Origin: a virus
Strand: one strand, 5' to 3'
DNA length: 64,000 nt
IMG/VR virus record: IMGVR_UViG_3300020036_002522
Shown here: piece by piece, positions 1 to 64,000 of the stretch
Layout: each line of letters begins with the position of its first letter
How positions within the stretch are numbered: position 1 is the stretch's first letter
Position numbers and translations under genes: made by a program
Notes under the pieces: generated by a model
What the model was told of the DNA's origin: nothing
What the model saw: the letters and a program-made list of their open reading frames with translations, nothing else
The model's database searches: none

Positions 1-245
1 TACCAAAAGACGCACCGCGTGTTGAATCCCGTGATGATGCGCGTGACATGGTGCACGCTGCACTGGAAGCCTGCTTCGCTACACCCCCAACGGCCGGCGC
101 GGTGGTGCTGCTCAACGACATACGTGGTACGCGCATGTTCAACATCAACATGGATGCCGAAGAACTGGTGACTACATTGTGCAGCAGCGGTGCGAAGCTG
201 GCCGATGACCTCGGGTTCACGGATGTGGAAAGGGTTCTGCAATGA
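1..245 (+). CDS. hypothetical protein, 5' end cut by window edge
   Basis: The frame of ORF 48..245 stays open back to position 3. Its TGA (243-245) overlaps the polymerase ATG (242-244) as ATGA. Confidence 0.45.
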   Translation, partial: PKDAPRVESRDDARDMVHAALEACFATPPTAGAVVLLNDIRGTRMFNINMDAEELVTTLCSSGAKLADDLGFTDVERVLQ

Positions 246-2284
246 GTAAACCTTATAAGACCCTGCTTTGTCTGGACGCGGAAACGAGGTGGTCTAGCAA
301 GCCAACGCTATGGCGCGAGGAGCCGCTGACTTTGAGCAAAATGACAACCGAAGCGTACATCCGCGATCCGCTGTTCAAAGCGTTCGGGTTCTGCATCCAC
401 GAGTACGGTACGGACAAGGCAACGCAATGGTATCGGCACGACGAGCTGCCCCACATCTTCTCCATGTACGACTGGAAGACAACGGCCGTTCTGGCACACA
501 ACGCGCAGTTCGATGTGGGCATTCTGTCGATGATCTACGGTATTCAACCGTGCTTCATCTTCGATTCCCTGTCGATGGCGCGGGCGCTGCGTGGCGTGGA
601 GGTTGGCAACTCGCTGATGAAGCTGGCCGAAGTGTTCGGGCTACCGCCAAAGGGGCGTGCCGTGCACAGCACCGACGGGTTGTACGAGTTGACGCCAGAG
701 ATCGAGCACGAGCTGGCCGAATACTGCAAGCATGACGTGTTCTTGTGCGAAGAGATTTTCACAAGACTGTTGACCGGCATGCACGGCGGCGGCAAGATTC
801 ACGACGCGTACCCAACCAAGGAGCTGCGCCTGATCGACATGACCATCCGCATGTTCACGAAGCCCCAGTTGATTCTCGACGTGCCCATGCTGGAGAAGGC
901 CCGCGACGAAGAGAACGAGAAGCTGCGCGTGGCACTGGAGCGCACCGGGGTGCAGGAGTCCGACTTGGCCAGCAACGACAAGTTTGCCGAGATTCTGGAG
1001 AAGATGGGCGTGCTACCACCAACCAAGAAGAAGCGCCCGACACTGAAGACGCCCAACCCTGTCGGTGAGAACTTCGCGTTCGCCAAGAACGACGCCCACT
1101 TCCAGCAGATGCTCAACGGTGACGACGAAGATGTGGCGCTGCTGTGCGAAGCAAGGCTGCGGGTGAAGTCCACACTGGAGCGCACCCGGGCCCAACGCTT
1201 CATCGACATCGCATCACGCGGGGCGCTGCCGGTACCCTTGGCCTACTACGGTGCGGAGACCGGGCGCTGGCAGGCCGCCAAGGGCAGCAGCATCAACTTC
1301 CAGAACATGAAGCGGGGCTCGTTCCTGCGTAAGTCAATCATGGCGCCGGATGGGTACGTGATTGTGGTTGGTGACTTGTCCCAGATCGAGCCGCGTGTGC
1401 TTGCATGGATTGCGGACTACCACAACATGCTGGAGATATTCCGCGCGGGTGGTGACCCCTACGCTACGTTCGGTTCGCAGATGTTCAACATACCGGGACT
1501 CAACAAGGACACACACCCCCTGCTACGTCAGAGCGCGAAGTCGGCTTTGTTGGGCTGCGGTTACCAGCTTGGCTGGGCGTCGTTCAGCGCGCAGTTGTTG
1601 GTCGGGTTCCTTGGCGCGCCACCCAAGCGCTACACCAAGGCTGAGGCGCTGCAGCTCGGGGTCACTGGTGAACACGTTAAGCGCTTCATCAACAACAAGT
1701 GGCATATGGAGAAGATGTTCGAGATCGCGCGCACCTGCACCGACGAAGAACTGCTGATCCACTGCCTTGCTGCCAAAGCTATTGTGGAGAAGTACCGGGC
1801 TGCAGCGGAGCCGGTGGTGGGCTTTTGGAAGCTCTTGCAGGAGCGTATTACCAGCAGCCTTATCGGCGGTGAGGTGTACGAACACAAAGGCGTGTTCACC
1901 ATGAAAAAAGAAGAAATAGTGCTTGTAAACGGCATGAGTTTGAAGTATCCTAACATTGAAATCTGCAAGGACGAACGCGGGCATACCGAGTTTCGTTTTG
2001 GCACAGGGGATAAGAAAGGTAAGCTGTACGCGGGACGTATTTGCAACAACATAACGCAGGGTCTTGCGCGTATCGTCATGTCTGACGGGATGCTGCGCAC
2101 TGCGAAGCGTTATGACGTTTTGGGAACGGTGCACGACGAGCAGCTTGACTTGGCACCAGAGGAGGAAGCAGAAGCAGCGAAGGCATGGGTTCACGCGCAG
2201 ATGATCGTGGAACCCAAATGGATGCCGGGCATTCCGCTCAATGCGGACGTCGGCTACAACAAACGATACGGGTTAGCAAAATAG
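242..2284 (+). CDS. family A (Pol I-like) DNA polymerase with 3'-5' exonuclease domain
   Basis: 680-aa ORF. Exo motifs: LCLDAET (DxE), AHNAQFDVG, YCKHDV. Polymerase motifs: A GDLSQIEPRVLA, B RQSAKSALLGCGYQLG, C VHDEQ. Confidence 0.9.
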   Translation: MSKPYKTLLCLDAETRWSSKPTLWREEPLTLSKMTTEAYIRDPLFKAFGFCIHEYGTDKATQWYRHDELPHIFSMYDWKTTAVLAHNAQFDVGILSMIYGIQPCFIFDSLSMARALRGVEVGNSLMKLAEVFGLPPKGRAVHSTDGLYELTPEIEHELAEYCKHDVFLCEEIFTRLLTGMHGGGKIHDAYPTKELRLIDMTIRMFTKPQLILDVPMLEKARDEENEKLRVALERTGVQESDLASNDKFAEILEKMGVLPPTKKKRPTLKTPNPVGENFAFAKNDAHFQQMLNGDDEDVALLCEARLRVKSTLERTRAQRFIDIASRGALPVPLAYYGAETGRWQAAKGSSINFQNMKRGSFLRKSIMAPDGYVIVVGDLSQIEPRVLAWIADYHNMLEIFRAGGDPYATFGSQMFNIPGLNKDTHPLLRQSAKSALLGCGYQLGWASFSAQLLVGFLGAPPKRYTKAEALQLGVTGEHVKRFINNKWHMEKMFEIARTCTDEELLIHCLAAKAIVEKYRAAAEPVVGFWKLLQERITSSLIGGEVYEHKGVFTMKKEEIVLVNGMSLKYPNIEICKDERGHTEFRFGTGDKKGKLYAGRICNNITQGLARIVMSDGMLRTAKRYDVLGTVHDEQLDLAPEEEAEAAKAWVHAQMIVEPKWMPGIPLNADVGYNKRYGLAK

Positions 2285-2293
2285 GAAAACACA

Positions 2294-2581
2294 ATGAAAA
2301 TCAAAGTCGGTAAATCGCGGTACACGGTGACATTCCCAGATGTCGTCGAACCTAGCTGTATTGTTCACGGGCGCGTGAACTATGTCGACAAGACGATACA
2401 GATCGCACAACGCGCAGGTTGGCCCCTGCGCAAGATCAGCGACAAGCAGAAAGACGCTACGTTGTGGCATGAGCTGACCCACGCTATCCTCAAGGACATG
2501 GGTTCGCGCAAAGCAGCGGACGAGGTGTTTGTGGATGAGCTGTCCAAGCGGATGCAACAAGTAGCGGAGCAACTGGAATGA
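2294..2581 (+). CDS. small HExxH (zincin-like) protein
   Basis: 95-aa ORF. The only recognisable motif is LWHELTHAIL (HExxH). Its stop overlaps the next ATG (ATGA, 2578-2581). Confidence 0.5.
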   Translation: MKIKVGKSRYTVTFPDVVEPSCIVHGRVNYVDKTIQIAQRAGWPLRKISDKQKDATLWHELTHAILKDMGSRKAADEVFVDELSKRMQQVAEQLE

Positions 2582-3255
2582 CAACGCCTGTTAATGTGAC
2601 GTTCAGCCACTCTTCACTGAAGGACTTCCAAAACTGCCCAAGGAAATACTACGAGGTCAAGGTACTTGAGAAGTACCCGCGTGAGGAGACGGAGGCCACA
2701 GCCTACGGCACGCAACTGCACGAGCAATGTGAACTGCACATTCGTGATGGTCGCCCGCTGGATCAGAACTTCCGCTTCCTGCAACCTGTTCTGGACAAGC
2801 TAAAGGCCATGCCGGGGCGCAAGTATCCCGAGTATGAGATGGCGCTCACCAAGGACTTGCGGGTGTGTAATTTCCATGCTCCCGACCGGTGGGTGCGGGG
2901 TATCGCAGACTTGATCATCGTGGACGACGACAACCTCACAGCGCGCGTCTTCGACTACAAATCCGGTAGCGACAAGTACCCCGACACGTCACAGCTTGAA
3001 CTCATGGCGCTGATGATTTTCAAACACTTCCCTCACATCCGCAGCGTGTCGGGCGGGCTGCTGTTCGTGCTCAAGAACTCTGTGCGCAAGTGCAAGGTCG
3101 AGCTGGATATGCAGGACAAGATGTGGTGGAAGTACCGCGAAGAGGTGGCGCGTATCGAGCAGGCCCACGCCACCGGTGTGTGGAACCCGAAGCAGTCGGG
3201 ATTGTGCCGCAAGTGGTGCCCTGTGTTGGACTGTAGTTTTAATGGAAGGAACTGA
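2578..3255 (+). CDS. PD-(D/E)XK nuclease, Cas4/RecB-like with Cys cluster
   Basis: 225 aa. GIADLIIVDDD ... VFDYKSG matches the D...(D/E)xK core. One N-terminal Cys (FQNCPRKYY) plus C-terminal CRKWCPVLDC resembles the Cas4/AddB 4-Cys arrangement. Confidence 0.7.
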   Translation: MTTPVNVTFSHSSLKDFQNCPRKYYEVKVLEKYPREETEATAYGTQLHEQCELHIRDGRPLDQNFRFLQPVLDKLKAMPGRKYPEYEMALTKDLRVCNFHAPDRWVRGIADLIIVDDDNLTARVFDYKSGSDKYPDTSQLELMALMIFKHFPHIRSVSGGLLFVLKNSVRKCKVELDMQDKMWWKYREEVARIEQAHATGVWNPKQSGLCRKWCPVLDCSFNGRN

Positions 3256-3257
3256 AA

Positions 3258-3518
3258 ATGCCCAAGTCAAGTAAACAAAAGCTCGCGTTCCAAAAGGCCT
3301 ACAACGCGCGCCCCGAAGAGATTCGGAAACGTATTCTCAACAACGCGGCCCGCGCAGAAGCCCTCAAGAAAGGTCTCGTGCACGTCGGTGACAACAAGGA
3401 CGTTGCGCACATCAAAGCGCTTGAGAACGGTGGCGGCAACACACCGGGCAACACCAAGGTGCAGAGCGAGAAAGCGAATCGCGGCTGGCGCAAAGGCAAG
3501 TCCGGATACAACCCGTAA
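3258..3518 (+). CDS. small basic protein with weak HNH-like motif
   Basis: 86 aa. KDVAHIKALENGGGNTPGNTKVQSEKANR resembles the His-Asn-Asn core of HNH nucleases. The assignment is weak. Confidence 0.35.
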   Translation: MPKSSKQKLAFQKAYNARPEEIRKRILNNAARAEALKKGLVHVGDNKDVAHIKALENGGGNTPGNTKVQSEKANRGWRKGKSGYNP

Positions 3519-3539
3519 CGTAGAAAGGAAAAACACAAC

Positions 3540-4019
3540 ATGGCAATGACAAAAAATGAATCGTACGACAGAGAACGCAATAAGCTAGAAGAACATTTCG
3601 GCACCGCAAGGTCACGTGCTATGCGTGACCTTGACGACAGGCAGCTACAGAGTTTAGATAGGCAGTACCGCCGTGCACGCGAGGCGCTGGAGCGTGAGTT
3701 TGCGAACCCCGCATTTGATGACTTCAACGATGCGCTGCGTTATGGGTTGGAGAATAAGTTCAACGTCCAGCCTATGCCGAAGGCTGCAGTACCGACCTTT
3801 GATCCGAACAAGGTCGCCTCACTGACGATGGAGTTGACTGAGCTTGAGGTTGCATGGGCTGCACGGTTCGCCCGTTGTTGGATCAAGGAGTCCGACTTCG
3901 AGAACCCAGAATCAACAAGCGAAGAACAGCGCTTCTGGCACCACGCGTTTAAGCGCCTTCGTATGCACAGCAAGTTCGAGTCTTACAACGCTTGGTCCCG
4001 GTTAAAGGAGGGTGTGTGA
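3540..4019 (+). CDS. hypothetical protein
   Basis: 159-aa ORF preceded by AAAGGAAAAACACAAC. It is co-oriented and tightly packed with its neighbours. Confidence 0.55.
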   Translation: MAMTKNESYDRERNKLEEHFGTARSRAMRDLDDRQLQSLDRQYRRAREALEREFANPAFDDFNDALRYGLENKFNVQPMPKAAVPTFDPNKVASLTMELTELEVAWAARFARCWIKESDFENPESTSEEQRFWHHAFKRLRMHSKFESYNAWSRLKEGV

Positions 4020-4528
4020 TGGGAATACAAAACTACCAAGAATACGCCGAGCAGCAGGACCGGATATACAAAGCAGACCTCGAAGCGAAACGTATCCAGG
4101 GGATGCAGAACGCGTTAGCCAACGGGTACGATGGACGGTTGACGCAAGGCTTCGGTCAGACTGCTGTGGGGATACAGCAGAACATAGCGCACACGCAAGG
4201 CCAACTGAATGCTATCAACAACGCCATGATGCATAACGCGGGCATGAGCAACAACGCCCGCTTCACTACGTTCCCCGGCGGTATGTTGGAGGAAAGTCGT
4301 ACAAACACCGTAATCGATCCCAACAAAAATCCCGCGCTTGTGCCGCCGTTGTCCGCGATTATTGATATGTGGCGTGCAGCGTTCGGTGATACGTGGGTCG
4401 GCATAAACGATCTCAAAAGCGAGAGGGACTTCTGGCGTGCCGCCGCATCGCGCATGCAGTCGCAGAAGCTGATGGAGACATGGGGCTCTTGTGCCCGACT
4501 TCTTGAGGAGCAATTTTGGAAATCCTAG
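4019..4528 (+). CDS. hypothetical protein
   Basis: The ATG at 4019 overlaps the upstream TGA (4017-4019) and follows AAGGAGG (4005-4011). The ORF track's longer start (3992) would lack an RBS. Confidence 0.5.
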   Translation: MGIQNYQEYAEQQDRIYKADLEAKRIQGMQNALANGYDGRLTQGFGQTAVGIQQNIAHTQGQLNAINNAMMHNAGMSNNARFTTFPGGMLEESRTNTVIDPNKNPALVPPLSAIIDMWRAAFGDTWVGINDLKSERDFWRAAASRMQSQKLMETWGSCARLLEEQFWKS

Positions 4529-6078
4529 AAAACAAAGCTGTCCGATTCAGGACACGTGATCCCCACAAATACAGCGTCATCCCCAAGCACCATGTGCAGG
4601 CCATCCCCGGGGGTTACGAGGTTACTGTCTACTGGTCTTTGGATGAAATGCGTGTACTCAAGAACCTTGGTGTCAAGAACGCACCATCGCCTATCGAGCG
4701 CACATACAACTGGCCCGGACGTTACAAGCCGATGTCCCACCAGAAAGCTACCGCAGGGTTCCTGACGCTACACCGCAGGGCGTTCAACTTCGGGGACCCG
4801 GGTACCGGCAAGACGATCAGTGCGTTATGGGCTGCCGACTATCTGATGCAGCGGGGCGAAGTGCGCCGGGTACTGGTAGTGTGCCCGTTGTCGATCATGC
4901 AGAGTGCGTGGATGGGGGACATCAACCGCAGTGTTATCCACCGTAGCGCAGTGGTAGCGCATCATGCACAGGCCTCCCGGCGTATTGAGCTCATCCAAGG
5001 CGATTACGAAATCGTAATCATCAACTACGACGGTCTCAACCTGTGCGCTGACGAGATCAAGGCAGACGGGCGCTTCGATCTGGTCATCATCGACGAGGCA
5101 AACGGCTACAGCAACGCGCAGACAAAGCGTTGGAAGTCGCTGGCCAAGATCATTCAGCCCCACACCTTTCTGTGGATGATGACCGGCACACCCGCTGCGC
5201 AGTCCCCGCTGAATGCGTACGGCTTGGCCAAACTGGTGAACCCCAACGCGGTACCAAGCTATTTCACCGGCTGGCGCGACAAGGTGATGAACAAGATCAC
5301 GACGTTCAAGTGGGCACCAAAGCCCGGTGCCAAGGACTTGGTGTTCAGTGTGCTGCAACCTGCAATACGTTTCACCAAAGCGCAGTGCCTTGATCTGCCG
5401 CCCGTCGTCAAGCAGACGCGTGAGGTGGCGTTGACTGCCCAACAGTTGAAATACTACCGGTTGATCAAAGACCAGATGCTGGCCGTGGCCGCAGGAGAGT
5501 CGATCAGCGCCGTGAACAAGGCGGCGGTGGTGTCCAAACTGCTCCAGATCAGCGCCGGTGCAGCGCTCACCGATGACAAGGACGTTGTGGAGTTCGACGC
5601 CACCCCAAGGCTCAACGTGTTGCTGGAAGTGTTGGAGGAGACGCAGCGCAAGGTGATCATCTTCGCCCTGTTCCGGGCCAGCATCGACGTCATCTCGACA
5701 TTCCTGAAAAAGCACGGCATCGCCACGGAAGAGATTCACGGGGGCGTCACCGCAACCAGACGCGGCGACATCATCCAGCGCTTCCAGAACGCGCAGGACC
5801 CACGGGTACTGGTCATGCAGCCGCAGGCCACAGCTCATGGTATTACGTTAACAGCAGCCGACACCGTGATCTTCTTCGGCCCGCTGATGTCCGTGGAGCA
5901 GTACGTGCAGTGCATCGCCCGGGCGGATCGCCAAGGACAGGACTCTGACAAGGTTACCGTTATCCACATTCAAGGGAGCCCAATCGAGAAGAAGATGTTC
6001 GACGCCATGGATTTGAAGGTTGACGACCATGCCGTACTGACACAGATGTTTGATGAAGAAATGGGGGTTAAAAAATAA
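4516..6078 (+). CDS. SNF2-family (SF2) helicase/ATPase
   Basis: 520 aa. Motif I GDPGTGKT, motif II LVIIDEANGY, motif III WMMTGTP, C-terminal lobe QPQATAHGITLT and QCIARADRQGQ. Confidence 0.85.
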   Translation: MEILENKAVRFRTRDPHKYSVIPKHHVQAIPGGYEVTVYWSLDEMRVLKNLGVKNAPSPIERTYNWPGRYKPMSHQKATAGFLTLHRRAFNFGDPGTGKTISALWAADYLMQRGEVRRVLVVCPLSIMQSAWMGDINRSVIHRSAVVAHHAQASRRIELIQGDYEIVIINYDGLNLCADEIKADGRFDLVIIDEANGYSNAQTKRWKSLAKIIQPHTFLWMMTGTPAAQSPLNAYGLAKLVNPNAVPSYFTGWRDKVMNKITTFKWAPKPGAKDLVFSVLQPAIRFTKAQCLDLPPVVKQTREVALTAQQLKYYRLIKDQMLAVAAGESISAVNKAAVVSKLLQISAGAALTDDKDVVEFDATPRLNVLLEVLEETQRKVIIFALFRASIDVISTFLKKHGIATEEIHGGVTATRRGDIIQRFQNAQDPRVLVMQPQATAHGITLTAADTVIFFGPLMSVEQYVQCIARADRQGQDSDKVTVIHIQGSPIEKKMFDAMDLKVDDHAVLTQMFDEEMGVKK

Positions 6079-6091
6079 ATTCAAAAACCGC

Positions 6092-6120
6092 TTGCAACCG
6101 CCAAAGTCCAGAGTTATACT
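6092..6120 (+). promoter_or_regulatory. sigma70-like promoter TTGCAA-N17-TATACT
   Basis: -35 at 6092-6097 and -10 at 6115-6120. It lies in the gap after the SNF2 stop, 26 nt upstream of the ATG at 6146, with AAGGAG at 6133-6138. Confidence 0.5.
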
Positions 6121-6145
6121 TTGGACAGTCACAAGGAGAAAACAC

Positions 6146-6550
6146 ATGACAGATGACATTGTTCCCATGGACAGACTTGCAAAAGTCTACGTGAAGATTC
6201 GTGAAAAGATCAGTGAACTGACGAAGGATTATGAGTCCCAAGTCGAAGCGCTCAAGGCGCAACAGGCCACGGTGGCCAGCACTATGAAGGACCAGTTGCG
6301 CGCTATGGGCTCGCTGTCCTCCAAGACCGAATACGGCACCGTATCGCTGATCACCAGTGTGCGTTACGTTGCGATGGACAAAGACGCGTTCAAGCAGTTC
6401 GTGTTGGATCAGGCCATGCCCGACCTCTACGAGCAACGTATTGCGCAAAAGAACATGGCGGAGTTTATCGACAAGAACCCCACCATTGCCGTGCCCGGAC
6501 TCAATGTGATGTCCGAAGTAACCATCTCCGTAAGGAAACCAACGAAATGA
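6146..6550 (+). CDS. hypothetical protein (coiled-coil N-terminus; possibly Gp157-like)
   Basis: The ATG at 6146 follows AAGGAGA. The N-terminus LAKVYVKIREKISELTKDYESQVEALKAQ is coiled-coil like. The family guess is from memory only. Confidence 0.5.
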   Translation: MTDDIVPMDRLAKVYVKIREKISELTKDYESQVEALKAQQATVASTMKDQLRAMGSLSSKTEYGTVSLITSVRYVAMDKDAFKQFVLDQAMPDLYEQRIAQKNMAEFIDKNPTIAVPGLNVMSEVTISVRKPTK

Positions 6551-6876
6551 TCACCCCGACTATTGGCCGCAAAATCTGGTTCTGGCCCAACCAAACTGCC
6601 GACGCAAGCTATACCGTGCTCGACGCCAAACAAGCGTTTGATGCATCGGTTGTGTTTGTCGCGAAGGACGAACGCGTGAACATCACCTTCAGTGACCACA
6701 CGGGCACCCCTTTCATTCGTCATAACGTGTTGGTACATCAAGGCGGCGAGCCGGTAGCAGCGGGCACGTGCTACTGCGCGTGGATGCCGTACCAACAAAG
6801 CGCTGCAGCCGCAGCAGCACCCGCCGCTTTCGTGTCAGAGAAAACTACCACTTCCCGTAAAACAACTTCCAAGTAA
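6547..6876 (+). CDS. hypothetical protein
   Basis: 109-aa ORF. Its ATG overlaps the upstream stop (ATGA at 6547-6550). Confidence 0.5.
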   Translation: MITPTIGRKIWFWPNQTADASYTVLDAKQAFDASVVFVAKDERVNITFSDHTGTPFIRHNVLVHQGGEPVAAGTCYCAWMPYQQSAAAAAAPAAFVSEKTTTSRKTTSK

Positions 6877-6890
6877 CCCGAGAAAAAATC

Positions 6891-7943
6891 ATGGCCACAA
6901 ACCAAGTAACAGTTTTCAATCCTTCCGCAATGCGTCCCGCCTTCGCTACCAAAGGCGCTGTGTCTGCAGTCACCAAGGCCTTGGCCGGCGGTGCCAACTC
7001 CGGCAAGCGTGTGTCGGTGCGCGGCGGCGTGTTCCGCCTGATCGCTGATGGCAAAGAAGTCGCCGCCATCGACGAGCGCTACCTCGACGTGGTGTTGGTC
7101 AACGCGGCGCCCAAGGTCAGCCGTTCGTTCTACACCGGCACGTTCGATGCGGACAACCCAACCCCTCCTACCTGCTGGTCCGCTGACGGCGACAAGCCCG
7201 ACGATGCCGTGAAAGCCAAGTGCGCACCAACCTGCGCAAGCTGCCCCAACAACCAGAAGGGTTCGGGTCAGGGCGACTCCCGTGCCTGCCGCTTCAACCA
7301 ACGTGTTGCCGTGGTGTTGGCTAACGACATCGAAGGCGACGTCATGCAGCTCACACTGGCCGCGACATCCATCTTCGGTAAGGCCGAAGGCGAGAACCGT
7401 CCGCTGCAAGACTATGCGCGTTTCCACGCCGCACAGGGCAACGACATTACCATGATGGTAACTCGCCTGCGCTTCGACACCACGGCTGCAACGCCTAAGC
7501 TGTTCTTCAAAGCCATGCGCTGGTTGACGGAAGACGAGTTCGCCATCACCTCCGAGAAGGGTTCGTCGGTCGAAGCCATTCAGGCTATCACCATGACGGT
7601 ATCGCAGCAAGACGGTGTGGCTCCTGCCGCTGCCGCGCCGCTGCCGGCGCCCAAGCCAAAGGCAAAACCTGCGCCCGAGCCAGAGCCCGAGGAAGAAGCG
7701 GAGCCGCCCGCACCAGCGCCCAAGGCGAAGGCAAAACCCGCACCACTGCCGGACGACGAGGAAGCGCCCGCACCCGCACCGAAGCCCCGCGCCAAGGCCG
7801 CAACGAAGCCCGCTCCCAAGGAGTATGCGCAGGGCGGTGAGGAAGAGGAGGCCGCACCGGTGGTCAAGAAGGCCGCTGCAACTCCGGCACCCGTGGCCAA
7901 TGCGAGTCTTGCCGCTGTGCTCGACGGTTGGGATGACGAGTAA
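6891..7943 (+). CDS. putative ssDNA-binding-type protein (Cys cluster, PAPK linker, acidic tail)
   Basis: 350 aa. Globular N-terminal domain with CWSADGD...CAPTCASCPNN...ACRF. About 90 aa of Pro/Ala/Lys/Glu low complexity follows. The acidic C-terminus LDGWDDE resembles SSB tails. The location in the replication module fits. Confidence 0.45.
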   Translation: MATNQVTVFNPSAMRPAFATKGAVSAVTKALAGGANSGKRVSVRGGVFRLIADGKEVAAIDERYLDVVLVNAAPKVSRSFYTGTFDADNPTPPTCWSADGDKPDDAVKAKCAPTCASCPNNQKGSGQGDSRACRFNQRVAVVLANDIEGDVMQLTLAATSIFGKAEGENRPLQDYARFHAAQGNDITMMVTRLRFDTTAATPKLFFKAMRWLTEDEFAITSEKGSSVEAIQAITMTVSQQDGVAPAAAAPLPAPKPKAKPAPEPEPEEEAEPPAPAPKAKAKPAPLPDDEEAPAPAPKPRAKAATKPAPKEYAQGGEEEEAAPVVKKAAATPAPVANASLAAVLDGWDDE

Positions 7944-8020
7944 GTTAGTAGCCACTAACATAGTTTCTAGGGTGCGTCACACTTAACCGCAGCTGACGAC
8001 TGCAGCCCTAGTTCTACATC

Positions 8021-8323
8021 ATGCGCTACTACTCAAAAATCGTAAAGCAGCGCGTCAAGGCCGGGCCTAACACACCCGGCCTTGAACTTGCCCGTCTCGC
8101 TATCCTGCGGGACATCTCAATAAAAGAGATTGCTTATCTACTAGGCGCGTCGAGAATGACGGTCTACAATTGGTTTGCTGGCAGACAGACAACCAACGCC
8201 TACCGGCAGCGCGTAACACAACTTGTCAACATATTGAAGACAGCGCCCGACAATGACGCTGCATGGAGTAAAGCATGCGAGACCTTTCACCCCCAAACAC
8301 AACCGGTAACCAACCAGAAGTAA
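8021..8323 (+). CDS. helix-turn-helix DNA-binding protein
   Basis: 100 aa. ISIKEIAYLLGASRMTVYNWFAGRQ is a typical HTH segment. Confidence 0.6.
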   Translation: MRYYSKIVKQRVKAGPNTPGLELARLAILRDISIKEIAYLLGASRMTVYNWFAGRQTTNAYRQRVTQLVNILKTAPDNDAAWSKACETFHPQTQPVTNQK

Positions 8324-8348
8324 GTATCGCGCGTCGTCGCTCCGTCGT

Positions 8349-11222
8349 TTGATCGGGGCCAATATGAACACCCAAGATTTTCTAACGGTTGTATTACCGA
8401 CAGCCGGAAGGGGTTTCTATTGCGCCGTCGAGCTGCCGACCAAAGCGCAGACCTTTGTGAAAGATGTCGCCACGCTGGATAACACCACGCTGCTGGCCTC
8501 AATCGGACAACGGGAAGCGTATTTTGCGTTGGCAACTTTCCAGAACGAGGGCAATCGCCGGGCGGCAAATGCGCTGGCGGTGCGCTCTCTCTTCGTTGAC
8601 ATCGACTGCGGACAGGGCAAGGCCTACGCCACCAAGCGCTTGGCCATCACTGCGCTACAGGACTTTCTCACCACCACTGGACTTGTGCACCTTGGGCAGC
8701 CGTGGCTGGTTGATTCAGGTGGCGGGGTGCATGGGTACTGGCCGTTCGATGAAGATGTCTGCATTGAAGATTGGCGCCCCGTGGCGGAGGCGTTCAAGCG
8801 CACCGCAAGCAGGCTGGGCCTCAAGATCGACATGACCGTAACCGCCGACGCCGCTCGAATACTGCGGCCACCCGGCACCCACAACTACAAATACAACCCC
8901 CCAAGACCCGTCACCCTCAAACAGCAAGGCGCGCTGTTTGCTCTGCAAGATATTGCGGACAGACTTGACACCGCCACCGCCGCCTCCCCCGGGGGCCCGA
9001 CAGCCATCTCCCTACCCAGTCTGCGCCCCGCCGGTACACCCCCGGCGAAGATGTCCACCACCATGCGGGCACTGGCTGGCAACAGCGTGACGTATTTCAA
9101 GAACATCGTAGTGCGCACCATGCAGGGCACCGGGTGCGGGCAGCTGCAGCACTACCTCGACAACGCACAAGACGATGGCATGGAGCCGTTGTGGCGCGGT
9201 ATGCTGTCTTTGGCTAAGGTGTGTGAAGATGCCGATAAAGCTGTTGTGCGCATAACTGATGCGCATCCTTACCCACACAGTAGGATGCTGCAGAAACTGG
9301 GGGAGATCAAGGGGCCATACCCTTGCACCAAGATCGACTCCGAGAACCCCGGGATATGCGGGACGTGCACACACTGGGGCAAGATCACGAACCCGTTGGC
9401 GCTGGGGCGCGAGGTGTCGGTCGACAACGCCGAGAAGGTGATCGAGATCGAACCCACGGATGCAGCGCCCATCGGCACGCACCTGATACGCCCGGAACCC
9501 CCGCACGACTTCTCTTTCGGCACCCATGGCGGCGTGTACCGCACCGTGGAAAAGACCAACGCCAAAGGTGATGTCACCACGGAAGAGAAGCTGATCATGC
9601 CCTATGAGTTTTTCATGGTTGATCTGCTTCAGGAGAACGAAACCTATATCTCCCGCTTTGCCGCCGTGCGCTCCAAGAGCGTCACCTACGTGGCCGTGCC
9701 CAGCGAAGTGCTGGCCAGCAAGGACTCCACGATCAAGTGCCTGTCAGCGCAAAACATCATGGCCTCGTTCGGTGCGGGCAACGACCAACATCTTTACGCC
9801 TACGTGCGAGCCAGCGTGGAAGCAGCAAGCGTCAACGACAGCGCATTGCGGGTGCCGCCCCGGTACGGTTGGCAGCCAGATCACAGCTTCGCGGTGGGGG
9901 AGCGCGTCATTCAGGAGAACCAGCAGGGGTACACCTTCCCGTCGAAGAACCTGCGCAACCTGATCAACGTGACGCAGCAGAAGGGCGCCTTGGGGGACTG
10001 GCAGCGCTACGTGCAACTTATTCAGGACAAGCAGTTGTGGGACATGCTGGGCTTTCTGGGCGTGGGCTTCGGGTCACCACTCATGGAGTTCGCCGGTGCG
10101 GCCACGCCGGCCATGATGTTCCACGCTTGCAGCAAGGATTCCGGCCGGGGCAAGACCTTGGCATTGCAGTTGTGCGTGTCTGTGTGGGGGAACCCCTCAA
10201 CGTACCCGGTCAAGCCCTCCACTTCTGAGCGCACGATGATGCAGCGGGCGGGCCTCTTGGGCAGTCTGCCACTGGCGGTTGACGAGGTGACCGATGCGCA
10301 GCGCAAGTCAAAAGGCGAGTTCATCCCCACGTTGGTATTCGATCACTCGCAAGGTGGGCACAAGGTCAAGGGCAGCGGCGCGGCCAACGCCGAGCTCATC
10401 AACGACCTGTACTGGCGGGCGCTCGGCATCATCACATCGAACGAGCCTGCCATGGAGAAGATGCTGACGATGCGCGACACCACGTCGTTCGGGGAGCTAT
10501 ACCGCATGCTGGAGTGGCAGGGTAAGGATGCCATAGCGTGGACCGACGCGGAGTTCCCCCTGAAGGACTTTCTCGAACATAACCACGGGCACGCCGGACG
10601 CATCTACGCAGAATGGCTTGTCAACAACCGGGCCGTCGCGCAGGAGATGACCGTACGCTGCATCGAGAAGGTGCGCAAGAAACTCAATTCCCCTGATGTC
10701 GAGCGCTTCTGGGTGGCCGGTGTAGGCGCCTGTCTAGCTGGGCTGATCCTTGCCGGACCCAAGTACGCGAACATCTTCGACTTCAAGGTGCCTGCCATCT
10801 TCGACAACGCTTATGCACAGTGGGTTATGAACGCGCGCTCCCTTATGGCTGCCAACGTGCAGACCGCACAGGACTTGCTCAATTCCTACACACAAGAGTT
10901 CCATGGCAAGTTCGTCACGCTGGAACTGAAGAAGGGGCCAATGGCTGTGTTCCAAGACAACCGCAACGTGACCCCGCAGAGCACCCGCGGCAGGGTAGCG
11001 GGACGCATCGAGTACGACATCCGCCCGGGTTGGGTCGACTACTTCATCGAGCTGACCACATTCAAGCGCTACTGTGGTGAGCGCAACCACGGGTTCAACG
11101 CGGTGCTGACGGAGCTGCGCCAGTCAATGGTGGTGCGCGAGGGGCGCAAGGATTTGCTGGCCAAGACCGGCGGGCCGAAGATGTACGTGAAATGTCTTCT
11201 CATAAGCCACCCGATCGTTTGA
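8349..11222 (+). CDS. primase-polymerase (prim-pol) fused to P-loop helicase
   Basis: 957 aa (alternative start at 8364). Prim-pol motifs: LFVDIDCGQ (DxD), GGGVHGYW, ILRPPGTHNYK. Cys/His cluster CTKIDSENPGICGTCTHW. Walker A SKDSGRGKTLA and Walker B LAVDEVTD. Confidence 0.8.
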   Translation: MIGANMNTQDFLTVVLPTAGRGFYCAVELPTKAQTFVKDVATLDNTTLLASIGQREAYFALATFQNEGNRRAANALAVRSLFVDIDCGQGKAYATKRLAITALQDFLTTTGLVHLGQPWLVDSGGGVHGYWPFDEDVCIEDWRPVAEAFKRTASRLGLKIDMTVTADAARILRPPGTHNYKYNPPRPVTLKQQGALFALQDIADRLDTATAASPGGPTAISLPSLRPAGTPPAKMSTTMRALAGNSVTYFKNIVVRTMQGTGCGQLQHYLDNAQDDGMEPLWRGMLSLAKVCEDADKAVVRITDAHPYPHSRMLQKLGEIKGPYPCTKIDSENPGICGTCTHWGKITNPLALGREVSVDNAEKVIEIEPTDAAPIGTHLIRPEPPHDFSFGTHGGVYRTVEKTNAKGDVTTEEKLIMPYEFFMVDLLQENETYISRFAAVRSKSVTYVAVPSEVLASKDSTIKCLSAQNIMASFGAGNDQHLYAYVRASVEAASVNDSALRVPPRYGWQPDHSFAVGERVIQENQQGYTFPSKNLRNLINVTQQKGALGDWQRYVQLIQDKQLWDMLGFLGVGFGSPLMEFAGAATPAMMFHACSKDSGRGKTLALQLCVSVWGNPSTYPVKPSTSERTMMQRAGLLGSLPLAVDEVTDAQRKSKGEFIPTLVFDHSQGGHKVKGSGAANAELINDLYWRALGIITSNEPAMEKMLTMRDTTSFGELYRMLEWQGKDAIAWTDAEFPLKDFLEHNHGHAGRIYAEWLVNNRAVAQEMTVRCIEKVRKKLNSPDVERFWVAGVGACLAGLILAGPKYANIFDFKVPAIFDNAYAQWVMNARSLMAANVQTAQDLLNSYTQEFHGKFVTLELKKGPMAVFQDNRNVTPQSTRGRVAGRIEYDIRPGWVDYFIELTTFKRYCGERNHGFNAVLTELRQSMVVREGRKDLLAKTGGPKMYVKCLLISHPIV

Positions 11223-11413
11223 AGAAATACCCTTGGCCGCAGACGCAGCCCGGGGAAAGTTTCTTTGTGCCGGCGCTCGACACGGACAAGGCGGTGCTGG
11301 AGGGGCGGCAAGCTGCCGCGCACTACGATGTGCGCGGCTACTCCTACAAGGTGTGCGTCTACAAAGGCATACTGGGCGTCATGTTCAAACGTCGATCGCG
11401 TCAAGCTCTTTGA
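11192..11413 (+). CDS. hypothetical protein
   Basis: 73-aa ORF overlapping the primase end. It converges on, and overlaps by 29 nt, the stop of the giant minus-strand gene. Coding status is uncertain. Confidence 0.3.
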   Translation: MSSHKPPDRLKKYPWPQTQPGESFFVPALDTDKAVLEGRQAAAHYDVRGYSYKVCVYKGILGVMFKRRSRQAL

Positions 11414-14400
11414 ACGCCTGCTCGACTGTTTCAGCAATCTCATTCCGCACCTTCTCCAACTCCCGTATACGCTGCGTCTTCTCGGTGGCAGGCATATCCG
11501 CATTACGCAGACGCTCCATGGCGGTATTGATGGCCCCCAACTTCTGCACGAATTTACCTGCCAGCGGTTGCGCACGTAAGTCTTTTATGTGGGAATCAAT
11601 GAAGTCCTTGATTTCTTCCGCCGACGCCCCTCTGTTTCGCATGTTGCCAAGCGTCTGGTGTGCGACCGTCGCCTCCGATGCCCGGGCAAAAGCCATTTCG
11701 GAAGCGGCGCTGGTGGTTGGGTTCTGGAACAGCGACTTGATGAACGGCACCTGATCCAGCCGCTTCTCCGCTTGGGCTACGCCGCCCATCATTGGGTTGA
11801 CCGCATCAAGCGTACCCATCACAACACTAACGATACCACCCATAACCTGATCGACAAACCATGCCAGTTTCTTGGGGGATGTCCCGGTGGCCTCGCCCAA
11901 AAGTTTGAACGCCTCCGGTGTGTTCGCATCGAACTGCTTCTCAGGAGTAAGCGAGGACAGACTGCGCGACACGATCGGTATCGGTTTCCACGTATCCATG
12001 TTGCTGTTCAAGGACACGCCGATTGCCTGCTTCAGCCCCTGCGGGATAGGCAGGTTGCCTTGGTTTGGTAGTGCGCGCACACCGTACATGAACAGGGCTT
12101 TCAGCAACTGGTTTGCCTCAGCATTGTCCTTGAACCCCTCCACCAACGCCTGACCCATGGCGATGGCCATACCGCCGCCTTCGGCGTATGTGTACGGCAG
12201 TTTCAGCAGCGTGTCAGTGCCCGGTAACGGGATGTGCAGGAAGCCGAACTTGTCGCTCGGTTTGAGCTTGGCGTACTCGTCGTTGTCCCCCATCATGGTG
12301 GCGTATGCCACGCCGCCGATGGCCAGCATCATCATGTTGTTGAGGTATGTTTGCCGGACTTTAAGCTCCTCCTCAAACGGCATCTTGCCTTGCAGCGCCT
12401 TGATGCTTACGTTGATAGCCTGAATGCCCGCGTTGAAGAACGGCAGCAGGCGGTTGGCGTGCTGGATAGTGGCCCATGCGCCGCGCTTGTGAAAATTCAT
12501 GGACTCCATGACCCGGCGCTCGGCTTCGACTTCGGACAGCCCCCGCTTGATCGAGTCGTTGTACACCTGTACCCGGGTAGCGGCGTCGGCCATGTGCGCG
12601 CTCTTGTCCAGCAGATTCAGGAACTGCCGCGTCTTGGAGGGGTTCGCCCCGTCGGCCAGCATGTGCGTTAGCTTTATGAAGTCGTCAAAATCTCCTGTCA
12701 ATATGTTGCTCTGAACAAGCGCGCGGCGGTTCATGTCGTCGATGTCCGCGTTGCGGTTCGCCATCCCCTTACCATACTCCTTGAACGCACGGGCAACGGC
12801 CGTCAGCGGGTTCGCCTCAAGCCCTGAAGTCGACGCAATGCTGGACGGGTCTTTGATGAGCTGGCGCAGCGTGTAAGCCGGCACCCGTGTAACACCTGCA
12901 CGCAGCAAGTCGTTCAGATAGGACGACCACTTCAGGTACGCAGGCATGGTGGCGTGGTGCCCCTCGATGCTCTGTGCCAGCATATCAGTAGGAATACCTG
13001 CCAGCGCCGTGTTCTCGGTGTCGATCTCCAGAAAGCGGTCCCCTCTATCGCTGCTCCCGAGTGGCGTCTGCTTCCACTTCAGGTACTGGCGCCCTGCGGG
13101 GGGAATACCGGCTATGACGGACATCTTGTTCTTGCCGTTCGCAGCCTTGCCTTTTCCTGCCGCCTGCAGCACGTAAGCGATGTTGCGCTTCGCCATGTTG
13201 ACTAGCGCCATGTCAGTCAACAGCTTGGTGTTGTACATGATGGACTCGTTGATCGGCATGATGGCCTCGTCGCCGCCTTTCAACTTGTGCATGAACGGCG
13301 TGTTGGCAATGTCGCCGAGCCGGTGCCACTGACTGTCACCAAAAGCAATCTGCAAGATGCCCCCGTTGTTACGGTACATAGGCACGTAGTCCTTGTGGCG
13401 TAGCATCTCGCTGGCCAGATCAGGCGTTATGGCTCCGGACTCCATGGCCCATGTAACAAGCGCTTCGTTGTACTTGTCGTACAGGTTGTTGAAGTTGTTA
13501 AGCGCCGCCTTCAGTTCCGGGTCAGCGTTAACCTGTTGCAGAACAGCCGTCAGTTGTGCGGGGGTTGTGTTGAACGAGATTTTGTTGGCCCCCACCCGCA
13601 GCCCGCGCTTTGCCAGCCGGTACGATGTGGCCAGCTCGAATTTCGCAGCAGAGTTACCCCCGGGGATACCTTCGGCAGCCGCCAGAACTTCCATTGCGCT
13701 CGGAGCGCCACCCGCACGCTGACTGATGAGCCCTTTGCTGTCACGCACAGTCTCGGGTCCGCCGTTGGTCATAAACTGCGATACAAGCGAGCTGCTGTAC
13801 CCGGTACGCACCAGCGAATGCAGCGCCTGTTCTACCAGCTTGCCGTCCACACCCGCGCCCTTGGCCAGCTCCATGGCGTTCTTAACCGGGGCGTGCATGT
13901 CGACAACGCCAGTGTTCCACGCTTCAGATATGGAGTCCAGCACCCGCTGCATGGTTGTACGCGAGTCAGGCGGAACTACGTTTCCCACTTTGGTGATTGG
14001 CGTTCCAGCGAGGCGTCCGTAGTCAGGCGCAGCAGTACGGTACACCGCTTCACCCCCCGCGCTGTCGCCGCGCGCTTCCCCTCGTTTCACGTGTCTGCGA
14101 GCGTTGGCCACGATCTGGCGAACCTCACCATCGGTGACGCCCTTGAGCCCCAGCTTCTTCCACAGCCATTGTTTGACTGCGTAGAACACGCGGGACAGCG
14201 CGGCAGACACCCCCTCTTTACCCGGGGTGGTTTCCGACATATCGGCCAGCGTTTCTTCTACAGCAATCTCTTTTGACAAGCGGGGGTCTGCGGCCATCAG
14301 CTTGTCCGCCGCCTGCGCGACACTTGCGTTACCCTCATACAGCCGGTTCATAGTGTCGGTGTACGCGTCGCCCATCATGTCGCGAAGCCCGTAGTGGCCG

Positions 14401-17400
14401 GCTACCTCGTGTACGATAGTGAGCGCTACATCCCGCCCGTTATGCAGGTTGGCTGCGACCAAATAAACCGTCTTGCTGTCGGGGTCGAACAGACCGGGTA
14501 CCTTGCCGGTCATGCCGTCCCGTGCCGCTTGGTCTTGCAGACGTTGGGGCAGTTGGGCTTCCGTGTCCACCACCACGGTGTTCGGCGTGTTCGTCCACCC
14601 TTCCGTGATTCTGTTTGCAAGACGTGTAACTTCTGCCGCCTTCATACCCGTACCAGTAGTGGTAGACGTGCGATAGACGACGGGCGGTCCTGCAATATCC
14701 TCCCGACTGTCTTTTTCCAAGCGCTGCACGGCCGTACTGGCGGCAGGCAACGAGGTGTCTTTCTTGAGTGCTGCGTCGGCCGCTTTGACTGCCGCTATCG
14801 CATCCTTCAGCCGCTGCGCTGCAGCCGCTTTAGCAGGGGCGCCTGCCTTGGATTTCTGCACAGCATCGTTGGACAGCTTGGCCTCGGCGCGCTCCTTGAT
14901 CGCTGCTTCCAAGTCGCGTGCCAGTTTAGCCCACACCATCTCGCTGCGCAGGGCGTTGCTCTCCCGCATGTCGTCGTTTGCCTGCGCCACGGCTTGTTCG
15001 GCAGTTACCTTGGGGTGAATCAGCTTCTCGGTAACCTTGTTACGCGTGCCGACCTTGGACTCTTTAGTGACCGTTGTGGCTTCGCCAACGGAGCCGTCGG
15101 CCTGACGTTTCCCCGCCACAGCAGTGACGTCCCCGGAGATCATATCCCCTGCATTCAACGCGGTCTTGGTGGCCACGCCGCGCCGTACGGCCGGGCCCTG
15201 CGTGGCGGCAATGGTGGCAACGGACTGTCCGCGCTCTACCCGCGATAGGCGCTCGGTTATCGTAGTGATCTTCTCTTCCAGCGCTGCTTTCTTCTCCAGC
15301 AACCCCATACGAATGTTGGTGTCCTTGCCCCGCACCATGTCTAAGCGCTTCCAGTCCTCTTTGGCAGCGGCTATTTCTTCTTGGGCGTTGGCAATGGCCT
15401 TTGTTATGCGTGTGGGGATTAGTCCGTTAACCGCGTCGCGAGCCTTCTCTGCAGCATCCAGCTTGCGCTGGCCGTCCGCCATGCGGCGCTGTATATCAGC
15501 GCGTAACTGGGCAGCAGCTTCGGGGCTCATGTGGTTACGCTGTTTGAGCGTACTGCTCTTTTCCCGCAAGCCTTTGATACCGTTCTCCAGCCGGGTACGT
15601 TCTAGTTGCACGCGCGCTTGCACGTTGGTTATGGCCTTTTCCAAGTCTGCTTTTGGTAGCGACCTGTCAAAGAAAGAGGGCTTGTACATCTTTTCCAGCA
15701 GCGCTTCAGCTTCGGCCAGATTCTTCCGGAGCAGCTTTATCATAGGGTGCTGCATGTCTGTCTTGGCAGCAAGCCCTTCTATCTCGGCCTCAATGTTGGC
15801 CACGTCACCTTCGTAGCCGCCAAGTTCTTTACGCAACGCTGCGGGGTCGTCCGTGGTGTTGACACGTTCCTCAAACGCAGCACGCTCGGCGGCGGTCTCC
15901 GTTTGTTCTGGCCCGCTTACTACACCTTCTTTCAGTGCCTGTGCGGTGGTGGCTACCGCCGCGGGGTTGGCTTCCGCTACGGGGGCAGGCGAATTGAAGA
16001 ACGCGTTCTGCGGTGTCGGAGCCGTACGCTCCATGGCTGGCAGTGACTTGACCAGTTCAATCTGGTCGCGCATCATCTGCAAGGAATGGTCGTACACCCG
16101 CGCGCGGGCCGCAACAGCCTCGTCGTACACCTTGCGCGCGGTGCGGTACTCCTGCATAGCGTCAAGGTCCGTGTAGCCTTCTTCCTTGACGCGCGCAATG
16201 GCCGCGTTGACGATGCCTTCGGCAGCAGCAATCTCCTTGTCTGCGCGTTCCTCCAGCACCCGTTGGTCGTTTAACATTTCGCTCAACTTGGCGCGGGTAT
16301 CTGCGTTGCGTACGTCGTCGGTGGCCGCGCCAAGCTCCCGCGCAGTCTTCATCACGTCTGTTTGTTTCTGCCGCTCGGCAGCCACCAGTTCCGCACGTTC
16401 GGCCCGGATGCTGTCGATGCCGGCCGCAATAGAATCGAGCTGGGCTTGTACTGCTTCACGCCGCACTTTAAGATTCGTCAACTGCTCCAGCGCCCACCCT
16501 TTGGAGTCGGGGTCGGGAGCCGTCTGGGACTCTTCCCCCATCTGCGCTTTTTCTGCCCGTGCAGCTTGCAACCGCTCCCGGTACAGGTCGGCGGTCGCGT
16601 TCATCTGCTTGATGATGCGGTTCTGGTGTTCCAGCAGAGCGCTGCGGTGCGATGCAGACTGCGGGTTCTTCTGCAGATCGGCATTCTCTTTAAGACGTTC
16701 ACGCAAGGGTTTCAGCGCATTGTCAAGCTCCGACATCAGCGTTGCTTCTTCAGCGGCAGCGGCACGTGCACCCCCGACGAGTTCGGCCTTGTCCAGCGCC
16801 CGATTGGCGTCGATCATCTGTGTGTCGTAGACCGTGGGGGCCAGCAGCGCAGCAGCGTCAATGAGGGTGGCGGCTTCGCTCTCCATATCAACCGTAGAGG
16901 ACGCGTGCCCGGCCCACAGGTCTGCAAGCGCGGCTTCGGTGCGCGCCAGATCGGCAAGCAGGTTCTCAAAAGACATGACGTCTTCTGTCAGCTCTGCGCG
17001 CGCATCGGCACGGGTGTCCCACGCCCCGCGAAGTGCGGCTTCCGTGCTGTTGTAGATTGCTTCTGTGTTCTTGACGTTGGCGGCGATACTGGCCTGCAGT
17101 GGCGACGGCTTCCCGCTGCGCAGCGCTTGCTCGTTCTCCATCACCAACTTGCGCGTCTCCTTAGCGCGGGCCACGTCAGTACGGGCCTTGGTCACGCGAT
17201 CCAGCGAGGTCTTCTGGAGCTGCTCTATTTCGGAGGTCTTCCCCGCTACGGCTTTGCTCGCGGCCTTAGCCTTCGGGTCGGTGGCAGTGAAGTCGTCTAT
17301 TTTCTTCAGCAGTGCCTGATACGCTTCCTGCTTCGCCGTCGCTTCCGCACGCGCGATGTCAGCCTTGATCGTTGCGGCGGTGGTGGTCTTGTCTCCGGCA

Positions 17401-20400
17401 GCGGCCTGCTTCTGCGCGGCCTTAACGGCTGCCTCACGCGCACGGGGCAGTGTGGTGGCTAGTGCCTCTTCCGAATACTGAATGTACGACGTCAAGCGCT
17501 GTACGGTGCCCATGATATTGTTTGCGGCCTTCACGCGCAGCAGCGTTTCCACCAGCGTAGCGACACGCGGGCCCATGAGCCTGCGTACGTCAGGAATCGT
17601 ATTTTGGATAAGGGATTGCACTTGCAGCGCGGAGGTTGCCTTGGCGGCAGCACCGCCCATTCCATCAGCCAGTATGCGTACGTTGTTGGCGTTGCCGGAA
17701 GTGGAACGGTTCAGTACATCGGCAACTGCGGCTGTCGCCTTTTCAACTTCTGCCTCCAGATTACTGTCACCGATAAACTGCATGAACTCCGGCGACAGCT
17801 CGCCCGTAGCCTGCAGCCGTTTCATCTCCGCGTCGAGTTCCCCTTTTGCCCGTTCGAGACGCTTTGTGGCAGCAACTATTTTCTGCCCGATGCCCTGCAC
17901 CTCGCCCTGCGCCGCGTCGAATTTGGCGTCTTCCGTGGCCTTGACGTCGGCGGCGTATTTCTCCATTGCTGCGGCATGCGCTTCGCTGGATTCTGCGGCG
18001 CGTTTGACGGGAAGTACGTCGCCGATAACAGCCTTGATTGGCGTGAGCGCTTCTTCCAGCGCGGCTTTGAGCCCTGCCAGCTCTCCGTTGGCCACGTCGA
18101 CAGCACTCTGAGCCTTGGCCAGCCCTGCCTCTGCGTCGCGCACAAGGCGGTTCGCTGCACTACCTTCCCCAAACACGTTGTCCCAAAGGTTCAGTGTCTG
18201 CTTGTCAGCAGGCGACAGCTCCTGCATGGCGGCGGTAACTTCCGTATCGCTTGGCAGCGCACGTGTCATACCAACCCCGCGCTCAACCCCGCGCTCAACG
18301 CGGGTGATACCCCTATCCATAACACCGGAACCCGGGGGTGCAACGCGCTCGACCGTTGACTGTGCTCCGTCTTCATCTACCGCGCCTAAGAAGCTACTCT
18401 GCTCCTGTACGGTGTCGGGGTTGGCGTTAACAGCGATGACTTCCCGGCCCAGTTCGGAAGGCCGCGGGGCGGGGCGTTTGAACGGCTGGTTGCGCGCAAC
18501 TACCTCGCCGGTAGCAGGGTCGATCTCGTTAGCGCGGGCGACACCATCCGCTGTCTCGGCCGCAGGCACTCCGGTCTCCTTGACCAGCTCACCTTTGGGG
18601 CGCACCATCCGGGCGTTGGCGATCTGTTCCGGTGTGGCTTCTCCGGCAATATCGGTACTGGTCCCGGTACCAACGGTAGTAAGCTGCTTTTGCTGACGGT
18701 CGTACGGCGTCATGTTCACACCCAAACCGGAACTGCGCAGGCGCTCGCGCTCGGCCAGCAATGCGGTGGGGCGCAGCAGGTTGTCCAATTCCCGTTTCAA
18801 GACCGCTTGCCGGTCGAATGCCGTTTGGTTGCGTGCAACAACCTTGCCTGTAGCGGGGTCCACGGCGTTAGCGCGTATCACCCCGTCGGCGGTTTCGGTC
18901 TTTGCAGCTTGCAGCGCAGCGCGCGCTTGCGCGATAGCCTCCGGGTCCGGGCGCCATGCGTTGAGTTTGGCGTCAACCGCAGCGATACGTGCATTGACTT
19001 CGGCACGATTGAGTGCGCGTTCCTCGCCCTGTCCGTACCCTTGGTACGCGATCTTGTTGATGTTTTCCGCGAGGCGCATCAGTGCGTTCTGGGCGCCGAT
19101 ATTAGTTACCCCTACCATGTCTGGGTGCGTCGCGACTTTGCCTGCGTTTTTAAGCGCTGTATCGTAATCTTGCTGCGTGATGCCTTCAAATGCGGGGTTG
19201 GCCAGCGCCTTGGCGTAATTCTCCAACGCCCGCTGCGTTTCCGGTGGCATGTTGGGCCGATTCTGCAACTGCTCTATCTGTGCCAGCAACTGCGAAGCCT
19301 TACCGACACGCGGGTCTGCGCCGCCCGGCTCGATGTCACCGAACATTTGCTCCTGCTTCAGTGCCAACGTGTTGTTGGTTGTGCTGTCGGGCGTACGTTC
19401 AGCCGCTGTCGGGTTACGGTACAGGTCACGAGACTTGGCATCTTCCTCGGCTGCTGCGACGTCTGTCCCAAAAACCTGCCGCAGCAAATCGTTGGTTTGG
19501 TTGGGCGCGGCAGGCGGCGCTGCTGGAGGTACGGTGGTGTCCGTAGCAGCGGCTGCGGGCGGTGCGAAGGGGTTGGGCCCTGCCGTTTGGTTACCCGGGA
19601 CAGCACCTTCGGCGGATGGAAACGCCTGCCGTGTAGCCTGCACCTGCGTGTGCAACCGGCCTATTTCGGGCAGTAGTTCCGCTGCCTTGGCCCCCCGCCC
19701 GCCATCAATGTGCGCGGCGTACTGTTTCTGCATTTTTGCTAACAGCGCTTCGGGGTCAGAAACAGTGGGCGGGGCCGCATCCTGCAGCTTCGTAATAGTG
19801 GGTGCGAGCCCTTTTAGCTGCTCCGCCAACGCATCCATCGTCTCCTGTGCTTTGGCAGCCCCCTCTATGTTGCCTTCTGCAGCAGCGGTCTTAGCAGCTT
19901 TTTTAGCTTCCACTAGCTGTATCTGCAGCGTATCGCGCTGTCCTGTCAATGCGGCCAGCCCTTGTGCCTCCAGCGCTTCTTTTTCTTCCTTGGCTTTTAG
20001 CGCATCCGCAGCGGCGGTTTCCGCAGCACGCTTCTTCAGCAACGGGGCGACCTCTTCGTACTGCTCCTGCAGTGGGCGCAAGGACGTCTCGAATGCGTTG
20101 TACTCCTTCCATGCCTGCGCGTGTTCGATCTTCTCCGCGAGCGTGGCATCTTTCTTCCGTTTGCCCGGATTCATCGCCTCAAGCTGCGCGTTGGCTTCTG
20201 CCATTTGCTTCGCGATACCTTCGGCATACGCCGGGTCAGCGAGCTTCGTCAGTTTCGACTGCGTTTCTGCCTCAAGCGCAACCTTCTGCTCCTCGGCAAC
20301 ACGCTTGCGCCCCAACGCCTCGCCTTGGGAAATCTCACGCCCACGGTCGGAGTAATGACCAACGGGACTCATCGCCCCGCCCAAGACCGCACCACCAATA

Positions 20401-21230
20401 AAGTTGTCCACGTACTCAGCGCGGGCCTTTTCGTCCGTGATACTGAGCCCTGCCTGCGCGCGCTCGAACACCTGCTGCGCGGCTTCCGTAATCCCTTCAG
20501 TCCCCATTGCGCGGCCCGTGGCCTTCAGGTAATCCGCAGCAATAGCTTTCAAGGACTGTTGGGCCATTGCCTTGGCCGTCTCTTCCGTAACCTCTTTACC
20601 GACGGAGCCGAGTAGCCGCCCTATACCGGGTAATAGTTTCATGGACAGCGTATCCAACGCTGCCTGCGGGATGGCCGACAAAGCGGCTTTGCCAAGTCCC
20701 AAGTCTTCGTACTTGGTGCCTTCCTCCATCTGCCGTCCAAGATTGGAGCCGGTGAACTGGCCTACGCCAATACCGAAGCCCCCGGCAAGACCGGCAATAC
20801 CTGCCGCACCCGCAAGCGCTGGAGCAGCGGCAGCGGCCCCTGTAGCAACCGCACCGGCTGCCAGAGGACCGATCATGTACGCCGCACTGCCCCCGGCAGT
20901 CTCTTTGAACTTGTTCCAGAAATCGTCCGTCCAGCCACCCTTGGTAGGCGTGAAACCTGCTTCTGATTCGGCCTTCTTCTTGGCGTAAATGCTCTTGGCC
21001 TCCTCGTCATCGAGCAAACCCATCTTTCCGCGGGTCAGCGCGAACTGGCCTTGCAGGTCTTTGAGCCCGGCACCGAACGCAGCGCCGAACCCGGACGTGT
21101 CGCCGGTGGGAGCGGGCGGTCCTAAGTCGGGTCTGCGCGCCAGTATCTGCTTTTTTGCTTCTTCGGGAGACAGCTCATCGGGGATGTTATCTACCGAAGT
21201 GCCGTCTGGGAGCTGTATCGAGTAAGGCAC
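11385..21230 (-). CDS. giant virion-associated (internal/ejection-type) polyvalent protein, 3281 aa
   Basis: Single 9.8-kb ORF at the distal end of the virion block. Gly/Ala-rich hydrophobic stretch near aa 115-165. Roughly 1700 aa are Ala/Glu/Lys/Gln-rich and helical. A zincin-like HEVAGH sits at 14394-14411 (aa 2274-2279) in the context LVAANLHNGRDVALTIVHEVAGHYGL. There is a large C-terminal domain. Confidence 0.8.
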   Translation of the reverse strand: MPYSIQLPDGTSVDNIPDELSPEEAKKQILARRPDLGPPAPTGDTSGFGAAFGAGLKDLQGQFALTRGKMGLLDDEEAKSIYAKKKAESEAGFTPTKGGWTDDFWNKFKETAGGSAAYMIGPLAAGAVATGAAAAAPALAGAAGIAGLAGGFGIGVGQFTGSNLGRQMEEGTKYEDLGLGKAALSAIPQAALDTLSMKLLPGIGRLLGSVGKEVTEETAKAMAQQSLKAIAADYLKATGRAMGTEGITEAAQQVFERAQAGLSITDEKARAEYVDNFIGGAVLGGAMSPVGHYSDRGREISQGEALGRKRVAEEQKVALEAETQSKLTKLADPAYAEGIAKQMAEANAQLEAMNPGKRKKDATLAEKIEHAQAWKEYNAFETSLRPLQEQYEEVAPLLKKRAAETAAADALKAKEEKEALEAQGLAALTGQRDTLQIQLVEAKKAAKTAAAEGNIEGAAKAQETMDALAEQLKGLAPTITKLQDAAPPTVSDPEALLAKMQKQYAAHIDGGRGAKAAELLPEIGRLHTQVQATRQAFPSAEGAVPGNQTAGPNPFAPPAAAATDTTVPPAAPPAAPNQTNDLLRQVFGTDVAAAEEDAKSRDLYRNPTAAERTPDSTTNNTLALKQEQMFGDIEPGGADPRVGKASQLLAQIEQLQNRPNMPPETQRALENYAKALANPAFEGITQQDYDTALKNAGKVATHPDMVGVTNIGAQNALMRLAENINKIAYQGYGQGEERALNRAEVNARIAAVDAKLNAWRPDPEAIAQARAALQAAKTETADGVIRANAVDPATGKVVARNQTAFDRQAVLKRELDNLLRPTALLAERERLRSSGLGVNMTPYDRQQKQLTTVGTGTSTDIAGEATPEQIANARMVRPKGELVKETGVPAAETADGVARANEIDPATGEVVARNQPFKRPAPRPSELGREVIAVNANPDTVQEQSSFLGAVDEDGAQSTVERVAPPGSGVMDRGITRVERGVERGVGMTRALPSDTEVTAAMQELSPADKQTLNLWDNVFGEGSAANRLVRDAEAGLAKAQSAVDVANGELAGLKAALEEALTPIKAVIGDVLPVKRAAESSEAHAAAMEKYAADVKATEDAKFDAAQGEVQGIGQKIVAATKRLERAKGELDAEMKRLQATGELSPEFMQFIGDSNLEAEVEKATAAVADVLNRSTSGNANNVRILADGMGGAAAKATSALQVQSLIQNTIPDVRRLMGPRVATLVETLLRVKAANNIMGTVQRLTSYIQYSEEALATTLPRAREAAVKAAQKQAAAGDKTTTAATIKADIARAEATAKQEAYQALLKKIDDFTATDPKAKAASKAVAGKTSEIEQLQKTSLDRVTKARTDVARAKETRKLVMENEQALRSGKPSPLQASIAANVKNTEAIYNSTEAALRGAWDTRADARAELTEDVMSFENLLADLARTEAALADLWAGHASSTVDMESEAATLIDAAALLAPTVYDTQMIDANRALDKAELVGGARAAAAEEATLMSELDNALKPLRERLKENADLQKNPQSASHRSALLEHQNRIIKQMNATADLYRERLQAARAEKAQMGEESQTAPDPDSKGWALEQLTNLKVRREAVQAQLDSIAAGIDSIRAERAELVAAERQKQTDVMKTARELGAATDDVRNADTRAKLSEMLNDQRVLEERADKEIAAAEGIVNAAIARVKEEGYTDLDAMQEYRTARKVYDEAVAARARVYDHSLQMMRDQIELVKSLPAMERTAPTPQNAFFNSPAPVAEANPAAVATTAQALKEGVVSGPEQTETAAERAAFEERVNTTDDPAALRKELGGYEGDVANIEAEIEGLAAKTDMQHPMIKLLRKNLAEAEALLEKMYKPSFFDRSLPKADLEKAITNVQARVQLERTRLENGIKGLREKSSTLKQRNHMSPEAAAQLRADIQRRMADGQRKLDAAEKARDAVNGLIPTRITKAIANAQEEIAAAKEDWKRLDMVRGKDTNIRMGLLEKKAALEEKITTITERLSRVERGQSVATIAATQGPAVRRGVATKTALNAGDMISGDVTAVAGKRQADGSVGEATTVTKESKVGTRNKVTEKLIHPKVTAEQAVAQANDDMRESNALRSEMVWAKLARDLEAAIKERAEAKLSNDAVQKSKAGAPAKAAAAQRLKDAIAAVKAADAALKKDTSLPAASTAVQRLEKDSREDIAGPPVVYRTSTTTGTGMKAAEVTRLANRITEGWTNTPNTVVVDTEAQLPQRLQDQAARDGMTGKVPGLFDPDSKTVYLVAANLHNGRDVALTIVHEVAGHYGLRDMMGDAYTDTMNRLYEGNASVAQAADKLMAADPRLSKEIAVEETLADMSETTPGKEGVSAALSRVFYAVKQWLWKKLGLKGVTDGEVRQIVANARRHVKRGEARGDSAGGEAVYRTAAPDYGRLAGTPITKVGNVVPPDSRTTMQRVLDSISEAWNTGVVDMHAPVKNAMELAKGAGVDGKLVEQALHSLVRTGYSSSLVSQFMTNGGPETVRDSKGLISQRAGGAPSAMEVLAAAEGIPGGNSAAKFELATSYRLAKRGLRVGANKISFNTTPAQLTAVLQQVNADPELKAALNNFNNLYDKYNEALVTWAMESGAITPDLASEMLRHKDYVPMYRNNGGILQIAFGDSQWHRLGDIANTPFMHKLKGGDEAIMPINESIMYNTKLLTDMALVNMAKRNIAYVLQAAGKGKAANGKNKMSVIAGIPPAGRQYLKWKQTPLGSSDRGDRFLEIDTENTALAGIPTDMLAQSIEGHHATMPAYLKWSSYLNDLLRAGVTRVPAYTLRQLIKDPSSIASTSGLEANPLTAVARAFKEYGKGMANRNADIDDMNRRALVQSNILTGDFDDFIKLTHMLADGANPSKTRQFLNLLDKSAHMADAATRVQVYNDSIKRGLSEVEAERRVMESMNFHKRGAWATIQHANRLLPFFNAGIQAINVSIKALQGKMPFEEELKVRQTYLNNMMMLAIGGVAYATMMGDNDEYAKLKPSDKFGFLHIPLPGTDTLLKLPYTYAEGGGMAIAMGQALVEGFKDNAEANQLLKALFMYGVRALPNQGNLPIPQGLKQAIGVSLNSNMDTWKPIPIVSRSLSSLTPEKQFDANTPEAFKLLGEATGTSPKKLAWFVDQVMGGIVSVVMGTLDAVNPMMGGVAQAEKRLDQVPFIKSLFQNPTTSAASEMAFARASEATVAHQTLGNMRNRGASAEEIKDFIDSHIKDLRAQPLAGKFVQKLGAINTAMERLRNADMPATEKTQRIRELEKVRNEIAETVEQAFKELDAIDV

Positions 21231-21239
21231 TGGCGTCCC

Positions 21240-23093
21240 CTATATTGGTTTTAGCGTATTGAAGTCTAACCGAGTTCCCGGGGCTGCGGCCCCCGCGTCC
21301 TTAAAGGATATGTCGCCATACCCGGCGTCCTTGTACAGCGTAGGCAGCAGGCTGTCCTCGGCTTTGAGTTTCTTCAGCACCTGTGCAAAGTAGGTGCTCG
21401 CGTCAGGAACTACCAGTTTCGGGTTTATCAGTGCCTGCTCTTTAAGCTGCTTCAACTGCTGCTCTGCAAGCGTAAGTGCGTTGTTGTGTAGCTGTTCAAG
21501 GTGCCCTTTCAGCCGGTTCGCTGCGGCCAATTCTTGTCGCTGCAATCCACTTTCTGTCCGGCCTTCGCGTCTATCCGCCAAGGTGTCTTCGGCAAGCCGG
21601 TTAGAAATGCGGTGCTGTTCCGCAGTAGCCTCCCTTTGCGCGGCAGCGGAGTCCAACTGCGCCCCGGCATTGAGCCCTGTTAGCACACGGCCATCCGCTT
21701 TTTCCTGCGATGCCTCGCCGGCAGCAGCACGTTTCATCCCCACTTCGACACCGAGCTTGCTGATGTCCACATCGGCATCGAGCAGGCGCTTCGCCCACGC
21801 GGCGTCGGACTCTTTGCGTTTCTGCTGTGCTGCTTCGTAACTTAGGGTAGACCCTAACAACGCCTGCGCCCAATCACCTTTGGTGGCCACTGCGGTACCC
21901 GCAGCAAGCGCGTTGATGATGTCACGGATAGGACTACGACCGGCAACTTCCTTCTCGTGATCCGCTTTTAGGGCTTCCAGTCCGGAGCGCTGCCGCGCCT
22001 GCAGCTCGCGGGCTTCCTTGCCGTACATGCTATCGGTGTACAGATCGGACGCATCCCGCGCTTTCGTGTTGAAGGTACCGTCGCCAATCATCCCCTTAAC
22101 CCGTTCCCTCAACATATCGGAGAAGGAGTCGCCCGCTTTTGCGGCCGCTGCCGTAGCGAGTCCGCCGGGTAGCGTACCCGGCGGGGCAGAGGGCGCGCCC
22201 GACTGCACCACATCCTTCGGTGCTTGTACTCTTGCTATCGCTTCGTTAACCACATCAACGCCTAGTTGATCGCGCATTTGTGCGAGGATGCCATCGCGGG
22301 CTTCGGGGTTTTGCAGCGCAAGGGCGACCAGTCGGTCTATGGAGGTTCCTGCCAAATTAAACCCCTTACCTCCGCCAATATCTGTTCCCCAAGAAGCTGC
22401 CCCGGGGCCTGCTGTCGGTGGTGTGTACTCCTTCTCTTTCGGGCTGTTGATCCCGTACCCCGGTGCGCTGACCATCTTTTTGAAAGACTCCACAGGCGAC
22501 GCGAGCGCTTGCGCTATAGGAGACAGTACCGCTTTGGGAACGACTCCTAAAAACTCCGCTACCTTGTCCATGTCCTGCAGATATTTACTGTCCTTTGCTT
22601 TTTCCGCTTCACGAATAGCATCTTGATACGATGTGCCTGCAACAAGCCCGGGGATACTATAGTCATCTACGTAGCTGTTGTCCTCCCCGTTGAACGACAC
22701 AATCCCCCCGCCGGCATACTTCGTCGGCAGATTCGTCTGCAGTTTCGTCAGCCCGCCTTCGGCGGCGCCTTGGACTTGCGCGGCAGCCTGCAACCCGCCC
22801 GGTGCCTGCGCTTGCTGTTGCTGGCTTTGGGCAGGGTGGTTCTGGGCGAACTGCTGCACAAGCTGCTGCTGCATGACCTGCTCGGCTTTCTGGCCTGCAG
22901 TCTGCGCCACGGTCGGAGGTGTCTGCCCCTGTGCCAATGCCTGTTGTTGCTGCCAGTGCTCCGCCGCTTTGTCGACAGCCATCTTGGACAACAGCGTCAG
23001 CAAGTCCGGCGTAACCCCCGTCTTGGGGTCAGGCGGCGCCACGGGTTTGCGCGCCATGAGGGATTGCGTTGGGGTAGGGGCGCTATTCATCAT
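21240..23093 (-). CDS. internal virion protein (617 aa, Gln-rich N-terminus)
   Basis: Tiles exactly between the 1210-aa and 3281-aa genes. Q/A-rich N-terminal third and helical remainder. No enzymatic motif seen. Confidence 0.6.
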   Translation of the reverse strand: MMNSAPTPTQSLMARKPVAPPDPKTGVTPDLLTLLSKMAVDKAAEHWQQQQALAQGQTPPTVAQTAGQKAEQVMQQQLVQQFAQNHPAQSQQQQAQAPGGLQAAAQVQGAAEGGLTKLQTNLPTKYAGGGIVSFNGEDNSYVDDYSIPGLVAGTSYQDAIREAEKAKDSKYLQDMDKVAEFLGVVPKAVLSPIAQALASPVESFKKMVSAPGYGINSPKEKEYTPPTAGPGAASWGTDIGGGKGFNLAGTSIDRLVALALQNPEARDGILAQMRDQLGVDVVNEAIARVQAPKDVVQSGAPSAPPGTLPGGLATAAAAKAGDSFSDMLRERVKGMIGDGTFNTKARDASDLYTDSMYGKEARELQARQRSGLEALKADHEKEVAGRSPIRDIINALAAGTAVATKGDWAQALLGSTLSYEAAQQKRKESDAAWAKRLLDADVDISKLGVEVGMKRAAAGEASQEKADGRVLTGLNAGAQLDSAAAQREATAEQHRISNRLAEDTLADRREGRTESGLQRQELAAANRLKGHLEQLHNNALTLAEQQLKQLKEQALINPKLVVPDASTYFAQVLKKLKAEDSLLPTLYKDAGYGDISFKDAGAAAPGTRLDFNTLKPI

Positions 23094-23105
23094 TTTCAGT
23101 TCCTC

Positions 23106-26100
23106 TTATGGCTGTACGGCATAGTTCAGAGCGGGCAGTGCGGTGAGCCCGTAGGTGGCCGCGGCCTTCGGTGCGTCGCGTGCGGCCAACCAATTAGCGT
23201 AGTCGGCGTTGAGGCCGGCTTGCGTAGTTGTCTGCTGCACATTGCCCGCATTGAGTGTTGCGTTGATGGCCGCCAACCCGTAATTCTGGTTGGCGATGGC
23301 TGCGCTGGTGCCGTTGTTCGCGCTCGACACACTGGCCTGCGTCTGGTTGCCAGCATTGGCGATGCTTGCCGCGTTGGCGGCGCCTGCCGTGAACTGGCTT
23401 GCCTGATTGGTAGCACCGGTGTTCGCCAGATTGACTTGCGTGCCCAACTGCGCGTTGTTGTTGTTGGTCGCGTTCTGGTAGCCCGCATTTGCAATGGCCG
23501 CGTTGTTTTGGAATCCAGCATTCGCCAACGTGTTCTGGTTGACGGAACCTGCATTGAACTGCGTTGCGTTGTTGATCGCGCCCGCATTGCTGATGTTGGC
23601 CTGCTGTTGGAACCCGGCGTTGGTGGCATTGACCGTATTGTTGGCGTTGGCCACGAACTGGCCTGCTTGGTTCTGGAACCCGGCGTTGGCGATACCGACC
23701 TGATTGGCCGCGTTGGCATTGGCGAGCCCTGCCGTATTGTTGGCATTGGCCCCGAACTGGCTGGCGGCAGACTGCAGCCCGGCGTTGGCGATACCTGCTT
23801 GGTTGCTGGCGTTGGCCCCGAACTTCGCCGCTTCGTTTTGCGCTGCCTGATTGGCCAAGCTGAACTGGTTTTGCTGCCCCGAGTTGAACATGCTAACCTG
23901 ATTGGACTGCTGTGCGTTCTGCAGATTTGCCGTATTGGCGGCGTTGGCCGTGAACTGACCGGCCTGATTCTGGAACCCGGCGTTAGTCAGATTGGTTTGG
24001 CTGGCCAGCTGTGCGTTCTGCATGTTGCCCGCGTTGTCCATCTGCCCCTGCGCCAGCCCGTATTGCCCTTGCAGGTTCTGGTTTGCCAAGGACTGCTGCA
24101 GTCCGACTTGCGTACCGAGCCCCTGCGTTTGCAGATTTGCTCCAAGGTTGGCAGTTCCTGTTTGAATCCCTGCCTGCTGATTGGCTACCTGTGCACCGAC
24201 CCCCCGCGCCTGATCGGCGTTGTACTGTGCCTGTGCGTTGGTGTAAGCCGACTGTAAGCCTGCGGCCTGAATGTCACCCTTCTGTGCGGCCAGATTCTTC
24301 GCGGCTTCTGCATCCATGACAGCCGTGCGGGAACCGCCGAACGCGCCTTGTTTCATCTGATTGCTCTGGCGCTGTGTCGTGGCCACGTCGGCTTGGCGCT
24401 GCGCATCGCGCTGCTGATTCTCCACAACCTGCTGCATGTAAGGCGTCATGTACGCCGTGGAGTTCCCATTGTCGATGAAGCGATCGGTGTTGACCTTCTC
24501 TGGCCCCGCCATCTGGTACGAATTAAGGTTCGCTTGATAGTTGCTGGTGGGTGCGGCGCCCAGCGTCGTCTTTTCCACTGTCGGTGCAGCACCGGCCAGC
24601 GTAGCGTTATAGCCCTGCGAAGTAGCGTCGCGTGCAGTAGCGCGTTCTGCTGCGCCCAACAGGTTGGCGGTGTAGCCCTGCGATCCGGCCAGCGAAGACT
24701 GGTACCCCTGCGTCGGCGCTACGTTGGTGGCGCTGGCTGTGTTGACGTTGTACCCCTGCGCAGCAGCCTGCTGTGCGGGCGTGGCTTGCGTGGCAATGTA
24801 CTGGGCGGCGGGCCCGGCGTTGATGGCCTGCGCTTGTGCAGCGTCGGCTTGCTGTGCGGTGCTCTGTGCCGCGGTGTATCCTTGGGAAGTGGCCGTACCC
24901 GCTGCCGCGCCACCCCCGCCAACGGTACCGGAAGCACCCAGATTACCGTACGCGTCGAATGCCTTTTGCTGTAACGCAGATGTACCCGCTGTGAGCTGCC
25001 CACCGTATGGCTGCCAGAGTGCCGGATTGTTGGCCACGGCCGTGATATTGGATGCGGCACCGGTAGCGAGGTCTCCACCGGTGGCGAAGTGTTGCACCGC
25101 CCCGCCCTTGGCGTAGTTGGCGGCTTTCGCAAGTCCACCAGCTTTCGCAGTGAACGTCTCGGGATTGATCTGCTTACCCTGCTTTTTGGTACCGGTGCGC
25201 GCGGTGCGAATGTCGTCCATCATCTTGTACAAGTGCTGCGCGCCTGCGTCAGAGTTGCCATTACCAAGGTGGGACACCACGTCGGCCGGCACGACGAACT
25301 CGCCGTGCGCCATTGCCGCAGGCTGCTTGCCATCGATCACCGCCGGGATTTGGTCGGCCATGCCATCAGTTGCACCTTGCAGGTAACGAGCAGGTAGGGG
25401 TTGCTGTGGTGCCATGGGGGCTCCTTGCTGTGGTGCCATACCGCCGGCGGCAGCATTCCACGTGTTCATATAGTCTTCGTCAGTCAACGGGTTGCGATAC
25501 ACCGGCACCGTGTAGGGGGCGGTCAGCGACTGTGCGGCCAGATTGGACTTGTAGGTGTCCGTGTTTTTGGCGTTGAGCGCACCTAGTCCAGCCACACGCT
25601 TCGCGTCTTTCGCTTGGGCGGCGGATAAAGCAGCGGTGTCTCCGCTGTTGACGAAGGAGTGGGGTGTGAACCAACTGACCCCGCCCGATCCCGGGACGTG
25701 TCCGGCAGGCGTAGCAATTGGCGTATGCCCGACCATAGTGCGGTCAGGAACCTGTACGTTGTACGTGCCATTTTTGACCTCCGGGCCTTCGGACAGTTTC
25801 TTGATGACAGCAGCAACGGTCAACCCGTCTTTCAAGATGTCTGCGATCTTGAATGAGCCGTCGGCGTTGACGTACTGTTTCGTCAACGCTGCTTTTGTGG
25901 AGTCCCACAGACTGGGGGAGCCGACCGCTTCCTTGCCCAAATCCATGCCCCATCCTGCGGAGCCGGGGCCAGCGGTGGGGGCGGACCAAGCGCCTGCGCC
26001 TGCCGCAGTCGCTTCCGTGCCTATCCCACTCAGTGCCGCCGCGTCGGCGGTGTTCATGGCTGCCCACGCGTCCGCAGTTAGTGCCTCGGGGGCCAAGGAG

Positions 26101-26738
26101 GTAAGCCCCGCCCCTGCTGCAGCAGGGAGCCCGCCCGCTGCAGCAGGCACCGCACCAAGATCGATACCGGTTGCAATTTGTTCTGGAACACCAAACGAAA
26201 ACGGTGCGGAACCCCCCGCAGATGCGGCAGGGCCTACCCCTGTACTCGCGCCCCCAGCCGTACCCCCCAGTGCTCCGCCGAGGGCGTTAACACCTGCATA
26301 CATGCTGGCTGCCATTGCCGCTGGGCGACCGAGCGTGCGCCACGCCTCGCCAAGACCACCAAGGTCTTGACTTTCAGGATGCGGGTTTACGTTGTCCCAT
26401 GCGTTGAAATATGGATTCTGATCGCGATAACGATACCCGTCGCCCCAGCCCATCCCGGCGCTGGAAGCGTTAGCCTTCGGGTCAAGATACTTGTCGTAGT
26501 AGTCCGCTACCGACATCCCCGCGACTTCAGACGCCGCGTTACCGCCGCGGTCGTTTGCAACGAACACATCACCGTACTTCTTCAGGAAATCGTCCCGCGA
26601 CATGAACTGCTTTTCGGTGTACGCCTTCTGCGCTGCTTCCCGGGCGAGACGCGCTGCCTCGATCGACGGGTCTACCCAGTTTTCTCCTCCAGAGCTTGTG
26701 TAGCCTGTACCGGGGGTGTTGTAGTCATCGTACGGCAT
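23106..26738 (-). CDS. internal virion protein (1210 aa) with Asn/Gln/Ala/Gly-rich C-terminal repeat domain
   Basis: Long ORF in the virion block. The C-terminal ~400 aa are degenerate NAGFQNQAGQF / ANA-N-type repeats. The function is positional inference. Confidence 0.6.
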   Translation of the reverse strand: MPYDDYNTPGTGYTSSGGENWVDPSIEAARLAREAAQKAYTEKQFMSRDDFLKKYGDVFVANDRGGNAASEVAGMSVADYYDKYLDPKANASSAGMGWGDGYRYRDQNPYFNAWDNVNPHPESQDLGGLGEAWRTLGRPAAMAASMYAGVNALGGALGGTAGGASTGVGPAASAGGSAPFSFGVPEQIATGIDLGAVPAAAGGLPAAAGAGLTSLAPEALTADAWAAMNTADAAALSGIGTEATAAGAGAWSAPTAGPGSAGWGMDLGKEAVGSPSLWDSTKAALTKQYVNADGSFKIADILKDGLTVAAVIKKLSEGPEVKNGTYNVQVPDRTMVGHTPIATPAGHVPGSGGVSWFTPHSFVNSGDTAALSAAQAKDAKRVAGLGALNAKNTDTYKSNLAAQSLTAPYTVPVYRNPLTDEDYMNTWNAAAGGMAPQQGAPMAPQQPLPARYLQGATDGMADQIPAVIDGKQPAAMAHGEFVVPADVVSHLGNGNSDAGAQHLYKMMDDIRTARTGTKKQGKQINPETFTAKAGGLAKAANYAKGGAVQHFATGGDLATGAASNITAVANNPALWQPYGGQLTAGTSALQQKAFDAYGNLGASGTVGGGGAAAGTATSQGYTAAQSTAQQADAAQAQAINAGPAAQYIATQATPAQQAAAQGYNVNTASATNVAPTQGYQSSLAGSQGYTANLLGAAERATARDATSQGYNATLAGAAPTVEKTTLGAAPTSNYQANLNSYQMAGPEKVNTDRFIDNGNSTAYMTPYMQQVVENQQRDAQRQADVATTQRQSNQMKQGAFGGSRTAVMDAEAAKNLAAQKGDIQAAGLQSAYTNAQAQYNADQARGVGAQVANQQAGIQTGTANLGANLQTQGLGTQVGLQQSLANQNLQGQYGLAQGQMDNAGNMQNAQLASQTNLTNAGFQNQAGQFTANAANTANLQNAQQSNQVSMFNSGQQNQFSLANQAAQNEAAKFGANASNQAGIANAGLQSAASQFGANANNTAGLANANAANQVGIANAGFQNQAGQFVANANNTVNATNAGFQQQANISNAGAINNATQFNAGSVNQNTLANAGFQNNAAIANAGYQNATNNNNAQLGTQVNLANTGATNQASQFTAGAANAASIANAGNQTQASVSSANNGTSAAIANQNYGLAAINATLNAGNVQQTTTQAGLNADYANWLAARDAPKAAATYGLTALPALNYAVQP

Positions 26739-26747
26739 AATCGTTCC

Positions 26748-27002
26748 TTAAACCTTGACTTTCAGCACGTTGCTGGCCGTCGTATCCCTGTAGACATCGC
26801 CAGCCCGTAGGGTAGCAACATCCGCTTCTGTTGGCAATGTATTGAGGTCAAAACTGAGCGTTGCGGCCGAGAGCCCCTGCGGGCCTTGCAGAGCGGCAAA
26901 GTACAACCGCAAGATGTTGTTCAGCTCGTTAACGTACTTCTGATTGTATTCGCGCGGGGCGACTGGTAGTGCCGGCGGCGCGGTGCGTTGAAAGGTTCCC
27001 AT
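26748..27002 (-). CDS. hypothetical virion-module protein
   Basis: The ATG at 27002 lies 2 nt after the upstream TAG (27005-27007). The longer track start (27056) would overlap the upstream gene by 52 nt. Confidence 0.45.
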   Translation of the reverse strand: MGTFQRTAPPALPVAPREYNQKYVNELNNILRLYFAALQGPQGLSAATLSFDLNTLPTEADVATLRAGDVYRDTTASNVLKVKV

Positions 27003-27004
27003 GG

Positions 27005-29146
27005 CTATTTGCGGCCGTCTACACGGGTATCGATTCGCGGGGTGCCGAGCTGCCACGTGGTACCGACCGTATTGGAGCTGACGCCTATGGCCAACTGCCT
27101 ACCGCGCACGCGCGTGCTCACCTGTCCGGTGAACTGGTCTACGTTGTAGGCACCAACCCGGGTGACTGCTGCGGAGCTGCTACCTCCAACGGAAGGCGGG
27201 ACGGTATACCCCGAGCCGGAGTTCTTGGCCGGATACAGCGTGAATGTCGCCGTCGGTGTGATGCCCGTAGTAGACGAACCGGCGAACGTAATGTCAGGCA
27301 GCAAGCGCCAAATGAAGGCGAAGTTGTGGCCATCGTCAATGTCGAACTGCGCACTGATGACATACGCGTTGATAGCGGTGGCTGGCGTCGTCTCGCCGTC
27401 GTCCGTACCGACCTCGTGCTGCACCAAGTTGTTACTGTAAGTGGCTGCAATCGGGTTTGTGTTGAGCCCCGTGTCCAACCATGCAGTGCGCGCCATGGTG
27501 CCGTAGTACCAAACATCTTCTGCGTAGTTGTAGACCACATAGCTGTCCACCGTGGTACTGCCTTCGGTACAGTAGAACCACCACACCTCATTGAACCCCT
27601 CGTTAGTAGCCGCGAAAATCTGATACCCCTGATCGTGGTCGAGGTCGTCGAACACATACGCGCGCAGGTCGCAGCGCAGCGTCGAAACGGTTCCGTCGTA
27701 CTTATAGAACTTGTCGATACCCATCCAGTAGGTGACTCCTGCCGCTACGGCGACGCAGTTGGGCCCCGCGCACGAGATGTTGCTGGCAAGGATGTTGAAG
27801 CCGTAGACCTCCGGCGCACCCAAGAACTGTTGGGAATACAGCGCGTTGTCCGTCCACACCAGAATCTCTTGGCGTACCTGCATCGCGGCGTAGATCAGGG
27901 ACCCCGACGACAGGCGATAGCTGCCGGCCAGATTCGTTATCTCCGGGTACCACGACAGCGCGTCTTCTGAGTCAGACCACCGGATCAGTAGCGGGTCGAG
28001 CGTTGTGGAATCGATCTCATTGGTGCCATACGCGATGACGATGCGTGTCGAATCGGACACCAGCAGTACGTTTTGCACAACCGGGACGTAGGAGGCGCCG
28101 GAAGAAAGGGCGAGGTTCGTCGCTCGTGTGCCGGTGCCGGCGCTGGAGTCCCAGTAGTAAATCCCGCCTCCGCGCGGGCCGAACACAAGGTCTTCCCCGT
28201 AATTCATCTGCGACCAGACACGCAGCGGCACCCCCGCCGCTTGCGCCGAGCTGCCCCAAGTGCTGGAACTCCAAGGCCCTGCGCCCCACCCGTAGGCAGG
28301 CTGCTGCACTTCCGTACCAGTGTTGATCTGATAGTCGGGCTCGACGTTGGCCCCGCCGCCAGACGCCGTGGCGTTGGACGCGGATGCGGCTGTGATGGTG
28401 TATGTGTTGACGTCCGTCACCGATGTGATCTGGTACTCGCCGCTGATCGTCAGCCCGCCGATAGCCGTGGCTCCGCTGAAGGTAACGAAATCATTGACCC
28501 GCGCGCCGTGCGCGGCGGCCGTAACAGTTACCGTGGTGCTCCCGTTGACAACCGCAAAGGGGTTGTTGGCCAGCTTGACGTTGTAGAAATAGTAGACCAC
28601 CGTTACCGCCGCGCCGCCGGCGCCCGCCACTGTTGACGTGGCTGCCGTAGCCACGGTAATGACGTAGTTGTTGGCATCCGTGATGGACGTGATGATGTGT
28701 GTCTGATTCAGGTCGAGCGCGGGCACGCCGCCGATCAACTCACCGCCGGTGAACGAAACAAGGTCTCCAGCAGCTGCCCCGTGCGCTGTATCTGCCACGC
28801 TAACGGTGGTGAGCCCGTTGGAGGTCGTGAATGGATTGGCCAGCGCCGCAGTGGCAGTCGGCAAGCGCAGCGGCGTGATGTCGTAATAGGTCGTGTTCTG
28901 CAGCGTATAGAACTTCAAGTTCGTACCGACACCGGTGTTCTTGAGCTGGTTGAGCGCCGTCCATGTCCAGAGCGAGCGGCAGACACCGAGGTACGTCGAA
29001 GACGTGACCTGCTCCCAGCCACCGATTACTTCAGGGGTACCTTGGCGAAAACGTATTTTGTCGGACTCAAACCACCCGCCTTCTGACTGGTATCTTAAAT
29101 TTTCCCGGTTGATCCCCGGCTTGAGTCGAAGCGCTTTGAGGGGCAC
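27005..29146 (-). CDS. tail/baseplate-type structural protein (713 aa)
   Basis: Large ORF between the lysis cassette and the internal proteins. The N-terminus LKPGINRENLRYQSEGGWFESDKIRFRQGTPEVIGGWE recalls podophage tail proteins. No precise family recognised. Confidence 0.5.
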   Translation of the reverse strand: MPLKALRLKPGINRENLRYQSEGGWFESDKIRFRQGTPEVIGGWEQVTSSTYLGVCRSLWTWTALNQLKNTGVGTNLKFYTLQNTTYYDITPLRLPTATAALANPFTTSNGLTTVSVADTAHGAAAGDLVSFTGGELIGGVPALDLNQTHIITSITDANNYVITVATAATSTVAGAGGAAVTVVYYFYNVKLANNPFAVVNGSTTVTVTAAAHGARVNDFVTFSGATAIGGLTISGEYQITSVTDVNTYTITAASASNATASGGGANVEPDYQINTGTEVQQPAYGWGAGPWSSSTWGSSAQAAGVPLRVWSQMNYGEDLVFGPRGGGIYYWDSSAGTGTRATNLALSSGASYVPVVQNVLLVSDSTRIVIAYGTNEIDSTTLDPLLIRWSDSEDALSWYPEITNLAGSYRLSSGSLIYAAMQVRQEILVWTDNALYSQQFLGAPEVYGFNILASNISCAGPNCVAVAAGVTYWMGIDKFYKYDGTVSTLRCDLRAYVFDDLDHDQGYQIFAATNEGFNEVWWFYCTEGSTTVDSYVVYNYAEDVWYYGTMARTAWLDTGLNTNPIAATYSNNLVQHEVGTDDGETTPATAINAYVISAQFDIDDGHNFAFIWRLLPDITFAGSSTTGITPTATFTLYPAKNSGSGYTVPPSVGGSSSAAVTRVGAYNVDQFTGQVSTRVRGRQLAIGVSSNTVGTTWQLGTPRIDTRVDGRK

Positions 29147-29155
29147 GGCAGTCTC

Positions 29156-29629
29156 CTATTTAGGCCAAGCCTCTATTATCGTTCGGATGTCGCTGGAATG
29201 GAGCGAAGCCTTTGCCGCCAAGATTCGATAGCTTTCTGTGCTTGCGTCGAATAACTCTCCGAGGGTATTGGCTCGGAGAGTGCAGGCATCGAGGGAGGCG
29301 GAGGCATCTCGCACGGTGCGGGTGATTTCGTCGCGCAAGCTGTCAGCAGCAGCACGAGCACTATCAGAATCCCGGCGGAGAGCAGTGCTTCTGGCCACTC
29401 CGTTGTTGACCGCATTGATAACGGCTTGATCGTTGCGAGTGCGAGTCGCTCCAATGAGGCGCTGATTTTCGAGAGTAGCTTCAACACGATCTTTCTCCTC
29501 AGAATCTGCACGCCATGATTGAATCTGCCAAGCTACACCGAACCCAGTGGCCGCGCTGGCTACGGCGATGATGCCTGCAACAATTAACTGCGGGGGCAAC
29601 ATTGGGCAAACTTCATCAACGCGGGCCAA
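29156..29629 (-). CDS. i-spanin (Rz-like)
   Basis: N-terminal TMD LIVAGIIAVASAATGFGVAWQI followed by a charged helical periplasmic domain. Alternative start at 29602. It contains an embedded lipoprotein ORF in another frame. Confidence 0.75.
   Translation of the reverse strand: MARVDEVCPMLPPQLIVAGIIAVASAATGFGVAWQIQSWRADSEEKDRVEATLENQRLIGATRTRNDQAVINAVNNGVARSTALRRDSDSARAAADSLRDEITRTVRDASASLDACTLRANTLGELFDASTESYRILAAKASLHSSDIRTIIEAWPK
29176..29415 (-). CDS. o-spanin (Rz1-like lipoprotein) embedded in the Rz frame
   Basis: Internal Met (aa 33 of ORF 29176..29511) gives MRSTTEWPEALLSAGILIVLVLLLTAC. The lipobox is LTAC, followed by the Pro-rich ATKSPAPCEMPPPPSMPALSEPIP. The ORF lies entirely inside the Rz gene. 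Confidence 0.75.
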   Translation of the reverse strand: MRSTTEWPEALLSAGILIVLVLLLTACATKSPAPCEMPPPPSMPALSEPIPSESYSTQAQKAIESWRQRLRSIPATSER

Positions 29630-30312
29630 GTGCCAGTTTCCTGCGCCGCCGCGATGAGCGCATCGTCGTCCAACCCGCCGGACAGCTTCCGCAAACCGTC
29701 GACCAGCCCGGTATCAATCGCGCACTGCAGCAGCCGCTGCTCGTACGGTTCTGGTGGCGCAGCAACCGGATTGCCCTCGGCGTCCCATGTTGCGCTGGCA
29801 TACCAATCAAGGTAAGCCGCCTTGTCCGACCGCACATAGGTGGTCAGCTCGTAGATCATGTTGCCGGGAACCTGCAGCGCGGTGATATACAGCCATGCGC
29901 CTTCTGTGATGACGACAGGAGAATCCAGCTGGCCATCGCTCAACTTCATGGCGCCTGCCGACGCAGGGGTATAGCAGGGTATCTCCGCACCTTGCTGCAA
30001 CAGTGTCAGAACGGCGCTACGGTCGATGGCGGCTGCGTTCTCTGGTGTTACATCGGCTACAGTGCCCGTCGGGGGCTGGCCCAACCGCATCAGCGCCTTG
30101 CTCTCTGGCGGGCTGGCGTAGGTGAACATCGTTGACTGCAAGCAGTTGGTACCGGGCGGCAGCCATACGCGCCACTGCAACTGCGTGGTGCTACCAACCT
30201 TGCTCGACATAGATACCGCGCCGCTTTCGTCTGCGAGAAACGGGGAGCCCGGTGCGAAGACGTCTTTGAAATCTGTGGTGCCCCGGTTAACGAGGGCTAA
30301 GCAGTCAGTCAT
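29584..30312 (-). CDS. hypothetical protein inside the lysis cassette (242 aa)
   Basis: The ATG at 30312 overlaps the endolysin TGA (ATGA, 30309-30312). The 3' end overlaps the Rz start. No TMD or known motif seen. Confidence 0.55.
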   Translation of the reverse strand: MTDCLALVNRGTTDFKDVFAPGSPFLADESGAVSMSSKVGSTTQLQWRVWLPPGTNCLQSTMFTYASPPESKALMRLGQPPTGTVADVTPENAAAIDRSAVLTLLQQGAEIPCYTPASAGAMKLSDGQLDSPVVITEGAWLYITALQVPGNMIYELTTYVRSDKAAYLDWYASATWDAEGNPVAAPPEPYEQRLLQCAIDTGLVDGLRKLSGGLDDDALIAAAQETGTWPALMKFAQCCPRS

Positions 30313-30782
30313 GCAATTCCCCTTAAACAAAGTTCTGTTTCCATGGCCCGGCGCTTCGTCAGTCCGGGCAGCTCAACCGAAACTCCTGCAACGCGAGCGC
30401 GGTTCCATCGTCCAAGCTGCATGCAGGCTCCGATGATGTTTCTTTCGGCAAGGAATCGGGCGGCGGTACTTCGCTTGGAGTCGCAGGCAATGTGCTCTCC
30501 GATGTTGTAGGCTGCGTCTGAGAAAGCCGCGAGGACTTCGGGTGGCAGTCCCGGTCGACAGCGGTCCACTGCTTCAATGACATTTGACATCTCCTTGGTA
30601 AGCAAGGCTTTGCATTCTGGTACGGTGCGGAAATCGCCCATCTTTACACCTGTGGTGCTACCGAAGCAGATGGTAGGCAATCCAATGGGGTCGCGGTACG
30701 CCCACTGTCGCAGCCCTTCTGCCGGAACCGCGAGCGCGGTTGCCAGCACAAGAGCTATGGCTTTGCGGTTGTCAGTCGCCAT
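30309..30782 (-). CDS. GH24 (T4/P21-type) lysozyme with N-terminal SAR or signal sequence
   Basis: From the Met at 30782: MATDNRKAIALVLATALAVPAEGLRQWAYRDPIGLPTICFGSTTG. It has a hydrophobic Ala/Leu-rich N-terminus and then the exact E-8x-D-5x-T catalytic spacing. The ATG overlaps the stop of a 33-aa upstream ORF. Confidence 0.8.
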   Translation of the reverse strand: MATDNRKAIALVLATALAVPAEGLRQWAYRDPIGLPTICFGSTTGVKMGDFRTVPECKALLTKEMSNVIEAVDRCRPGLPPEVLAAFSDAAYNIGEHIACDSKRSTAARFLAERNIIGACMQLGRWNRARVAGVSVELPGLTKRRAMETELCLRGIA

Positions 30783-30873
30783 TGTTCCGCAGCTCGTAAA
30801 TTGCAAGCGCAAGGATGCCGAAGCCGCAAACGGCAATGGCCCAGCTAAGAATGCAGAGTGCTTTTTCAATCAT
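30772..30873 (-). CDS. 33-aa single-TMD peptide (holin/antiholin candidate)
   Basis: Not in the ORF track (<60 aa). My translation is MIEKALCILSWAIAVCGFGILALAIYELRNNGD. Its ATG overlaps the upstream TGA (ATGA, 30870-30873), and its stop overlaps the endolysin ATG. Confidence 0.45.
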   Translation of the reverse strand: MIEKALCILSWAIAVCGFGILALAIYELRNNGD

Positions 30874-31295
30874 GGTGGGGGTTTTCCGTACTTGAATGTG
30901 AGCCACAAGCCGATGGCCGCAGTTGCGATACCGGCAATCCATTTGAATACTTTGCCGAACAGTTCGGCAAGGCGAAAGAACGATTTACCGAGCGTGAGGA
31001 TGTCGAGGATTTCCTCGGTATCCGCAGCGGTCTTGTCGGTCTTGGCCGTGTTGGCGTCCAATTTTTCCTCAAACCGCTTGTGCGTTATGGCCATCGCCTG
31101 CTGCCCCTGATGTAACTCTTCGATCTTTCCGGCGGTTACCATTTTCAACTCGTTGATGATGCCTTCGATTCGATGCATTCTGACCGTCCCGTCTGTGAAT
31201 CGTTTTTCAACCAGCAGCATGTTTGGACAACTGTCCGGCGTGTGCCCGGCAGTTCGGCGCTCAGGGCCCGTGTAATTCAGCGGTGCTGCAATCAT
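30870..31295 (-). CDS. 141-aa protein with single C-terminal TMD (holin-like candidate)
   Basis: The ATG overlaps the upstream TGA (31292-31295). It has a soluble, partly coiled-coil N-terminus and a C-terminal VFKWIAGIATAAIGLWLTF. It sits immediately upstream of the endolysin. Confidence 0.5.
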   Translation of the reverse strand: MIAAPLNYTGPERRTAGHTPDSCPNMLLVEKRFTDGTVRMHRIEGIINELKMVTAGKIEELHQGQQAMAITHKRFEEKLDANTAKTDKTAADTEEILDILTLGKSFFRLAELFGKVFKWIAGIATAAIGLWLTFKYGKPPP

Positions 31296-32152
31296 GCTTC
31301 ATCCTTTTCGTAAGTCCAGACCACACCCTTCACGATCACGCCTTTGTAGATCGTGCCGTAGAAATCAAGCGTTGGCAGGTGCAGCTCTTTAGCTGCGACC
31401 TTCCACATCGGTTCATCGGTGCTTAGGTCTTGATCCCAAACGGCACTGGCCAGATCGGTGATCGTCCCCACCACATTCAGCACTTCCACAGCAGGCGTTT
31501 GCCAGTCGGTGTACTCCAGCATCAACGGGATGGTAAGTTTGCCGTTGTCGAACTTCGGCGGGTCTGCGGGGGTGTACCCTGGAAACGGAATGAACCCGAA
31601 TGGGGACTTTGTGTACTTGTGCAGCTGGGTGAACTTAGGCAATTCCTCCCAAGGCCAGTAGTCAGTGACTAGCCCCGAACCTTGTATCAGGAACCCTTTG
31701 TCTTTGTCGTAACCGATGCAGGCTTCTACATGCTCCATGGCTACACCGTAGCGGTCGGTGATAATGGCCGAACCTTGGCAGATGGCGCGCATCAGTCCCT
31801 TCTTGCCGTTGATGCGCTCGGTGGCGAACCCGTCCGCGTGCAGCGAGCCGTACTGGAGTGCATCCAGCCCCGGGGGCTGCAATGGGAACCCTGCAAAAGG
31901 ATAAAGACCGTCTGGGCAGTAGCCGACGCGGTTGGCCGTGCGGATGGCCTCTTCGACCGACACCCGCCGCTTGTCCATGTAGTAGTAGCAGAAGTAGGGG
32001 CTGATCTGGATGTTGATGCCTGCTCGGTGTGCCGTGGCTTCGGCCGACGAGCTGAAACCAAAGCACGTGCAAGTGTCACCCGCTTGCATCTCCTGCCGCG
32101 TCCACGGGTTCAGGAACGATGCGCTGTCGGGGAAAACTTCTTGTTGCATCAT
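31292..32152 (-). CDS. papain-like (C1/CHAP-like) cysteine peptidase domain protein
   Basis: 286 aa. QAGDTCTCFGFSS compares with papain QGSCGSCWAFS. LMRAICQGSAIITD compares with the A..QPVSV segment. EHVEACIGYDKDKGFLIQGSG compares with DHAVAAVGY (H+6=G, +7=Y). Confidence 0.45.
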   Translation of the reverse strand: MMQQEVFPDSASFLNPWTRQEMQAGDTCTCFGFSSSAEATAHRAGINIQISPYFCYYYMDKRRVSVEEAIRTANRVGYCPDGLYPFAGFPLQPPGLDALQYGSLHADGFATERINGKKGLMRAICQGSAIITDRYGVAMEHVEACIGYDKDKGFLIQGSGLVTDYWPWEELPKFTQLHKYTKSPFGFIPFPGYTPADPPKFDNGKLTIPLMLEYTDWQTPAVEVLNVVGTITDLASAVWDQDLSTDEPMWKVAAKELHLPTLDFYGTIYKGVIVKGVVWTYEKDEA

Positions 32153-33060
32153 GTGATGTTACCGGTGATGGTGCCAACGGCATCGTACGTTATGTAGCTG
32201 TTGCCGTTTATGGCGTTGCCTGTTATGCCGGAAGTACCACTGGAACCGCTGCTCCCAGCACTATCCGCGCCGTTGGCCCCCGCCCCGCCGCCCGCGCCGC
32301 CTGCACCGCCGACAGTCCAGTAAATTGGTGGAGGAGGGCTGTTTGGCCCCGTCGTAGTGCCCGCACTACCGGTACTACCGGCGCTACCAGACCCTGTGGA
32401 GCCCGCAGCCCCCGCCGACCCGTCGTACGGAAAAGTTTCGTTTACCGTTGGGTACGTCGTGTATGAAACGTAATTCGTGTACCCGCCATTACCGCCGTTA
32501 CCGCCACCCCCGCCTGTACCGCCGGCAGCAAAACCGCCTGCGCCTCCACCACCCCCTGCCCCGCCGAGGCCGCGAATGATGGTTCCGAGATTGTTTAGCG
32601 TGACTGCGTACGCGGCTACAAAAGCCGTTCCGCCGTCGGTGCCGTTTGTGCCATCACCCCCGTTTGTAGAACCCGACGCGTCGCCCCCGGGACTGCCCGG
32701 ACTGCCTGCACCGCCCGCACCTCCTGCGACACCCGCCGCACCACCTGCACCTCCTGCACCGGGAGTGCCGGGAGTTCCGTTACTACCCGGACTGCCCGGA
32801 CTACCCGGAACTCCCGTTGCCCCTGCAATAGTGGCGTTGTTGGTGACATAAAGCGTACTGCCCGGTGCCCATCCGCTGCCGGTAGTAAAGGCCGGAGACG
32901 CGCCACTGCTTGATCCGATGTTGGAGTTGATTGTGCAGGTCACTATCACCGGATAGCCGGGGCTGCCTGCGGCGGCAAACATATCGTAATTGTTCGTCGC
33001 CCCCGGGGCCAGATTTATCGTCGTAGGCCCCTCCATCATGGTGATAAGCGCGCCGAGCAT
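32149..33060 (-). CDS. glycine-rich / collagen-like tail fibre protein
   Basis: The ATG at 33060 overlaps the upstream TAA (TAATG); the alternative start is 33093. Contains GATGVPGSPGSPGSNGTPGTPGAGGAGG and several further G-x-x / poly-Gly tracts. Confidence 0.6.
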   Translation of the reverse strand: MLGALITMMEGPTTINLAPGATNNYDMFAAAGSPGYPVIVTCTINSNIGSSSGASPAFTTGSGWAPGSTLYVTNNATIAGATGVPGSPGSPGSNGTPGTPGAGGAGGAAGVAGGAGGAGSPGSPGGDASGSTNGGDGTNGTDGGTAFVAAYAVTLNNLGTIIRGLGGAGGGGGAGGFAAGGTGGGGGNGGNGGYTNYVSYTTYPTVNETFPYDGSAGAAGSTGSGSAGSTGSAGTTTGPNSPPPPIYWTVGGAGGAGGGAGANGADSAGSSGSSGTSGITGNAINGNSYITYDAVGTITGNIT

Positions 33061-34328
33061 TATGTCTCCTGCTTCGCGGCTACCAAGTCCCATTTGGAAT
33101 CGGTAGCGTTCCAGATAAGCCCGAGATACAGCGTCTTGCTCAACACCGTTGTCGTCGGCAGCGAGGTACCCATGGCGCGGAACTGTGAACCGTACGTCAG
33201 CGCGCGGGCGGTGCCGTTGTCCTTGATGCGTATGAGCAGTGGTTGACCCTGCGTAGGCGTACCTGAGGGGTTGTTGAACAAAAGCGCCCCGGCTTGCGCG
33301 GTGACTATGAACATGTCCAGCGTGTCGCAGTCAAGGCTCGTGCCGGTATCCGTCGTGTAACTTGCCGCCGCTAGGGTGCGTGGTGTGACTCGTTTGTTTG
33401 TCAGCGTCTGTGTGCCGTCGAGCGTGGCCATTGTGGCGGTGGCGGCAGGGAACGTTAGCGTGTAATTCGAAGCCCCGGCGTTGGCGCTGGCAAAAGTGGT
33501 AACCCCTGTGCTGGAGCCGGTCAGAATGATGCCTGACGCGGGGAATGTCTGCGCTGCGCTCCATGTGTTTGCACCGAGTAGCGCGACCGTGCCGGTGGCT
33601 GCGGGGAACGTGATCGTGTAATTTGACGCCCCTGCGTTGGCGCTGGCGAAGGTGGTGACCCCCGTGCTGGAGCCGAGCAGCTTCAATAGGCTATTCGTGA
33701 ATGTGTTGGAGCCTGTCCAGACGTTGGTGGCACTCAACAAGCTCAGCGGGGCGGAGGTCCATGTTGTGCCGTTCGACGTCAGCACATTCCCGCTGGTGCT
33801 CGGGGCAACCGCCTGCGGCGCCGACGTACCATTTCCCAGTAACACGTTGTTGAGTGTCAGCGTGGAGGCCCCGGTGCCGCCAGAAGCTACAGGAAGTGCA
33901 GTGCCAAGCGTCAGCGCCGAGAGGTACGTTTCAGCCGAGACCACATCCGTCCCGTCGCAGTACAGCACCGCGCGGGAGCCGTTGGGCACCGAGATACCTG
34001 TGCCGGCCGAAGTCTTGACCGTCTGGGCGTAGCCCCCGGTTGAATTGTTGTAGACGATGTACAGCTTCGACAGTGCCGGCACAATGATGCTGCGCGCTGC
34101 ACCGGGCGTACCTCCGATGGTCAGAAACATGCACCGCGCTTCGTCGGTGGCGCCGTTGGCGGTCGAGAGGGTGTAATCCGCGGTGGTCATGGACAGACTG
34201 GCGAGCCCGGTGATCGCTGTGTCCACCAGCGTAGTGATGCTGTTGTTTACCGTGTCACCCCATGTGCCAGATTCGGCCCCGGTAGTGGGCAGTGCCAGTC
34301 GCAGGTTGCTTGTAAATACCGTGGCCAT
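33060..34328 (-). CDS. tail fibre protein with internal 52-aa duplication
   Basis: 422 aa, with AAGGAG upstream. The N-terminus LRLALPTTGAESGTWGDTVNNSITTLVDTAI is typical of fibre N-termini. GSSTGVTTFASANAGASNYT[IL]TFPAAT occurs twice. Confidence 0.65.
   Translation of the reverse strand: MATVFTSNLRLALPTTGAESGTWGDTVNNSITTLVDTAITGLASLSMTTADYTLSTANGATDEARCMFLTIGGTPGAARSIIVPALSKLYIVYNNSTGGYAQTVKTSAGTGISVPNGSRAVLYCDGTDVVSAETYLSALTLGTALPVASGGTGASTLTLNNVLLGNGTSAPQAVAPSTSGNVLTSNGTTWTSAPLSLLSATNVWTGSNTFTNSLLKLLGSSTGVTTFASANAGASNYTITFPAATGTVALLGANTWSAAQTFPASGIILTGSSTGVTTFASANAGASNYTLTFPAATATMATLDGTQTLTNKRVTPRTLAAASYTTDTGTSLDCDTLDMFIVTAQAGALLFNNPSGTPTQGQPLLIRIKDNGTARALTYGSQFRAMGTSLPTTTVLSKTLYLGLIWNATDSKWDLVAAKQET
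33440..33690 (-). repeat. tandem ~156-bp duplication inside the fibre gene
   Basis: 33445-33525 and 33600-33680 are near-identical at DNA level (gtgtaatt.ga.gccc..gcgttggcgctggc.aa.gtggt.acccc.gtgctggagcc). Confidence 0.6.
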
Positions 34329-34344
34329 AAGGGCTCCTTAATGT

Positions 34345-34452
34345 TCAAATTATAGTTGTCCACCCCGGCGTTTGGGTAGTATCTATCGGCCCCCACACGA
34401 GTACGCTTCCAACAGCACCCGTAGCAGCCACTCCTGTAACGGCGACGCTCAT
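34345..34452 (-). CDS. candidate 35-aa mini-ORF
   Basis: Not in the track. My translation is MSVAVTGVAATGAVGSVLVWGPIDTTQTPGWTTII. The ATG starts 1 nt after the upstream TGA, and the stop lies 17 nt before the fibre ATG. Confidence 0.25.
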   Translation of the reverse strand: MSVAVTGVAATGAVGSVLVWGPIDTTQTPGWTTII

Positions 34453-34453
34453 T

Positions 34454-34873
34454 TCAGGCCACCCGGATCACGGCAGTTGCCGCAGCAGCGGCAGGGAATA
34501 CGACAACGAAATCAGTAGCGGTAGCGGTCTTGTCCGCGCCGAAGTCCAGTACGGCAATAGCCCGGTTTGCTTTGGTCGAGTTGTAAATCAGCGCCCCGCG
34601 TGCCGTAAAACTGGCCCCGGCCCATGTAGCATCGGTGAAGTCACAGATGCCGGTCGTACCGTCAAGCGAGATGGTAGCCCCCGCGAGCGTGGCGCCCCCG
34701 GCCGAATACCCCGTCCCCGAGACCTCGTTGGTAGCGGAGTATGCAGTCGTTGCCGCACTGAGCGTAGCGCTGCTGGTGTACAGGGCGATCTTGATGACGT
34801 CGGTGTCGAGGGCATGGATGCCGCCGAGCAGCTCACTTTTGAAGCTGGAACAAAGCGCTTGGGATATAGCCAT
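34454..34873 (-). CDS. virion structural protein (139 aa)
   Basis: ORF in the fibre/neck region. It is Ala/Thr/Gly-rich and looks beta-rich. No family recognised. Confidence 0.5.
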   Translation of the reverse strand: MAISQALCSSFKSELLGGIHALDTDVIKIALYTSSATLSAATTAYSATNEVSGTGYSAGGATLAGATISLDGTTGICDFTDATWAGASFTARGALIYNSTKANRAIAVLDFGADKTATATDFVVVFPAAAAATAVIRVA

Positions 34874-34887
34874 GGGGTTCTCCTAAA

Positions 34888-35541
34888 TTACTGCACGGGT
34901 ATCCGCGCCTGCCCATTACGGTAATTGTCTTGGCGTTCTTGGCCATCACAGAGCCGTTTGAGCTGTGCCAGCGCTTCCATGTACTTCTTCTCGTACAGCG
35001 CCAGCAGGTCTGCTTCGCCTTTCAGGAAGGTGTACGCCTCGACGATCGTTCCGTAGAGCAGCACCGGGTCATAGTTGTCCCCGAGCCATGTCGTGCTGGC
35101 CGTAACAATCGACTCAGGGTAGTAGAAGTAGTGCAGCTCCGTGCTGTACGCAGCGTCGGGTGTTGGACCCAAGATGAAGGTCAGCTCTGTCGGTGCGTCA
35201 GAACGGCTGCCGAACAGGGCGTAGTATTTTGGAGTACCGGTGGCCGTTGGGATGGGGTACGCTTCGCGGATGAAGCTGACATCCTTGTTGAGCAGGTACG
35301 TGTAGGCACCTGTTGTCGGGGAAATGACTGCTATCGAAGCTGTGGCAAGGTAGTCCGTGGGGCATGTCAGGTAGGTGTTGCCAGAGGTTGTCGTTCCGGT
35401 GACGTTCTTGCGCAGCGCCGGGATGCTGCTCATGTTGTAGATTCTTGTCTCTGCTTGACGCACGAACGTGTTCATGTCCACCGTCTCGAAGGTTTCTTCT
35501 AAAAAATCAGAAACTGCTATTACGAGTTCAGAGTAATTCAT
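34888..35541 (-). CDS. virion structural protein (neck/adaptor region)
   Basis: The ATG at 35541 overlaps the upstream TGA (ATGA). The product starts MNYSELVIAVSDFLEETFETVD. Confidence 0.5.
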   Translation of the reverse strand: MNYSELVIAVSDFLEETFETVDMNTFVRQAETRIYNMSSIPALRKNVTGTTTSGNTYLTCPTDYLATASIAVISPTTGAYTYLLNKDVSFIREAYPIPTATGTPKYYALFGSRSDAPTELTFILGPTPDAAYSTELHYFYYPESIVTASTTWLGDNYDPVLLYGTIVEAYTFLKGEADLLALYEKKYMEALAQLKRLCDGQERQDNYRNGQARIPVQ

Positions 35542-35876
35542 GTCGTTGTAACCGTAACGGTCCCCACGTAGCCTGTTGCCAGTAGTGTATCCGGCGTAAG
35601 TGGGTTCGTCACCCCTACCGGATTCCATCCCCAAGCGATGTCGCGACTCTCTTCAGGGTAGTCGGGCCGGGGGTTGCGCAAGGCCTGCGGATCATAGACC
35701 GGGAAGGTACCAAGCATCAGCTGCGGCTGATCGGGCGTCCAGCACTGCCGGCACAACAACATGCCCGTGACTTTTGTCTTTACCACCTCTTGCTTCAGTC
35801 GTGCGAGCGGATAACGGAAACTGCACATATCGCAGTAGCCGTATGCGTACTTGCCTGAAGCGTATGGTGCGCTCAT
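35538..35876 (-). CDS. small Cys-containing virion-module protein
   Basis: The ATG at 35876 overlaps the upstream TGA (ATGA). It contains CDMCSF...CRQCW (CxxC...CxxC, zinc-ribbon-like). Confidence 0.5.
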   Translation of the reverse strand: MSAPYASGKYAYGYCDMCSFRYPLARLKQEVVKTKVTGMLLCRQCWTPDQPQLMLGTFPVYDPQALRNPRPDYPEESRDIAWGWNPVGVTNPLTPDTLLATGYVGTVTVTTT

Positions 35877-36553
35877 ATACGTCCTGTGCGCGGAACCAAT
35901 CTGAGCGTTGCCTTTTCCCGGTCCTCCGAAATTGCGGCATCCCACGCGGCATCGTACTGTTGCTGTAGTACAGGCAGGCGATCTATACCGCCGGGTATCT
36001 TCAAGGCCAAGTAGTATGCCAACCCCGCAACCAAAGCAGGTAGAAAGCGGTACGGAACATCTTGTGTCGTCGCCCCCGCATCCTGAATGCGCCGTAAGCG
36101 CCAGTACACCAGCGTGTAGGTTGACGCAGCGTCAGGAACTGGCCACACCGTAATCTGTGGCGCTATGAGCCGTTGAATCCATAACTGCAACGGGCGTCCC
36201 GTGGATAGTTTGTTTGGTATCGCAGCATATGTCGACGCGCTGATGCGCTGCATGGACAGGTCGGCTTGTGTCGATACGCTTCCGGCACCGGTGCGGATTA
36301 CATATTCCATGAGATCAACAGTGTCCGCTGGCAATACGTACGTCGCGGTACCCGCAACCATCGCGATGGTTCCTGAGTCAATGGTCCATAAATTCAGCCC
36401 TTGGTTTGCCCACGCGGCAAATAATAGGTTCAGCGATATGCGGGTGGTACGTAGGTCATATCCTGAACGAATTTCTGCGCCGCAGCGAGCCCACGCTTCA
36501 TCCGCCAGTTCCGTAAAGTCTAGGTCAAACGTGGTGGTGCCCGAGGTAGCCAT
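35873..36553 (-). CDS. virion structural protein (226 aa)
   Basis: ORF in the head-tail joining region. No motif recognised. Confidence 0.5.
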   Translation of the reverse strand: MATSGTTTFDLDFTELADEAWARCGAEIRSGYDLRTTRISLNLLFAAWANQGLNLWTIDSGTIAMVAGTATYVLPADTVDLMEYVIRTGAGSVSTQADLSMQRISASTYAAIPNKLSTGRPLQLWIQRLIAPQITVWPVPDAASTYTLVYWRLRRIQDAGATTQDVPYRFLPALVAGLAYYLALKIPGGIDRLPVLQQQYDAAWDAAISEDREKATLRLVPRTGRI

Positions 36554-36772
36554 TTAGCACCCGCCTTTGAAACCCTTGCCGCGTACTGCCGCACCGGTAC
36601 CGCGCACCGCGCCGCCGGCGGCGAACGGCTTGCCCTTCTTAGCGTCTTCGGACTTCTCGCCACGCGCGTACTGCGCCGGTGAAATCTTGCCGGATTTGAT
36701 GGCGCGGGCTTCCTTCATTTCTTCCTTGAAGTTGTCCTTGCCTTTGAACAGGCTACTCATTTTGGTTGCCAT
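36554..36772 (-). CDS. small Lys/Gly-rich basic protein
   Basis: 72 aa, ending KGKPFAAGGAVRGTGAAVRGKGFKGGC. It abuts its neighbours with no gap. Confidence 0.45.
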   Translation of the reverse strand: MATKMSSLFKGKDNFKEEMKEARAIKSGKISPAQYARGEKSEDAKKGKPFAAGGAVRGTGAAVRGKGFKGGC

Positions 36773-36774
36773 GA

Positions 36775-37035
36775 TTAAATGTACCTTCCACGGGTTTTAC
36801 CCTTTGCTTCCACACCGCCGCCTTTGGCGTATTTCTTGACCTTGCCTCCGCAAGCCATGCCTCCCGTACGCTCGGGAAGCTGCGCTGGTGGGGCGCTCTG
36901 GCGCCCTTGCAGCATCTGTTGAATCCGGGCCCGCTGCACTGCACCGACGGTGCGCGTATCCGCTTCCGGCTCCGCTGCGCGCGTCTTGGCAGCCAGTGCT
37001 GCCAGTACCCGGGGGTCAATCTGCTTACGTGCCAT
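36775..37035 (-). CDS. small Lys/Gly-rich basic protein
   Basis: 86 aa, ending GGMACGGKVKKYAKGGGVEAKGKTRGRYI. Confidence 0.45.
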   Translation of the reverse strand: MARKQIDPRVLAALAAKTRAAEPEADTRTVGAVQRARIQQMLQGRQSAPPAQLPERTGGMACGGKVKKYAKGGGVEAKGKTRGRYI

Positions 37036-37038
37036 ACG

Positions 37039-37410
37039 TTACTCCAAAAGGGGGGTTTCCGCCACCGGCGCAGGTATCACCGAAGCGCAAAAGCTCTCGC
37101 ACTCAGCAAGCGTTGGCGGAGTCTCGTCGGGCCAGCGTGCGGCGTAGTCTTGCGCGACAACAGCATGCAGCATTGCCGGGTTTGCGATCAGGATTGGGAC
37201 TTGATCGTGAAATTCCTGCTGACACGGCGTGCTGACAAAGATCGTGTCACCGTAAATAGGCTCGGGCATTTCGCCTTCGGTGTAGCCGATGATCGTTCGG
37301 TTCCAGCTTGCAGCGCCGCCGCTATCAGGATCAAGCGCGGCACCGATCTTCGCGGCAATTTCTGCTTGGCTTGCCGGGACTTCGATACGTACTGCGTAGT
37401 TGTAGCTCAT
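37039..37410 (-). CDS. hypothetical protein
   Basis: 123-aa ORF, tightly packed. Confidence 0.45.
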   Translation of the reverse strand: MSYNYAVRIEVPASQAEIAAKIGAALDPDSGGAASWNRTIIGYTEGEMPEPIYGDTIFVSTPCQQEFHDQVPILIANPAMLHAVVAQDYAARWPDETPPTLAECESFCASVIPAPVAETPLLE

Positions 37411-37411
37411 A

Positions 37412-37708
37412 TCAATGCACCCATCCGAAACAGTGTTTTGTCTCCTCCGCGACGATCCAATCCGGACTATCTTCTGGCATCCTGATAGTGCATTGCGTGA
37501 AGTCTGCGTTGTTGGTCGCGCAGGCGTTGATGCGGCCGGGAGCGTTGCCGCAAGACTTTGGAGTCTCTTTGATCCAAGTGATCGTTATGGTGTCTACGTT
37601 CTGCTTGCGGGTCATTGGCAGCTTGTCACAACCAGTTATCCCGGTCACGAGAATCAGCACGGCCAGTATCAGGTAAACAGTGGCGGCGAATTTGATGTAT
37701 TGAGTCAT
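37412..37708 (-). CDS. phage lipoprotein
   Basis: MTQYIKFAATVYLILAVLILVTGITGCDK reads as a signal peptide plus the lipobox ITGC. The mature part is ~70 aa with 5 further Cys. Confidence 0.65.
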   Translation of the reverse strand: MTQYIKFAATVYLILAVLILVTGITGCDKLPMTRKQNVDTITITWIKETPKSCGNAPGRINACATNNADFTQCTIRMPEDSPDWIVAEETKHCFGWVH

Positions 37709-37710
37709 GA

Positions 37711-39408
37711 TCAGAACGTAGCCATTCCGGGGAACTGTGAACCGACGAGTCTTTCAACTGTGAGGCAATCAGCGTCGCTCAGTGCTACCGGGAGTGCGAC
37801 TACCCAACCGAATGCGCCGTTGGTTGGAAAAGATGTGCCGTCAAACGCAGTGCCGATTCGTGCGCCGGTTGTTGCTGCGAATACCTGTGCTGTGGCGGCA
37901 GTTGCGACTTGCGTTCCTAGCTTGCGAATCACTGCTGTGCCCGCAGAAAGCCTGCATGTAAGTACAAAAGGAACACCCGCGACTATCATCCACGCAGCCG
38001 TTGTTACAAGAATGACAACGGATTTTTTCGTGAACGAAACTTCACCGTTTGACGCCATGGAGATTTGGACGCCATTAGCATCCTCTCCAAATAGCACGGT
38101 GTTGGCAGGCAATGTATTAACCCTCCCCGCGATCACAATCGTGCAAGCATTCGTGATCCCGAGATTGCCGGATAGCAAGCTGTCATTGCTACCGTCGAAT
38201 GACCACCAGTATTTACCTGCGCTTGGGTTGCTGGCTGCTGTTGTGGTTGTGCTGGTTATCCCACCCTCGGCAACGATCTGAGCCGCAGTCCATGCCCCAT
38301 CGAATAGCCCACCACCCCAAGCATAAAAATAGAGTCCGTTTGTAATCGTTCCGCCTGCTCCGAAGTACAGCCCAAGCGAGTTACCAATCGTTATCCCGGA
38401 AGTGCATGTAATTCGGCAAATCTTCCAGCCGTTGCTTCTGTAATCAGTAAATTCATACGTCCCGTACGCACTCGAACCCGAACTGTTTGCTCCCGCGTAG
38501 GAAACATCGACAAGAATTGTGGCCGTCGTTGCGTTGCGGAAAACAAATCTAGGAGTTGTGTAGGTGCCGTCTTTGAAGACAAACACAAAGGTTTGCGTCG
38601 TGCTCGTTGCAACTTTGTCAGTACGTAACAAAGGGGCTCCAACCGCAGTGGCGGTAAGTTTTCTGCCGCTTGAATCTCCAGTTGGAGACAATATATCGCT
38701 CGCTGCATTTGTCCAGTTTGTTGCAGGCCAAGCATCATTGCTTACATCAAGCGAGTAGGTGAGCAAATTCAGCATCCCCCTTCTCACAAGCGGTTTGTTT
38801 GCTGTCGTGGGTTGGGTTAGGTGGGTGCCTGTGTAGGGCTTACATGAAAACGAAGTGATCGTAGTGAAGCCTGCGGTTGTGTTCATCAAATAGATATTTG
38901 CAACGTCCGTCCAAGCACAAGTGAGCGTTAGGGTGAATGCTCCAGTAGATGCAGCAGTTGAATTTGTCAACGTGCTGGGGTTTCTGAGATATATCTGCGT
39001 CGCTGTCGTAGTACCCGTGACCGTAATCGTGTAAGTGACCCCGAGAGATATAAGACCGTTCACCGTTAAAACGCCGCCGGCAGAGGTTGTCGTGAACGTG
39101 TTTGTGGTTCTGGCAGAAACACCACCGGCAGTACCGTAAGTTGTGAAGTCATAAGTACCAACCAGCTCACTCCCCAGACTCCCCATCCCATCCAGATCAA
39201 GCCCAACAACACCATCAACCGTGCTGTAGCCTGTGCTGCCGTCACTGAGCAGGTAGTTATTGCTGGGCAGCGATGCGACTGATACGCCGTTTGCGCCGGG
39301 GAGCCAGACGTGGGCGGAGGTGCCAAGGGAGCGCAGGAGGGCGATGGCTCGCTGTGCTAGAGACAAGCCGCGGGTTGCCACAATACTGAAACCAAAGCCG
39401 AACGACAT
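37711..39408 (-). CDS. tail fibre / receptor-binding candidate with LamG-like (concanavalin-type) C-terminal domain
   Basis: The ATG at 39408 lies 2 nt after the upstream TAA; the alternative start is 39456. The C-terminal WWSFDGSNDSL...IVIAGRVN...FGWVVALPVALSDADCLTVERL pattern recalls Laminin-G-like lectin folds. Confidence 0.5.
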   Translation of the reverse strand: MSFGFGFSIVATRGLSLAQRAIALLRSLGTSAHVWLPGANGVSVASLPSNNYLLSDGSTGYSTVDGVVGLDLDGMGSLGSELVGTYDFTTYGTAGGVSARTTNTFTTTSAGGVLTVNGLISLGVTYTITVTGTTTATQIYLRNPSTLTNSTAASTGAFTLTLTCAWTDVANIYLMNTTAGFTTITSFSCKPYTGTHLTQPTTANKPLVRRGMLNLLTYSLDVSNDAWPATNWTNAASDILSPTGDSSGRKLTATAVGAPLLRTDKVATSTTQTFVFVFKDGTYTTPRFVFRNATTATILVDVSYAGANSSGSSAYGTYEFTDYRSNGWKICRITCTSGITIGNSLGLYFGAGGTITNGLYFYAWGGGLFDGAWTAAQIVAEGGITSTTTTAASNPSAGKYWWSFDGSNDSLLSGNLGITNACTIVIAGRVNTLPANTVLFGEDANGVQISMASNGEVSFTKKSVVILVTTAAWMIVAGVPFVLTCRLSAGTAVIRKLGTQVATAATAQVFAATTGARIGTAFDGTSFPTNGAFGWVVALPVALSDADCLTVERLVGSQFPGMATF

Positions 39409-39410
39409 AA

Positions 39411-39668
39411 TTAGTAAATCCGTAGCATGTACGTGGCCGTAGTGCCCGTACTCCACACACGGATTACTTGCACGGGTAGCACGCCACCCGAAATAACGCC
39501 GACAAAGGTTACTGTATCCCCCTGCGCCGTTGTCACTTTGACGTCTCCGGAACCCCCGACATAAACCACGGAAGGGGTAGTCAGGTCTGCGGAGTCACTC
39601 GGCGTGATAGCCGTCGCACCCCCCGGGAACATGGGGAATGTCGGGCTGTAGTTCGTTTGGCGTCCCAT
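39411..39668 (-). CDS. small virion protein (possibly spike-base-like)
   Basis: 85 aa. ITPSDSADL...VYVGGSGDVKV...GVLPVQVIRVWSTGTTA recalls the short GTA rcc01079-type family. This is from memory only. Confidence 0.35.
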   Translation of the reverse strand: MGRQTNYSPTFPMFPGGATAITPSDSADLTTPSVVYVGGSGDVKVTTAQGDTVTFVGVISGGVLPVQVIRVWSTGTTATYMLRIY

Positions 39669-39677
39669 GGGAACTCC

Positions 39678-40157
39678 TTACGCGGTGCGTGTGAACGTAT
39701 AGGCAGTAGCGCTGGAGAACATCAGCGTGAAGCGCCCCTGCCCTGTAACGCCGGAGGCAATGGTGAGGTCACCGAAGCTGGTTTCCGCTGAGTCATCGGC
39801 GCCTGTAGACAGGATACCGTTGGTTGCCACTGCGATCGTCACCGTGTTGGCCCCAGCCGTGTTGTCGATGTACAGATCAAAGGTTGTACCCTGCACCGCG
39901 CCCAGCTCAGTCCCCAACAGCGTGCCTGTGGGCAGCGTGATGGTCGTTGCGGCAGCCGACGTGGAGGTGATGTAGCCCGTCGCGACTTCTGCGGCCGTAG
40001 CGGTCGCTGTGGCATTGATGGCGGCGGTCAGACGCGTGATGGCGCCTTTTGTGCTGGTACTGTAGGGGACGGTGATGGCGCCGGTGGTGGCGTTCTTCAC
40101 GATATTCTGGAAGCCGTTTTCCGAGCGTACTGGGCCGTTGAAGGTGGAGGAACCCAT
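39678..40157 (-). CDS. virion structural protein (head fibre/decoration-like)
   Basis: 159 aa starting MGSSTFNGPVRSENGF. Ala/Thr-rich. Confidence 0.45.
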   Translation of the reverse strand: MGSSTFNGPVRSENGFQNIVKNATTGAITVPYSTSTKGAITRLTAAINATATATAAEVATGYITSTSAAATTITLPTGTLLGTELGAVQGTTFDLYIDNTAGANTVTIAVATNGILSTGADDSAETSFGDLTIASGVTGQGRFTLMFSSATAYTFTRTA

Positions 40158-40280
40158 GATTTTTTCCTTACAAGCAAGTAGGCGTATCTGTCTGCTTGTC
40201 GTCAGCCGGACCTGTCAGATACACCGGAAGTTCCGGGGTATCTGAGTTATATCACACCCCCGCTAGGGGTGCAAGGGATT

Positions 40281-40369
40281 TGGTGGAAGTGATAGGAATC
40301 GAACCTATTCACCCTTTACGAGAACGGGGTTACAGCCCGCTGCGCCTCTCCAAACTGCGCCGCACTTCC
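40281..40369 (-). tRNA. tRNA-Tyr (anticodon GTA), class II with long variable arm, CCA encoded
   Basis: The reverse complement reads GGAAGTG-CG-GCGC-AGTTTGGAGAG-GCGC-A-GCGGG-CTGTAAC-CCCGT-(15-nt variable arm)-ATAGG-TTCGATT-CCTAT-CACTTCC-ACCA. Confidence 0.85.
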
Positions 40370-40387
40370 GTGCGGATCAATATCGGG

Positions 40388-40465
40388 TGGTCTGTGCGGC
40401 TGGATTCGAACCAGCGACCCCGCGCTTCCAAAGCGCGAACTCTGACCAAACTGAGCTACGCACAG
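40388..40465 (-). tRNA. tRNA-Pro (anticodon TGG), CCA encoded
   Basis: The reverse complement reads CTGTGCG-TA-GCTC-AGTTTGGTCA-GAGT-T-CGCGC-TTTGGAA-GCGCG-GGGTC-GCTGG-TTCGAAT-CCAGC-CGCACAG-A-CCA. C1:G72 and A73 are as in bacterial tRNA-Pro. Confidence 0.85.
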
Positions 40466-40516
40466 AGGTCTTGGGTCGCGGGGAAGATGGAGTTTTCATG
40501 GTGAAGGGGGAGTGTA

Positions 40517-41428
40517 CTACACCTTCTTCCGGGCAGCAAGCATTTTCGCCCGCCATACGGGGTCGGCCCACTTCGCCTTGATCGCCGCTGCTTTTGCCGC
40601 CTTCACCTCCGGGCGATTGGCCAGCTCCTTGTTGTTTGCGGACTGCATGGCGGCATAGCCGGGGTCGGCCCACTGTGCCTTGGATTGGGCGCTTGTCTTG
40701 GCTTTGGAAGCGTCAGTATTGCGCGCGGCTTTTATGCCTGCGGCCATTTTGTCGCCCACCGCTACCCACCGCGCCTTGCTGGCAATGGACTTCTTCTCCA
40801 GCACTTCGGGGCGCTGCTGTGCGACGCTCTGTGAAGCGCGCACCTTCGCCACATACTCCGGGTCTTGCCACATCTTTTCGGTAGCGGCCTTCATAGTTTC
40901 CCTGAAGGCGTCGGTGTGGATGAACGCGGCCTTGCCGGCTTCGCGGCGCGCGATAACTTCTGGGTCTTTCAGGGCGAGGCGAATGGCTGCGGTTGTTTTC
41001 TCCCTGTATTCTGCGTTATTCCAGCGTACGCCGACGGCCATCGCATTACGCTGCTTTTGGGCATCCGTGCTCAACGCTGCAGATATTCTGGCAGCCCACT
41101 CCGGCGTGCGCACGATGCCGCCAAAGCCTTCGCCGCCGTCGGTAAGGTTGAGCAGCGTGCCGGTCTTTAGGTCGCGGCGTCCGTACAGCGCTATCAAGCG
41201 TATTTCCTCGAAGAACGCCTCGGCCTCGTCCATGCCCTCACGGGTTATTTCGATCACTGGCTCCAACCCCTCGCGCCGCAGCACCGCCAGCAAATTACCG
41301 AAGCCCGGGTTGTGCTTAACCTGTTTCTCCCAATGCATCCATGCGCGGCGGCCTTGGCCTTTGCCCGCATAGACGACCTGCATGTTCTTTGTGGGGCGAG
41401 GGTCTTTGTAAACGTATGTGTAAAACAT
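40517..41428 (-). CDS. GIY-YIG homing endonuclease with NUMOD3-like repeats
   Basis: 303 aa. The N-terminus YTYVYKDP...VVYAGKGQGRR matches GIY-(10)-YIG. The C-terminal half has repeated PEW/PEY..A+.SAAL-type modules (EWAARISAAL, EYREKTTAAI, EYVAKVRASQ, PEVKAAKAAAI). GGAG lies 6 nt upstream of the ATG. Confidence 0.75.
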   Translation of the reverse strand: MFYTYVYKDPRPTKNMQVVYAGKGQGRRAWMHWEKQVKHNPGFGNLLAVLRREGLEPVIEITREGMDEAEAFFEEIRLIALYGRRDLKTGTLLNLTDGGEGFGGIVRTPEWAARISAALSTDAQKQRNAMAVGVRWNNAEYREKTTAAIRLALKDPEVIARREAGKAAFIHTDAFRETMKAATEKMWQDPEYVAKVRASQSVAQQRPEVLEKKSIASKARWVAVGDKMAAGIKAARNTDASKAKTSAQSKAQWADPGYAAMQSANNKELANRPEVKAAKAAAIKAKWADPVWRAKMLAARKKV

Positions 41429-41453
41429 TTGATACTCCGGTTGTTATGCCTGA

Positions 41454-41481
41454 AGTATACATGATCTACGGAGATTGTCAA
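41454..41481 (-). promoter_or_regulatory. near-consensus sigma70 promoter TTGACA-N16-TATACT for the homing endonuclease (and probably the tRNAs)
   Basis: On the minus strand the -35 is at 41481-41476 and the -10 at 41459-41454. It lies between the capsid terminator and the endonuclease ATG. Confidence 0.6.
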
Positions 41482-41512
41482 ATTTATGTAGTTTTACATA
41501 AAATACCGACGT

Positions 41513-41539
41513 AAAAAAGGGAGCCGTAGCTCCCTTTTT
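41513..41539 (-). terminator. intrinsic terminator after the major capsid gene (bidirectional shape)
   Basis: AAAAAA-GGGAGC-CGTA-GCTCCC-TTTTT, starting 24 nt downstream of the capsid stop. On the minus strand the stem is followed by TTTTTT. Confidence 0.7.
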
Positions 41540-41557
41540 GATAGCAGCAAACCCTTA

Positions 41558-42475
41558 TTAGGAGCTGCCTGGGGACCCAAACAGGCCCAACGGGTCCGAA
41601 ACTCCAAAAGAATACCTCGCACGCGATTTATAGCGGCAATTTCCAGTTTCAAAATCTCCGTCCATGGAGTTCGAAACCGCCACACGGTTGAAGTGCTTCA
41701 GTCCGTTTGGTACGTCTGTGAGCAAGAACCACGCATTGGTGTCGGTCAAGAAGTGATTCACGGTGTAGCCACCGGGAATGCTTCCATTGGACTTCAACGC
41801 ATTGATGTCGTTGTCGGCCGTACCCACGCGGTTCTGGGTTTCCAGCAAACGTGTTGCTGTAAACATCAGCGCAGGTGGGATCACCAGCTTCTTGGGCTTG
41901 GCAGCCAGCAGCAAACCGCGCTCGTCTGTCCAAGCAGCGATCTGAATCACAGCGTTTTCCAACGACGTTTCATTCAGGTCAGTACCCGTGGTAGGACGAT
42001 TGCTGTTGGTGCCGCCGGAGACCAGTGGGTGTGCCGTAGAGCACAGAACCACGCCGTCGCCATAGGTTGGATTGCCGGAGCCTGTGAACGCTGCATTCAG
42101 GATGTAGGCGCCCTTGACTTCCTTGGTGTAAGCCATTGCACGGGCCAAAGCCTTGGTGTAACGGGCCGACAGGGAGTCGTACAGGTTGTCTTCCATGGCC
42201 TCTTCGGTGATGGAGAACCCCATCGCGATGGTTTCATGGTTGTAACGAGCAGTCCACGCTTCTTGCGCGTTGTCGTAGCTGATGGCCTGACCCTCGTTTT
42301 TCACGGGGGCTGCACCAAAGCCGGACAGCTTGGTTTCTTCTTCGAAGGAACGCTCCGAACTTTCGGTTTCGTAGATTTCCTTGTACTCTTCGCCGTAGCG
42401 TTTGTACTCAAGACCAAACAAAGCATTCAGTCCGGGGAGAAGCTCCTTCAGGAGCTGGGCACGAGAAATAGCCAT
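41558..42475 (-). CDS. major capsid protein (Mu gpT-like)
   Basis: 305 aa. The N-terminus MAISRAQLLKELLPGLNALFG and the length match my memory of the Mu gpT-type head subunit. It lies downstream of the portal and scaffold and is followed by a strong terminator. Confidence 0.7.
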   Translation of the reverse strand: MAISRAQLLKELLPGLNALFGLEYKRYGEEYKEIYETESSERSFEEETKLSGFGAAPVKNEGQAISYDNAQEAWTARYNHETIAMGFSITEEAMEDNLYDSLSARYTKALARAMAYTKEVKGAYILNAAFTGSGNPTYGDGVVLCSTAHPLVSGGTNSNRPTTGTDLNETSLENAVIQIAAWTDERGLLLAAKPKKLVIPPALMFTATRLLETQNRVGTADNDINALKSNGSIPGGYTVNHFLTDTNAWFLLTDVPNGLKHFNRVAVSNSMDGDFETGNCRYKSRARYSFGVSDPLGLFGSPGSS

Positions 42476-42487
42476 GGTCGTTTCTCC

Positions 42488-43117
42488 TTACAGGCCGATT
42501 GGGCAAGAGTTGCTGTGGTAGCCCGCGTTGAACTTGACCAGCACGTCTGTGTAGGCGTCGCCCACAACAGAGAAACCAACCATATCAACAAAGCCGACGA
42601 TACGGAACGCGGCAGAACCTGCCTGAACCGTGGCATCCAGCGCGGACGTTGAGTTGCCCGTGGTGGTAGACCCTGTGCTGGTGCTCTGCACCGCAGCGAG
42701 ACCGGTGTTCGTTCCGAGTGCGGCTGCGGGGACGGTGCCGTCACATTGCGCTTGGAAAATCACACGGTCATCATCCACGACGTAGGCAACAGCGTCCGAC
42801 GCAACCGTGCCGGTGGGCCAGTATTGCGAGAAGATTTTCTGCTTGGTCGTGGGCTGTGTGTACGAACAGCCAACAAACACACCAGCGGCACCCGTGCGAG
42901 CGGTGGAGCCCGTGGGGAAGTCGTTGGTCGTTGCATCCATGCCGGTAGCAGTCACGATGGCGCAGGCGCCAGCGGCATTCGTGTAAACGATGCTGCCGTT
43001 AAAGATGTTCGTTCCGTAGCCGGAGGCGATCGGAATCATGCGGGTGCTGCCAGCGTATGGCAGACCCCCGACAAGGTTTACGGGTTTCAATCCGTAAGGG
43101 GTAGCAGTTGCAGACAT
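42488..43117 (-). CDS. head-associated protein (decoration/cement candidate)
   Basis: 209-aa ORF immediately upstream of the capsid gene. It looks beta-rich (GLKPVNLVGGLPYAGS...). Confidence 0.4.
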   Translation of the reverse strand: MSATATPYGLKPVNLVGGLPYAGSTRMIPIASGYGTNIFNGSIVYTNAAGACAIVTATGMDATTNDFPTGSTARTGAAGVFVGCSYTQPTTKQKIFSQYWPTGTVASDAVAYVVDDDRVIFQAQCDGTVPAAALGTNTGLAAVQSTSTGSTTTGNSTSALDATVQAGSAAFRIVGFVDMVGFSVVGDAYTDVLVKFNAGYHSNSCPIGL

Positions 43118-43137
43118 ATTTCAGTCCTCCTATGAAG

Positions 43138-43599
43138 TTAATTGCCCTTACCGAACGACGTTACCTTGGTACTACGCTCTTTGAAAAGCGGCATACGGGG
43201 GTCGTTCTCACGCATAAAGTTGTTGTCCACGGACTCCATCTGCGCCGACGCCAGTTGGCGAAAGTGCGCGTCACGTTGTTCAGTGAACTCAACCGGGGTT
43301 TTGCAAAGCAGCAGTCCGCCGATTTCAACGCTGTCCGGAAAGCGGTTCGAGGTGCCTCCGAGCAATGTGATTTCAGGGTGTTCCGACGCCTTGACGGGTT
43401 CCCATCCCTCGCGCATCTTTGAGGAAATGTTGATGGCATCTGGTGCATTCAGCGTACTCAGACGAATCCAGCGAAACGCGAAGCCGGGCTCCGGTGTTGG
43501 ATCAGGCAGCAGTGCCGGGGGCGACCATTTGGTCATCCGTTCCATGTTGCTCCGTTTGTCGAGTTCCCTTGGTGTACGTTCAGTGGTTGCCATTTTCAA
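43138..43599 (-). CDS. hypothetical head-module protein
   Basis: 153-aa ORF between the scaffold-like gene and the decoration candidate. Confidence 0.45.
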   Translation of the reverse strand: MKMATTERTPRELDKRSNMERMTKWSPPALLPDPTPEPGFAFRWIRLSTLNAPDAINISSKMREGWEPVKASEHPEITLLGGTSNRFPDSVEIGGLLLCKTPVEFTEQRDAHFRQLASAQMESVDNNFMRENDPRMPLFKERSTKVTSFGKGN

Positions 43600-44525
43600 T
43601 TCCTGTTCAGTTCCGCTACCGAGCGTGCATAGACATCCAGAGAGAGGCCCAGCTTCTTGGCGAGATTTACCTGCGTTTGAGTAAGTACGACTTTTGAAGA
43701 CGCTGTACTACGACTCGCTGGTGCTACGTTTGACCTGCTTTGCCGCGAAGGGGGTGCTGCGGCATTCCCTGCAAACGCTTCAGGGAATCTCTTTTGGACG
43801 TCAGCGTCGATACGTTTGTAGTATTCGTCACTGTCGACCTGAATGCCTGACTCAACAACCTTTTTGTGCAACGCCAGCGAATACGCTGTCATTCCTTCAT
43901 CAGTGCCAAACCAACGGTTTTGGTCTTTCCACGCACGTGTCTTGGCGCTGAGGACGGGTTGCTGAACCTGTGGGGCTGGTTGTATCACGTTTTGCTGTGG
44001 TTGTCCAGCGGGTGGCGTGAAATTACTTACACGTTCTGCGTTGATCGTGGCACGAGTAATTTGCTCCTGTGCCTCCATCATTGCGTCGGTGTCGAAGCTC
44101 TCGGACGCCGCCTTAAACGCGCGCTTGGCCTCTTCCAGCTTGGTCTTGGCCGTCTCCTTGGCCTGCTCCAGCAGCACCGTCTGGTTCTGGGTCAACGAAC
44201 CCTGTAGCCGCTGGTTCTCCGCAACGACCTGCTGGGCCACGCGCACGGCTTCTTCACGCTCGCGCAGCGCCGCTTCCTTGGCCCGGCGTTCCTCGTGGTA
44301 GCCCTTGCCCAGATGGGCCAGCCGGTCTTTCAGCTTCTGGTCACTGTACTTTGTAAGTTCCTCGTCAGTAACGTCGGCCGGAGCCTGCGCCATTGGTGTG
44401 CGACCCTTGTCCTCGTCCGGGGTGTCGTCGATGACCTGAATCTCGGGCTTGTCGGTGTCAAGGATCACACCGTCCGCGATTTCGTATTCGTATTTGTCTT
44501 CGGTTTTGTCGGTTGGGTCGGTCAT
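43596..44525 (-). CDS. scaffolding-like protein
   Basis: The ATG at 44525 has GGAGG 7 nt upstream; alternative starts are 44531 and 44576. It is acidic and Glu/Lys/Gln/Ala-rich helical, and lies between the portal and the capsid gene. Confidence 0.5.
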   Translation of the reverse strand: MTDPTDKTEDKYEYEIADGVILDTDKPEIQVIDDTPDEDKGRTPMAQAPADVTDEELTKYSDQKLKDRLAHLGKGYHEERRAKEAALREREEAVRVAQQVVAENQRLQGSLTQNQTVLLEQAKETAKTKLEEAKRAFKAASESFDTDAMMEAQEQITRATINAERVSNFTPPAGQPQQNVIQPAPQVQQPVLSAKTRAWKDQNRWFGTDEGMTAYSLALHKKVVESGIQVDSDEYYKRIDADVQKRFPEAFAGNAAAPPSRQSRSNVAPASRSTASSKVVLTQTQVNLAKKLGLSLDVYARSVAELNRN

Positions 44526-44527
44526 GT

Positions 44528-44875
44528 TCATGCCTCCGAAAGTTTTTGTTTCAGCGCGTAGCCCATCAGGGGCCACATCTTGTTGACCGCGTTTTCACGG
44601 GCGATCTTGCGACCCAGCTCGGCATCGAAGTTCTCGGGGCTGGCACAGGCGGACTCACCGGTCACAGTGAAGCCGTTCTTCAGGACGAGGACGCAGAAGG
44701 TGAGTAGCTTTAAGCTGTCGATGGCATCGAATGTTTCTTCCCCAGCGTTCCAAACTTCGACTGCAGCAGCTCCATTTTTCCCTTCATCCGCAGTGAAATA
44801 GAACTCTGCGCTTATGCTCTCTTTGATGTCAGCCGGTGTAACCCGGGGTGCGGTCAGGCCCTTGGCCTGAATCAT
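44528..44875 (-). CDS. Gp49/Sf6-gp66-like protein
   Basis: APRVTPADIKESI...LTFCVLVLKNGFTVTGESACASPENFDAELGRKIARENAVNKMWPLMGYAL matches my memory of the N4 gp49 / Sf6 gp66 family. The start is uncertain (44875 or 44971). Confidence 0.5.
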   Translation of the reverse strand: MIQAKGLTAPRVTPADIKESISAEFYFTADEGKNGAAAVEVWNAGEETFDAIDSLKLLTFCVLVLKNGFTVTGESACASPENFDAELGRKIARENAVNKMWPLMGYALKQKLSEA

Positions 44876-44915
44876 TTGCTCGATGGCCGTATCGTCGGTG
44901 CGGGGGGATGGGATG

Positions 44916-45323
44916 TTATACACGGCTGATACCCCGCGGGTCCTGCACGGTGGCCTCAACCGAGTCGTCATTCAAAAGGCGCCATTCCGTGCCGTGAATC
45001 TTCATGCGGGTACCGGAGTTCGGGCGCACGATCACGAAGTCACCAACCTTGCAGGACGGGCCGGACGGGAAGCGTTTCTCGTCCTTGAATGCGTCGGGGC
45101 CCATCTTGGCCACGAACAGCACCGGTGACAGCAGCTCTTCGAACTGCATGGTCTTGTCGGCTTTGAGGATGCCGCTGTCGTACGACTCCTTGGCCTGTGG
45201 CAGCATGCACAGCAGGTGGTACGTTTTGGGCTCGGGCACCTGCGAGGCTTTCACCTCGTCGGTCTCGGTCGGCACAGCGGAGGTTTCCCCCACCGCCGCG
45301 AACTCGGGTAACGCGTATTTCAT
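44916..45323 (-). CDS. GroES/Cpn10-like fold protein (tentative)
   Basis: 135 aa. YHLLCMLPQAKESYDSGILKAD...VLFVAKMGPDAF...VGDFVIVRPNSGTRMKIHGTEWRLLNDDSVEATV parallels the GroES pattern (RVLVK..E..T.GGI...GEVLAVG...VGD.V.F....G.....G.EY.i....DILA). Confidence 0.35.
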   Translation of the reverse strand: MKYALPEFAAVGETSAVPTETDEVKASQVPEPKTYHLLCMLPQAKESYDSGILKADKTMQFEELLSPVLFVAKMGPDAFKDEKRFPSGPSCKVGDFVIVRPNSGTRMKIHGTEWRLLNDDSVEATVQDPRGISRV

Positions 45324-45384
45324 GATTTTCCTTCACGCATGGGGTTAAAAACATGGCGGAGAACCCCAGAAAACTCCATCCAAT

Positions 45385-45585
45385 TCATTCCTGCTGACGC
45401 CGCAGCCTGTCAGCCATCTCGTTGATGCGCGCCTGCGCCACGGCCAGCCCGTGAATCCGCCCGCACATACCCTTGTAGTCGGCAAAATCCTTGGCCCCGC
45501 CGGAAACCATCGCATCGACGGTTGCCTGCTTCTCGTCTTCGCACTGCTTATGCAGGAGACCGAGTACGCTATCTTCTTCGTTCAT
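45385..45585 (-). CDS. hypothetical protein
   Basis: 66-aa ORF abutting the next gene. Confidence 0.4.
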   Translation of the reverse strand: MNEEDSVLGLLHKQCEDEKQATVDAMVSGGAKDFADYKGMCGRIHGLAVAQARINEMADRLRRQQE

Positions 45586-45825
45586 TTAGACCTCTCCGTT
45601 ATGTAGGCACGCCAGCAGATGCGAGACCGCGCCCATCGAGCGCAGGCGGCTTACGCGCATCGTCGCTCCTGACCACGTAGCCACGTTATCGTCGGCGTCG
45701 ATCGTTACGCCCATGAAGCAGGTAACCGTACCCGCCTCCACTTCTTCACGCAGCCGCTCCAGCACTGCCAGCGCCGCCCGCTTCTCGTCAAGCGCCTGAT
45801 GGTTTATGACTTGTGCAAGGGCCAT
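45586..45825 (-). CDS. hypothetical protein
   Basis: 79-aa ORF directly after the portal gene. Confidence 0.4.
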   Translation of the reverse strand: MALAQVINHQALDEKRAALAVLERLREEVEAGTVTCFMGVTIDADDNVATWSGATMRVSRLRSMGAVSHLLACLHNGEV

Positions 45826-48449
45826 TACGTAGTCTCCTTCTTCACGGGTTTTGGTTTCGCCCCGGCGCCGGCAGCCTTCGCCGCGGCCTTGACCTGCTTC
45901 TGCTGCTCCAGCCGCTGGCGGTGCAGCTCCTGCTTGTGGGACAGCGCCTGCACGTGGGTGACTTCCTTCTGCTGGCGCTCCTGCGCTGCGCGTGCGGCCT
46001 GCGCCTGCGTGTTCTGCTCCGCCATCCGGCGCTGGCTCTCGGCCTGCTGCGCCTGCGCGACCAACTGCTGCTGATGTGCCTGCGCCGCCTGTGCTTGCTG
46101 TTGCTGGGCCGTGGCCGCGTCCTGCTGTGCCTTCTGCTGTGCGGCGGCTACCTTGATCTGCTCGGCAGCCCCGGGGTTCTCGGCCTGCATCTTGGCCTGC
46201 GCCAGCGCCAGCTCGCCCTGCACCTTCTGACCTTTGATCTGCACGTCCTGCTCTTTGATGGCCAGCTCTTTCTGCTGCATCTGGATGATCGGGTCCTGCG
46301 CCATCTGCTGGGCCTGCTGCTGCGCGGCGGAGGCTTGGTTCATCGTCAGCAGCTGCTGCGCGGCCATGGCCACTGCGCGTGACAACTGCACTTCGATCTC
46401 GGGCGGCAACTCGGCATCTGGCATCGGCATCGTGACGCCCATGCGCTCCTCTATCTTCTGACGGTACAGGAAGCCAAGGTGTTGGGCGATGTGCGCTTGC
46501 ACGGCGGCAGCCATCTGCTGCGCCTGCGGGTTCTGCCCAATCGTCTGGGCAATCATTGGGTCTTGGATAAACGTACTATGGACAGTGATGTGGCTCTGGT
46601 GATCCTGCGCCAAGAACGCCTTGGTCGGTTTGCCGCTCAAGAACGCCATGTTCTCGCTGATCGGGTCGCGTGGGGTCTGGTCCTCGTCGGTGGGCACCAG
46701 CTTGGCCGCGTTCTTGATACCGAGCACTTCCAGCATCTGCCGATGAAGCTGGGGTAGGTCGTAAATCTGCGGGGCCCCTGCAGCCAGCTGGACGGCCGCT
46801 TGGTACTGCATGATCCGCTGTGCCATCGTGGATGAGTTCGGGTCACTGACCGGGATGACCGACACCAGCGAATAGTCTGCACGTTTGACACTTGGCGGGC
46901 CATCGACCGGCTCGTAGCCGTAGTCCTCTGGCTTGCTGTCGCGAATGATCGCCGCCAGCAGCTTGAACTCCTGCTTCATGGAGTAGTGGACACGCGCCTG
47001 CACGGCCGACATCGTTTTAAGCGTACGCTCCAGCAGTGCCAGCGTGGTGCCCACCGGGGCATTGGCGCTCATGTCGCTGATGTTCATGTCGCTGATCGCC
47101 CCCAGCCGACGGGCTTCTTCGGTGAGCTTGTCCAGCAGCAACAACAGTACGTTGGACGGCTCCTTGTACGGCAGCGGCATGATGTTGTCGCGCAGTGTAC
47201 CGGAGGCAATATCCACGTCACGGAACTCGCCGGGCCCGATCGGCGTGTCGTCGCCCTTGATCCGCAGCCCCCGGGTTTTCATCCCGCCGGGCAGGTTGGA
47301 CAACTGGCCGGCATCAACCAGCTCGCGGATGATGGAGGTGCCCGAGCGCGCGTAGCCGCCGATCAGGTGGATCAGGCCAAGGCCGTAGGCGCCGAACCCG
47401 GGAATGTATGTGTACTGGACAAAGTGCTGCCGTTTCAGTTTGCGACTGTCGGTCTCTTCCCAGTTACGATACACGGACATCACCGTGCCGGTGCCCTTGT
47501 CGATGGTCACGATGTACGGCACGGCCAGCTCATCCGGCTCCTCGAAGCCCTTCAGGTTCAGGTCGACCTGAATCTCGTAGAACTGGTAGCGCTCGTCGTT
47601 GTTGAGGGTGTACCCCTGCTGCTCGGCCTTGCGCTTCTCGATGTTCGTGCTCGCCGGTGCCGGGTCGCCCAAGTCCTTGTCTATATAGAACCCCGCCGCC
47701 TGCAGCCGCTTCACCTCGTTCTTGGTCTTGCGCATGGCATGTGTCACGCGCTCGGCGGTCTGCGCTCCGGCGGAGCCCCAAGGGATGATGACGTCCTCGG
47801 CCGGCACGAACAGCGACACCTGTCGGTCAAGCCGTGTGTCCTTGTAGATTTTCTTGAACGCCGCGCCGGCAAGGCCAAGGGAGAACAGCATGCGCTCGTG
47901 CTCCGGGCGGTACTCCTGCATCACCTCGGTGATCTCGTGGTTCATGTCGTCGCGCACGCGCACGGCCGCTTCGCGCTTCTCATCGGTCTCTTCACCGATG
48001 ATCTCGGTCTTGACGGGCCCGGCGGCGGGGAACGTCTCCATGATGGTCTCGCTCTGAAAGCGTATGGCCGCCTCCGCAAGCACCGTAGAGTAAACCCCGC
48101 ACGCGCCGACCCACGGCTCCGTGCGCTCGTCGTAGTTCATCCCCAGCACCTCAAGACCCTTGACAAAGGTCTCTTCCCACTCCTTGCGGCTGCTCAAATC
48201 CTCCTCAACCTGCTCCAAAAGCTCGGAACCGAGCATGGAAAGCACCCCTTTGTCCAGCTTTTCGGCCAGATTTGAGTCAAAACCGGTGATTATTTGGGTT
48301 TCTTCCTTGATCACGATGGTCACGGTGCCATCCGGATTGACCGTATGCGTGTCATCTTCACCCTCCACCTCGAACTCAAACGGCTCCGCACCGGTTATAT
48401 CGTCCTCAATATCGAGGCCGCGGGGGGCTGGATTCAGGGTTTTTTCCAT
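45825..48449 (-). CDS. portal protein (874 aa) with long Gln/Ala-rich helical C-terminus
   Basis: Large ORF immediately downstream of terL. The C-terminal ~170 aa are a Q/A/K-rich helix, like a P22-type barrel. The size and position are typical of a portal. Confidence 0.7.
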   Translation of the reverse strand: MEKTLNPAPRGLDIEDDITGAEPFEFEVEGEDDTHTVNPDGTVTIVIKEETQIITGFDSNLAEKLDKGVLSMLGSELLEQVEEDLSSRKEWEETFVKGLEVLGMNYDERTEPWVGACGVYSTVLAEAAIRFQSETIMETFPAAGPVKTEIIGEETDEKREAAVRVRDDMNHEITEVMQEYRPEHERMLFSLGLAGAAFKKIYKDTRLDRQVSLFVPAEDVIIPWGSAGAQTAERVTHAMRKTKNEVKRLQAAGFYIDKDLGDPAPASTNIEKRKAEQQGYTLNNDERYQFYEIQVDLNLKGFEEPDELAVPYIVTIDKGTGTVMSVYRNWEETDSRKLKRQHFVQYTYIPGFGAYGLGLIHLIGGYARSGTSIIRELVDAGQLSNLPGGMKTRGLRIKGDDTPIGPGEFRDVDIASGTLRDNIMPLPYKEPSNVLLLLLDKLTEEARRLGAISDMNISDMSANAPVGTTLALLERTLKTMSAVQARVHYSMKQEFKLLAAIIRDSKPEDYGYEPVDGPPSVKRADYSLVSVIPVSDPNSSTMAQRIMQYQAAVQLAAGAPQIYDLPQLHRQMLEVLGIKNAAKLVPTDEDQTPRDPISENMAFLSGKPTKAFLAQDHQSHITVHSTFIQDPMIAQTIGQNPQAQQMAAAVQAHIAQHLGFLYRQKIEERMGVTMPMPDAELPPEIEVQLSRAVAMAAQQLLTMNQASAAQQQAQQMAQDPIIQMQQKELAIKEQDVQIKGQKVQGELALAQAKMQAENPGAAEQIKVAAAQQKAQQDAATAQQQQAQAAQAHQQQLVAQAQQAESQRRMAEQNTQAQAARAAQERQQKEVTHVQALSHKQELHRQRLEQQKQVKAAAKAAGAGAKPKPVKKETT

Positions 48450-48484
48450 GATTTGTCCTGTATTTGAGGGGTTTTAGCGGGCCG

Positions 48485-50023
48485 TCAACCGTAATACGCC
48501 TTCTGCCGGGCCCGGAAATCCTCAACATTATCGTCAAAATCATTCGCGAGTCGAATAAATCCGCCGTCCCGGTACCGCGATATGCACATCTGCAGGCAGT
48601 CAACCTCGTCGTCGTTGGCGCCGAACGGGAACTCCGCCACCACGTCGATCAGCGCGTGGGCCCACCGCGTATCGGGCGCGTACACCAGCCCGGACGAGAA
48701 AATGTCGGATATGGCGTTCACCCGAGCGTACTTGTCGTTGGAAATGCCGTTGCCCTTGCGGCTCGGGCTCACTTCCTGCACGACGATGTTCATCCGACGC
48801 AGTTCCTGTATCAGCGGAGCGCCGGCAGCCTTCTTTTCAACGATAAGCGAGTCAGGTTCCCATTGTTTCCAGTGCTCCAGTACCTTGATCTTCAGCTCTG
48901 GGAACTCCCAGCGCCCTTTGATGCAGTCCAAAACGATAATTCTGCTCTCGTTGTCCTCGGTTGTCCACACTCCGACGGTCACGCACGCTGAGTAGTCGGC
49001 CCGGGTCTTCGCTTCGTGCGCCGTATCCCACGCCTGGATGATGAACTCTACCTTCGGCGGCTTCTCGTGCGGCCAAATCTTCCACCATTCGCGTTTTATG
49101 AGCGCGCCCTCCTCGGAGGTAGGTTCTTGCATGTACTGCGCGGACCAAAACTGCTGCAACATCGACGCCTTTTTGGAGAGTAGCTGCTCAACAGGCCACT
49201 GTTCTGGCCATAACGACTTACCAGAAGGCAAAATCGCCGGAAAGCGTACTTCCAACCACTGCGGTGAGTCCGGATTGTCGATCGCCCACTGCAGCGCGCG
49301 CCCGATCGGGTCTTTTTTGCCCCAGCGCGTGCCGATCATCACTATTTTACCGTCCGGCATCAGCCGCTGCAGCGGGCCGATCTGCATGTACTCCCACGCA
49401 TTGGCGAACTGCACCTCCGGATTGGCCAGCATCGCCTGCTCCGACACCAAGTCATCACAAATCAGCAGGTGGGCGCCGTGGCCGGCCACGTTGGCCCCGA
49501 TACCGATGGCCAGATATTTCCCGCCGAGCGTCGTCGCCCAGTTGGATGAAGCGCTCTTGTCCTTGGAGACGATGGTGTCGGGGAAAATCTCCTTGTACTT
49601 GGCGTCGTCGATCAGGTTGCGCACCTTGCGCCCGAAGTCTGCGGACAGGTCGGCCGTGTGCGTCACCATCATGATGTGGTGGGACGGGTTGTGCCCAAGG
49701 TACCACGCGACGAACAGAAAGGCGACGGTCTCCGACTTGGAGAAGCGCGGCGGCATGCTCACGGTAACCCGCGGCTCGGTGCCGTCTTTGGTGCGGTGCA
49801 GGATCGGTTTCAGGAACCGGTGATGTGGCCCCTCTTTGAAGTTCGGGTAAACGTAATGGCAGAACGCCATGAAGTCATCCTTGGCCGCGCGTATCGTGCG
49901 CGAATGCTGCCACTTCTCGATGTCGCCCAGCAGCGCCTCCTGCTCCTTACCCTGCATCCCCGGTACGGCCGCAAGAAGCGCCTCGATGTCCGCTTCGGTA
50001 AGGTCGTGCTGCTCGTCCATCAT
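48485..50023 (-). CDS. terL: terminase large subunit
   Basis: 512 aa. PPRFSKSE P-loop-like segment, Walker B HLLICDDL, and C-terminal nuclease acidic residues (IQAWDTA, FGANDDEVD). Confidence 0.85.
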   Translation of the reverse strand: MMDEQHDLTEADIEALLAAVPGMQGKEQEALLGDIEKWQHSRTIRAAKDDFMAFCHYVYPNFKEGPHHRFLKPILHRTKDGTEPRVTVSMPPRFSKSETVAFLFVAWYLGHNPSHHIMMVTHTADLSADFGRKVRNLIDDAKYKEIFPDTIVSKDKSASSNWATTLGGKYLAIGIGANVAGHGAHLLICDDLVSEQAMLANPEVQFANAWEYMQIGPLQRLMPDGKIVMIGTRWGKKDPIGRALQWAIDNPDSPQWLEVRFPAILPSGKSLWPEQWPVEQLLSKKASMLQQFWSAQYMQEPTSEEGALIKREWWKIWPHEKPPKVEFIIQAWDTAHEAKTRADYSACVTVGVWTTEDNESRIIVLDCIKGRWEFPELKIKVLEHWKQWEPDSLIVEKKAAGAPLIQELRRMNIVVQEVSPSRKGNGISNDKYARVNAISDIFSSGLVYAPDTRWAHALIDVVAEFPFGANDDEVDCLQMCISRYRDGGFIRLANDFDDNVEDFRARQKAYYG

Positions 50024-50676
50024 GTGTCTTTAGCGTACGTGGGCGCTACGCGCGCCACGATGGCGATCTCTTTCACCTCGGCGTCCTGCACCTCGATTGT
50101 TGGCGGGAGCAAGGACTTGAGTTTAGCGCGTAACCGTTCTTCGATGACACTTGAGTCTTCGTTCTTGTGCGTGACCTCGGAGCGTTCGGTGAAGGCGGCT
50201 ACCTCCGTTATCTTGCCGATAAGCTCCAGCGCCTTGAGCCGGTTGCGCGCCACGGGGTCCTTGGTCTCCTCCAGCAGCTTGGCCACCACGAAGCCGCGAA
50301 GCTGTTTGGCCTGCTCCACGAAGTCCCAGTCGTAGGCACTGAGCATCCCCACGAGATGGCGTACGGCCGCCGGTGTACGGAGGTTCTTGATGTCGGTGAG
50401 CTGCTTGTCCGGGGGTGCGCCGGCGGTGAGCGCTGCGAAGGCCTGCTGGGCGAGCGCACTGTCGCGTGGTTTGGGTGGGGCGCCGGTTACTGGTGCGGTG
50501 TCGTCATCCAGCCAGTCGAGCGTTTCCACCTGCGCGTTGAAGATGGCTTCCGCGGGTAGGTCGTCGATGTCGGTAAACTCTGGCGATAGAAGGTGCTCGA
50601 ATAACATGCAAAGCCCTTGTAATATACGAAATGTAGCATATAATGGCGGCGTGGGGTTTAGTTGTGTTTTCCTCAC
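50020..50676 (-). CDS. putative terminase small subunit
   Basis: First gene of the virion block. Its stop overlaps the terL ATG. The GTG start at 50676 has AAGGAG about 10 nt upstream. The assignment is positional only. Confidence 0.4.
   Translation of the reverse strand: MRKTQLNPTPPLYATFRILQGLCMLFEHLLSPEFTDIDDLPAEAIFNAQVETLDWLDDDTAPVTGAPPKPRDSALAQQAFAALTAGAPPDKQLTDIKNLRTPAAVRHLVGMLSAYDWDFVEQAKQLRGFVVAKLLEETKDPVARNRLKALELIGKITEVAAFTERSEVTHKNEDSSVIEERLRAKLKSLLPPTIEVQDAEVKEIAIVARVAPTYAKDT
50617..50644 (+). promoter_or_regulatory. sigma70-like promoter TTGTAA-N16-TATAAT, antisense within the terS 5' end
   Basis: -35 at 50617-50622 and a perfect -10 at 50639-50644. It points toward the terminator at 50699-50731. 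Confidence 0.45.
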
Positions 50677-50731
50677 AAACGTGATGCTCCTTGAATTAAG
50701 CCCCGGCGCGCAATGCTCCGGGGCTTTTTTT
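50651..50731 (+). ncRNA. candidate ~80-nt cis-antisense RNA covering the terS start codon and RBS
   Basis: Defined by the promoter at 50617-50644 and the intrinsic terminator at 50699-50731. It is complementary to the terS GTG (50674-50676) and AAGGAG (50686-50691). Confidence 0.35.
50699..50731 (+). terminator. intrinsic terminator (plus-strand orientation)
   Basis: AGCCCCGG-(11-nt loop)-CCGGGGCT followed by a run of 7 T. No plus-strand protein gene lies upstream for 39 kb. Confidence 0.6.
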
Positions 50732-50781
50732 CGTCCGTGGTGCTATGTTTTTTATAGCAAAAAAATTTATGAAATTAATAG

Positions 50782-50810
50782 TTGACAAAATTACTATGGA
50801 TTGGTAATCG
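50782..50810 (+). promoter_or_regulatory. candidate early promoter TTGACA-N17-TAATCG with extended -10 TG
   Basis: Perfect -35 at 50782-50787, TG at 50802-50803 and -10 at 50805-50810. It sits in the AT-rich divergent region upstream of the right-arm genes. Confidence 0.4.
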
Positions 50811-50973
50811 TTCTTCTGACACAGTGTTCTATATCGGCGCCGTCGTGGCACATAGCAAGTGGGGGTAGGGGGGTAGTGGGGTCAACCGAGGGAGGGTTGC
50901 CGACCCCCATTCCTACAATTGAGGTATCGAAAGACGCTAGGGTGTTACCAAGCATTCGGTATAGGAGGCCATC

Positions 50974-51405
50974 ATGGCTGCTAAGACTCTCTCCCCCACA
51001 GTTTCCACAACAACACTGGCTCACGTCAACACGTTGGTGCTTGCCGCACTGTCCTACCAAGACGCTGTGCAAATCGTGCGCAAGGACTACAACGAAGGCA
51101 AGCTCTCGAAAAACAATGCCAAAATCGCATTGGCCACGGCATACGTGCATCACAAGAAGTCCTATGCCGACCAACGTGATGCTGAGACTGGCAAGGCATT
51201 GCGTAGCACAGCCTTGGAGCAGCAGGTTAACCGCATGCTTCGAGACATCACCGCAGACGATGCAGACAAAATGTCTGCAAAGGTTGCAGACAAGATCGTG
51301 CTGACTGCCGCACAAGTACGCTTACTCAAGGAGCTGGACGCGACCTTCGACACATACGCATCAATGCGTAAGGGCATCCTGTCATACATCGCAACTGCAC
51401 AGTAA
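50974..51405 (+). CDS. hypothetical early protein
   Basis: 143 aa, with AGGAGG 5 nt upstream of the ATG. Confidence 0.6.
   Translation: MAAKTLSPTVSTTTLAHVNTLVLAALSYQDAVQIVRKDYNEGKLSKNNAKIALATAYVHHKKSYADQRDAETGKALRSTALEQQVNRMLRDITADDADKMSAKVADKIVLTAAQVRLLKELDATFDTYASMRKGILSYIATAQ
51261..51279. promoter_or_regulatory. palindrome copy 1 (TGCAGACA-AAA-TGTCTGCA), intragenic
   Basis: Perfect 19-bp palindrome. It is flanked by extra GCAGAC half-sites at 51253 and 51286. Confidence 0.7.
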
Positions 51406-51627
51406 GCGTATATACGTTTATTCAATCACCGTCGGATTCCTGCTACGGAGTTATCTGAGCGCGGGGATTCGGCGGGTTCAATACCCCTCGTACAGTAGCG
51501 GGCGCAACAGAGTAGGCCGGCACAGTAGCGGGCGTACAGGTTTGTGCGCCGCGCGCCACACCAAAGCGTTCCCATCCTGTAGCCTTGCGAGTCAGGGCTA
51601 TGTGGTGCGTCGCATGTCGCGAACACT

Positions 51628-51646
51628 TGCAGACAATATGTCTGCA
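51628..51646. promoter_or_regulatory. palindrome copy 2 (spacer ATA), 20 nt upstream of ATG 51667
   Basis: TGCAGACAATATGTCTGCA. Confidence 0.7.
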
Positions 51647-51666
51647 CAACACGTTAAGGAACTATC

Positions 51667-51966
51667 ATGTCAAAAGCAAACTACAACTACACCGTCACCC
51701 GCGCTGCTCGTATGGCCCTGGCCCTCAAGCGCGAATGGACTCGTGAGCACTTCCACATGGCAGCGCACGACCTCGGACAACTGACCACTCATGCAGACAT
51801 TTTGTCTGCACCTGTCGTTACGGTGGAAACGCTCCCAGACTTCGGCCCGTGGGCACGTGCATGGGTCAACGGTACAGTAAGCGTACATCCCACCTACGAG
51901 GCGATTCGAGTCATCAAGGTGCCCGGAATCCGCACGCGGCGCCTCGTTGAGCATCAGTTCCGCTAA
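51667..51966 (+). CDS. hypothetical early protein
   Basis: 99 aa, with AAGGA upstream. Confidence 0.55.
   Translation: MSKANYNYTVTRAARMALALKREWTREHFHMAAHDLGQLTTHADILSAPVVTVETLPDFGPWARAWVNGTVSVHPTYEAIRVIKVPGIRTRRLVEHQFR
51792..51810. promoter_or_regulatory. palindrome copy 3 (spacer TTT), intragenic
   Basis: TGCAGACATTTTGTCTGCA. Confidence 0.7.
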
Positions 51967-52322
51967 TAGAAGGCATTCAAAAGTACATACGCATAAGGTA
52001 TTCTTATAGCGTATGTACGCTTTCTCGTGGTTTTCATGATTTTCAATGTGCGTATGCCATTACCTTACGCCGTGCCGCGTTTGAGCGTTGATTTGTATGG
52101 CTTTTCTCTTTTACTTCTCTTTATTTATCTATATCTAATTAAATTAAGGTAAGAAGGAGAATAAAAGAGAATACGTACGCTCGCCCTTCTCGCTCTCGGA
52201 CTTACGTAAAGTCCTTCCCATAGATCAATGCTTGCTCTTTTTTTCTGCGAGGTAATTTATGTGAAGCTCGGGAGAGCTAGTATCCATGCGGGTTCCGCGA
52301 GGAAGGCCTCGGTTTACGTGCA

Positions 52323-52350
52323 TCGAAATCACGGAAATATCACGTATACT
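52323..52350 (+). promoter_or_regulatory. weak sigma70-like promoter TCGAAA-N16-TATACT
   Basis: The -10 TATACT at 52345-52350 lies 7 nt upstream of palindrome copy 4. The -35 is poor. Confidence 0.3.
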
Positions 52351-52357
52351 GTGTGAA

Positions 52358-52374
52358 GCAGACATTTTGTCTGC
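52358..52374. promoter_or_regulatory. palindrome copy 4 (17-bp core), 13 nt upstream of ATG 52388
   Basis: GCAGACATTTTGTCTGC, directly followed by A-CTAAGGAG (the RBS). Confidence 0.7.
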
Positions 52375-52387
52375 ACTAAGGAGTCCT

Positions 52388-53236
52388 ATGAAAGCATCTA
52401 AAACCTTCCGGCTGCTCCGTGAGAATGGACTGTCGGTTACAGAGGCAGAACGCTTGACAAAGCAGATTTGCAAGCAAAACGACGTACGCATTAAGCTGAC
52501 CGCTGCGCGCGACTGGTCGCGGCTGCTGGAGCCGCTAAACGCTGACATCAAGAACAAGCAGTCCAACATGGCGCGTTGGCGTAAGGATGCACAGTGGGCG
52601 GAGAAGGGGCCGGTATATGAACCGTACCTGACCGTGCTGTTGCGTACCAAGCAAACCATCCAGCAAGCGTACACGCTCAATCTGGACAACCTCACCATAC
52701 CCGAGATCGCCGCTAAGCGGGGGCTGCCGGGCGACGGGCTGCACTGGAGCAACTGGGTGCCGCGAAGAGTGCACTCCGCATTCATGGAGGCGTTCGACGT
52801 ACTGTACGCCAAGATCGAGTGTCGCGGTAAGCGTATCGTCCCGTTCAGTGCGTCGATGGAGCAGAGCGCATCCGATGTGCGGTGGGACAAGCTCATCGCT
52901 TGGCTTGCCAAGGAGCTGTCTGCGCGTACCACGGTCACCATGGAGCACACCGGACGCTACGACGGTGACGCCATCCTCATAGACACGCTCAACGAAGCGC
53001 TAGACGTTGCCTACACTAGGGGCGTGGACGACGTGGCCCCGGTGAATTGGGTGCACTTGCTGCCGCCTGAACGGCAGAAAGAACTGGCCGACTGGCGCGC
53101 GGCAACGCTCAACGGACTGCGCGACCCCGACAAACTACACGCAGCGACCGAAGCCCTGCACGACGCTACCGCTGCCCGCGAGAAAGAGCGCACCGAGAAG
53201 CGCCGGGCAGCGGCCGGCCGTGCGCACCACTCATAG
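52388..53236 (+). CDS. hypothetical early protein (282 aa)
   Basis: The ATG at 52388 follows TAAGGAG. The longer track start (52286) lacks an RBS and would run through the palindrome. Confidence 0.55.
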   Translation: MKASKTFRLLRENGLSVTEAERLTKQICKQNDVRIKLTAARDWSRLLEPLNADIKNKQSNMARWRKDAQWAEKGPVYEPYLTVLLRTKQTIQQAYTLNLDNLTIPEIAAKRGLPGDGLHWSNWVPRRVHSAFMEAFDVLYAKIECRGKRIVPFSASMEQSASDVRWDKLIAWLAKELSARTTVTMEHTGRYDGDAILIDTLNEALDVAYTRGVDDVAPVNWVHLLPPERQKELADWRAATLNGLRDPDKLHAATEALHDATAAREKERTEKRRAAAGRAHHS

Positions 53237-53252
53237 TCCCGCACCGAACACA

Positions 53253-53271
53253 TGCAGACAAAATGTCTGCA
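53253..53271. promoter_or_regulatory. palindrome copy 5 (spacer AAA), intergenic
   Basis: TGCAGACAAAATGTCTGCA, flanked by direct ACCGAAC repeats. It lies 53 nt upstream of ATG 53325. Confidence 0.7.
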
Positions 53272-53324
53272 TACCGAACCCCGCCGCCTGTCGGTTACAG
53301 GCAAACAACGTAAGGAGTGCCATC

Positions 53325-53672
53325 ATGGCCAAAACAAACACAACACCGCTTCCCGCAGAAGTCACCGACGCCTGCATCCGGTTTTTCAAACTGGTGGCGA
53401 CACACAAGCCCGCCATCCTGAACGTACCCGATGCGGAGCCCTTCCTGCGCCTGATCAACAGCATGGATGTGCTGGACTTCAAGATACCCCTATTGACGCT
53501 CGACACCGCGCACGAGTACATCCGGGCCCGTGAGCAGCAGTTCACCGAGCGCGAGAACAAGCTGCGCGAACGTGAGGCCGGCATCGTGCTGTGGCAGAAA
53601 CAGTTGGACGCGGAGTGCAAAGCGATCTCCAAGCAGGTGCTGTCTCTCCCCAAGCTGCGGATGAAGGAGTAA
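53325..53672 (+). CDS. hypothetical early protein
   Basis: The ATG at 53325 follows TAAGGAG. 115 aa. Confidence 0.55.
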   Translation: MAKTNTTPLPAEVTDACIRFFKLVATHKPAILNVPDAEPFLRLINSMDVLDFKIPLLTLDTAHEYIRAREQQFTERENKLREREAGIVLWQKQLDAECKAISKQVLSLPKLRMKE

Positions 53673-53676
53673 CACA

Positions 53677-53880
53677 ATGATCACACTCACGAAACCACAA
53701 CGCAAAGCGCTCCACAAGGTGTGGCTGCGCACATGTGCCACGCTGCCAGCCCCAGCGTACCAGTCATACCGGCCCTATCGCGCTTTCCGACGCACGGTGC
53801 AGCACGGGCCCGGATGTGTCATGGTGCAGTTTGCCGGGATGTGGCTGGGCATCGAGCCCGACGGCTACACCCATAGCTGA
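53677..53880 (+). CDS. hypothetical small protein
   Basis: 67 aa, with AAGGAG upstream. It ends GMWLGIEPDGYTHS. Confidence 0.55.
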   Translation: MITLTKPQRKALHKVWLRTCATLPAPAYQSYRPYRAFRRTVQHGPGCVMVQFAGMWLGIEPDGYTHS

Positions 53881-53882
53881 CC

Positions 53883-54197
53883 ATGCAAGGCAACGGCAAC
53901 GGCGACGGCGGCTACGGCGGCTACGGCGGCTACGGCTACGGCTACGGCAACGGCAACGGCGACGGCTACGGCAACGGCAACGGCTACGGCAACGGCAACG
54001 GCTACGGCAACGGCTACGGCAACGGCTACGGCTACGGCAACGGCGACGGCAGCGGCTACGGCGACGGCGACGGCAACGGCGGCTACGGCAACGGCAATCC
54101 CCCACGCTGCCTCACCTACGACGCACCCGTAGACCCCTTGCCAGCCCTCTTCTTGATAACGTATTTTTTGAATCCGCCACTGGTCGGCCACCAGTAA
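53883..54197 (+). CDS. Gly/Tyr/Asn-repeat protein, paralogue 1 (104 aa)
   Basis: The frame is supported by the synonymous-difference pattern against paralogue 2 in the tail GNPPRCLTYDAPVDPLPALFLI. The ATG lies 2 nt after the upstream stop. Confidence 0.65.
   Translation: MQGNGNGDGGYGGYGGYGYGYGNGNGDGYGNGNGYGNGNGYGNGYGNGYGYGNGDGSGYGDGDGNGGYGNGNPPRCLTYDAPVDPLPALFLITYFLNPPLVGHQ
53889..54092 (+). repeat. degenerate GGCTACGGC/GGCAACGGC/GGCGACGGC microsatellite-like tract
   Basis: ~200 bp of 3- and 9-nt periodic repeats encoding the GYG/GNG/GDG units. All three frames on both strands are open here. Confidence 0.8.
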
Positions 54198-54212
54198 CTT
54201 AGGAGAACCACA

Positions 54213-54473
54213 ATGTCAAAAGTAATAAACCACAACAAACGCATCGTAGTCCTGCAAGCGGGTTGGGTGTTCATCGGCAACTACCACGCCGCAACCGATA
54301 CGAAACCCGCGTACATCACCGACGCATACAACATCCGAAAGTGGGGCACAACCACAGGCCTTGGCGAAATCGCGCTCAACGGACCCACTAAAGACACCGT
54401 GCTGGACCCTTGCGGTATCGTCCTGCTTGATACGCCCGCCAACGTCCTGTTTACCATCCCTTGCGAGCAGTAG
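54213..54473 (+). CDS. hypothetical protein
   Basis: 86 aa, with AGGAG upstream. It lies between the two GY paralogues. Confidence 0.55.
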   Translation: MSKVINHNKRIVVLQAGWVFIGNYHAATDTKPAYITDAYNIRKWGTTTGLGEIALNGPTKDTVLDPCGIVLLDTPANVLFTIPCEQ

Positions 54474-54698
54474 ATGCAAGGCGACGGCAACGGCAACGGC
54501 AACGGCTACGGCTACGGCTACGGCTACGGCGACGGCGGCTACGGCGGCTACGGCTACGGCGACGGCGACGGCAGCGGCTACGGCGACGGCAGCGGCAGCG
54601 GCAGCTACGGCAGCGGCAATCCCCCACGCTGCCTCACCTACGACGCGCCGGCGGACCCACTCCCTTCCCTTTTCGTAATTTCAGGAGCACTGACATGA
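54474..54698 (+). CDS. Gly/Tyr/Asp-repeat protein, paralogue 2 (74 aa)
   Basis: The ATG directly follows the upstream TAG. The first codons are the same (ATGCAAGGC) and the tail GNPPRCLTYDAPADPLPSLFVI is conserved. Confidence 0.65.
   Translation: MQGDGNGNGNGYGYGYGYGDGGYGGYGYGDGDGSGYGDGSGSGSYGSGNPPRCLTYDAPADPLPSLFVISGALT
54480..54614 (+). repeat. second GGCTACGGC/GGCAACGGC/GGCAGCGGC tract
   Basis: Same repeat type as 53889-54092. Confidence 0.8.
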
Positions 54699-54892
54699 GC
54701 AAAATTTCACCACTCACGAAGCAAGAACAGTTGGCACTCGACCGGGAACGGCTGGCCATATTCGTGCGAGAGATCAAGCACTACAAAACGCGCTGGGGCC
54801 TGCAGCCCGATCGCATCGCTTTCCGAGACGCTTGGAAGGCAACCCAATTGCAGACATTTTGTCTGCATCAACCAGAAGGAGTATCGAAATGA
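54695..54892 (+). CDS. hypothetical small protein
   Basis: 65 aa. The ATG at 54695 follows AGGAG and overlaps the GY2 stop. The 3' end carries palindrome copy 6. Confidence 0.5.
   Translation: MSKISPLTKQEQLALDRERLAIFVREIKHYKTRWGLQPDRIAFRDAWKATQLQTFCLHQPEGVSK
54849..54867. promoter_or_regulatory. palindrome copy 6 (spacer TTT), 21 nt upstream of ATG 54889
   Basis: TGCAGACATTTTGTCTGCA. Confidence 0.7.
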
Positions 54893-55257
54893 AAGTCAAA
54901 GTATCAACCGCGTCCGGCCCCGTGCTGGACAGGATGGTGGCGAAGCTCGTTGGGAAGTCCTATGTTAAGGGCGATACCGACTATGCGCCTGACGGCCGCA
55001 TTTATCAGCGCGGCACTGCACAACCAACCGGGCCACACTACTCCACTGACTGGGCACAAGGCGGGCCGATCATTGAGCGGGAGGGCATCTGTTTTGCCTC
55101 TATTCGAAAGGGCAGAAAGATAGCCGGGTGGCGGGCGGCATATAGAAAGGACGGCGTATTCGGATTCGACAGTTCTACCACACTGATCGCAGCGTGCAGA
55201 TGCTTCGTGACATCGAAATTGGGTGATGAAGTCGAGGTGCCTGATGAACTCGCCTAA
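54889..55257 (+). CDS. DUF2591/NinX-like protein
   Basis: MKVKVSTASGPVLDRMVAKLVGKS recalls the NinX-type N-terminus (..L.G.ALD.AVA.A.G). GAAGGAG lies upstream, with ATGA coupling. Confidence 0.4.
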   Translation: MKVKVSTASGPVLDRMVAKLVGKSYVKGDTDYAPDGRIYQRGTAQPTGPHYSTDWAQGGPIIEREGICFASIRKGRKIAGWRAAYRKDGVFGFDSSTTLIAACRCFVTSKLGDEVEVPDELA

Positions 55258-55555
55258 CCCCACGCAGCCACGCACCGCTCATATCGCCAACAACGCGACG
55301 CTATTTGTCAACCGCAAGGGCCAGATCACACTGGACCCACGCATCGTGTACCGGGAAGGGGCGCCGGTGATCGAGGTACGCACGCGCTACACCCACGGGG
55401 TGGCATCGCAGGGGCCCTTCTACTACATCACGACTACCTACCCGTTGACGGTCATACCCACCACACCCAAGGATCGCAAGGAGTTGCTACGCAACATGGC
55501 CACGCTCCACGCTATGACCTTGGGACACCCACACAAACTAAGGGGAAAGCTATGA
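55244..55555 (+). CDS. hypothetical protein
   Basis: The ATG at 55244 follows GAGGTG. 103 aa. Confidence 0.45.
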   Translation: MNSPNPTQPRTAHIANNATLFVNRKGQITLDPRIVYREGAPVIEVRTRYTHGVASQGPFYYITTTYPLTVIPTTPKDRKELLRNMATLHAMTLGHPHKLRGKL

Positions 55556-56217
55556 CAACCGACGTCGAAGAAAAGACCGTGTTCAAGTTCACCGAACTAA
55601 GCCAACGCGCAAAAGAGAGCGCCATCGGCCGCTACGCCATGCCTGGCTACGACTGGTGGGACGCCACCATCGACGACTACAAGTCCGACCCGGACGTCAA
55701 AGCCAAGGGCTACGACATCGACGAGATTTATTTCTCGGGCTTCAGCTCGCAGGGTGACGGGGCTTGCTGGAAGGGGCGTGTATTCCTGAAGCCGTGGATC
55801 ACCACGCATATGGTGGCGCCCGAGGATGCTGTGAAGCGCGAGATACTGCTGGCGCTGATCGAGGAGGGTTGGATTTCATCGTCTGCCAAGATCACCACGG
55901 CGGGGCGGTACAGCCATAGCTACACGATGTCTATAGACGACATCCCGCAGTACACCGAGGACAACGACGGTGACGGGCTGCTGGCCATAGAGGGGCTGTT
56001 CAAAGATGCGCGTGTCGGAGACCTGTTCGACGCCATCGGCGGGCAGGCCGCGATCGACGCACTGGAGGCAGACATTTTGTCTGCATGCCGGGAGCTGGCC
56101 GACACGATATACAAAGACCTTGAGGACGAGTACGACGGGTACTTTGAAGAGGATGCGTTTGCCGATACCGCCGCGGTGAACGAATGGGAGTTCGACGAGA
56201 ACGGCGTTTTAATCTAG
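55552..56217 (+). CDS. hypothetical acidic protein (221 aa)
   Basis: ATGA coupling. FTELSQRAKESAIGRY...DWWD...FSGFSSQGDGACW...NEWEFDENG recalls a plasmid/phage leading-region family that I cannot name. Confidence 0.5.
   Translation: MTTDVEEKTVFKFTELSQRAKESAIGRYAMPGYDWWDATIDDYKSDPDVKAKGYDIDEIYFSGFSSQGDGACWKGRVFLKPWITTHMVAPEDAVKREILLALIEEGWISSSAKITTAGRYSHSYTMSIDDIPQYTEDNDGDGLLAIEGLFKDARVGDLFDAIGGQAAIDALEADILSACRELADTIYKDLEDEYDGYFEEDAFADTAAVNEWEFDENGVLI
56068..56084. promoter_or_regulatory. palindrome copy 7 (17-bp core), intragenic
   Basis: GCAGACATTTTGTCTGC. Confidence 0.7.
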
Positions 56218-56226
56218 GAGAAAAGT

Positions 56227-56418
56227 ATGGACGCTTTTGAAAACGAAGATGACGTGCGCTGCGCTAGGTGCGGTGCAATACCAGAAGAAATCGTTTGGGA
56301 CTGCGATTTCGATTATGACGGCAACGACCGTGTGCACGAGTACGGCAAGTACGACTGCCAGTGTGGGCACAGCGAGAAGTTCCAGACCAACGATCCTTAT
56401 GCTGGGGACGAAGACTAA
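56227..56418 (+). CDS. small zinc-ribbon-like protein
   Basis: 63 aa. CARCG ... CQCGH, with an acidic tail. AGGAGAA lies upstream. Confidence 0.5.
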   Translation: MDAFENEDDVRCARCGAIPEEIVWDCDFDYDGNDRVHEYGKYDCQCGHSEKFQTNDPYAGDED

Positions 56419-56435
56419 CTTAAAAGGAGCAACAC

Positions 56436-56663
56436 ATGAATGAAGACCTAAACCCCCTGCAACTGTTGGTTGCGCAGCACTACGCCAACGGCATATACGC
56501 CAGCGTGAAGGACACCAACGACGTGGCGCACGTTGACGAACCCCTGTTCACGCGCTTGATCGCGTCTGCTGCCGAGTGCAGCGGGCCCTACGATCTGACC
56601 GGACAGTTGTACCGCGCCCGCGATGCCATCAGTGCGCTGGCCACCATCTTTGAAACCCTTTAA
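56436..56663 (+). CDS. hypothetical small protein
   Basis: 75 aa, with AAGGAG upstream. Confidence 0.5.
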   Translation: MNEDLNPLQLLVAQHYANGIYASVKDTNDVAHVDEPLFTRLIASAAECSGPYDLTGQLYRARDAISALATIFETL

Positions 56664-56675
56664 GGAGAAAACACA

Positions 56676-57569
56676 ATGTTATCAAACACACGCAACCTGC
56701 AACGCGCAAACTCATACGAAGACTGCCTTGATCTTTTCGCCAAGATCAGCAAGCCCCGAGGAAGCGGCTGGAGCGAGAACGAGCGTCCACTGGGCAGCAA
56801 GTACCAGCGCCACTACCGCGTCGAGCGCCGCTACAACGGGGACTGGTTCGACGTCATCCTGTACCACACCACAATGGCACGCTTCTACAAGCCCGAGGCG
56901 GACGGCAGCTACCGGGTGCAGTATTCGTGGGACAGCCGGACAACCAGCAGCCAATTCATGCACCACGTGGTGCATGTCAATCAGGTGGAGATGTACCGTA
57001 CCAAAGACGGAGAACGCAAGGTGCCAATCGGCCCGGGTGAACTGAGCACCGACCTGTGGATAACGCCCCTTGGCACGCTGGATATGGCCCGGAGTCACCA
57101 CTCACAAGTGTACGTACCCAAGGTAAGCGAGGAGTTCAAGGCGTGGCGCAAGGCGTTTCGAGAGAACCTGTCCAATATCTGTTTCCTGTTGGAGCAGACG
57201 GTGCCGGAGGTGATCGCTACCCACACCCCGGATGCAAATGACGGGCACCCGTTCAGAAGTAGCAAGACAAGCACGTGGGAGCTGCGCTATTGGGACGGGG
57301 AGACGCTGCAGGAGAGCGTTATCGAGCACTTGCGCACCATGTATGCACAGGCAACGCGCAGCCTCATGGACAAGCGGGAGTACAAGGCCACGCCCCGCAG
57401 GTATTCATGGAGGCAGAAGGAACTGGCGGATTATGTCGATCCTACTCCACAAGAGGTTACACGTAGCGTGCTGGCCCTGCTGGAGGCGGGTACGTGGGCT
57501 CCGAAGCGCCACGACGCAGTACCGCTGCCGATGTTTCCCACGGAGCTGCCAAAGAACTGGACACTCTGA
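56676..57569 (+). CDS. hypothetical protein (297 aa)
   Basis: TAAGGAGAA lies upstream. No motif recognised. Confidence 0.55.
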   Translation: MLSNTRNLQRANSYEDCLDLFAKISKPRGSGWSENERPLGSKYQRHYRVERRYNGDWFDVILYHTTMARFYKPEADGSYRVQYSWDSRTTSSQFMHHVVHVNQVEMYRTKDGERKVPIGPGELSTDLWITPLGTLDMARSHHSQVYVPKVSEEFKAWRKAFRENLSNICFLLEQTVPEVIATHTPDANDGHPFRSSKTSTWELRYWDGETLQESVIEHLRTMYAQATRSLMDKREYKATPRRYSWRQKELADYVDPTPQEVTRSVLALLEAGTWAPKRHDAVPLPMFPTELPKNWTL

Positions 57570-57585
57570 TTTTAGGGTGTACACT
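57558..57585 (+). promoter_or_regulatory. sigma70-like promoter TGGACA-N16-TACACT
   Basis: -35 at 57558-57563 and -10 at 57580-57585. Palindrome copy 8 starts 11 nt downstream. Confidence 0.4.
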
Positions 57586-57595
57586 AACACGACGG

Positions 57596-57614
57596 TGCAG
57601 ACATAATGTCTGCA
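57596..57614. promoter_or_regulatory. palindrome copy 8 (spacer TAA), intergenic, 62 nt upstream of ATG 57677
   Basis: TGCAGACATAATGTCTGCA. Confidence 0.7.
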
Positions 57615-57676
57615 CCTGAAAGCCAAGGGTCAGCCGCCCCTATAACAGCGGTCAAACACAACTTAGAGTAAACATT

Positions 57677-58813
57677 ATGACTACTATTGACATCCTGTCC
57701 CACAAGCAAATCTCCAACCTGATCAAGGCTACGGGCCACGAGCAGACCATCCTGATCGAAGGCGAGGCCGGCGTGGGCAAGACCGCTATTGCACACGAGT
57801 TCGCAACTGACCCGTTCTTCGCCAACCATCTGATCGTCAAGCCCATCGACTGCACCCAGTTGAGCGACGGTTCTGTGTGGATGCCGGACATCGACCGTGA
57901 TGCAGGCGTGTCCCGAGAGTTGCCAAACGAGCGGTTCGGAGTGCATAACGCCAACCAGCGCAGCGTGCACGGTAGCGTGCCGATTGTGGTGTGCTTGGAC
58001 GAGATCGCCAAGGCGCGGCAGTTCATTAAAGACGTCTTGGCACCCATCGTCTACGAGCAGCGTATCGGCCAGTACCACATGCCAGAGGGGTCGGTGGTGT
58101 TCGGCTGTACCAACCTGAGCGAAGAGGGTTTGGGCGACGCTATGCAGGCACACTTGCGTAACCGTATCACCATCGTGCGCATGCGCAAGCCAACGCAGAA
58201 GGAGTGGGTCAACGACTTCGCCATCCCCAAGAAGCTGAGCCCTGAGTTGATCGCTGCCACGGAGATGTTCCCCCAAATCTTCGATTCCTTCCTCGACTAC
58301 GAGCCGGGCGGCAAGTTCGAGGGCAAGTCCATCGGCAAGCACAACGCATGGATCGCCAACCCCAAGGACGCAGGCCAAGGGCAGGTGGTGACGCCGCGCT
58401 CGCTGCACAGCGCATCGAAGATCATCAACAACAGCAAGCGTGCCGGTACCGTAGATGATCAGACGCTGCAAGCCGCGCTCAATGGTACCGTGGGGCCAGC
58501 GTTCGGTAGCGAGCTGACATCGTTTATCCGCTTCGGGCGTGACATCCCGTCGTTCGAGCGCGTTGTCAAGGACCCCGCTGGTTGCCCGATGCCGGAGTCC
58601 CCCGTTGCGCAAATTGTCCAGACGTTCCAGCTCATCACCCAGACCAGCAACTACGAGCAGGCCGAAGCCGTGACCGAGTACGTGGCGCGTCGCAAGGGCG
58701 AGATGCAGTCCCTGTTCATCAGCAGCATCGCCAACAGCAGCGCCATCAGCATGTTCGCGACGTCGAAAATCTTCGGAAAATTATTGGGCGAGAACCGCAA
58801 GTTCTTTAACTAA
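57677..58813 (+). CDS. AAA+ ATPase (MoxR/CobS-like)
   Basis: 378 aa. Walker A IEGEAGVGKTAIA, Walker B IVVCLDEIAKA. Confidence 0.7.
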   Translation: MTTIDILSHKQISNLIKATGHEQTILIEGEAGVGKTAIAHEFATDPFFANHLIVKPIDCTQLSDGSVWMPDIDRDAGVSRELPNERFGVHNANQRSVHGSVPIVVCLDEIAKARQFIKDVLAPIVYEQRIGQYHMPEGSVVFGCTNLSEEGLGDAMQAHLRNRITIVRMRKPTQKEWVNDFAIPKKLSPELIAATEMFPQIFDSFLDYEPGGKFEGKSIGKHNAWIANPKDAGQGQVVTPRSLHSASKIINNSKRAGTVDDQTLQAALNGTVGPAFGSELTSFIRFGRDIPSFERVVKDPAGCPMPESPVAQIVQTFQLITQTSNYEQAEAVTEYVARRKGEMQSLFISSIANSSAISMFATSKIFGKLLGENRKFFN

Positions 58814-58824
58814 GGAGAAAACAC

Positions 58825-60084
58825 ATGGCTTGGAAAGATTTGACCCCGCGCGAGCGGATCACTGCTGCGTCGTTCGACATCATGCGCGACGACGAGTTCT
58901 GCCTTATGGGTGGGGCTACACAAATCGGCAAGGTGGAGATGGTGGGTGACGACGTGATGCCTACTGCCGGCACCGATGGCCGCGACGTGTTCTACAACAC
59001 GGACTTCGTTACGGGCTTGACGCGCAAGATGGTGCGCATGTTAGTTGCGCATGAAACACTACACAAGATGCTCATGCATTGCGTGGAGTACACGTCCATT
59101 GTCGAGAAACACCCTGACGCGTCCAACATGGCGATGGATCACGTGGTCAACCTGATGATCGAGGACTTGGACGCCGGGCGCGGGTTCATCGAATGGATTG
59201 TGGAGCCACCACCACTCATGGATGCCAAGTACCGTGGCATGTCGTTCCTCGAAGTTCTGCAGGACCTGTTGAAGAACCCCCCACCGCAGCAGCCGCAGAA
59301 CGGTAGGCCGCAGGCCGGTGCAGGTAAACCCGGACAGCCCGGCGGTACCTTGGATCAGCACATCCCGGGCAAGAAGCAGGGTATGCCGGGTGCAGACAAA
59401 ATGTCTGCAGAGGAGGTCGACAAACTCAAGCAGGATATGCAGGACGCCAATGCCCAAGGCCAGATCGTGCGCGAGAAGATGCTGGCCAAGAAGCGCGGTG
59501 CAGCCGGTAGCGGCGGGCGTGTCGGTGGGTTCCAAGAGCGGCGCACGGATTGGAAAGGACCGTTGCGCCGGTTCATACAGGACTTGGCCGAGGGTGACGA
59601 GATGTCCCGATTCAGCCCGCCCAACAAGCGCTTGCAACCGCTTGGGATTCTCCTGCCATCACACTACAGTGAGGCAGTGGGCGAGATCATCATAGCCTGC
59701 GACACATCAGGCTCCATGACCGGGGTGTACCCCACGGTGTTCGGTGAGGTGGCGCGCATCTGCCAGCAAGTCAAGCCGGCCAAGGTGCGGATGATCTGGT
59801 GGGATACCAAGATCGCGGGCGAGCAGACGTTCACTGCGCGCGACTACGACAAGATCGCCAAGCAGCTGAAACCTGCCGGGGGTGGGGGCACCACGGTGTC
59901 GTGTGTAGCGGAGCACATCAAGGCCAAGAAGATCAAGGCCCGGTGCATCATCATGCTGACCGACGGGTATATCGAGCACCAGTACAGCATGGCGCCCATC
60001 CCGCATCTATGGGGTATCGTCGACAACACCGGCTTCAAGCCGCTCAAGGGCAAGAAGATCGACATCCAGTCGGTGGGGCTATGA
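58825..60084 (+). CDS. VWA-domain protein with N-terminal HExxH metallopeptidase-like domain (DUF2201-like)
   Basis: 419 aa. LVAHETLHKMLMH (HExxH), and the MIDAS motif IIACDTSGSMTG (DxSxS). It is paired with the upstream AAA+ gene. Confidence 0.7.
   Translation: MAWKDLTPRERITAASFDIMRDDEFCLMGGATQIGKVEMVGDDVMPTAGTDGRDVFYNTDFVTGLTRKMVRMLVAHETLHKMLMHCVEYTSIVEKHPDASNMAMDHVVNLMIEDLDAGRGFIEWIVEPPPLMDAKYRGMSFLEVLQDLLKNPPPQQPQNGRPQAGAGKPGQPGGTLDQHIPGKKQGMPGADKMSAEEVDKLKQDMQDANAQGQIVREKMLAKKRGAAGSGGRVGGFQERRTDWKGPLRRFIQDLAEGDEMSRFSPPNKRLQPLGILLPSHYSEAVGEIIIACDTSGSMTGVYPTVFGEVARICQQVKPAKVRMIWWDTKIAGEQTFTARDYDKIAKQLKPAGGGGTTVSCVAEHIKAKKIKARCIIMLTDGYIEHQYSMAPIPHLWGIVDNTGFKPLKGKKIDIQSVGL
59391..59409. promoter_or_regulatory. 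palindrome copy 9 (spacer AAA), intragenic
   Basis: TGCAGACAAAATGTCTGCA inside the VWA gene, followed by GAGGAGG. Confidence 0.7.
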
Positions 60085-60326
60085 GAATCGGCTGGATCAA
60101 CATACCCCCGCACCTGCAGCTGCTGCATGAGTACAACTTCATATTAGGTAGCGTCGCAAACCTGTATATGTTTGGGCGGGTGTTTAACCCAGAGGTGGGC
60201 GGCACCAGCGAGACGTACATAGCCTATGTTGTGGACATGCCGGAGGGTGCGGATATGGAGCAGCTGCAGTCCAACATGCTGATGATGGCAGAAGCGAGGT
60301 ATAGCAATGGCACTCCCGCCACGTAA
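60081..60326 (+). CDS. hypothetical protein
   Basis: The ATG at 60081 overlaps the VWA stop (ATGA). 81 aa. Confidence 0.45.
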   Translation: MRIGWINIPPHLQLLHEYNFILGSVANLYMFGRVFNPEVGGTSETYIAYVVDMPEGADMEQLQSNMLMMAEARYSNGTPAT

Positions 60327-60633
60327 ACCCTTCACCCCCAAGCCACACCCCTACGACGCGCTGCGTGACAGTCTCAAGGCGCTCGACAACAGCCTGTTTG
60401 CTGTGAAGCTGTATACCGTCACGCTTAATGGCGTGGAGGTGACGGGGCCTTGGGGCGGCAGCGCTCCGATCACTACATGGAAGCTGGCCAGAATGGGCTT
60501 CCCCGGCAGGCGCTTTGTGCGCTTTGTCTACGACTCAGGGCATACCGTGTATGTCCCTGATGAAAGCAACGAAGAACTGCATCGGCTGGCGCAGGTATTC
60601 GCAGACCTTCTCAACAGCCAATTTCAAAACTAG
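60307..60633 (+). CDS. hypothetical protein
   Basis: 108-aa ORF overlapping the previous gene by 20 nt. Confidence 0.45.
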   Translation: MALPPRKPFTPKPHPYDALRDSLKALDNSLFAVKLYTVTLNGVEVTGPWGGSAPITTWKLARMGFPGRRFVRFVYDSGHTVYVPDESNEELHRLAQVFADLLNSQFQN

Positions 60634-60641
60634 GAAACATC

Positions 60642-61535
60642 ATGTCAAACACAAACACACAAGTTCATTCCATCTCTATCGACACAGCCACCATGCTGAT
60701 GTCATTCAACGCTTCCGTGTGGACCGCGCGCAAGCTCGACAAGGGCGTCACTGATGAAGTGCTGCACGACAAGGGTGCCGGTGCCAAGGGTGCCGCCCGT
60801 GTCAACAAGTCCCTCATGGCCGGACGCACCGAGCTGGTGGACATTCAGGCCGTGGTGGGCGCAGCGCGCACCTACGTGTACGAGAACACCGCCGAGTGGG
60901 CCAACGGTCAGCGCTGGATTCCAACCAACCGTCTGTTGAAGGTTGACAAACGCATGAGCGACTTCAAGGGTGAGTTCGACGCGCAAGTCGAGGCGTTCTG
61001 TGCAATCTATCCTACGTTGATTACGGCGCAGGCTATGGCGCTGGGCTCCATGTTCAACCGCAACGAGTTCCCACACGTGTCCGAGATTCGACGCAAGTTT
61101 GCTTTCTCCTACGACTTCGACCCGATGCCGGTGACCAATGACTTCCGCGTGGCCATCCCGGCTGAGGCGCAAGCCGACCTGCGTACTAGGCTGGAGAAGG
61201 CGAACACACGCCGCATCGACGAGGCCATGAGCGGGCTGCGCAAACAACTGGGTGATCACCTGCGTCGCATGGCCGAGCGCTTGGTGTCGGTGGAGGGCAA
61301 GGACGGTGAGCTGAAACAGCAGCGCTTCCATGACACGTTGGTAACGAATGCCTACGAGCTGTGTGATCTGATCGGGGACTTCAACGTCGCCGGTGATGCG
61401 GACCTGTCCGCTGCCAAGACCCAGCTTGAGAAGGTGCTGGCAGGCACAACGGCAGAGACGTTACGCATTGATCCCGACCGTCGCGAAGAGGTGCGTGTGG
61501 AGGTCAACAAGATGCTTGACGCATGGAGCTTTTAG
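60642..61535 (+). CDS. DUF3150-like protein (tentative)
   Basis: 297 aa. The N-terminal LMSFNASVWTARKLDKG and the central FKGEFDAQVEAFCAIYPTLI recall DUF3150 proteins, which accompany CobS/CobT-like pairs on mobile elements. This is from memory only. Confidence 0.35.
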   Translation: MSNTNTQVHSISIDTATMLMSFNASVWTARKLDKGVTDEVLHDKGAGAKGAARVNKSLMAGRTELVDIQAVVGAARTYVYENTAEWANGQRWIPTNRLLKVDKRMSDFKGEFDAQVEAFCAIYPTLITAQAMALGSMFNRNEFPHVSEIRRKFAFSYDFDPMPVTNDFRVAIPAEAQADLRTRLEKANTRRIDEAMSGLRKQLGDHLRRMAERLVSVEGKDGELKQQRFHDTLVTNAYELCDLIGDFNVAGDADLSAAKTQLEKVLAGTTAETLRIDPDRREEVRVEVNKMLDAWSF

Positions 61536-61543
61536 GGTATACT
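61516..61543 (+). promoter_or_regulatory. sigma70-like promoter TTGACG-N16-TATACT
   Basis: -35 at 61516-61521 and -10 at 61538-61543, at the 3' end of the preceding gene. Confidence 0.5.
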
Positions 61544-61564
61544 GTAAACTCTAAACACAATACC

Positions 61565-61783
61565 ATGGACAAAGACCTTCGGGAATTTAACAAGGAGCTG
61601 TCGCAGGGGGGCCTGCGGCTCCTCAAGATGTCACGCACCGGCAAGGGCCATCACAAGGCCGAGATCGTCGATGCCACCGGGCGCAAGCTGGTGTATGTAC
61701 TGGCCAGCAGCAACTCTGACCATCGGGCCGTCGCCAACCGTAAACGCGACATCTCACGTTTTTTCAAGGAGCAAGCACAATGA
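61565..61783 (+). CDS. hypothetical small basic protein
   Basis: The start at 61565 was chosen because the promoter at 61516-61543 would exclude the 61523 ATG. No RBS is visible. Confidence 0.4.
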   Translation: MDKDLREFNKELSQGGLRLLKMSRTGKGHHKAEIVDATGRKLVYVLASSNSDHRAVANRKRDISRFFKEQAQ

Positions 61784-61980
61784 AGAACCCGTTCGCACCA
61801 CTCATGAATATGTACCGACGTCCGTCGCCGCAGGCCGTGGCATCCGACGATCTGTATGACGCCGAGCACTCGCTGCTCGAAGCGCTGAAAGACCGTGAGT
61901 GGGCTGAGGCGCGCATCGCCGCCTATGAGGCTCGTCTGCAACGTCTGCGGGTGTACATCATCAAAGGGGAAGCAGCATGA
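61780..61980 (+). CDS. hypothetical small protein
   Basis: 66 aa, ATGA-coupled at both ends. Confidence 0.45.
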   Translation: MKNPFAPLMNMYRRPSPQAVASDDLYDAEHSLLEALKDREWAEARIAAYEARLQRLRVYIIKGEAA

Positions 61981-62591
61981 CAATGCAACAAATCAAACAC
62001 CGCCACACAGGCTCCGTATTGTTCGAATATGAATCTGGATCTGGATTAAGCATGCGCGAAGCGTTGGAAAAGGCAACGACAGCGAAAGCGAGCCTGGGCG
62101 GCGCGAACCTGCGCGGCGCGGACCTGGGCGGCGCGAACCTGTACGGCGCGAACCTGCGCGGCGCGAACCTGGGCGGCGCGAACCTGTACGGCGCGAACCT
62201 GCGCGGCGCGAACCTGCGCGGCGCGAACCTGTACGGCGCGAACCTGTACGGCGCGGACCTGCGCGGCGCGGACCTGGGCGGCGCGGACCTGGGCGGCGCG
62301 AACCTGCGCGGCGCGAACCTGTACGGCGCGAACCTGGGCGGAAAGAAACTCATTGGGGGCCGTCCGTTTTTCATTATTGGCCCCATTGGTTCGCGCGGTG
62401 ACTACGTGCAAGCATGGATCACAGATGCTGGCGTCATGATCCGCGCCGGTTGCTTTTTCGACACTCGCAATCAGTTCGAGTTGGCCCTTGATGCCACGCA
62501 TGGACAAAACAATCACGGCCAAGAGTACCGCGCGGCCCTGGTATTGATCGACAAGCATGCAGAGTTGTGGACACCGAAGGAGTTGACATGA
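61977..62591 (+). CDS. pentapeptide-repeat protein
   Basis: 204 aa with 16 consecutive A-[ND]-L-[RGY]-G pentapeptides. They are flanked by unique N- and C-terminal domains. Confidence 0.8.
   Translation: MTMQQIKHRHTGSVLFEYESGSGLSMREALEKATTAKASLGGANLRGADLGGANLYGANLRGANLGGANLYGANLRGANLRGANLYGANLYGADLRGADLGGADLGGANLRGANLYGANLGGKKLIGGRPFFIIGPIGSRGDYVQAWITDAGVMIRAGCFFDTRNQFELALDATHGQNNHGQEYRAALVLIDKHAELWTPKELT
62096..62340 (+). repeat. 16 tandem near-identical 15-bp units (GGCGCGAACCTGNNC type)
   Basis: Directly visible tandem array. Long ORFs are open in several frames on both strands across it. Confidence 0.85.
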
Positions 62592-62845
62592 GACGCAACA
62601 TGACCATCGCCATCCCCGGTCTGCCTTACACGGTGGACGAATTGGAGCGTGACAATCCGCACAACAGCTGGGTGCACGATGAAGAAGACGAAGGCATCTG
62701 CGTCGCATGCAACGGCTCTGGCGAAGGCCAGTACGACGGCACAACTTGCTCCAGTTGCAAGGGCTCCGGCGTAGACCGTGCGCCTGTGGAGCGTGACGAC
62801 GAGCCCGACTTTGATGAGCCTGAAGAATACATTGGAGAAGACTGA
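62588..62845 (+). CDS. small protein with DnaJ-type CxxCxGxG zinc-finger motifs
   Basis: The ATG at 62588 overlaps the upstream TGA. It contains CVACNGSGEG and CSSCKGSGV and has an acidic C-terminus. Confidence 0.55.
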   Translation: MRRNMTIAIPGLPYTVDELERDNPHNSWVHDEEDEGICVACNGSGEGQYDGTTCSSCKGSGVDRAPVERDDEPDFDEPEEYIGED

Positions 62846-63018
62846 TGCCACATCCACTCTTTCCAACCGACGGCAACCGGCAGTACGTTGGCAGTGGGAT
62901 CATGCGCTACTGCCCTCTCTGCGCGGCGCATCGCGCAACTGGTGGCGGCAGCATGCGCCACGTCATGGGTCTGCGTACGTGGGTCTGCAAGAAACACACT
63001 AAGGAGAAAACGAAATGA
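62845..63018 (+). CDS. candidate 57-aa Cys-containing mini-protein
   Basis: Not in the track. My translation is MPHPLFPTDGNRQYVGSGIMRYCPLCAAHRATGGGSMRHVMGLRTWVCKKHTKEKTK. It is ATGA-coupled at both ends (62843-62847 and 63015-63018). Confidence 0.4.
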   Translation: MPHPLFPTDGNRQYVGSGIMRYCPLCAAHRATGGGSMRHVMGLRTWVCKKHTKEKTK

Positions 63019-63335
63019 TTACTGAATACGACCCGAACATTGTCTGGGCAAGGCACTCATTTGAATTGACCTTTATGCAGTGGGACTACAGCCTAACAGT
63101 GGCAGTGGACGTTTGCGGAAATTGCAAAGGTGCAACACTTTTCCGGTCGGCACTGAGTACAGCGTTTGAAGAACTCTATGACGATGAAGAAGCCAACGGG
63201 AAAATCATTCTGAAACGCCCGGCAGAAAACGGTGATGGCGAGGACACGCTAGAAATTGATCTTGAGGATGAAGACGATCTAGCTGCGATCTGTGTGGGCA
63301 TACGCATCATCGGGCATGTAAAGGAAGCACCATGA
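63015..63335 (+). CDS. hypothetical acidic protein
   Basis: 106 aa, with AAGGAGAA upstream. Confidence 0.5.
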   Translation: MITEYDPNIVWARHSFELTFMQWDYSLTVAVDVCGNCKGATLFRSALSTAFEELYDDEEANGKIILKRPAENGDGEDTLEIDLEDEDDLAAICVGIRIIGHVKEAP

Positions 63336-63646
63336 CCATCGACACAAAGAACCTGCGGGTATTGGCTGAAGACTGCATGAACCGCGAAATAGACTTTGAT
63401 GACGTATCGCCAAATCAAGGCAGCACTTCATGTGACAAGCTCACAAGGGCTTACTTCCGTGACGCCAACCCAGCAGCAATCCTAGCCCTGTTGGACGCAC
63501 TGGAGCGCAAGGACCGTGTGATTCGCAGCATAAAGCAGGAAGCCGAAACCGCACTTGTCATCGGTGACGAAATCGGTATGCGCGACGGGCTTGTGCAAAT
63601 ACTGAAAGAAGCGGATCAAGAGTTTGGGATAACCACAAGGAACTGA
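63332..63646 (+). CDS. hypothetical protein (possibly Ead/Ea22-like)
   Basis: 104 aa. ANPAAILALLDALERKD recalls Ea22-like proteins. Weak. Confidence 0.4.
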   Translation: MTIDTKNLRVLAEDCMNREIDFDDVSPNQGSTSCDKLTRAYFRDANPAAILALLDALERKDRVIRSIKQEAETALVIGDEIGMRDGLVQILKEADQEFGITTRN

Positions 63647-63650
63647 CACC

Positions 63651-64000
63651 ATGACCAAAGAACTGATTGAACGCTTGTATGCAAGCGATGTCGCATCGGC
63701 GCTGACAAATGAAGCAGCACGGGCAATCGAAGCCCTTCAAGCCCGTGTTGCTGACCAGTCCGCACAGCTAACGCGCCACACAAATCTGATTGACCAGCTT
63801 CAGGAAGAACGTTGCAAACTCGCCGCCGAACTCGCCGCTGCACGGGCGCAGGAGCCGGTGTCTCACCGATACAGGTTCACTCACCCAATCTCAGGTGAAC
63901 CAGTTTGGCGTGATTCGTCGCCAACGTGGAACGGGCAGTGTGTGCAGGAAGTACAACCGTTGTTCGCCGCCCCAGTCCCGCCAGTGCGGGAGCCGCTGAG
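63651..64000 (+). CDS. hypothetical coiled-coil protein, 3' end cut by window edge
   Basis: The ATG at 63651 gives MTKELIERLYASDVASALTNEAARAIEALQARV.... The frame stays open to the last base of the window. Confidence 0.45.
   Translation, partial: MTKELIERLYASDVASALTNEAARAIEALQARVADQSAQLTRHTNLIDQLQEERCKLAAELAAARAQEPVSHRYRFTHPISGEPVWRDSSPTWNGQCVQEVQPLFAAPVPPVREPL

Follow-up and report, generated by a model that had tools for sequence, protein, structure and literature searches.

What are nine copies of one perfect palindrome doing within about 8 kb of an uncultivated phage genome? The window, the whole 64,000-nucleotide stretch analysed here, comprises approximately 64 kb of a 67.9-kb freshwater phage, seen mostly in freshwater metagenomes and carrying an HTVC023P-like terminase. 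Its layout consists of a rightward early/replication arm and a leftward structural arm that closes with a 3281-aa ORF; all palindromes lie within the rightward early operon. An exact search of the window for GCAGACANNNTGTCTGC gave nine matches (51262, 51629, 51793, 52358, 53254, 54850, 56068, 57597, and 59392), spanning 51262–59408. Permitting up to two mismatches added a single, unrelated match at 26296, and none of 100 dinucleotide-preserving shuffles produced one; on these grounds chance is excluded and the repeats are real. The approximately 3.2–3.9 kb of genome outside the window contain no additional copy, and elsewhere in the genome only isolated half-sites occur, while a third half-site (51285–51292) directly follows copy 1. 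The palindrome (GCAGACA-N3-TGTCTGC, 17–19 bp) extends to 19 bp (TGCAGACA-N3-TGTCTGCA) in seven of the nine copies and is 17 bp at 52358 and 56068, with an A directly 3′ of the right arm in all nine; the centres are TTT (four copies), AAA (three), ATA, and TAA (one each). A first-pass annotation had reported the nine copies with invariant arms, variable centres, and otherwise only half-sites, all of which the searches and shuffles bear out; its coordinates are correct for the 19-mer, in which the flanking T is present, and the 17-mer starts one base later.

The copies occupy both intergenic gaps and coding sequence. Copy 1 (51261–51279; TGCAGACA-AAA-TGTCTGCA) lies inside the first early gene, E1 (50974–51405, + strand; 143 aa, no known domain), where it encodes ADKMSA; the peptide ADKMSAK at this position is conserved in E1 homologues. 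Copy 2 (51628–51646; ATA) is found 21 nt 5′ of the ATG at 51667, and its orthologous site in the relative L034 has an AAA centre. Copy 3 (51792–51810; TTT) encodes HADILSAP in ORF 51667–51966 and is conserved in L034. Copy 4 (52358–52374; 17 bp, TTT) follows P2 (52323–52350, + strand; sigma70-like, TCGAAA-16-TATACT), 7 nt past its −10 box, and precedes by 13 nt the ATG (52388) of E4 (52388–53236, + strand; 282 aa), the first gene of a second early unit. Copy 5 (53253–53271; AAA) is intergenic, 54 nt 5′ of the ATG at 53325, and is followed on its 3′ side by a second, covarying hairpin (53286–53302). Copy 6 (54849–54867; TTT) overlaps the end of ORF 54697–54892, 22 nt 5′ of the ATG (54889) of a NinX-like gene, and copy 7 (56068–56084; 17 bp, TTT) encodes EADILSAC in a 221-aa gene (55552–56217) whose homologues in family 2 of the relatives are without it. 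Copy 8 (57596–57614; TAA) lies 11 nt past the −10 box of P3 (57558–57585, + strand; sigma70-like, TGGACA-16-TACACT) and 63 nt before the ATPase ATG at 57677, and copy 9 (59391–59409; AAA) encodes GADKMSAE in the VWA/DUF2201 gene. P2 and P3 are consensus matches only. The distances from five copies to start codons agree with those given by the first-pass annotation, as does the common reading frame of four in-ORF copies (A-D-[IK]-[LM]-S-A); the frames are not all identical, however, because the copy at 54850 reads Q-T-F-C-L at the 3′ end of its ORF. That annotation took the shared frame as a sign of an element imposed on the coding sequence, but codon content explains it better, since either of the alternative frames would bring in Cys and rare codons.

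Syntenic relatives from metagenomes, which the first-pass annotation had named as a check on the motif, each have a multi-copy palindrome of their own in the corresponding early region, and no copy of it was found beyond that region in the relatives' loci examined. Approximately 20 arm types occur across the relatives, including GCAGACA, GTAGACA, GCGGACA, CGGGACA, AGGGACA, AAGGACA, CGGGTCA, TGATACA, AGTATCA, AGAGAGA, TTAGGCA, AGGTGCA, and GGGGAAC. Copies number approximately 2–9 per relative (nine in the window), and the spacer is constant per lineage, mostly N2 or N3, with CGGGACA and AGGGACA arms found with both. Most sites occupy the gap just 5′ of an early gene's ribosome-binding site, and at 72/99 sites a Shine-Dalgarno sequence plus start codon follows at a median of 31 nt downstream. 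In most related lineages a palindrome is present in the leader of E1 itself; the window and L036 lack one there and carry a different hairpin instead.

Comparison of 60 orthologous site pairs indicates what is being conserved. Arms changed at 6/840 positions (0.7%), against 11% for flanks and 26% for centres. Single-mismatch arm variants are found mainly at the innermost arm base, and no internal stem mismatches were seen, hence no G-U-type or compensatory change there; frozen arms of this kind argue that the base sequence is read, and not a hairpin alone. A second hairpin in the same leaders (GCCNGT-CGGYN-ACNGGC) provides the contrast, since its stem covaries, even within one genome, as expected of structure-only selection. 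Family-2 sites extend symmetrically (AACTnGCAGACA-N3-TGTCTGCnAGTT), and although position n is often non-complementary, the outer AACT/AGTT is still conserved, which points to a symmetric sequence and not to a longer stem. In the window lineage the centres are A/T at 45/45 bases in a genome of 58% GC, AAA and TTT are about equally frequent on the sense strand, and centres flip between TTT and AAA at sites with identical flanks. An A/T-only, strand-neutral centre agrees with indirect readout from duplex DNA and would be unexpected for an RNA loop.

These observations bear directly on a serious rival to DNA sites, a hairpin with a 7–9-bp stem just 5′ of ribosome-binding sites in the early polycistronic mRNA, which we regard as unlikely on balance but well worth weighing. 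Such a hairpin could possibly act in 5′ or 3′ stability, in processing, as an attenuator, or by recruiting a sequence-specific RNA binder, which might be E1, much as lambda N binds boxB, or a translational regulator comparable to T4 RegA. Every copy is transcribed with the early genes and would fold (dG approximately −10 to −17 kcal/mol for 37-nt segments), the spacing before start codons at the 72/99 sites suits it, an N2 or N3 spacer between identical arms is easily accommodated, and the two promoter-proximal copies lie 0–4 nt from the predicted transcript start, placed as a 5′ stabiliser would be. The palindrome in the first early leader of most related lineages recalls nutL before N, and leaders without it carry another hairpin. 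RNA elements, though, usually show the opposite of the pattern found here, in which the arms are frozen, with neither wobble nor compensation, and the loop is free, while a true RNA hairpin nearby covaries. Also at odds with an RNA hairpin are the family-2 flanks, conserved across a non-pairing position, and the window-lineage loops, in which AAA and UUU are interchangeable and G and C excluded. In the relative L129, T tracts come after 5/9 copies, which score like intrinsic terminators on the sense strand, but the window copies have no T tract and so are not terminators. RNase III requires a stem longer than 8 bp, and the palindrome has no family match in Rfam. The stem-loop role proposed in the first-pass annotation survives as a rival, except in its purely structural form, which the frozen arms contradict.

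Promoter-based readings fare considerably worse. N4 promoters are hairpins with stems of 5–7 bp and 3-nt loops, situated 5′ of early genes, and depend on a virion RNA polymerase that recognises a particular loop purine of the template strand. The palindromes resemble them in stem and loop size (7–8 bp, 3 nt), early-gene position, and lineage specificity, and the genome layout is N4-like in its two arms, its 3281-aa ORF, and its ATPase/VWA gene pair. However, no constraint acts on the centre, which can flip between strands, four or five copies lie inside ORFs, and no phage RNA polymerase, of the virion or otherwise, is detectable. The 3281-aa ORF contains an LPD38 domain (Pfam) and, by inspection, an HExxH motif and coiled-coil-like sequence, but shows no similarity to the N4 virion RNA polymerase in PDB and phage genomes, no match in PHROGs, and none of the T7-type and two-barrel polymerase motifs searched; nor was an RNA polymerase found in other ORFs or in the 3–4 kb outside the window. 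Because no phage RNA polymerase was found, the palindromes should not be phage-polymerase promoters, and the suggestion that N4-type hairpins, or promoters for another phage RNA polymerase, each start one early transcript is largely refuted and highly improbable.

A comparably slim chance attaches to classical operators overlapping promoters, with the HTH protein of ORF 8021–8323 (100 aa, weak HTH_23 match) as their binder, which the first-pass annotation had suggested testing. Two of the nine copies do follow a sigma70-like −10 box, at distances of 7 and 11 nt, but among 96 non-redundant family sites a promoter-like signal is found upstream of four, against three in a mirrored control, and with most sites away from promoters classical operator action is excluded. 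The HTH protein was also rejected as specificity factor, since its recognition helix (VTRQTVYNWF) is identical in relatives with the completely different palindromes CGGGTCA, TGATACA, AGAGAGA, and GAGAGAA. What stands of that proposal is regulator binding itself, now the favoured reading, without the promoter placement or the HTH binder.

A better candidate emerges from the relatives. These repeats, confined to the early operon, lineage-specific, and under selection for their sequence, also covary with one helix of E1, positional homologues of which are present in all lineages. This central helix (approximately aa 78–90, TALEQQVNRML; approximately 51205–51243) covaries with the arms with a partial Mantel r of 0.63–0.64 once the remainder of the protein is controlled for, and is the top of 129 sliding windows, a maximum reached by 0/1000 label permutations (family-wise p ≤ 0.001); shared ancestry is only partly removable from this test, and the helix had been spotted by eye before the scan. 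GGGACA or AGGACA arms accompany K-K-A-V-S/T-R-like helices, and AGACA arms accompany E-Q-Q/R-V-N/D-R-like helices. E1 yielded no DNA-binding domain by Pfam or PHROGs, no match in a profile search against PDB, and an hhalign probability of 5.6% against ribbon-helix-helix proteins; its AlphaFold model has a pLDDT of 50. E4, an early-module member whose homologues in several lineages contain a W.HLL motif and a variable N-terminus, was considered as an alternative binder, a role that is unsupported.

Because the relatives' palindromes change with one E1 helix, phage-specific regulator sites are the most likely explanation. We tentatively favour, at somewhat less than an even chance, dispersed dsDNA sites to which a dimeric regulator of the E1 type would bind and which would act in the way of stoperators or of the Cluster O repeats of mycobacteriophages, a view drawn from sequence comparison. 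Host RNA polymerase would transcribe the rightward early operon, of which E1 would be the first product; accumulating E1 would then occupy sites in and between early genes, including one in its own leader in most related lineages and, in the window, the copy inside the E1 gene instead. The binder would be a phage-encoded, two-fold symmetric early regulator, for which E1 is the best candidate, and occupied sites would modulate early expression, most likely as a feedback shut-off in which elongation or promoter clearance is blocked in a stoperator-like manner. We infer E1 as the binder, DNA rather than RNA as its target, and repression as the effect. Against a dimer, the same arms with N2 and N3 spacers would demand flexibility, and against a DNA-only reading, the other hairpin in E1 leaders without the palindrome hints at an RNA-level role.

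The palindromes may also have evolutionary consequences. If their primary role were evolutionary, the repeats would be recombination points for early-gene cassettes, comparable to the PeSLs of T4-like phages or to an integron-like array, which appears improbable. The early region is hypervariable, with the palindromes and approximately 20–50 nt around them persisting as islands, such as a 61-bp island around one site common to L163 and L150. In family 2, L001, L057, and L058 differ from L036 by replacement of an inter-site block, and homology ends 18–51 nt from site centres; compared with the window, L034 contains an additional unit of palindrome plus gene, and TTT/AAA flips between identical flanks show the palindromes to be prone to recombination or template switching. 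Indels between Cluster O repeats were likewise seen by their authors (PMC4351075). Mosaic joints fall at gene borders anyway, however, breakpoints between L129 and L164 are not concentrated at sites, the L034 insertion is not flanked by two palindromes, and no site-specific recombinase is present. Recombination also leaves unexplained the purifying selection on every arm base, the in-ORF copies that arose within conserved genes, and the E1 covariation. The shuffling idea of the first-pass annotation thus retains some support, as a by-product, from homology breakpoints near sites.

Among known systems, each lambdoid phage genome contains two nut sites, whose boxB is recognised via its loop and has a stem that is free to vary. 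As with lambda N, the first early product is the candidate reader, the hairpin lies in its own leader in most lineages, and element and protein are lineage-specific; here, in contrast, there are 5–9 sites, the stem is frozen and the loop free, no boxA-like partner is present, and the window-lineage E1 is not arginine-rich. The conserved inverted repeats of phiC31 (CIRs), bound by repressor c, and the OB sites of RK2 KorB, whose binders are HTH or ParB-type, also comprise multiple identical palindromes for one dimeric regulator, dispersed through co-regulated genes and in some cases far from promoters, but belong to a temperate actinophage and a plasmid, and no homology was found between them and anything here.

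The promoter-early stem-loop (PeSL) cassettes of T4-like phages (PMC2839356, PMC4122927) share repeated short intergenic stem-loop motifs, hyperplastic early regions, and positions at the borders of swapped blocks. They are composite terminator/promoter elements, whereas here 4/96 sites show promoter-like signals, no T tracts accompany the window copies, and several copies lie in ORFs. Cluster A stoperators, bound by the L5 gp71 or Bxb1 gp69 repressor (PMC9283540, PMC6550527), are likewise many identical phage-specific sites in short intergenic gaps of transcription units and not at promoters, which diverge between lineages together with their binding protein; an elongation block is proposed there and suggested here by inference. 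They differ in being 13–14 bp, asymmetric, orientation-dependent, monomer-bound, genome-wide, and tied to lysogenic immunity, while the sites described here are palindromic and limited to the early region of a phage in which no integrase or known repressor was found.

The closest format is that of the 17-bp Cluster O mycobacteriophage repeats (5′-TGTTCGGNNNCCGAACA; Cresawn et al. 2015, PMC4351075), which their authors proposed to be dimeric-protein sites and which provide a formal precedent. Both have 7-bp inverted arms, invariant among copies, around a 3-bp A/T-rich centre, mostly AAA/TTT and of unclear orientation. Both occur in short intergenic gaps, near the 5′ ends of genes, and within ORFs, chiefly on the non-structural arm, with few copies at promoters and with indels associated with sites. 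The Cluster O genome is, however, that of an unrelated actinobacteriophage siphovirus with >30 copies genome-wide, against nine in the window and approximately 2–9 in relatives, all in the early operon. A single motif type is known there, whereas the phages described here offer approximately 20 lineage-specific types together with a candidate protein that covaries with them.

In an exact search the palindrome GCAGACA-N3-TGTCTGC occurs nine times in the window (51262, 51629, 51793, 52358, 53254, 54850, 56068, 57597 and 59392), and in none of 100 dinucleotide-preserving shuffles, the check suggested in the first-pass annotation; the nine copies counted there are thus borne out, far beyond chance. 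Permitting two mismatches adds one unrelated match at 26296, and the 3–4 kb of the source contig outside the window hold no additional palindrome. Seven of the nine copies take a 19-bp form, TGCAGACA-N3-TGTCTGCA, and an A lies directly 3′ of the right arm in all nine, while the centres are AAA (three copies), TTT (four), ATA and TAA. A third half-site (51285-51292) lies just past copy 1, and the other half-sites in the window are scattered. Four or five of the nine copies are inside ORFs; the single reading frame proposed for such copies is shared by four, but the copy at 54850, at the 3′ end of a called ORF, is in another. The same annotation gave correct distances to start codons and was right about the two upstream −10-like boxes.

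The window is a phage genome, and its source contig measures 67,941 bp, of which the 3–4 kb beyond the window encode small ORFs only. Two arms diverge from 50677-50973. The minus-strand arm runs from 50676 down to 11385 and carries a terS-like gene, TerL, portal, capsid and tail genes and a 3281-aa ORF, and the plus-strand arm begins with small ORFs followed by genes for NinX-like, AAA ATPase, VWA/DUF2201, DUF3150 and pentapeptide-repeat proteins, continuing at the window start with PolA, a PD-(D/E)XK nuclease, an SNF2 helicase and a DUF927 primase. No close relative emerged when the region was searched at near-identity DNA level against 50,697 deposited phage records. Module ancestry is mosaic, because the closest terminases are those of HTVC023P-type pelagiphages (~44% identity), while the AAA ATPase and VWA/DUF2201 pair (57677-60084, +) is closest to the pair of N4-like phages (Schitoviridae; 21–29% identity). 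No integrase or known repressor was found among the ORFs scanned across the window and the remaining 3–4 kb, and the relatives recovered from genome collections with the capsid protein are phage-sized contigs, not integrated prophages. The family is found widely in metagenomes, mostly from freshwater, and is apparently lytic.

Contigs of the family that reach phage-genome size (L329-L365, 55–64 kb) are binned in MAGs of many unrelated phyla, mostly from river and lake sources (taxa: Bacteroidota, Cyanobium, Nanopelagicales, Methylopumilus, Chloroflexota), and are mis-binned phage genomes. The pentapeptide-repeat protein of the early/middle arm (61977-62591, +; 204 aa; Pfam E = 2e-42) may be a DNA mimic or gyrase-interacting protein. 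ORFs 53883-54197 and 54474-54698 (+) encode Gly/Asn/Tyr/Asp repeat proteins (GNGNGYGYG...) with a common C-terminal tail, NPPRCLTYDAP, and a similar protein is encoded at one metagenome locus of a relative (L165).

Scanning viral contigs for the motif identified one close relative (L034, six copies in 5.8 kb) and a more distant group, family 2 (TerL ~50% and capsid ~80% identical), in whose syntenic early region a longer version, AACTnGCAGACA-N3-TGTCTGCnAGTT, is present four or five times. Further relatives were fetched via TerL, PolA and the capsid protein; the primase as anchor returned only two loci. Every lineage fetched has its own multi-copy palindrome at the syntenic position, and the replication-module loci of relatives have none. 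The motif types comprise CGGGACA and AGGGACA (each with N2 and N3), AAGGACA-N3, GTAGACA-N3, GCGGACA-N3, CGGGTCA-N3, TGATACA-N3, AGTATCA-N3, AGAGAGA-N2, AGGTGCA-N2, GGGGAAC-N2 and others, and in another lineage the palindrome reads TTAGGCAA/TTGCCTAA. Syntenic relatives, in which the first-pass annotation had considered that the motif might be absent, therefore do carry a palindrome, each lineage with its own sequence: the element is conserved as a kind, and its sequence is lineage-specific.

In the relatives, nearly all copies sit in a short gap, directly past a stop codon and directly ahead of the next gene's ribosome-binding site, with a Shine-Dalgarno sequence plus start codon within 120 nt at 72 of 99 sites (median gap 31 nt). 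The first copy forms part of the leader of the first early gene in most related lineages, in some of them downstream of an extended −10 promoter (TGcTATAAT). A general association with promoters was rejected, since sigma70-like signals lie upstream of 4/96 family sites and of 3/96 sites in a mirrored control; the exceptions are the window's two promoter-proximal copies, which follow the sigma70-like promoters P2 (52323-52350) and P3 (57558-57585). These counts do not support the operator-at-promoter logic originally suggested for the palindromes. The HTH protein then named for binding tests (8021-8323) is conserved, and relatives whose palindromes are of four very dissimilar types all have the same recognition helix in it, so that it is not the specificity factor. 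Classical HTH operators are accordingly not supported, yet the wider proposal, sites for a dimeric phage regulator, stands as the best reading.

As intrinsic terminators on the transcribed (+) strand, none of the window copies qualifies, and none has a T tract; one minus-strand terminator match overlaps copy 1 and is built with the third half-site. In lineage L129, five of nine copies qualify as terminator-like, and since none does on the plus strand of the window, the feature is not general. Searches with Rfam 15 covariance models returned no match at any copy (E <= 1).

The non-coding sequence of this region holds other signals. At 50617-50732 (+), a sigma70-like promoter (TTGTAA-16-TATAAT) has a strong intrinsic terminator (gccccggcgcgcaatgctccggggc and a run of T) ~55 nt beyond it; the unit would be sRNA-like, ~80 nt long and antisense to the 5′ end of the terS-like gene (50020-50676, −), and its Rfam matches were sub-threshold only. 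Upstream of the first early gene lie three tandem G-rich units (TGGGGGTA, GGGGGGTA, GTGGGGTC; 50860-50884), which may form a G-quadruplex or an array bound by protein, and GGGGT repeats of like kind occupy the equivalent position in distant relatives (L036, L129, L143, L163 and L150). A hairpin with a 10-bp stem and a T-rich tail (51983-52030) probably marks the end of the first early unit; the very AT-rich non-coding stretch next to it (feature 51983-52160), comparable to stretches at the equivalent position in L036 and L163, may serve as an origin or as the UP region of a promoter.

Hairpin promoters of the N4 type, a further suggestion of the first-pass annotation, are strand-specific, have a template-strand purine in the middle of the loop, and are served by a packaged single-subunit RNA polymerase (N4 gp50-like). 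The 3281-aa ORF at the end of the structural arm (11385-21230, −) has coiled-coil-like sequence, a HEVAGH zincin (HExxH) motif near aa 2273 and, as its only Pfam domain, an LPD38 'polyvalent protein' domain (aa 2984-3164). It has no PHROG, matches neither N4 vRNAP chains in the PDB nor N4-like phages by tblastn, and contains none of the polymerase motifs searched for; we therefore discarded it as an N4-like virion RNA polymerase, and it looks like a polyvalent ejected protein. No RNA polymerase was detected in the other ORFs of the window or in the missing 3–4 kb. With no N4-like virion polymerase in the giant ORF, the phage depends on host RNA polymerase. The centre is also unconstrained, AAA being about as frequent as TTT and orthologous sites flipping from one to the other, and N4-type promoters are not supported.

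A role at the RNA level, in stability, processing or attenuation or as a protein-bound RNA operator, is a serious rival. The sites are transcribed, predicted to fold and adjacent to ribosome-binding sites; the copies of L129 include those that look like terminators; the window and L036 carry a different hairpin where other lineages carry the palindrome; and N2 and N3 versions of the same arms would be easy for a hairpin to accommodate. What bears on the choice is whether pairing or base sequence is under selection. Across 60 orthologous site pairs from close relatives, the arms changed at 0.7% of positions (6/840), compared with 11% for flanks and 26% for centres. One-mismatch near-copies are altered mostly at the innermost arm base and at none of the internal stem positions, hence with no wobble or compensated change there. 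A second hairpin, GCCNGT-CGGYN-ACNGGC, with a conserved CGG loop, lies 6–15 nt past some palindromes and ahead of the ribosome-binding site in four lineages (window 53286-53302; also L034, L163, L150, L137 and L138). Its stem covaries (G:C, A:T, T:A), even inside one genome; it is probably a structured RNA leader motif, and it shows what structure-only selection looks like in the same context. In family 2, outer AACT/AGTT blocks are symmetric and conserved, and the position between block and core is often unable to pair.

Together, the frozen arms, the covarying neighbour hairpin and the outer blocks of family 2 argue that the base sequence itself is read. In the window lineage, moreover, 45 of 45 centre bases are A or T in a genome of 58% GC, and on the sense strand AAA is about as common as TTT. 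Strand symmetry of this kind, coupled to an A/T requirement, typifies a spacer left uncontacted in duplex DNA and is hard to rationalise for an RNA loop. Two apparent strand biases were examined and dropped: that of mismatches (13 vs 4) fell to ~7 vs 4 once orthologues were collapsed, and that of centres was inconsistent from lineage to lineage.

Some orthologous copies have inverted centres (for example TTT vs AAA) with identical flanks (L001 5614 vs L031 4504; L163 13810 vs L150 13575), which indicates that template switching readily occurs at the palindromes. The repeats probably undergo recombination, as breakpoint data from this family suggest, and indels are also known between the repeats of Cluster O mycobacteriophages (PMC4351075). 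Motifs are found at the junctions of swapped or indel blocks in family 2 and in L163/L150, but not in L129/L164 or at the L034 insertion. The first-pass idea of PeSL-like shuffling cassettes is in keeping with the former cases but not with the latter, and the palindromes are not composites of a sigma70 early promoter and a terminator-like stem-loop, given the scarcity of promoter-like signals in the family and the lack of T tracts in the window. Recombination, however, leaves the selection on every arm base unexplained.

If the sequence is read by a protein, a host factor is unlikely as the reader, given that close relatives have different motifs. In an otherwise hypervariable early region, just three early proteins recur in most of the lineages examined: E1 (from the first early gene, 50974-51405, +), E4 (from the gene that opens the second early unit, 52388-53236, +) and a NinX-like protein. 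E4 is an unlikely binder: its N-terminus is HTH-like in the window and a zinc ribbon in family 2, though the two share arms. For E1, 16–17 lineage representatives were aligned, and for each 7-column window slid along the alignment pairwise arm distance was correlated with protein distance, with the remainder of the protein as a control. Of 129 such windows, the one with the strongest signal falls on one central helix (partial r 0.62–0.64), a maximum reached by none of 1000 label permutations; the helix pattern had been noticed before the scan, and shared ancestry is only partly controlled. The C-terminal part of E1 showed no covariation with the arms. The helix sequence is TALEQQVNRML in the window, as against ETARKRVQRL in L129. 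GGGACA or AGGACA arms go with K-K-A-V-S/T-R-like helices and AGACA arms with E-Q-Q/R-V-N/D-R-like helices, a match that holds even between the window and family 2, whose E1 proteins are otherwise barely alignable. E1 has no recognisable domain in Pfam or PHROGs, and a structure model from an alignment of only 11 close homologues is of low confidence (pLDDT 50). Assignment to the ribbon-helix-helix proteins (Arc/CopG/MetJ-type), prompted by the pattern of the C-terminus, gained no support from Pfam, PDB profiles (no match to either) or hhalign (probability 5.6%).

Our preferred explanation, put forward tentatively and at a little under an even chance, sees in the palindromes a dispersed set of sites at which a phage-specific early protein with two-fold symmetry would bind duplex DNA; from the covariation, that protein is probably E1. 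The centres of the two arms lie 10–11 bp, or one helical turn, apart, so that a pair of recognition helices could fit into consecutive major grooves on the same side of the DNA. Since most sites are inside transcription units and not at promoters, the likely effect is to hinder elongation or promoter clearance, much as stoperators do. As E1 accumulated it would occupy the sites and shut off the early genes by feedback; the window copies at the P2 and P3 transcript starts would add direct promoter-proximal control, as would the copy in E1's own leader in most related lineages. Here we infer binding itself, the choice of DNA over RNA, and the sign of the effect.

A more ambitious version, which we regard as improbable, would make E1 and the palindromes a previously undescribed recognition pair, with E1 a new all-helical DNA-binding fold and the motif a lineage 'barcode' of the early region. 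In that case the earliest protein would tag and regulate no early operon but that of its own genome, providing timed shut-off together with self/non-self discrimination among co-infecting relatives, and the identical sites would double as points of exchange through which the set of early genes stays fluid. Bolder still is the idea that E1-bound sites direct site-specific cassette exchange, as a phage 'integron'.

Dispersed, perfectly conserved dyad repeats have been noted in a few phages and left unexplained, most clearly in Cluster O, and the system described here may explain a class of such repeats. Through it, a curiosity becomes a protein-nucleic-acid recognition system that can be tested directly and that offers a handle on early-gene timing in lytic phages that depend on the host polymerase; the motif is also a cheap metagenome marker for the early region and left end of such genomes. 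Among known systems, the closest mechanistic model is that of stoperators, which are asymmetric, monomer-bound and used for lysogenic immunity (PMC9283540, PMC6550527), whereas the palindromes are perfect, show no consistent strand bias or single orientation, and belong to a phage in which neither integrase nor known repressor was found. Where stoperator systems have a co-evolving repressor, a helix of E1 co-varies with the arms, and no DNA-binding fold was detected in the protein. PeSLs, which are promoter/terminator composites (PMC2839356, PMC4122927), resemble some of the palindromes in their position at mosaic borders. The closest formal match is the 17-bp Cluster O repeat, TGTTCGG-N3-CCGAACA, which has invariant arms and AAA or TTT centres, lies between and within genes, mostly off promoters, and shows indels between copies (PMC4351075); the palindromes likewise combine many copies, invariant arms, a fixed short spacer and a variable centre with placement between and within genes and mostly away from promoters. 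The same format now appears in an unrelated, environmentally widespread phage family, confined to the early operon and in many lineage versions. Beyond Cluster O, it comes with a natural series of ~20 motif variants, quantitative evidence for selection on sequence and not just on pairing, and, as candidate reader, a single helix in the first early protein whose sequence shifts along with the motif.
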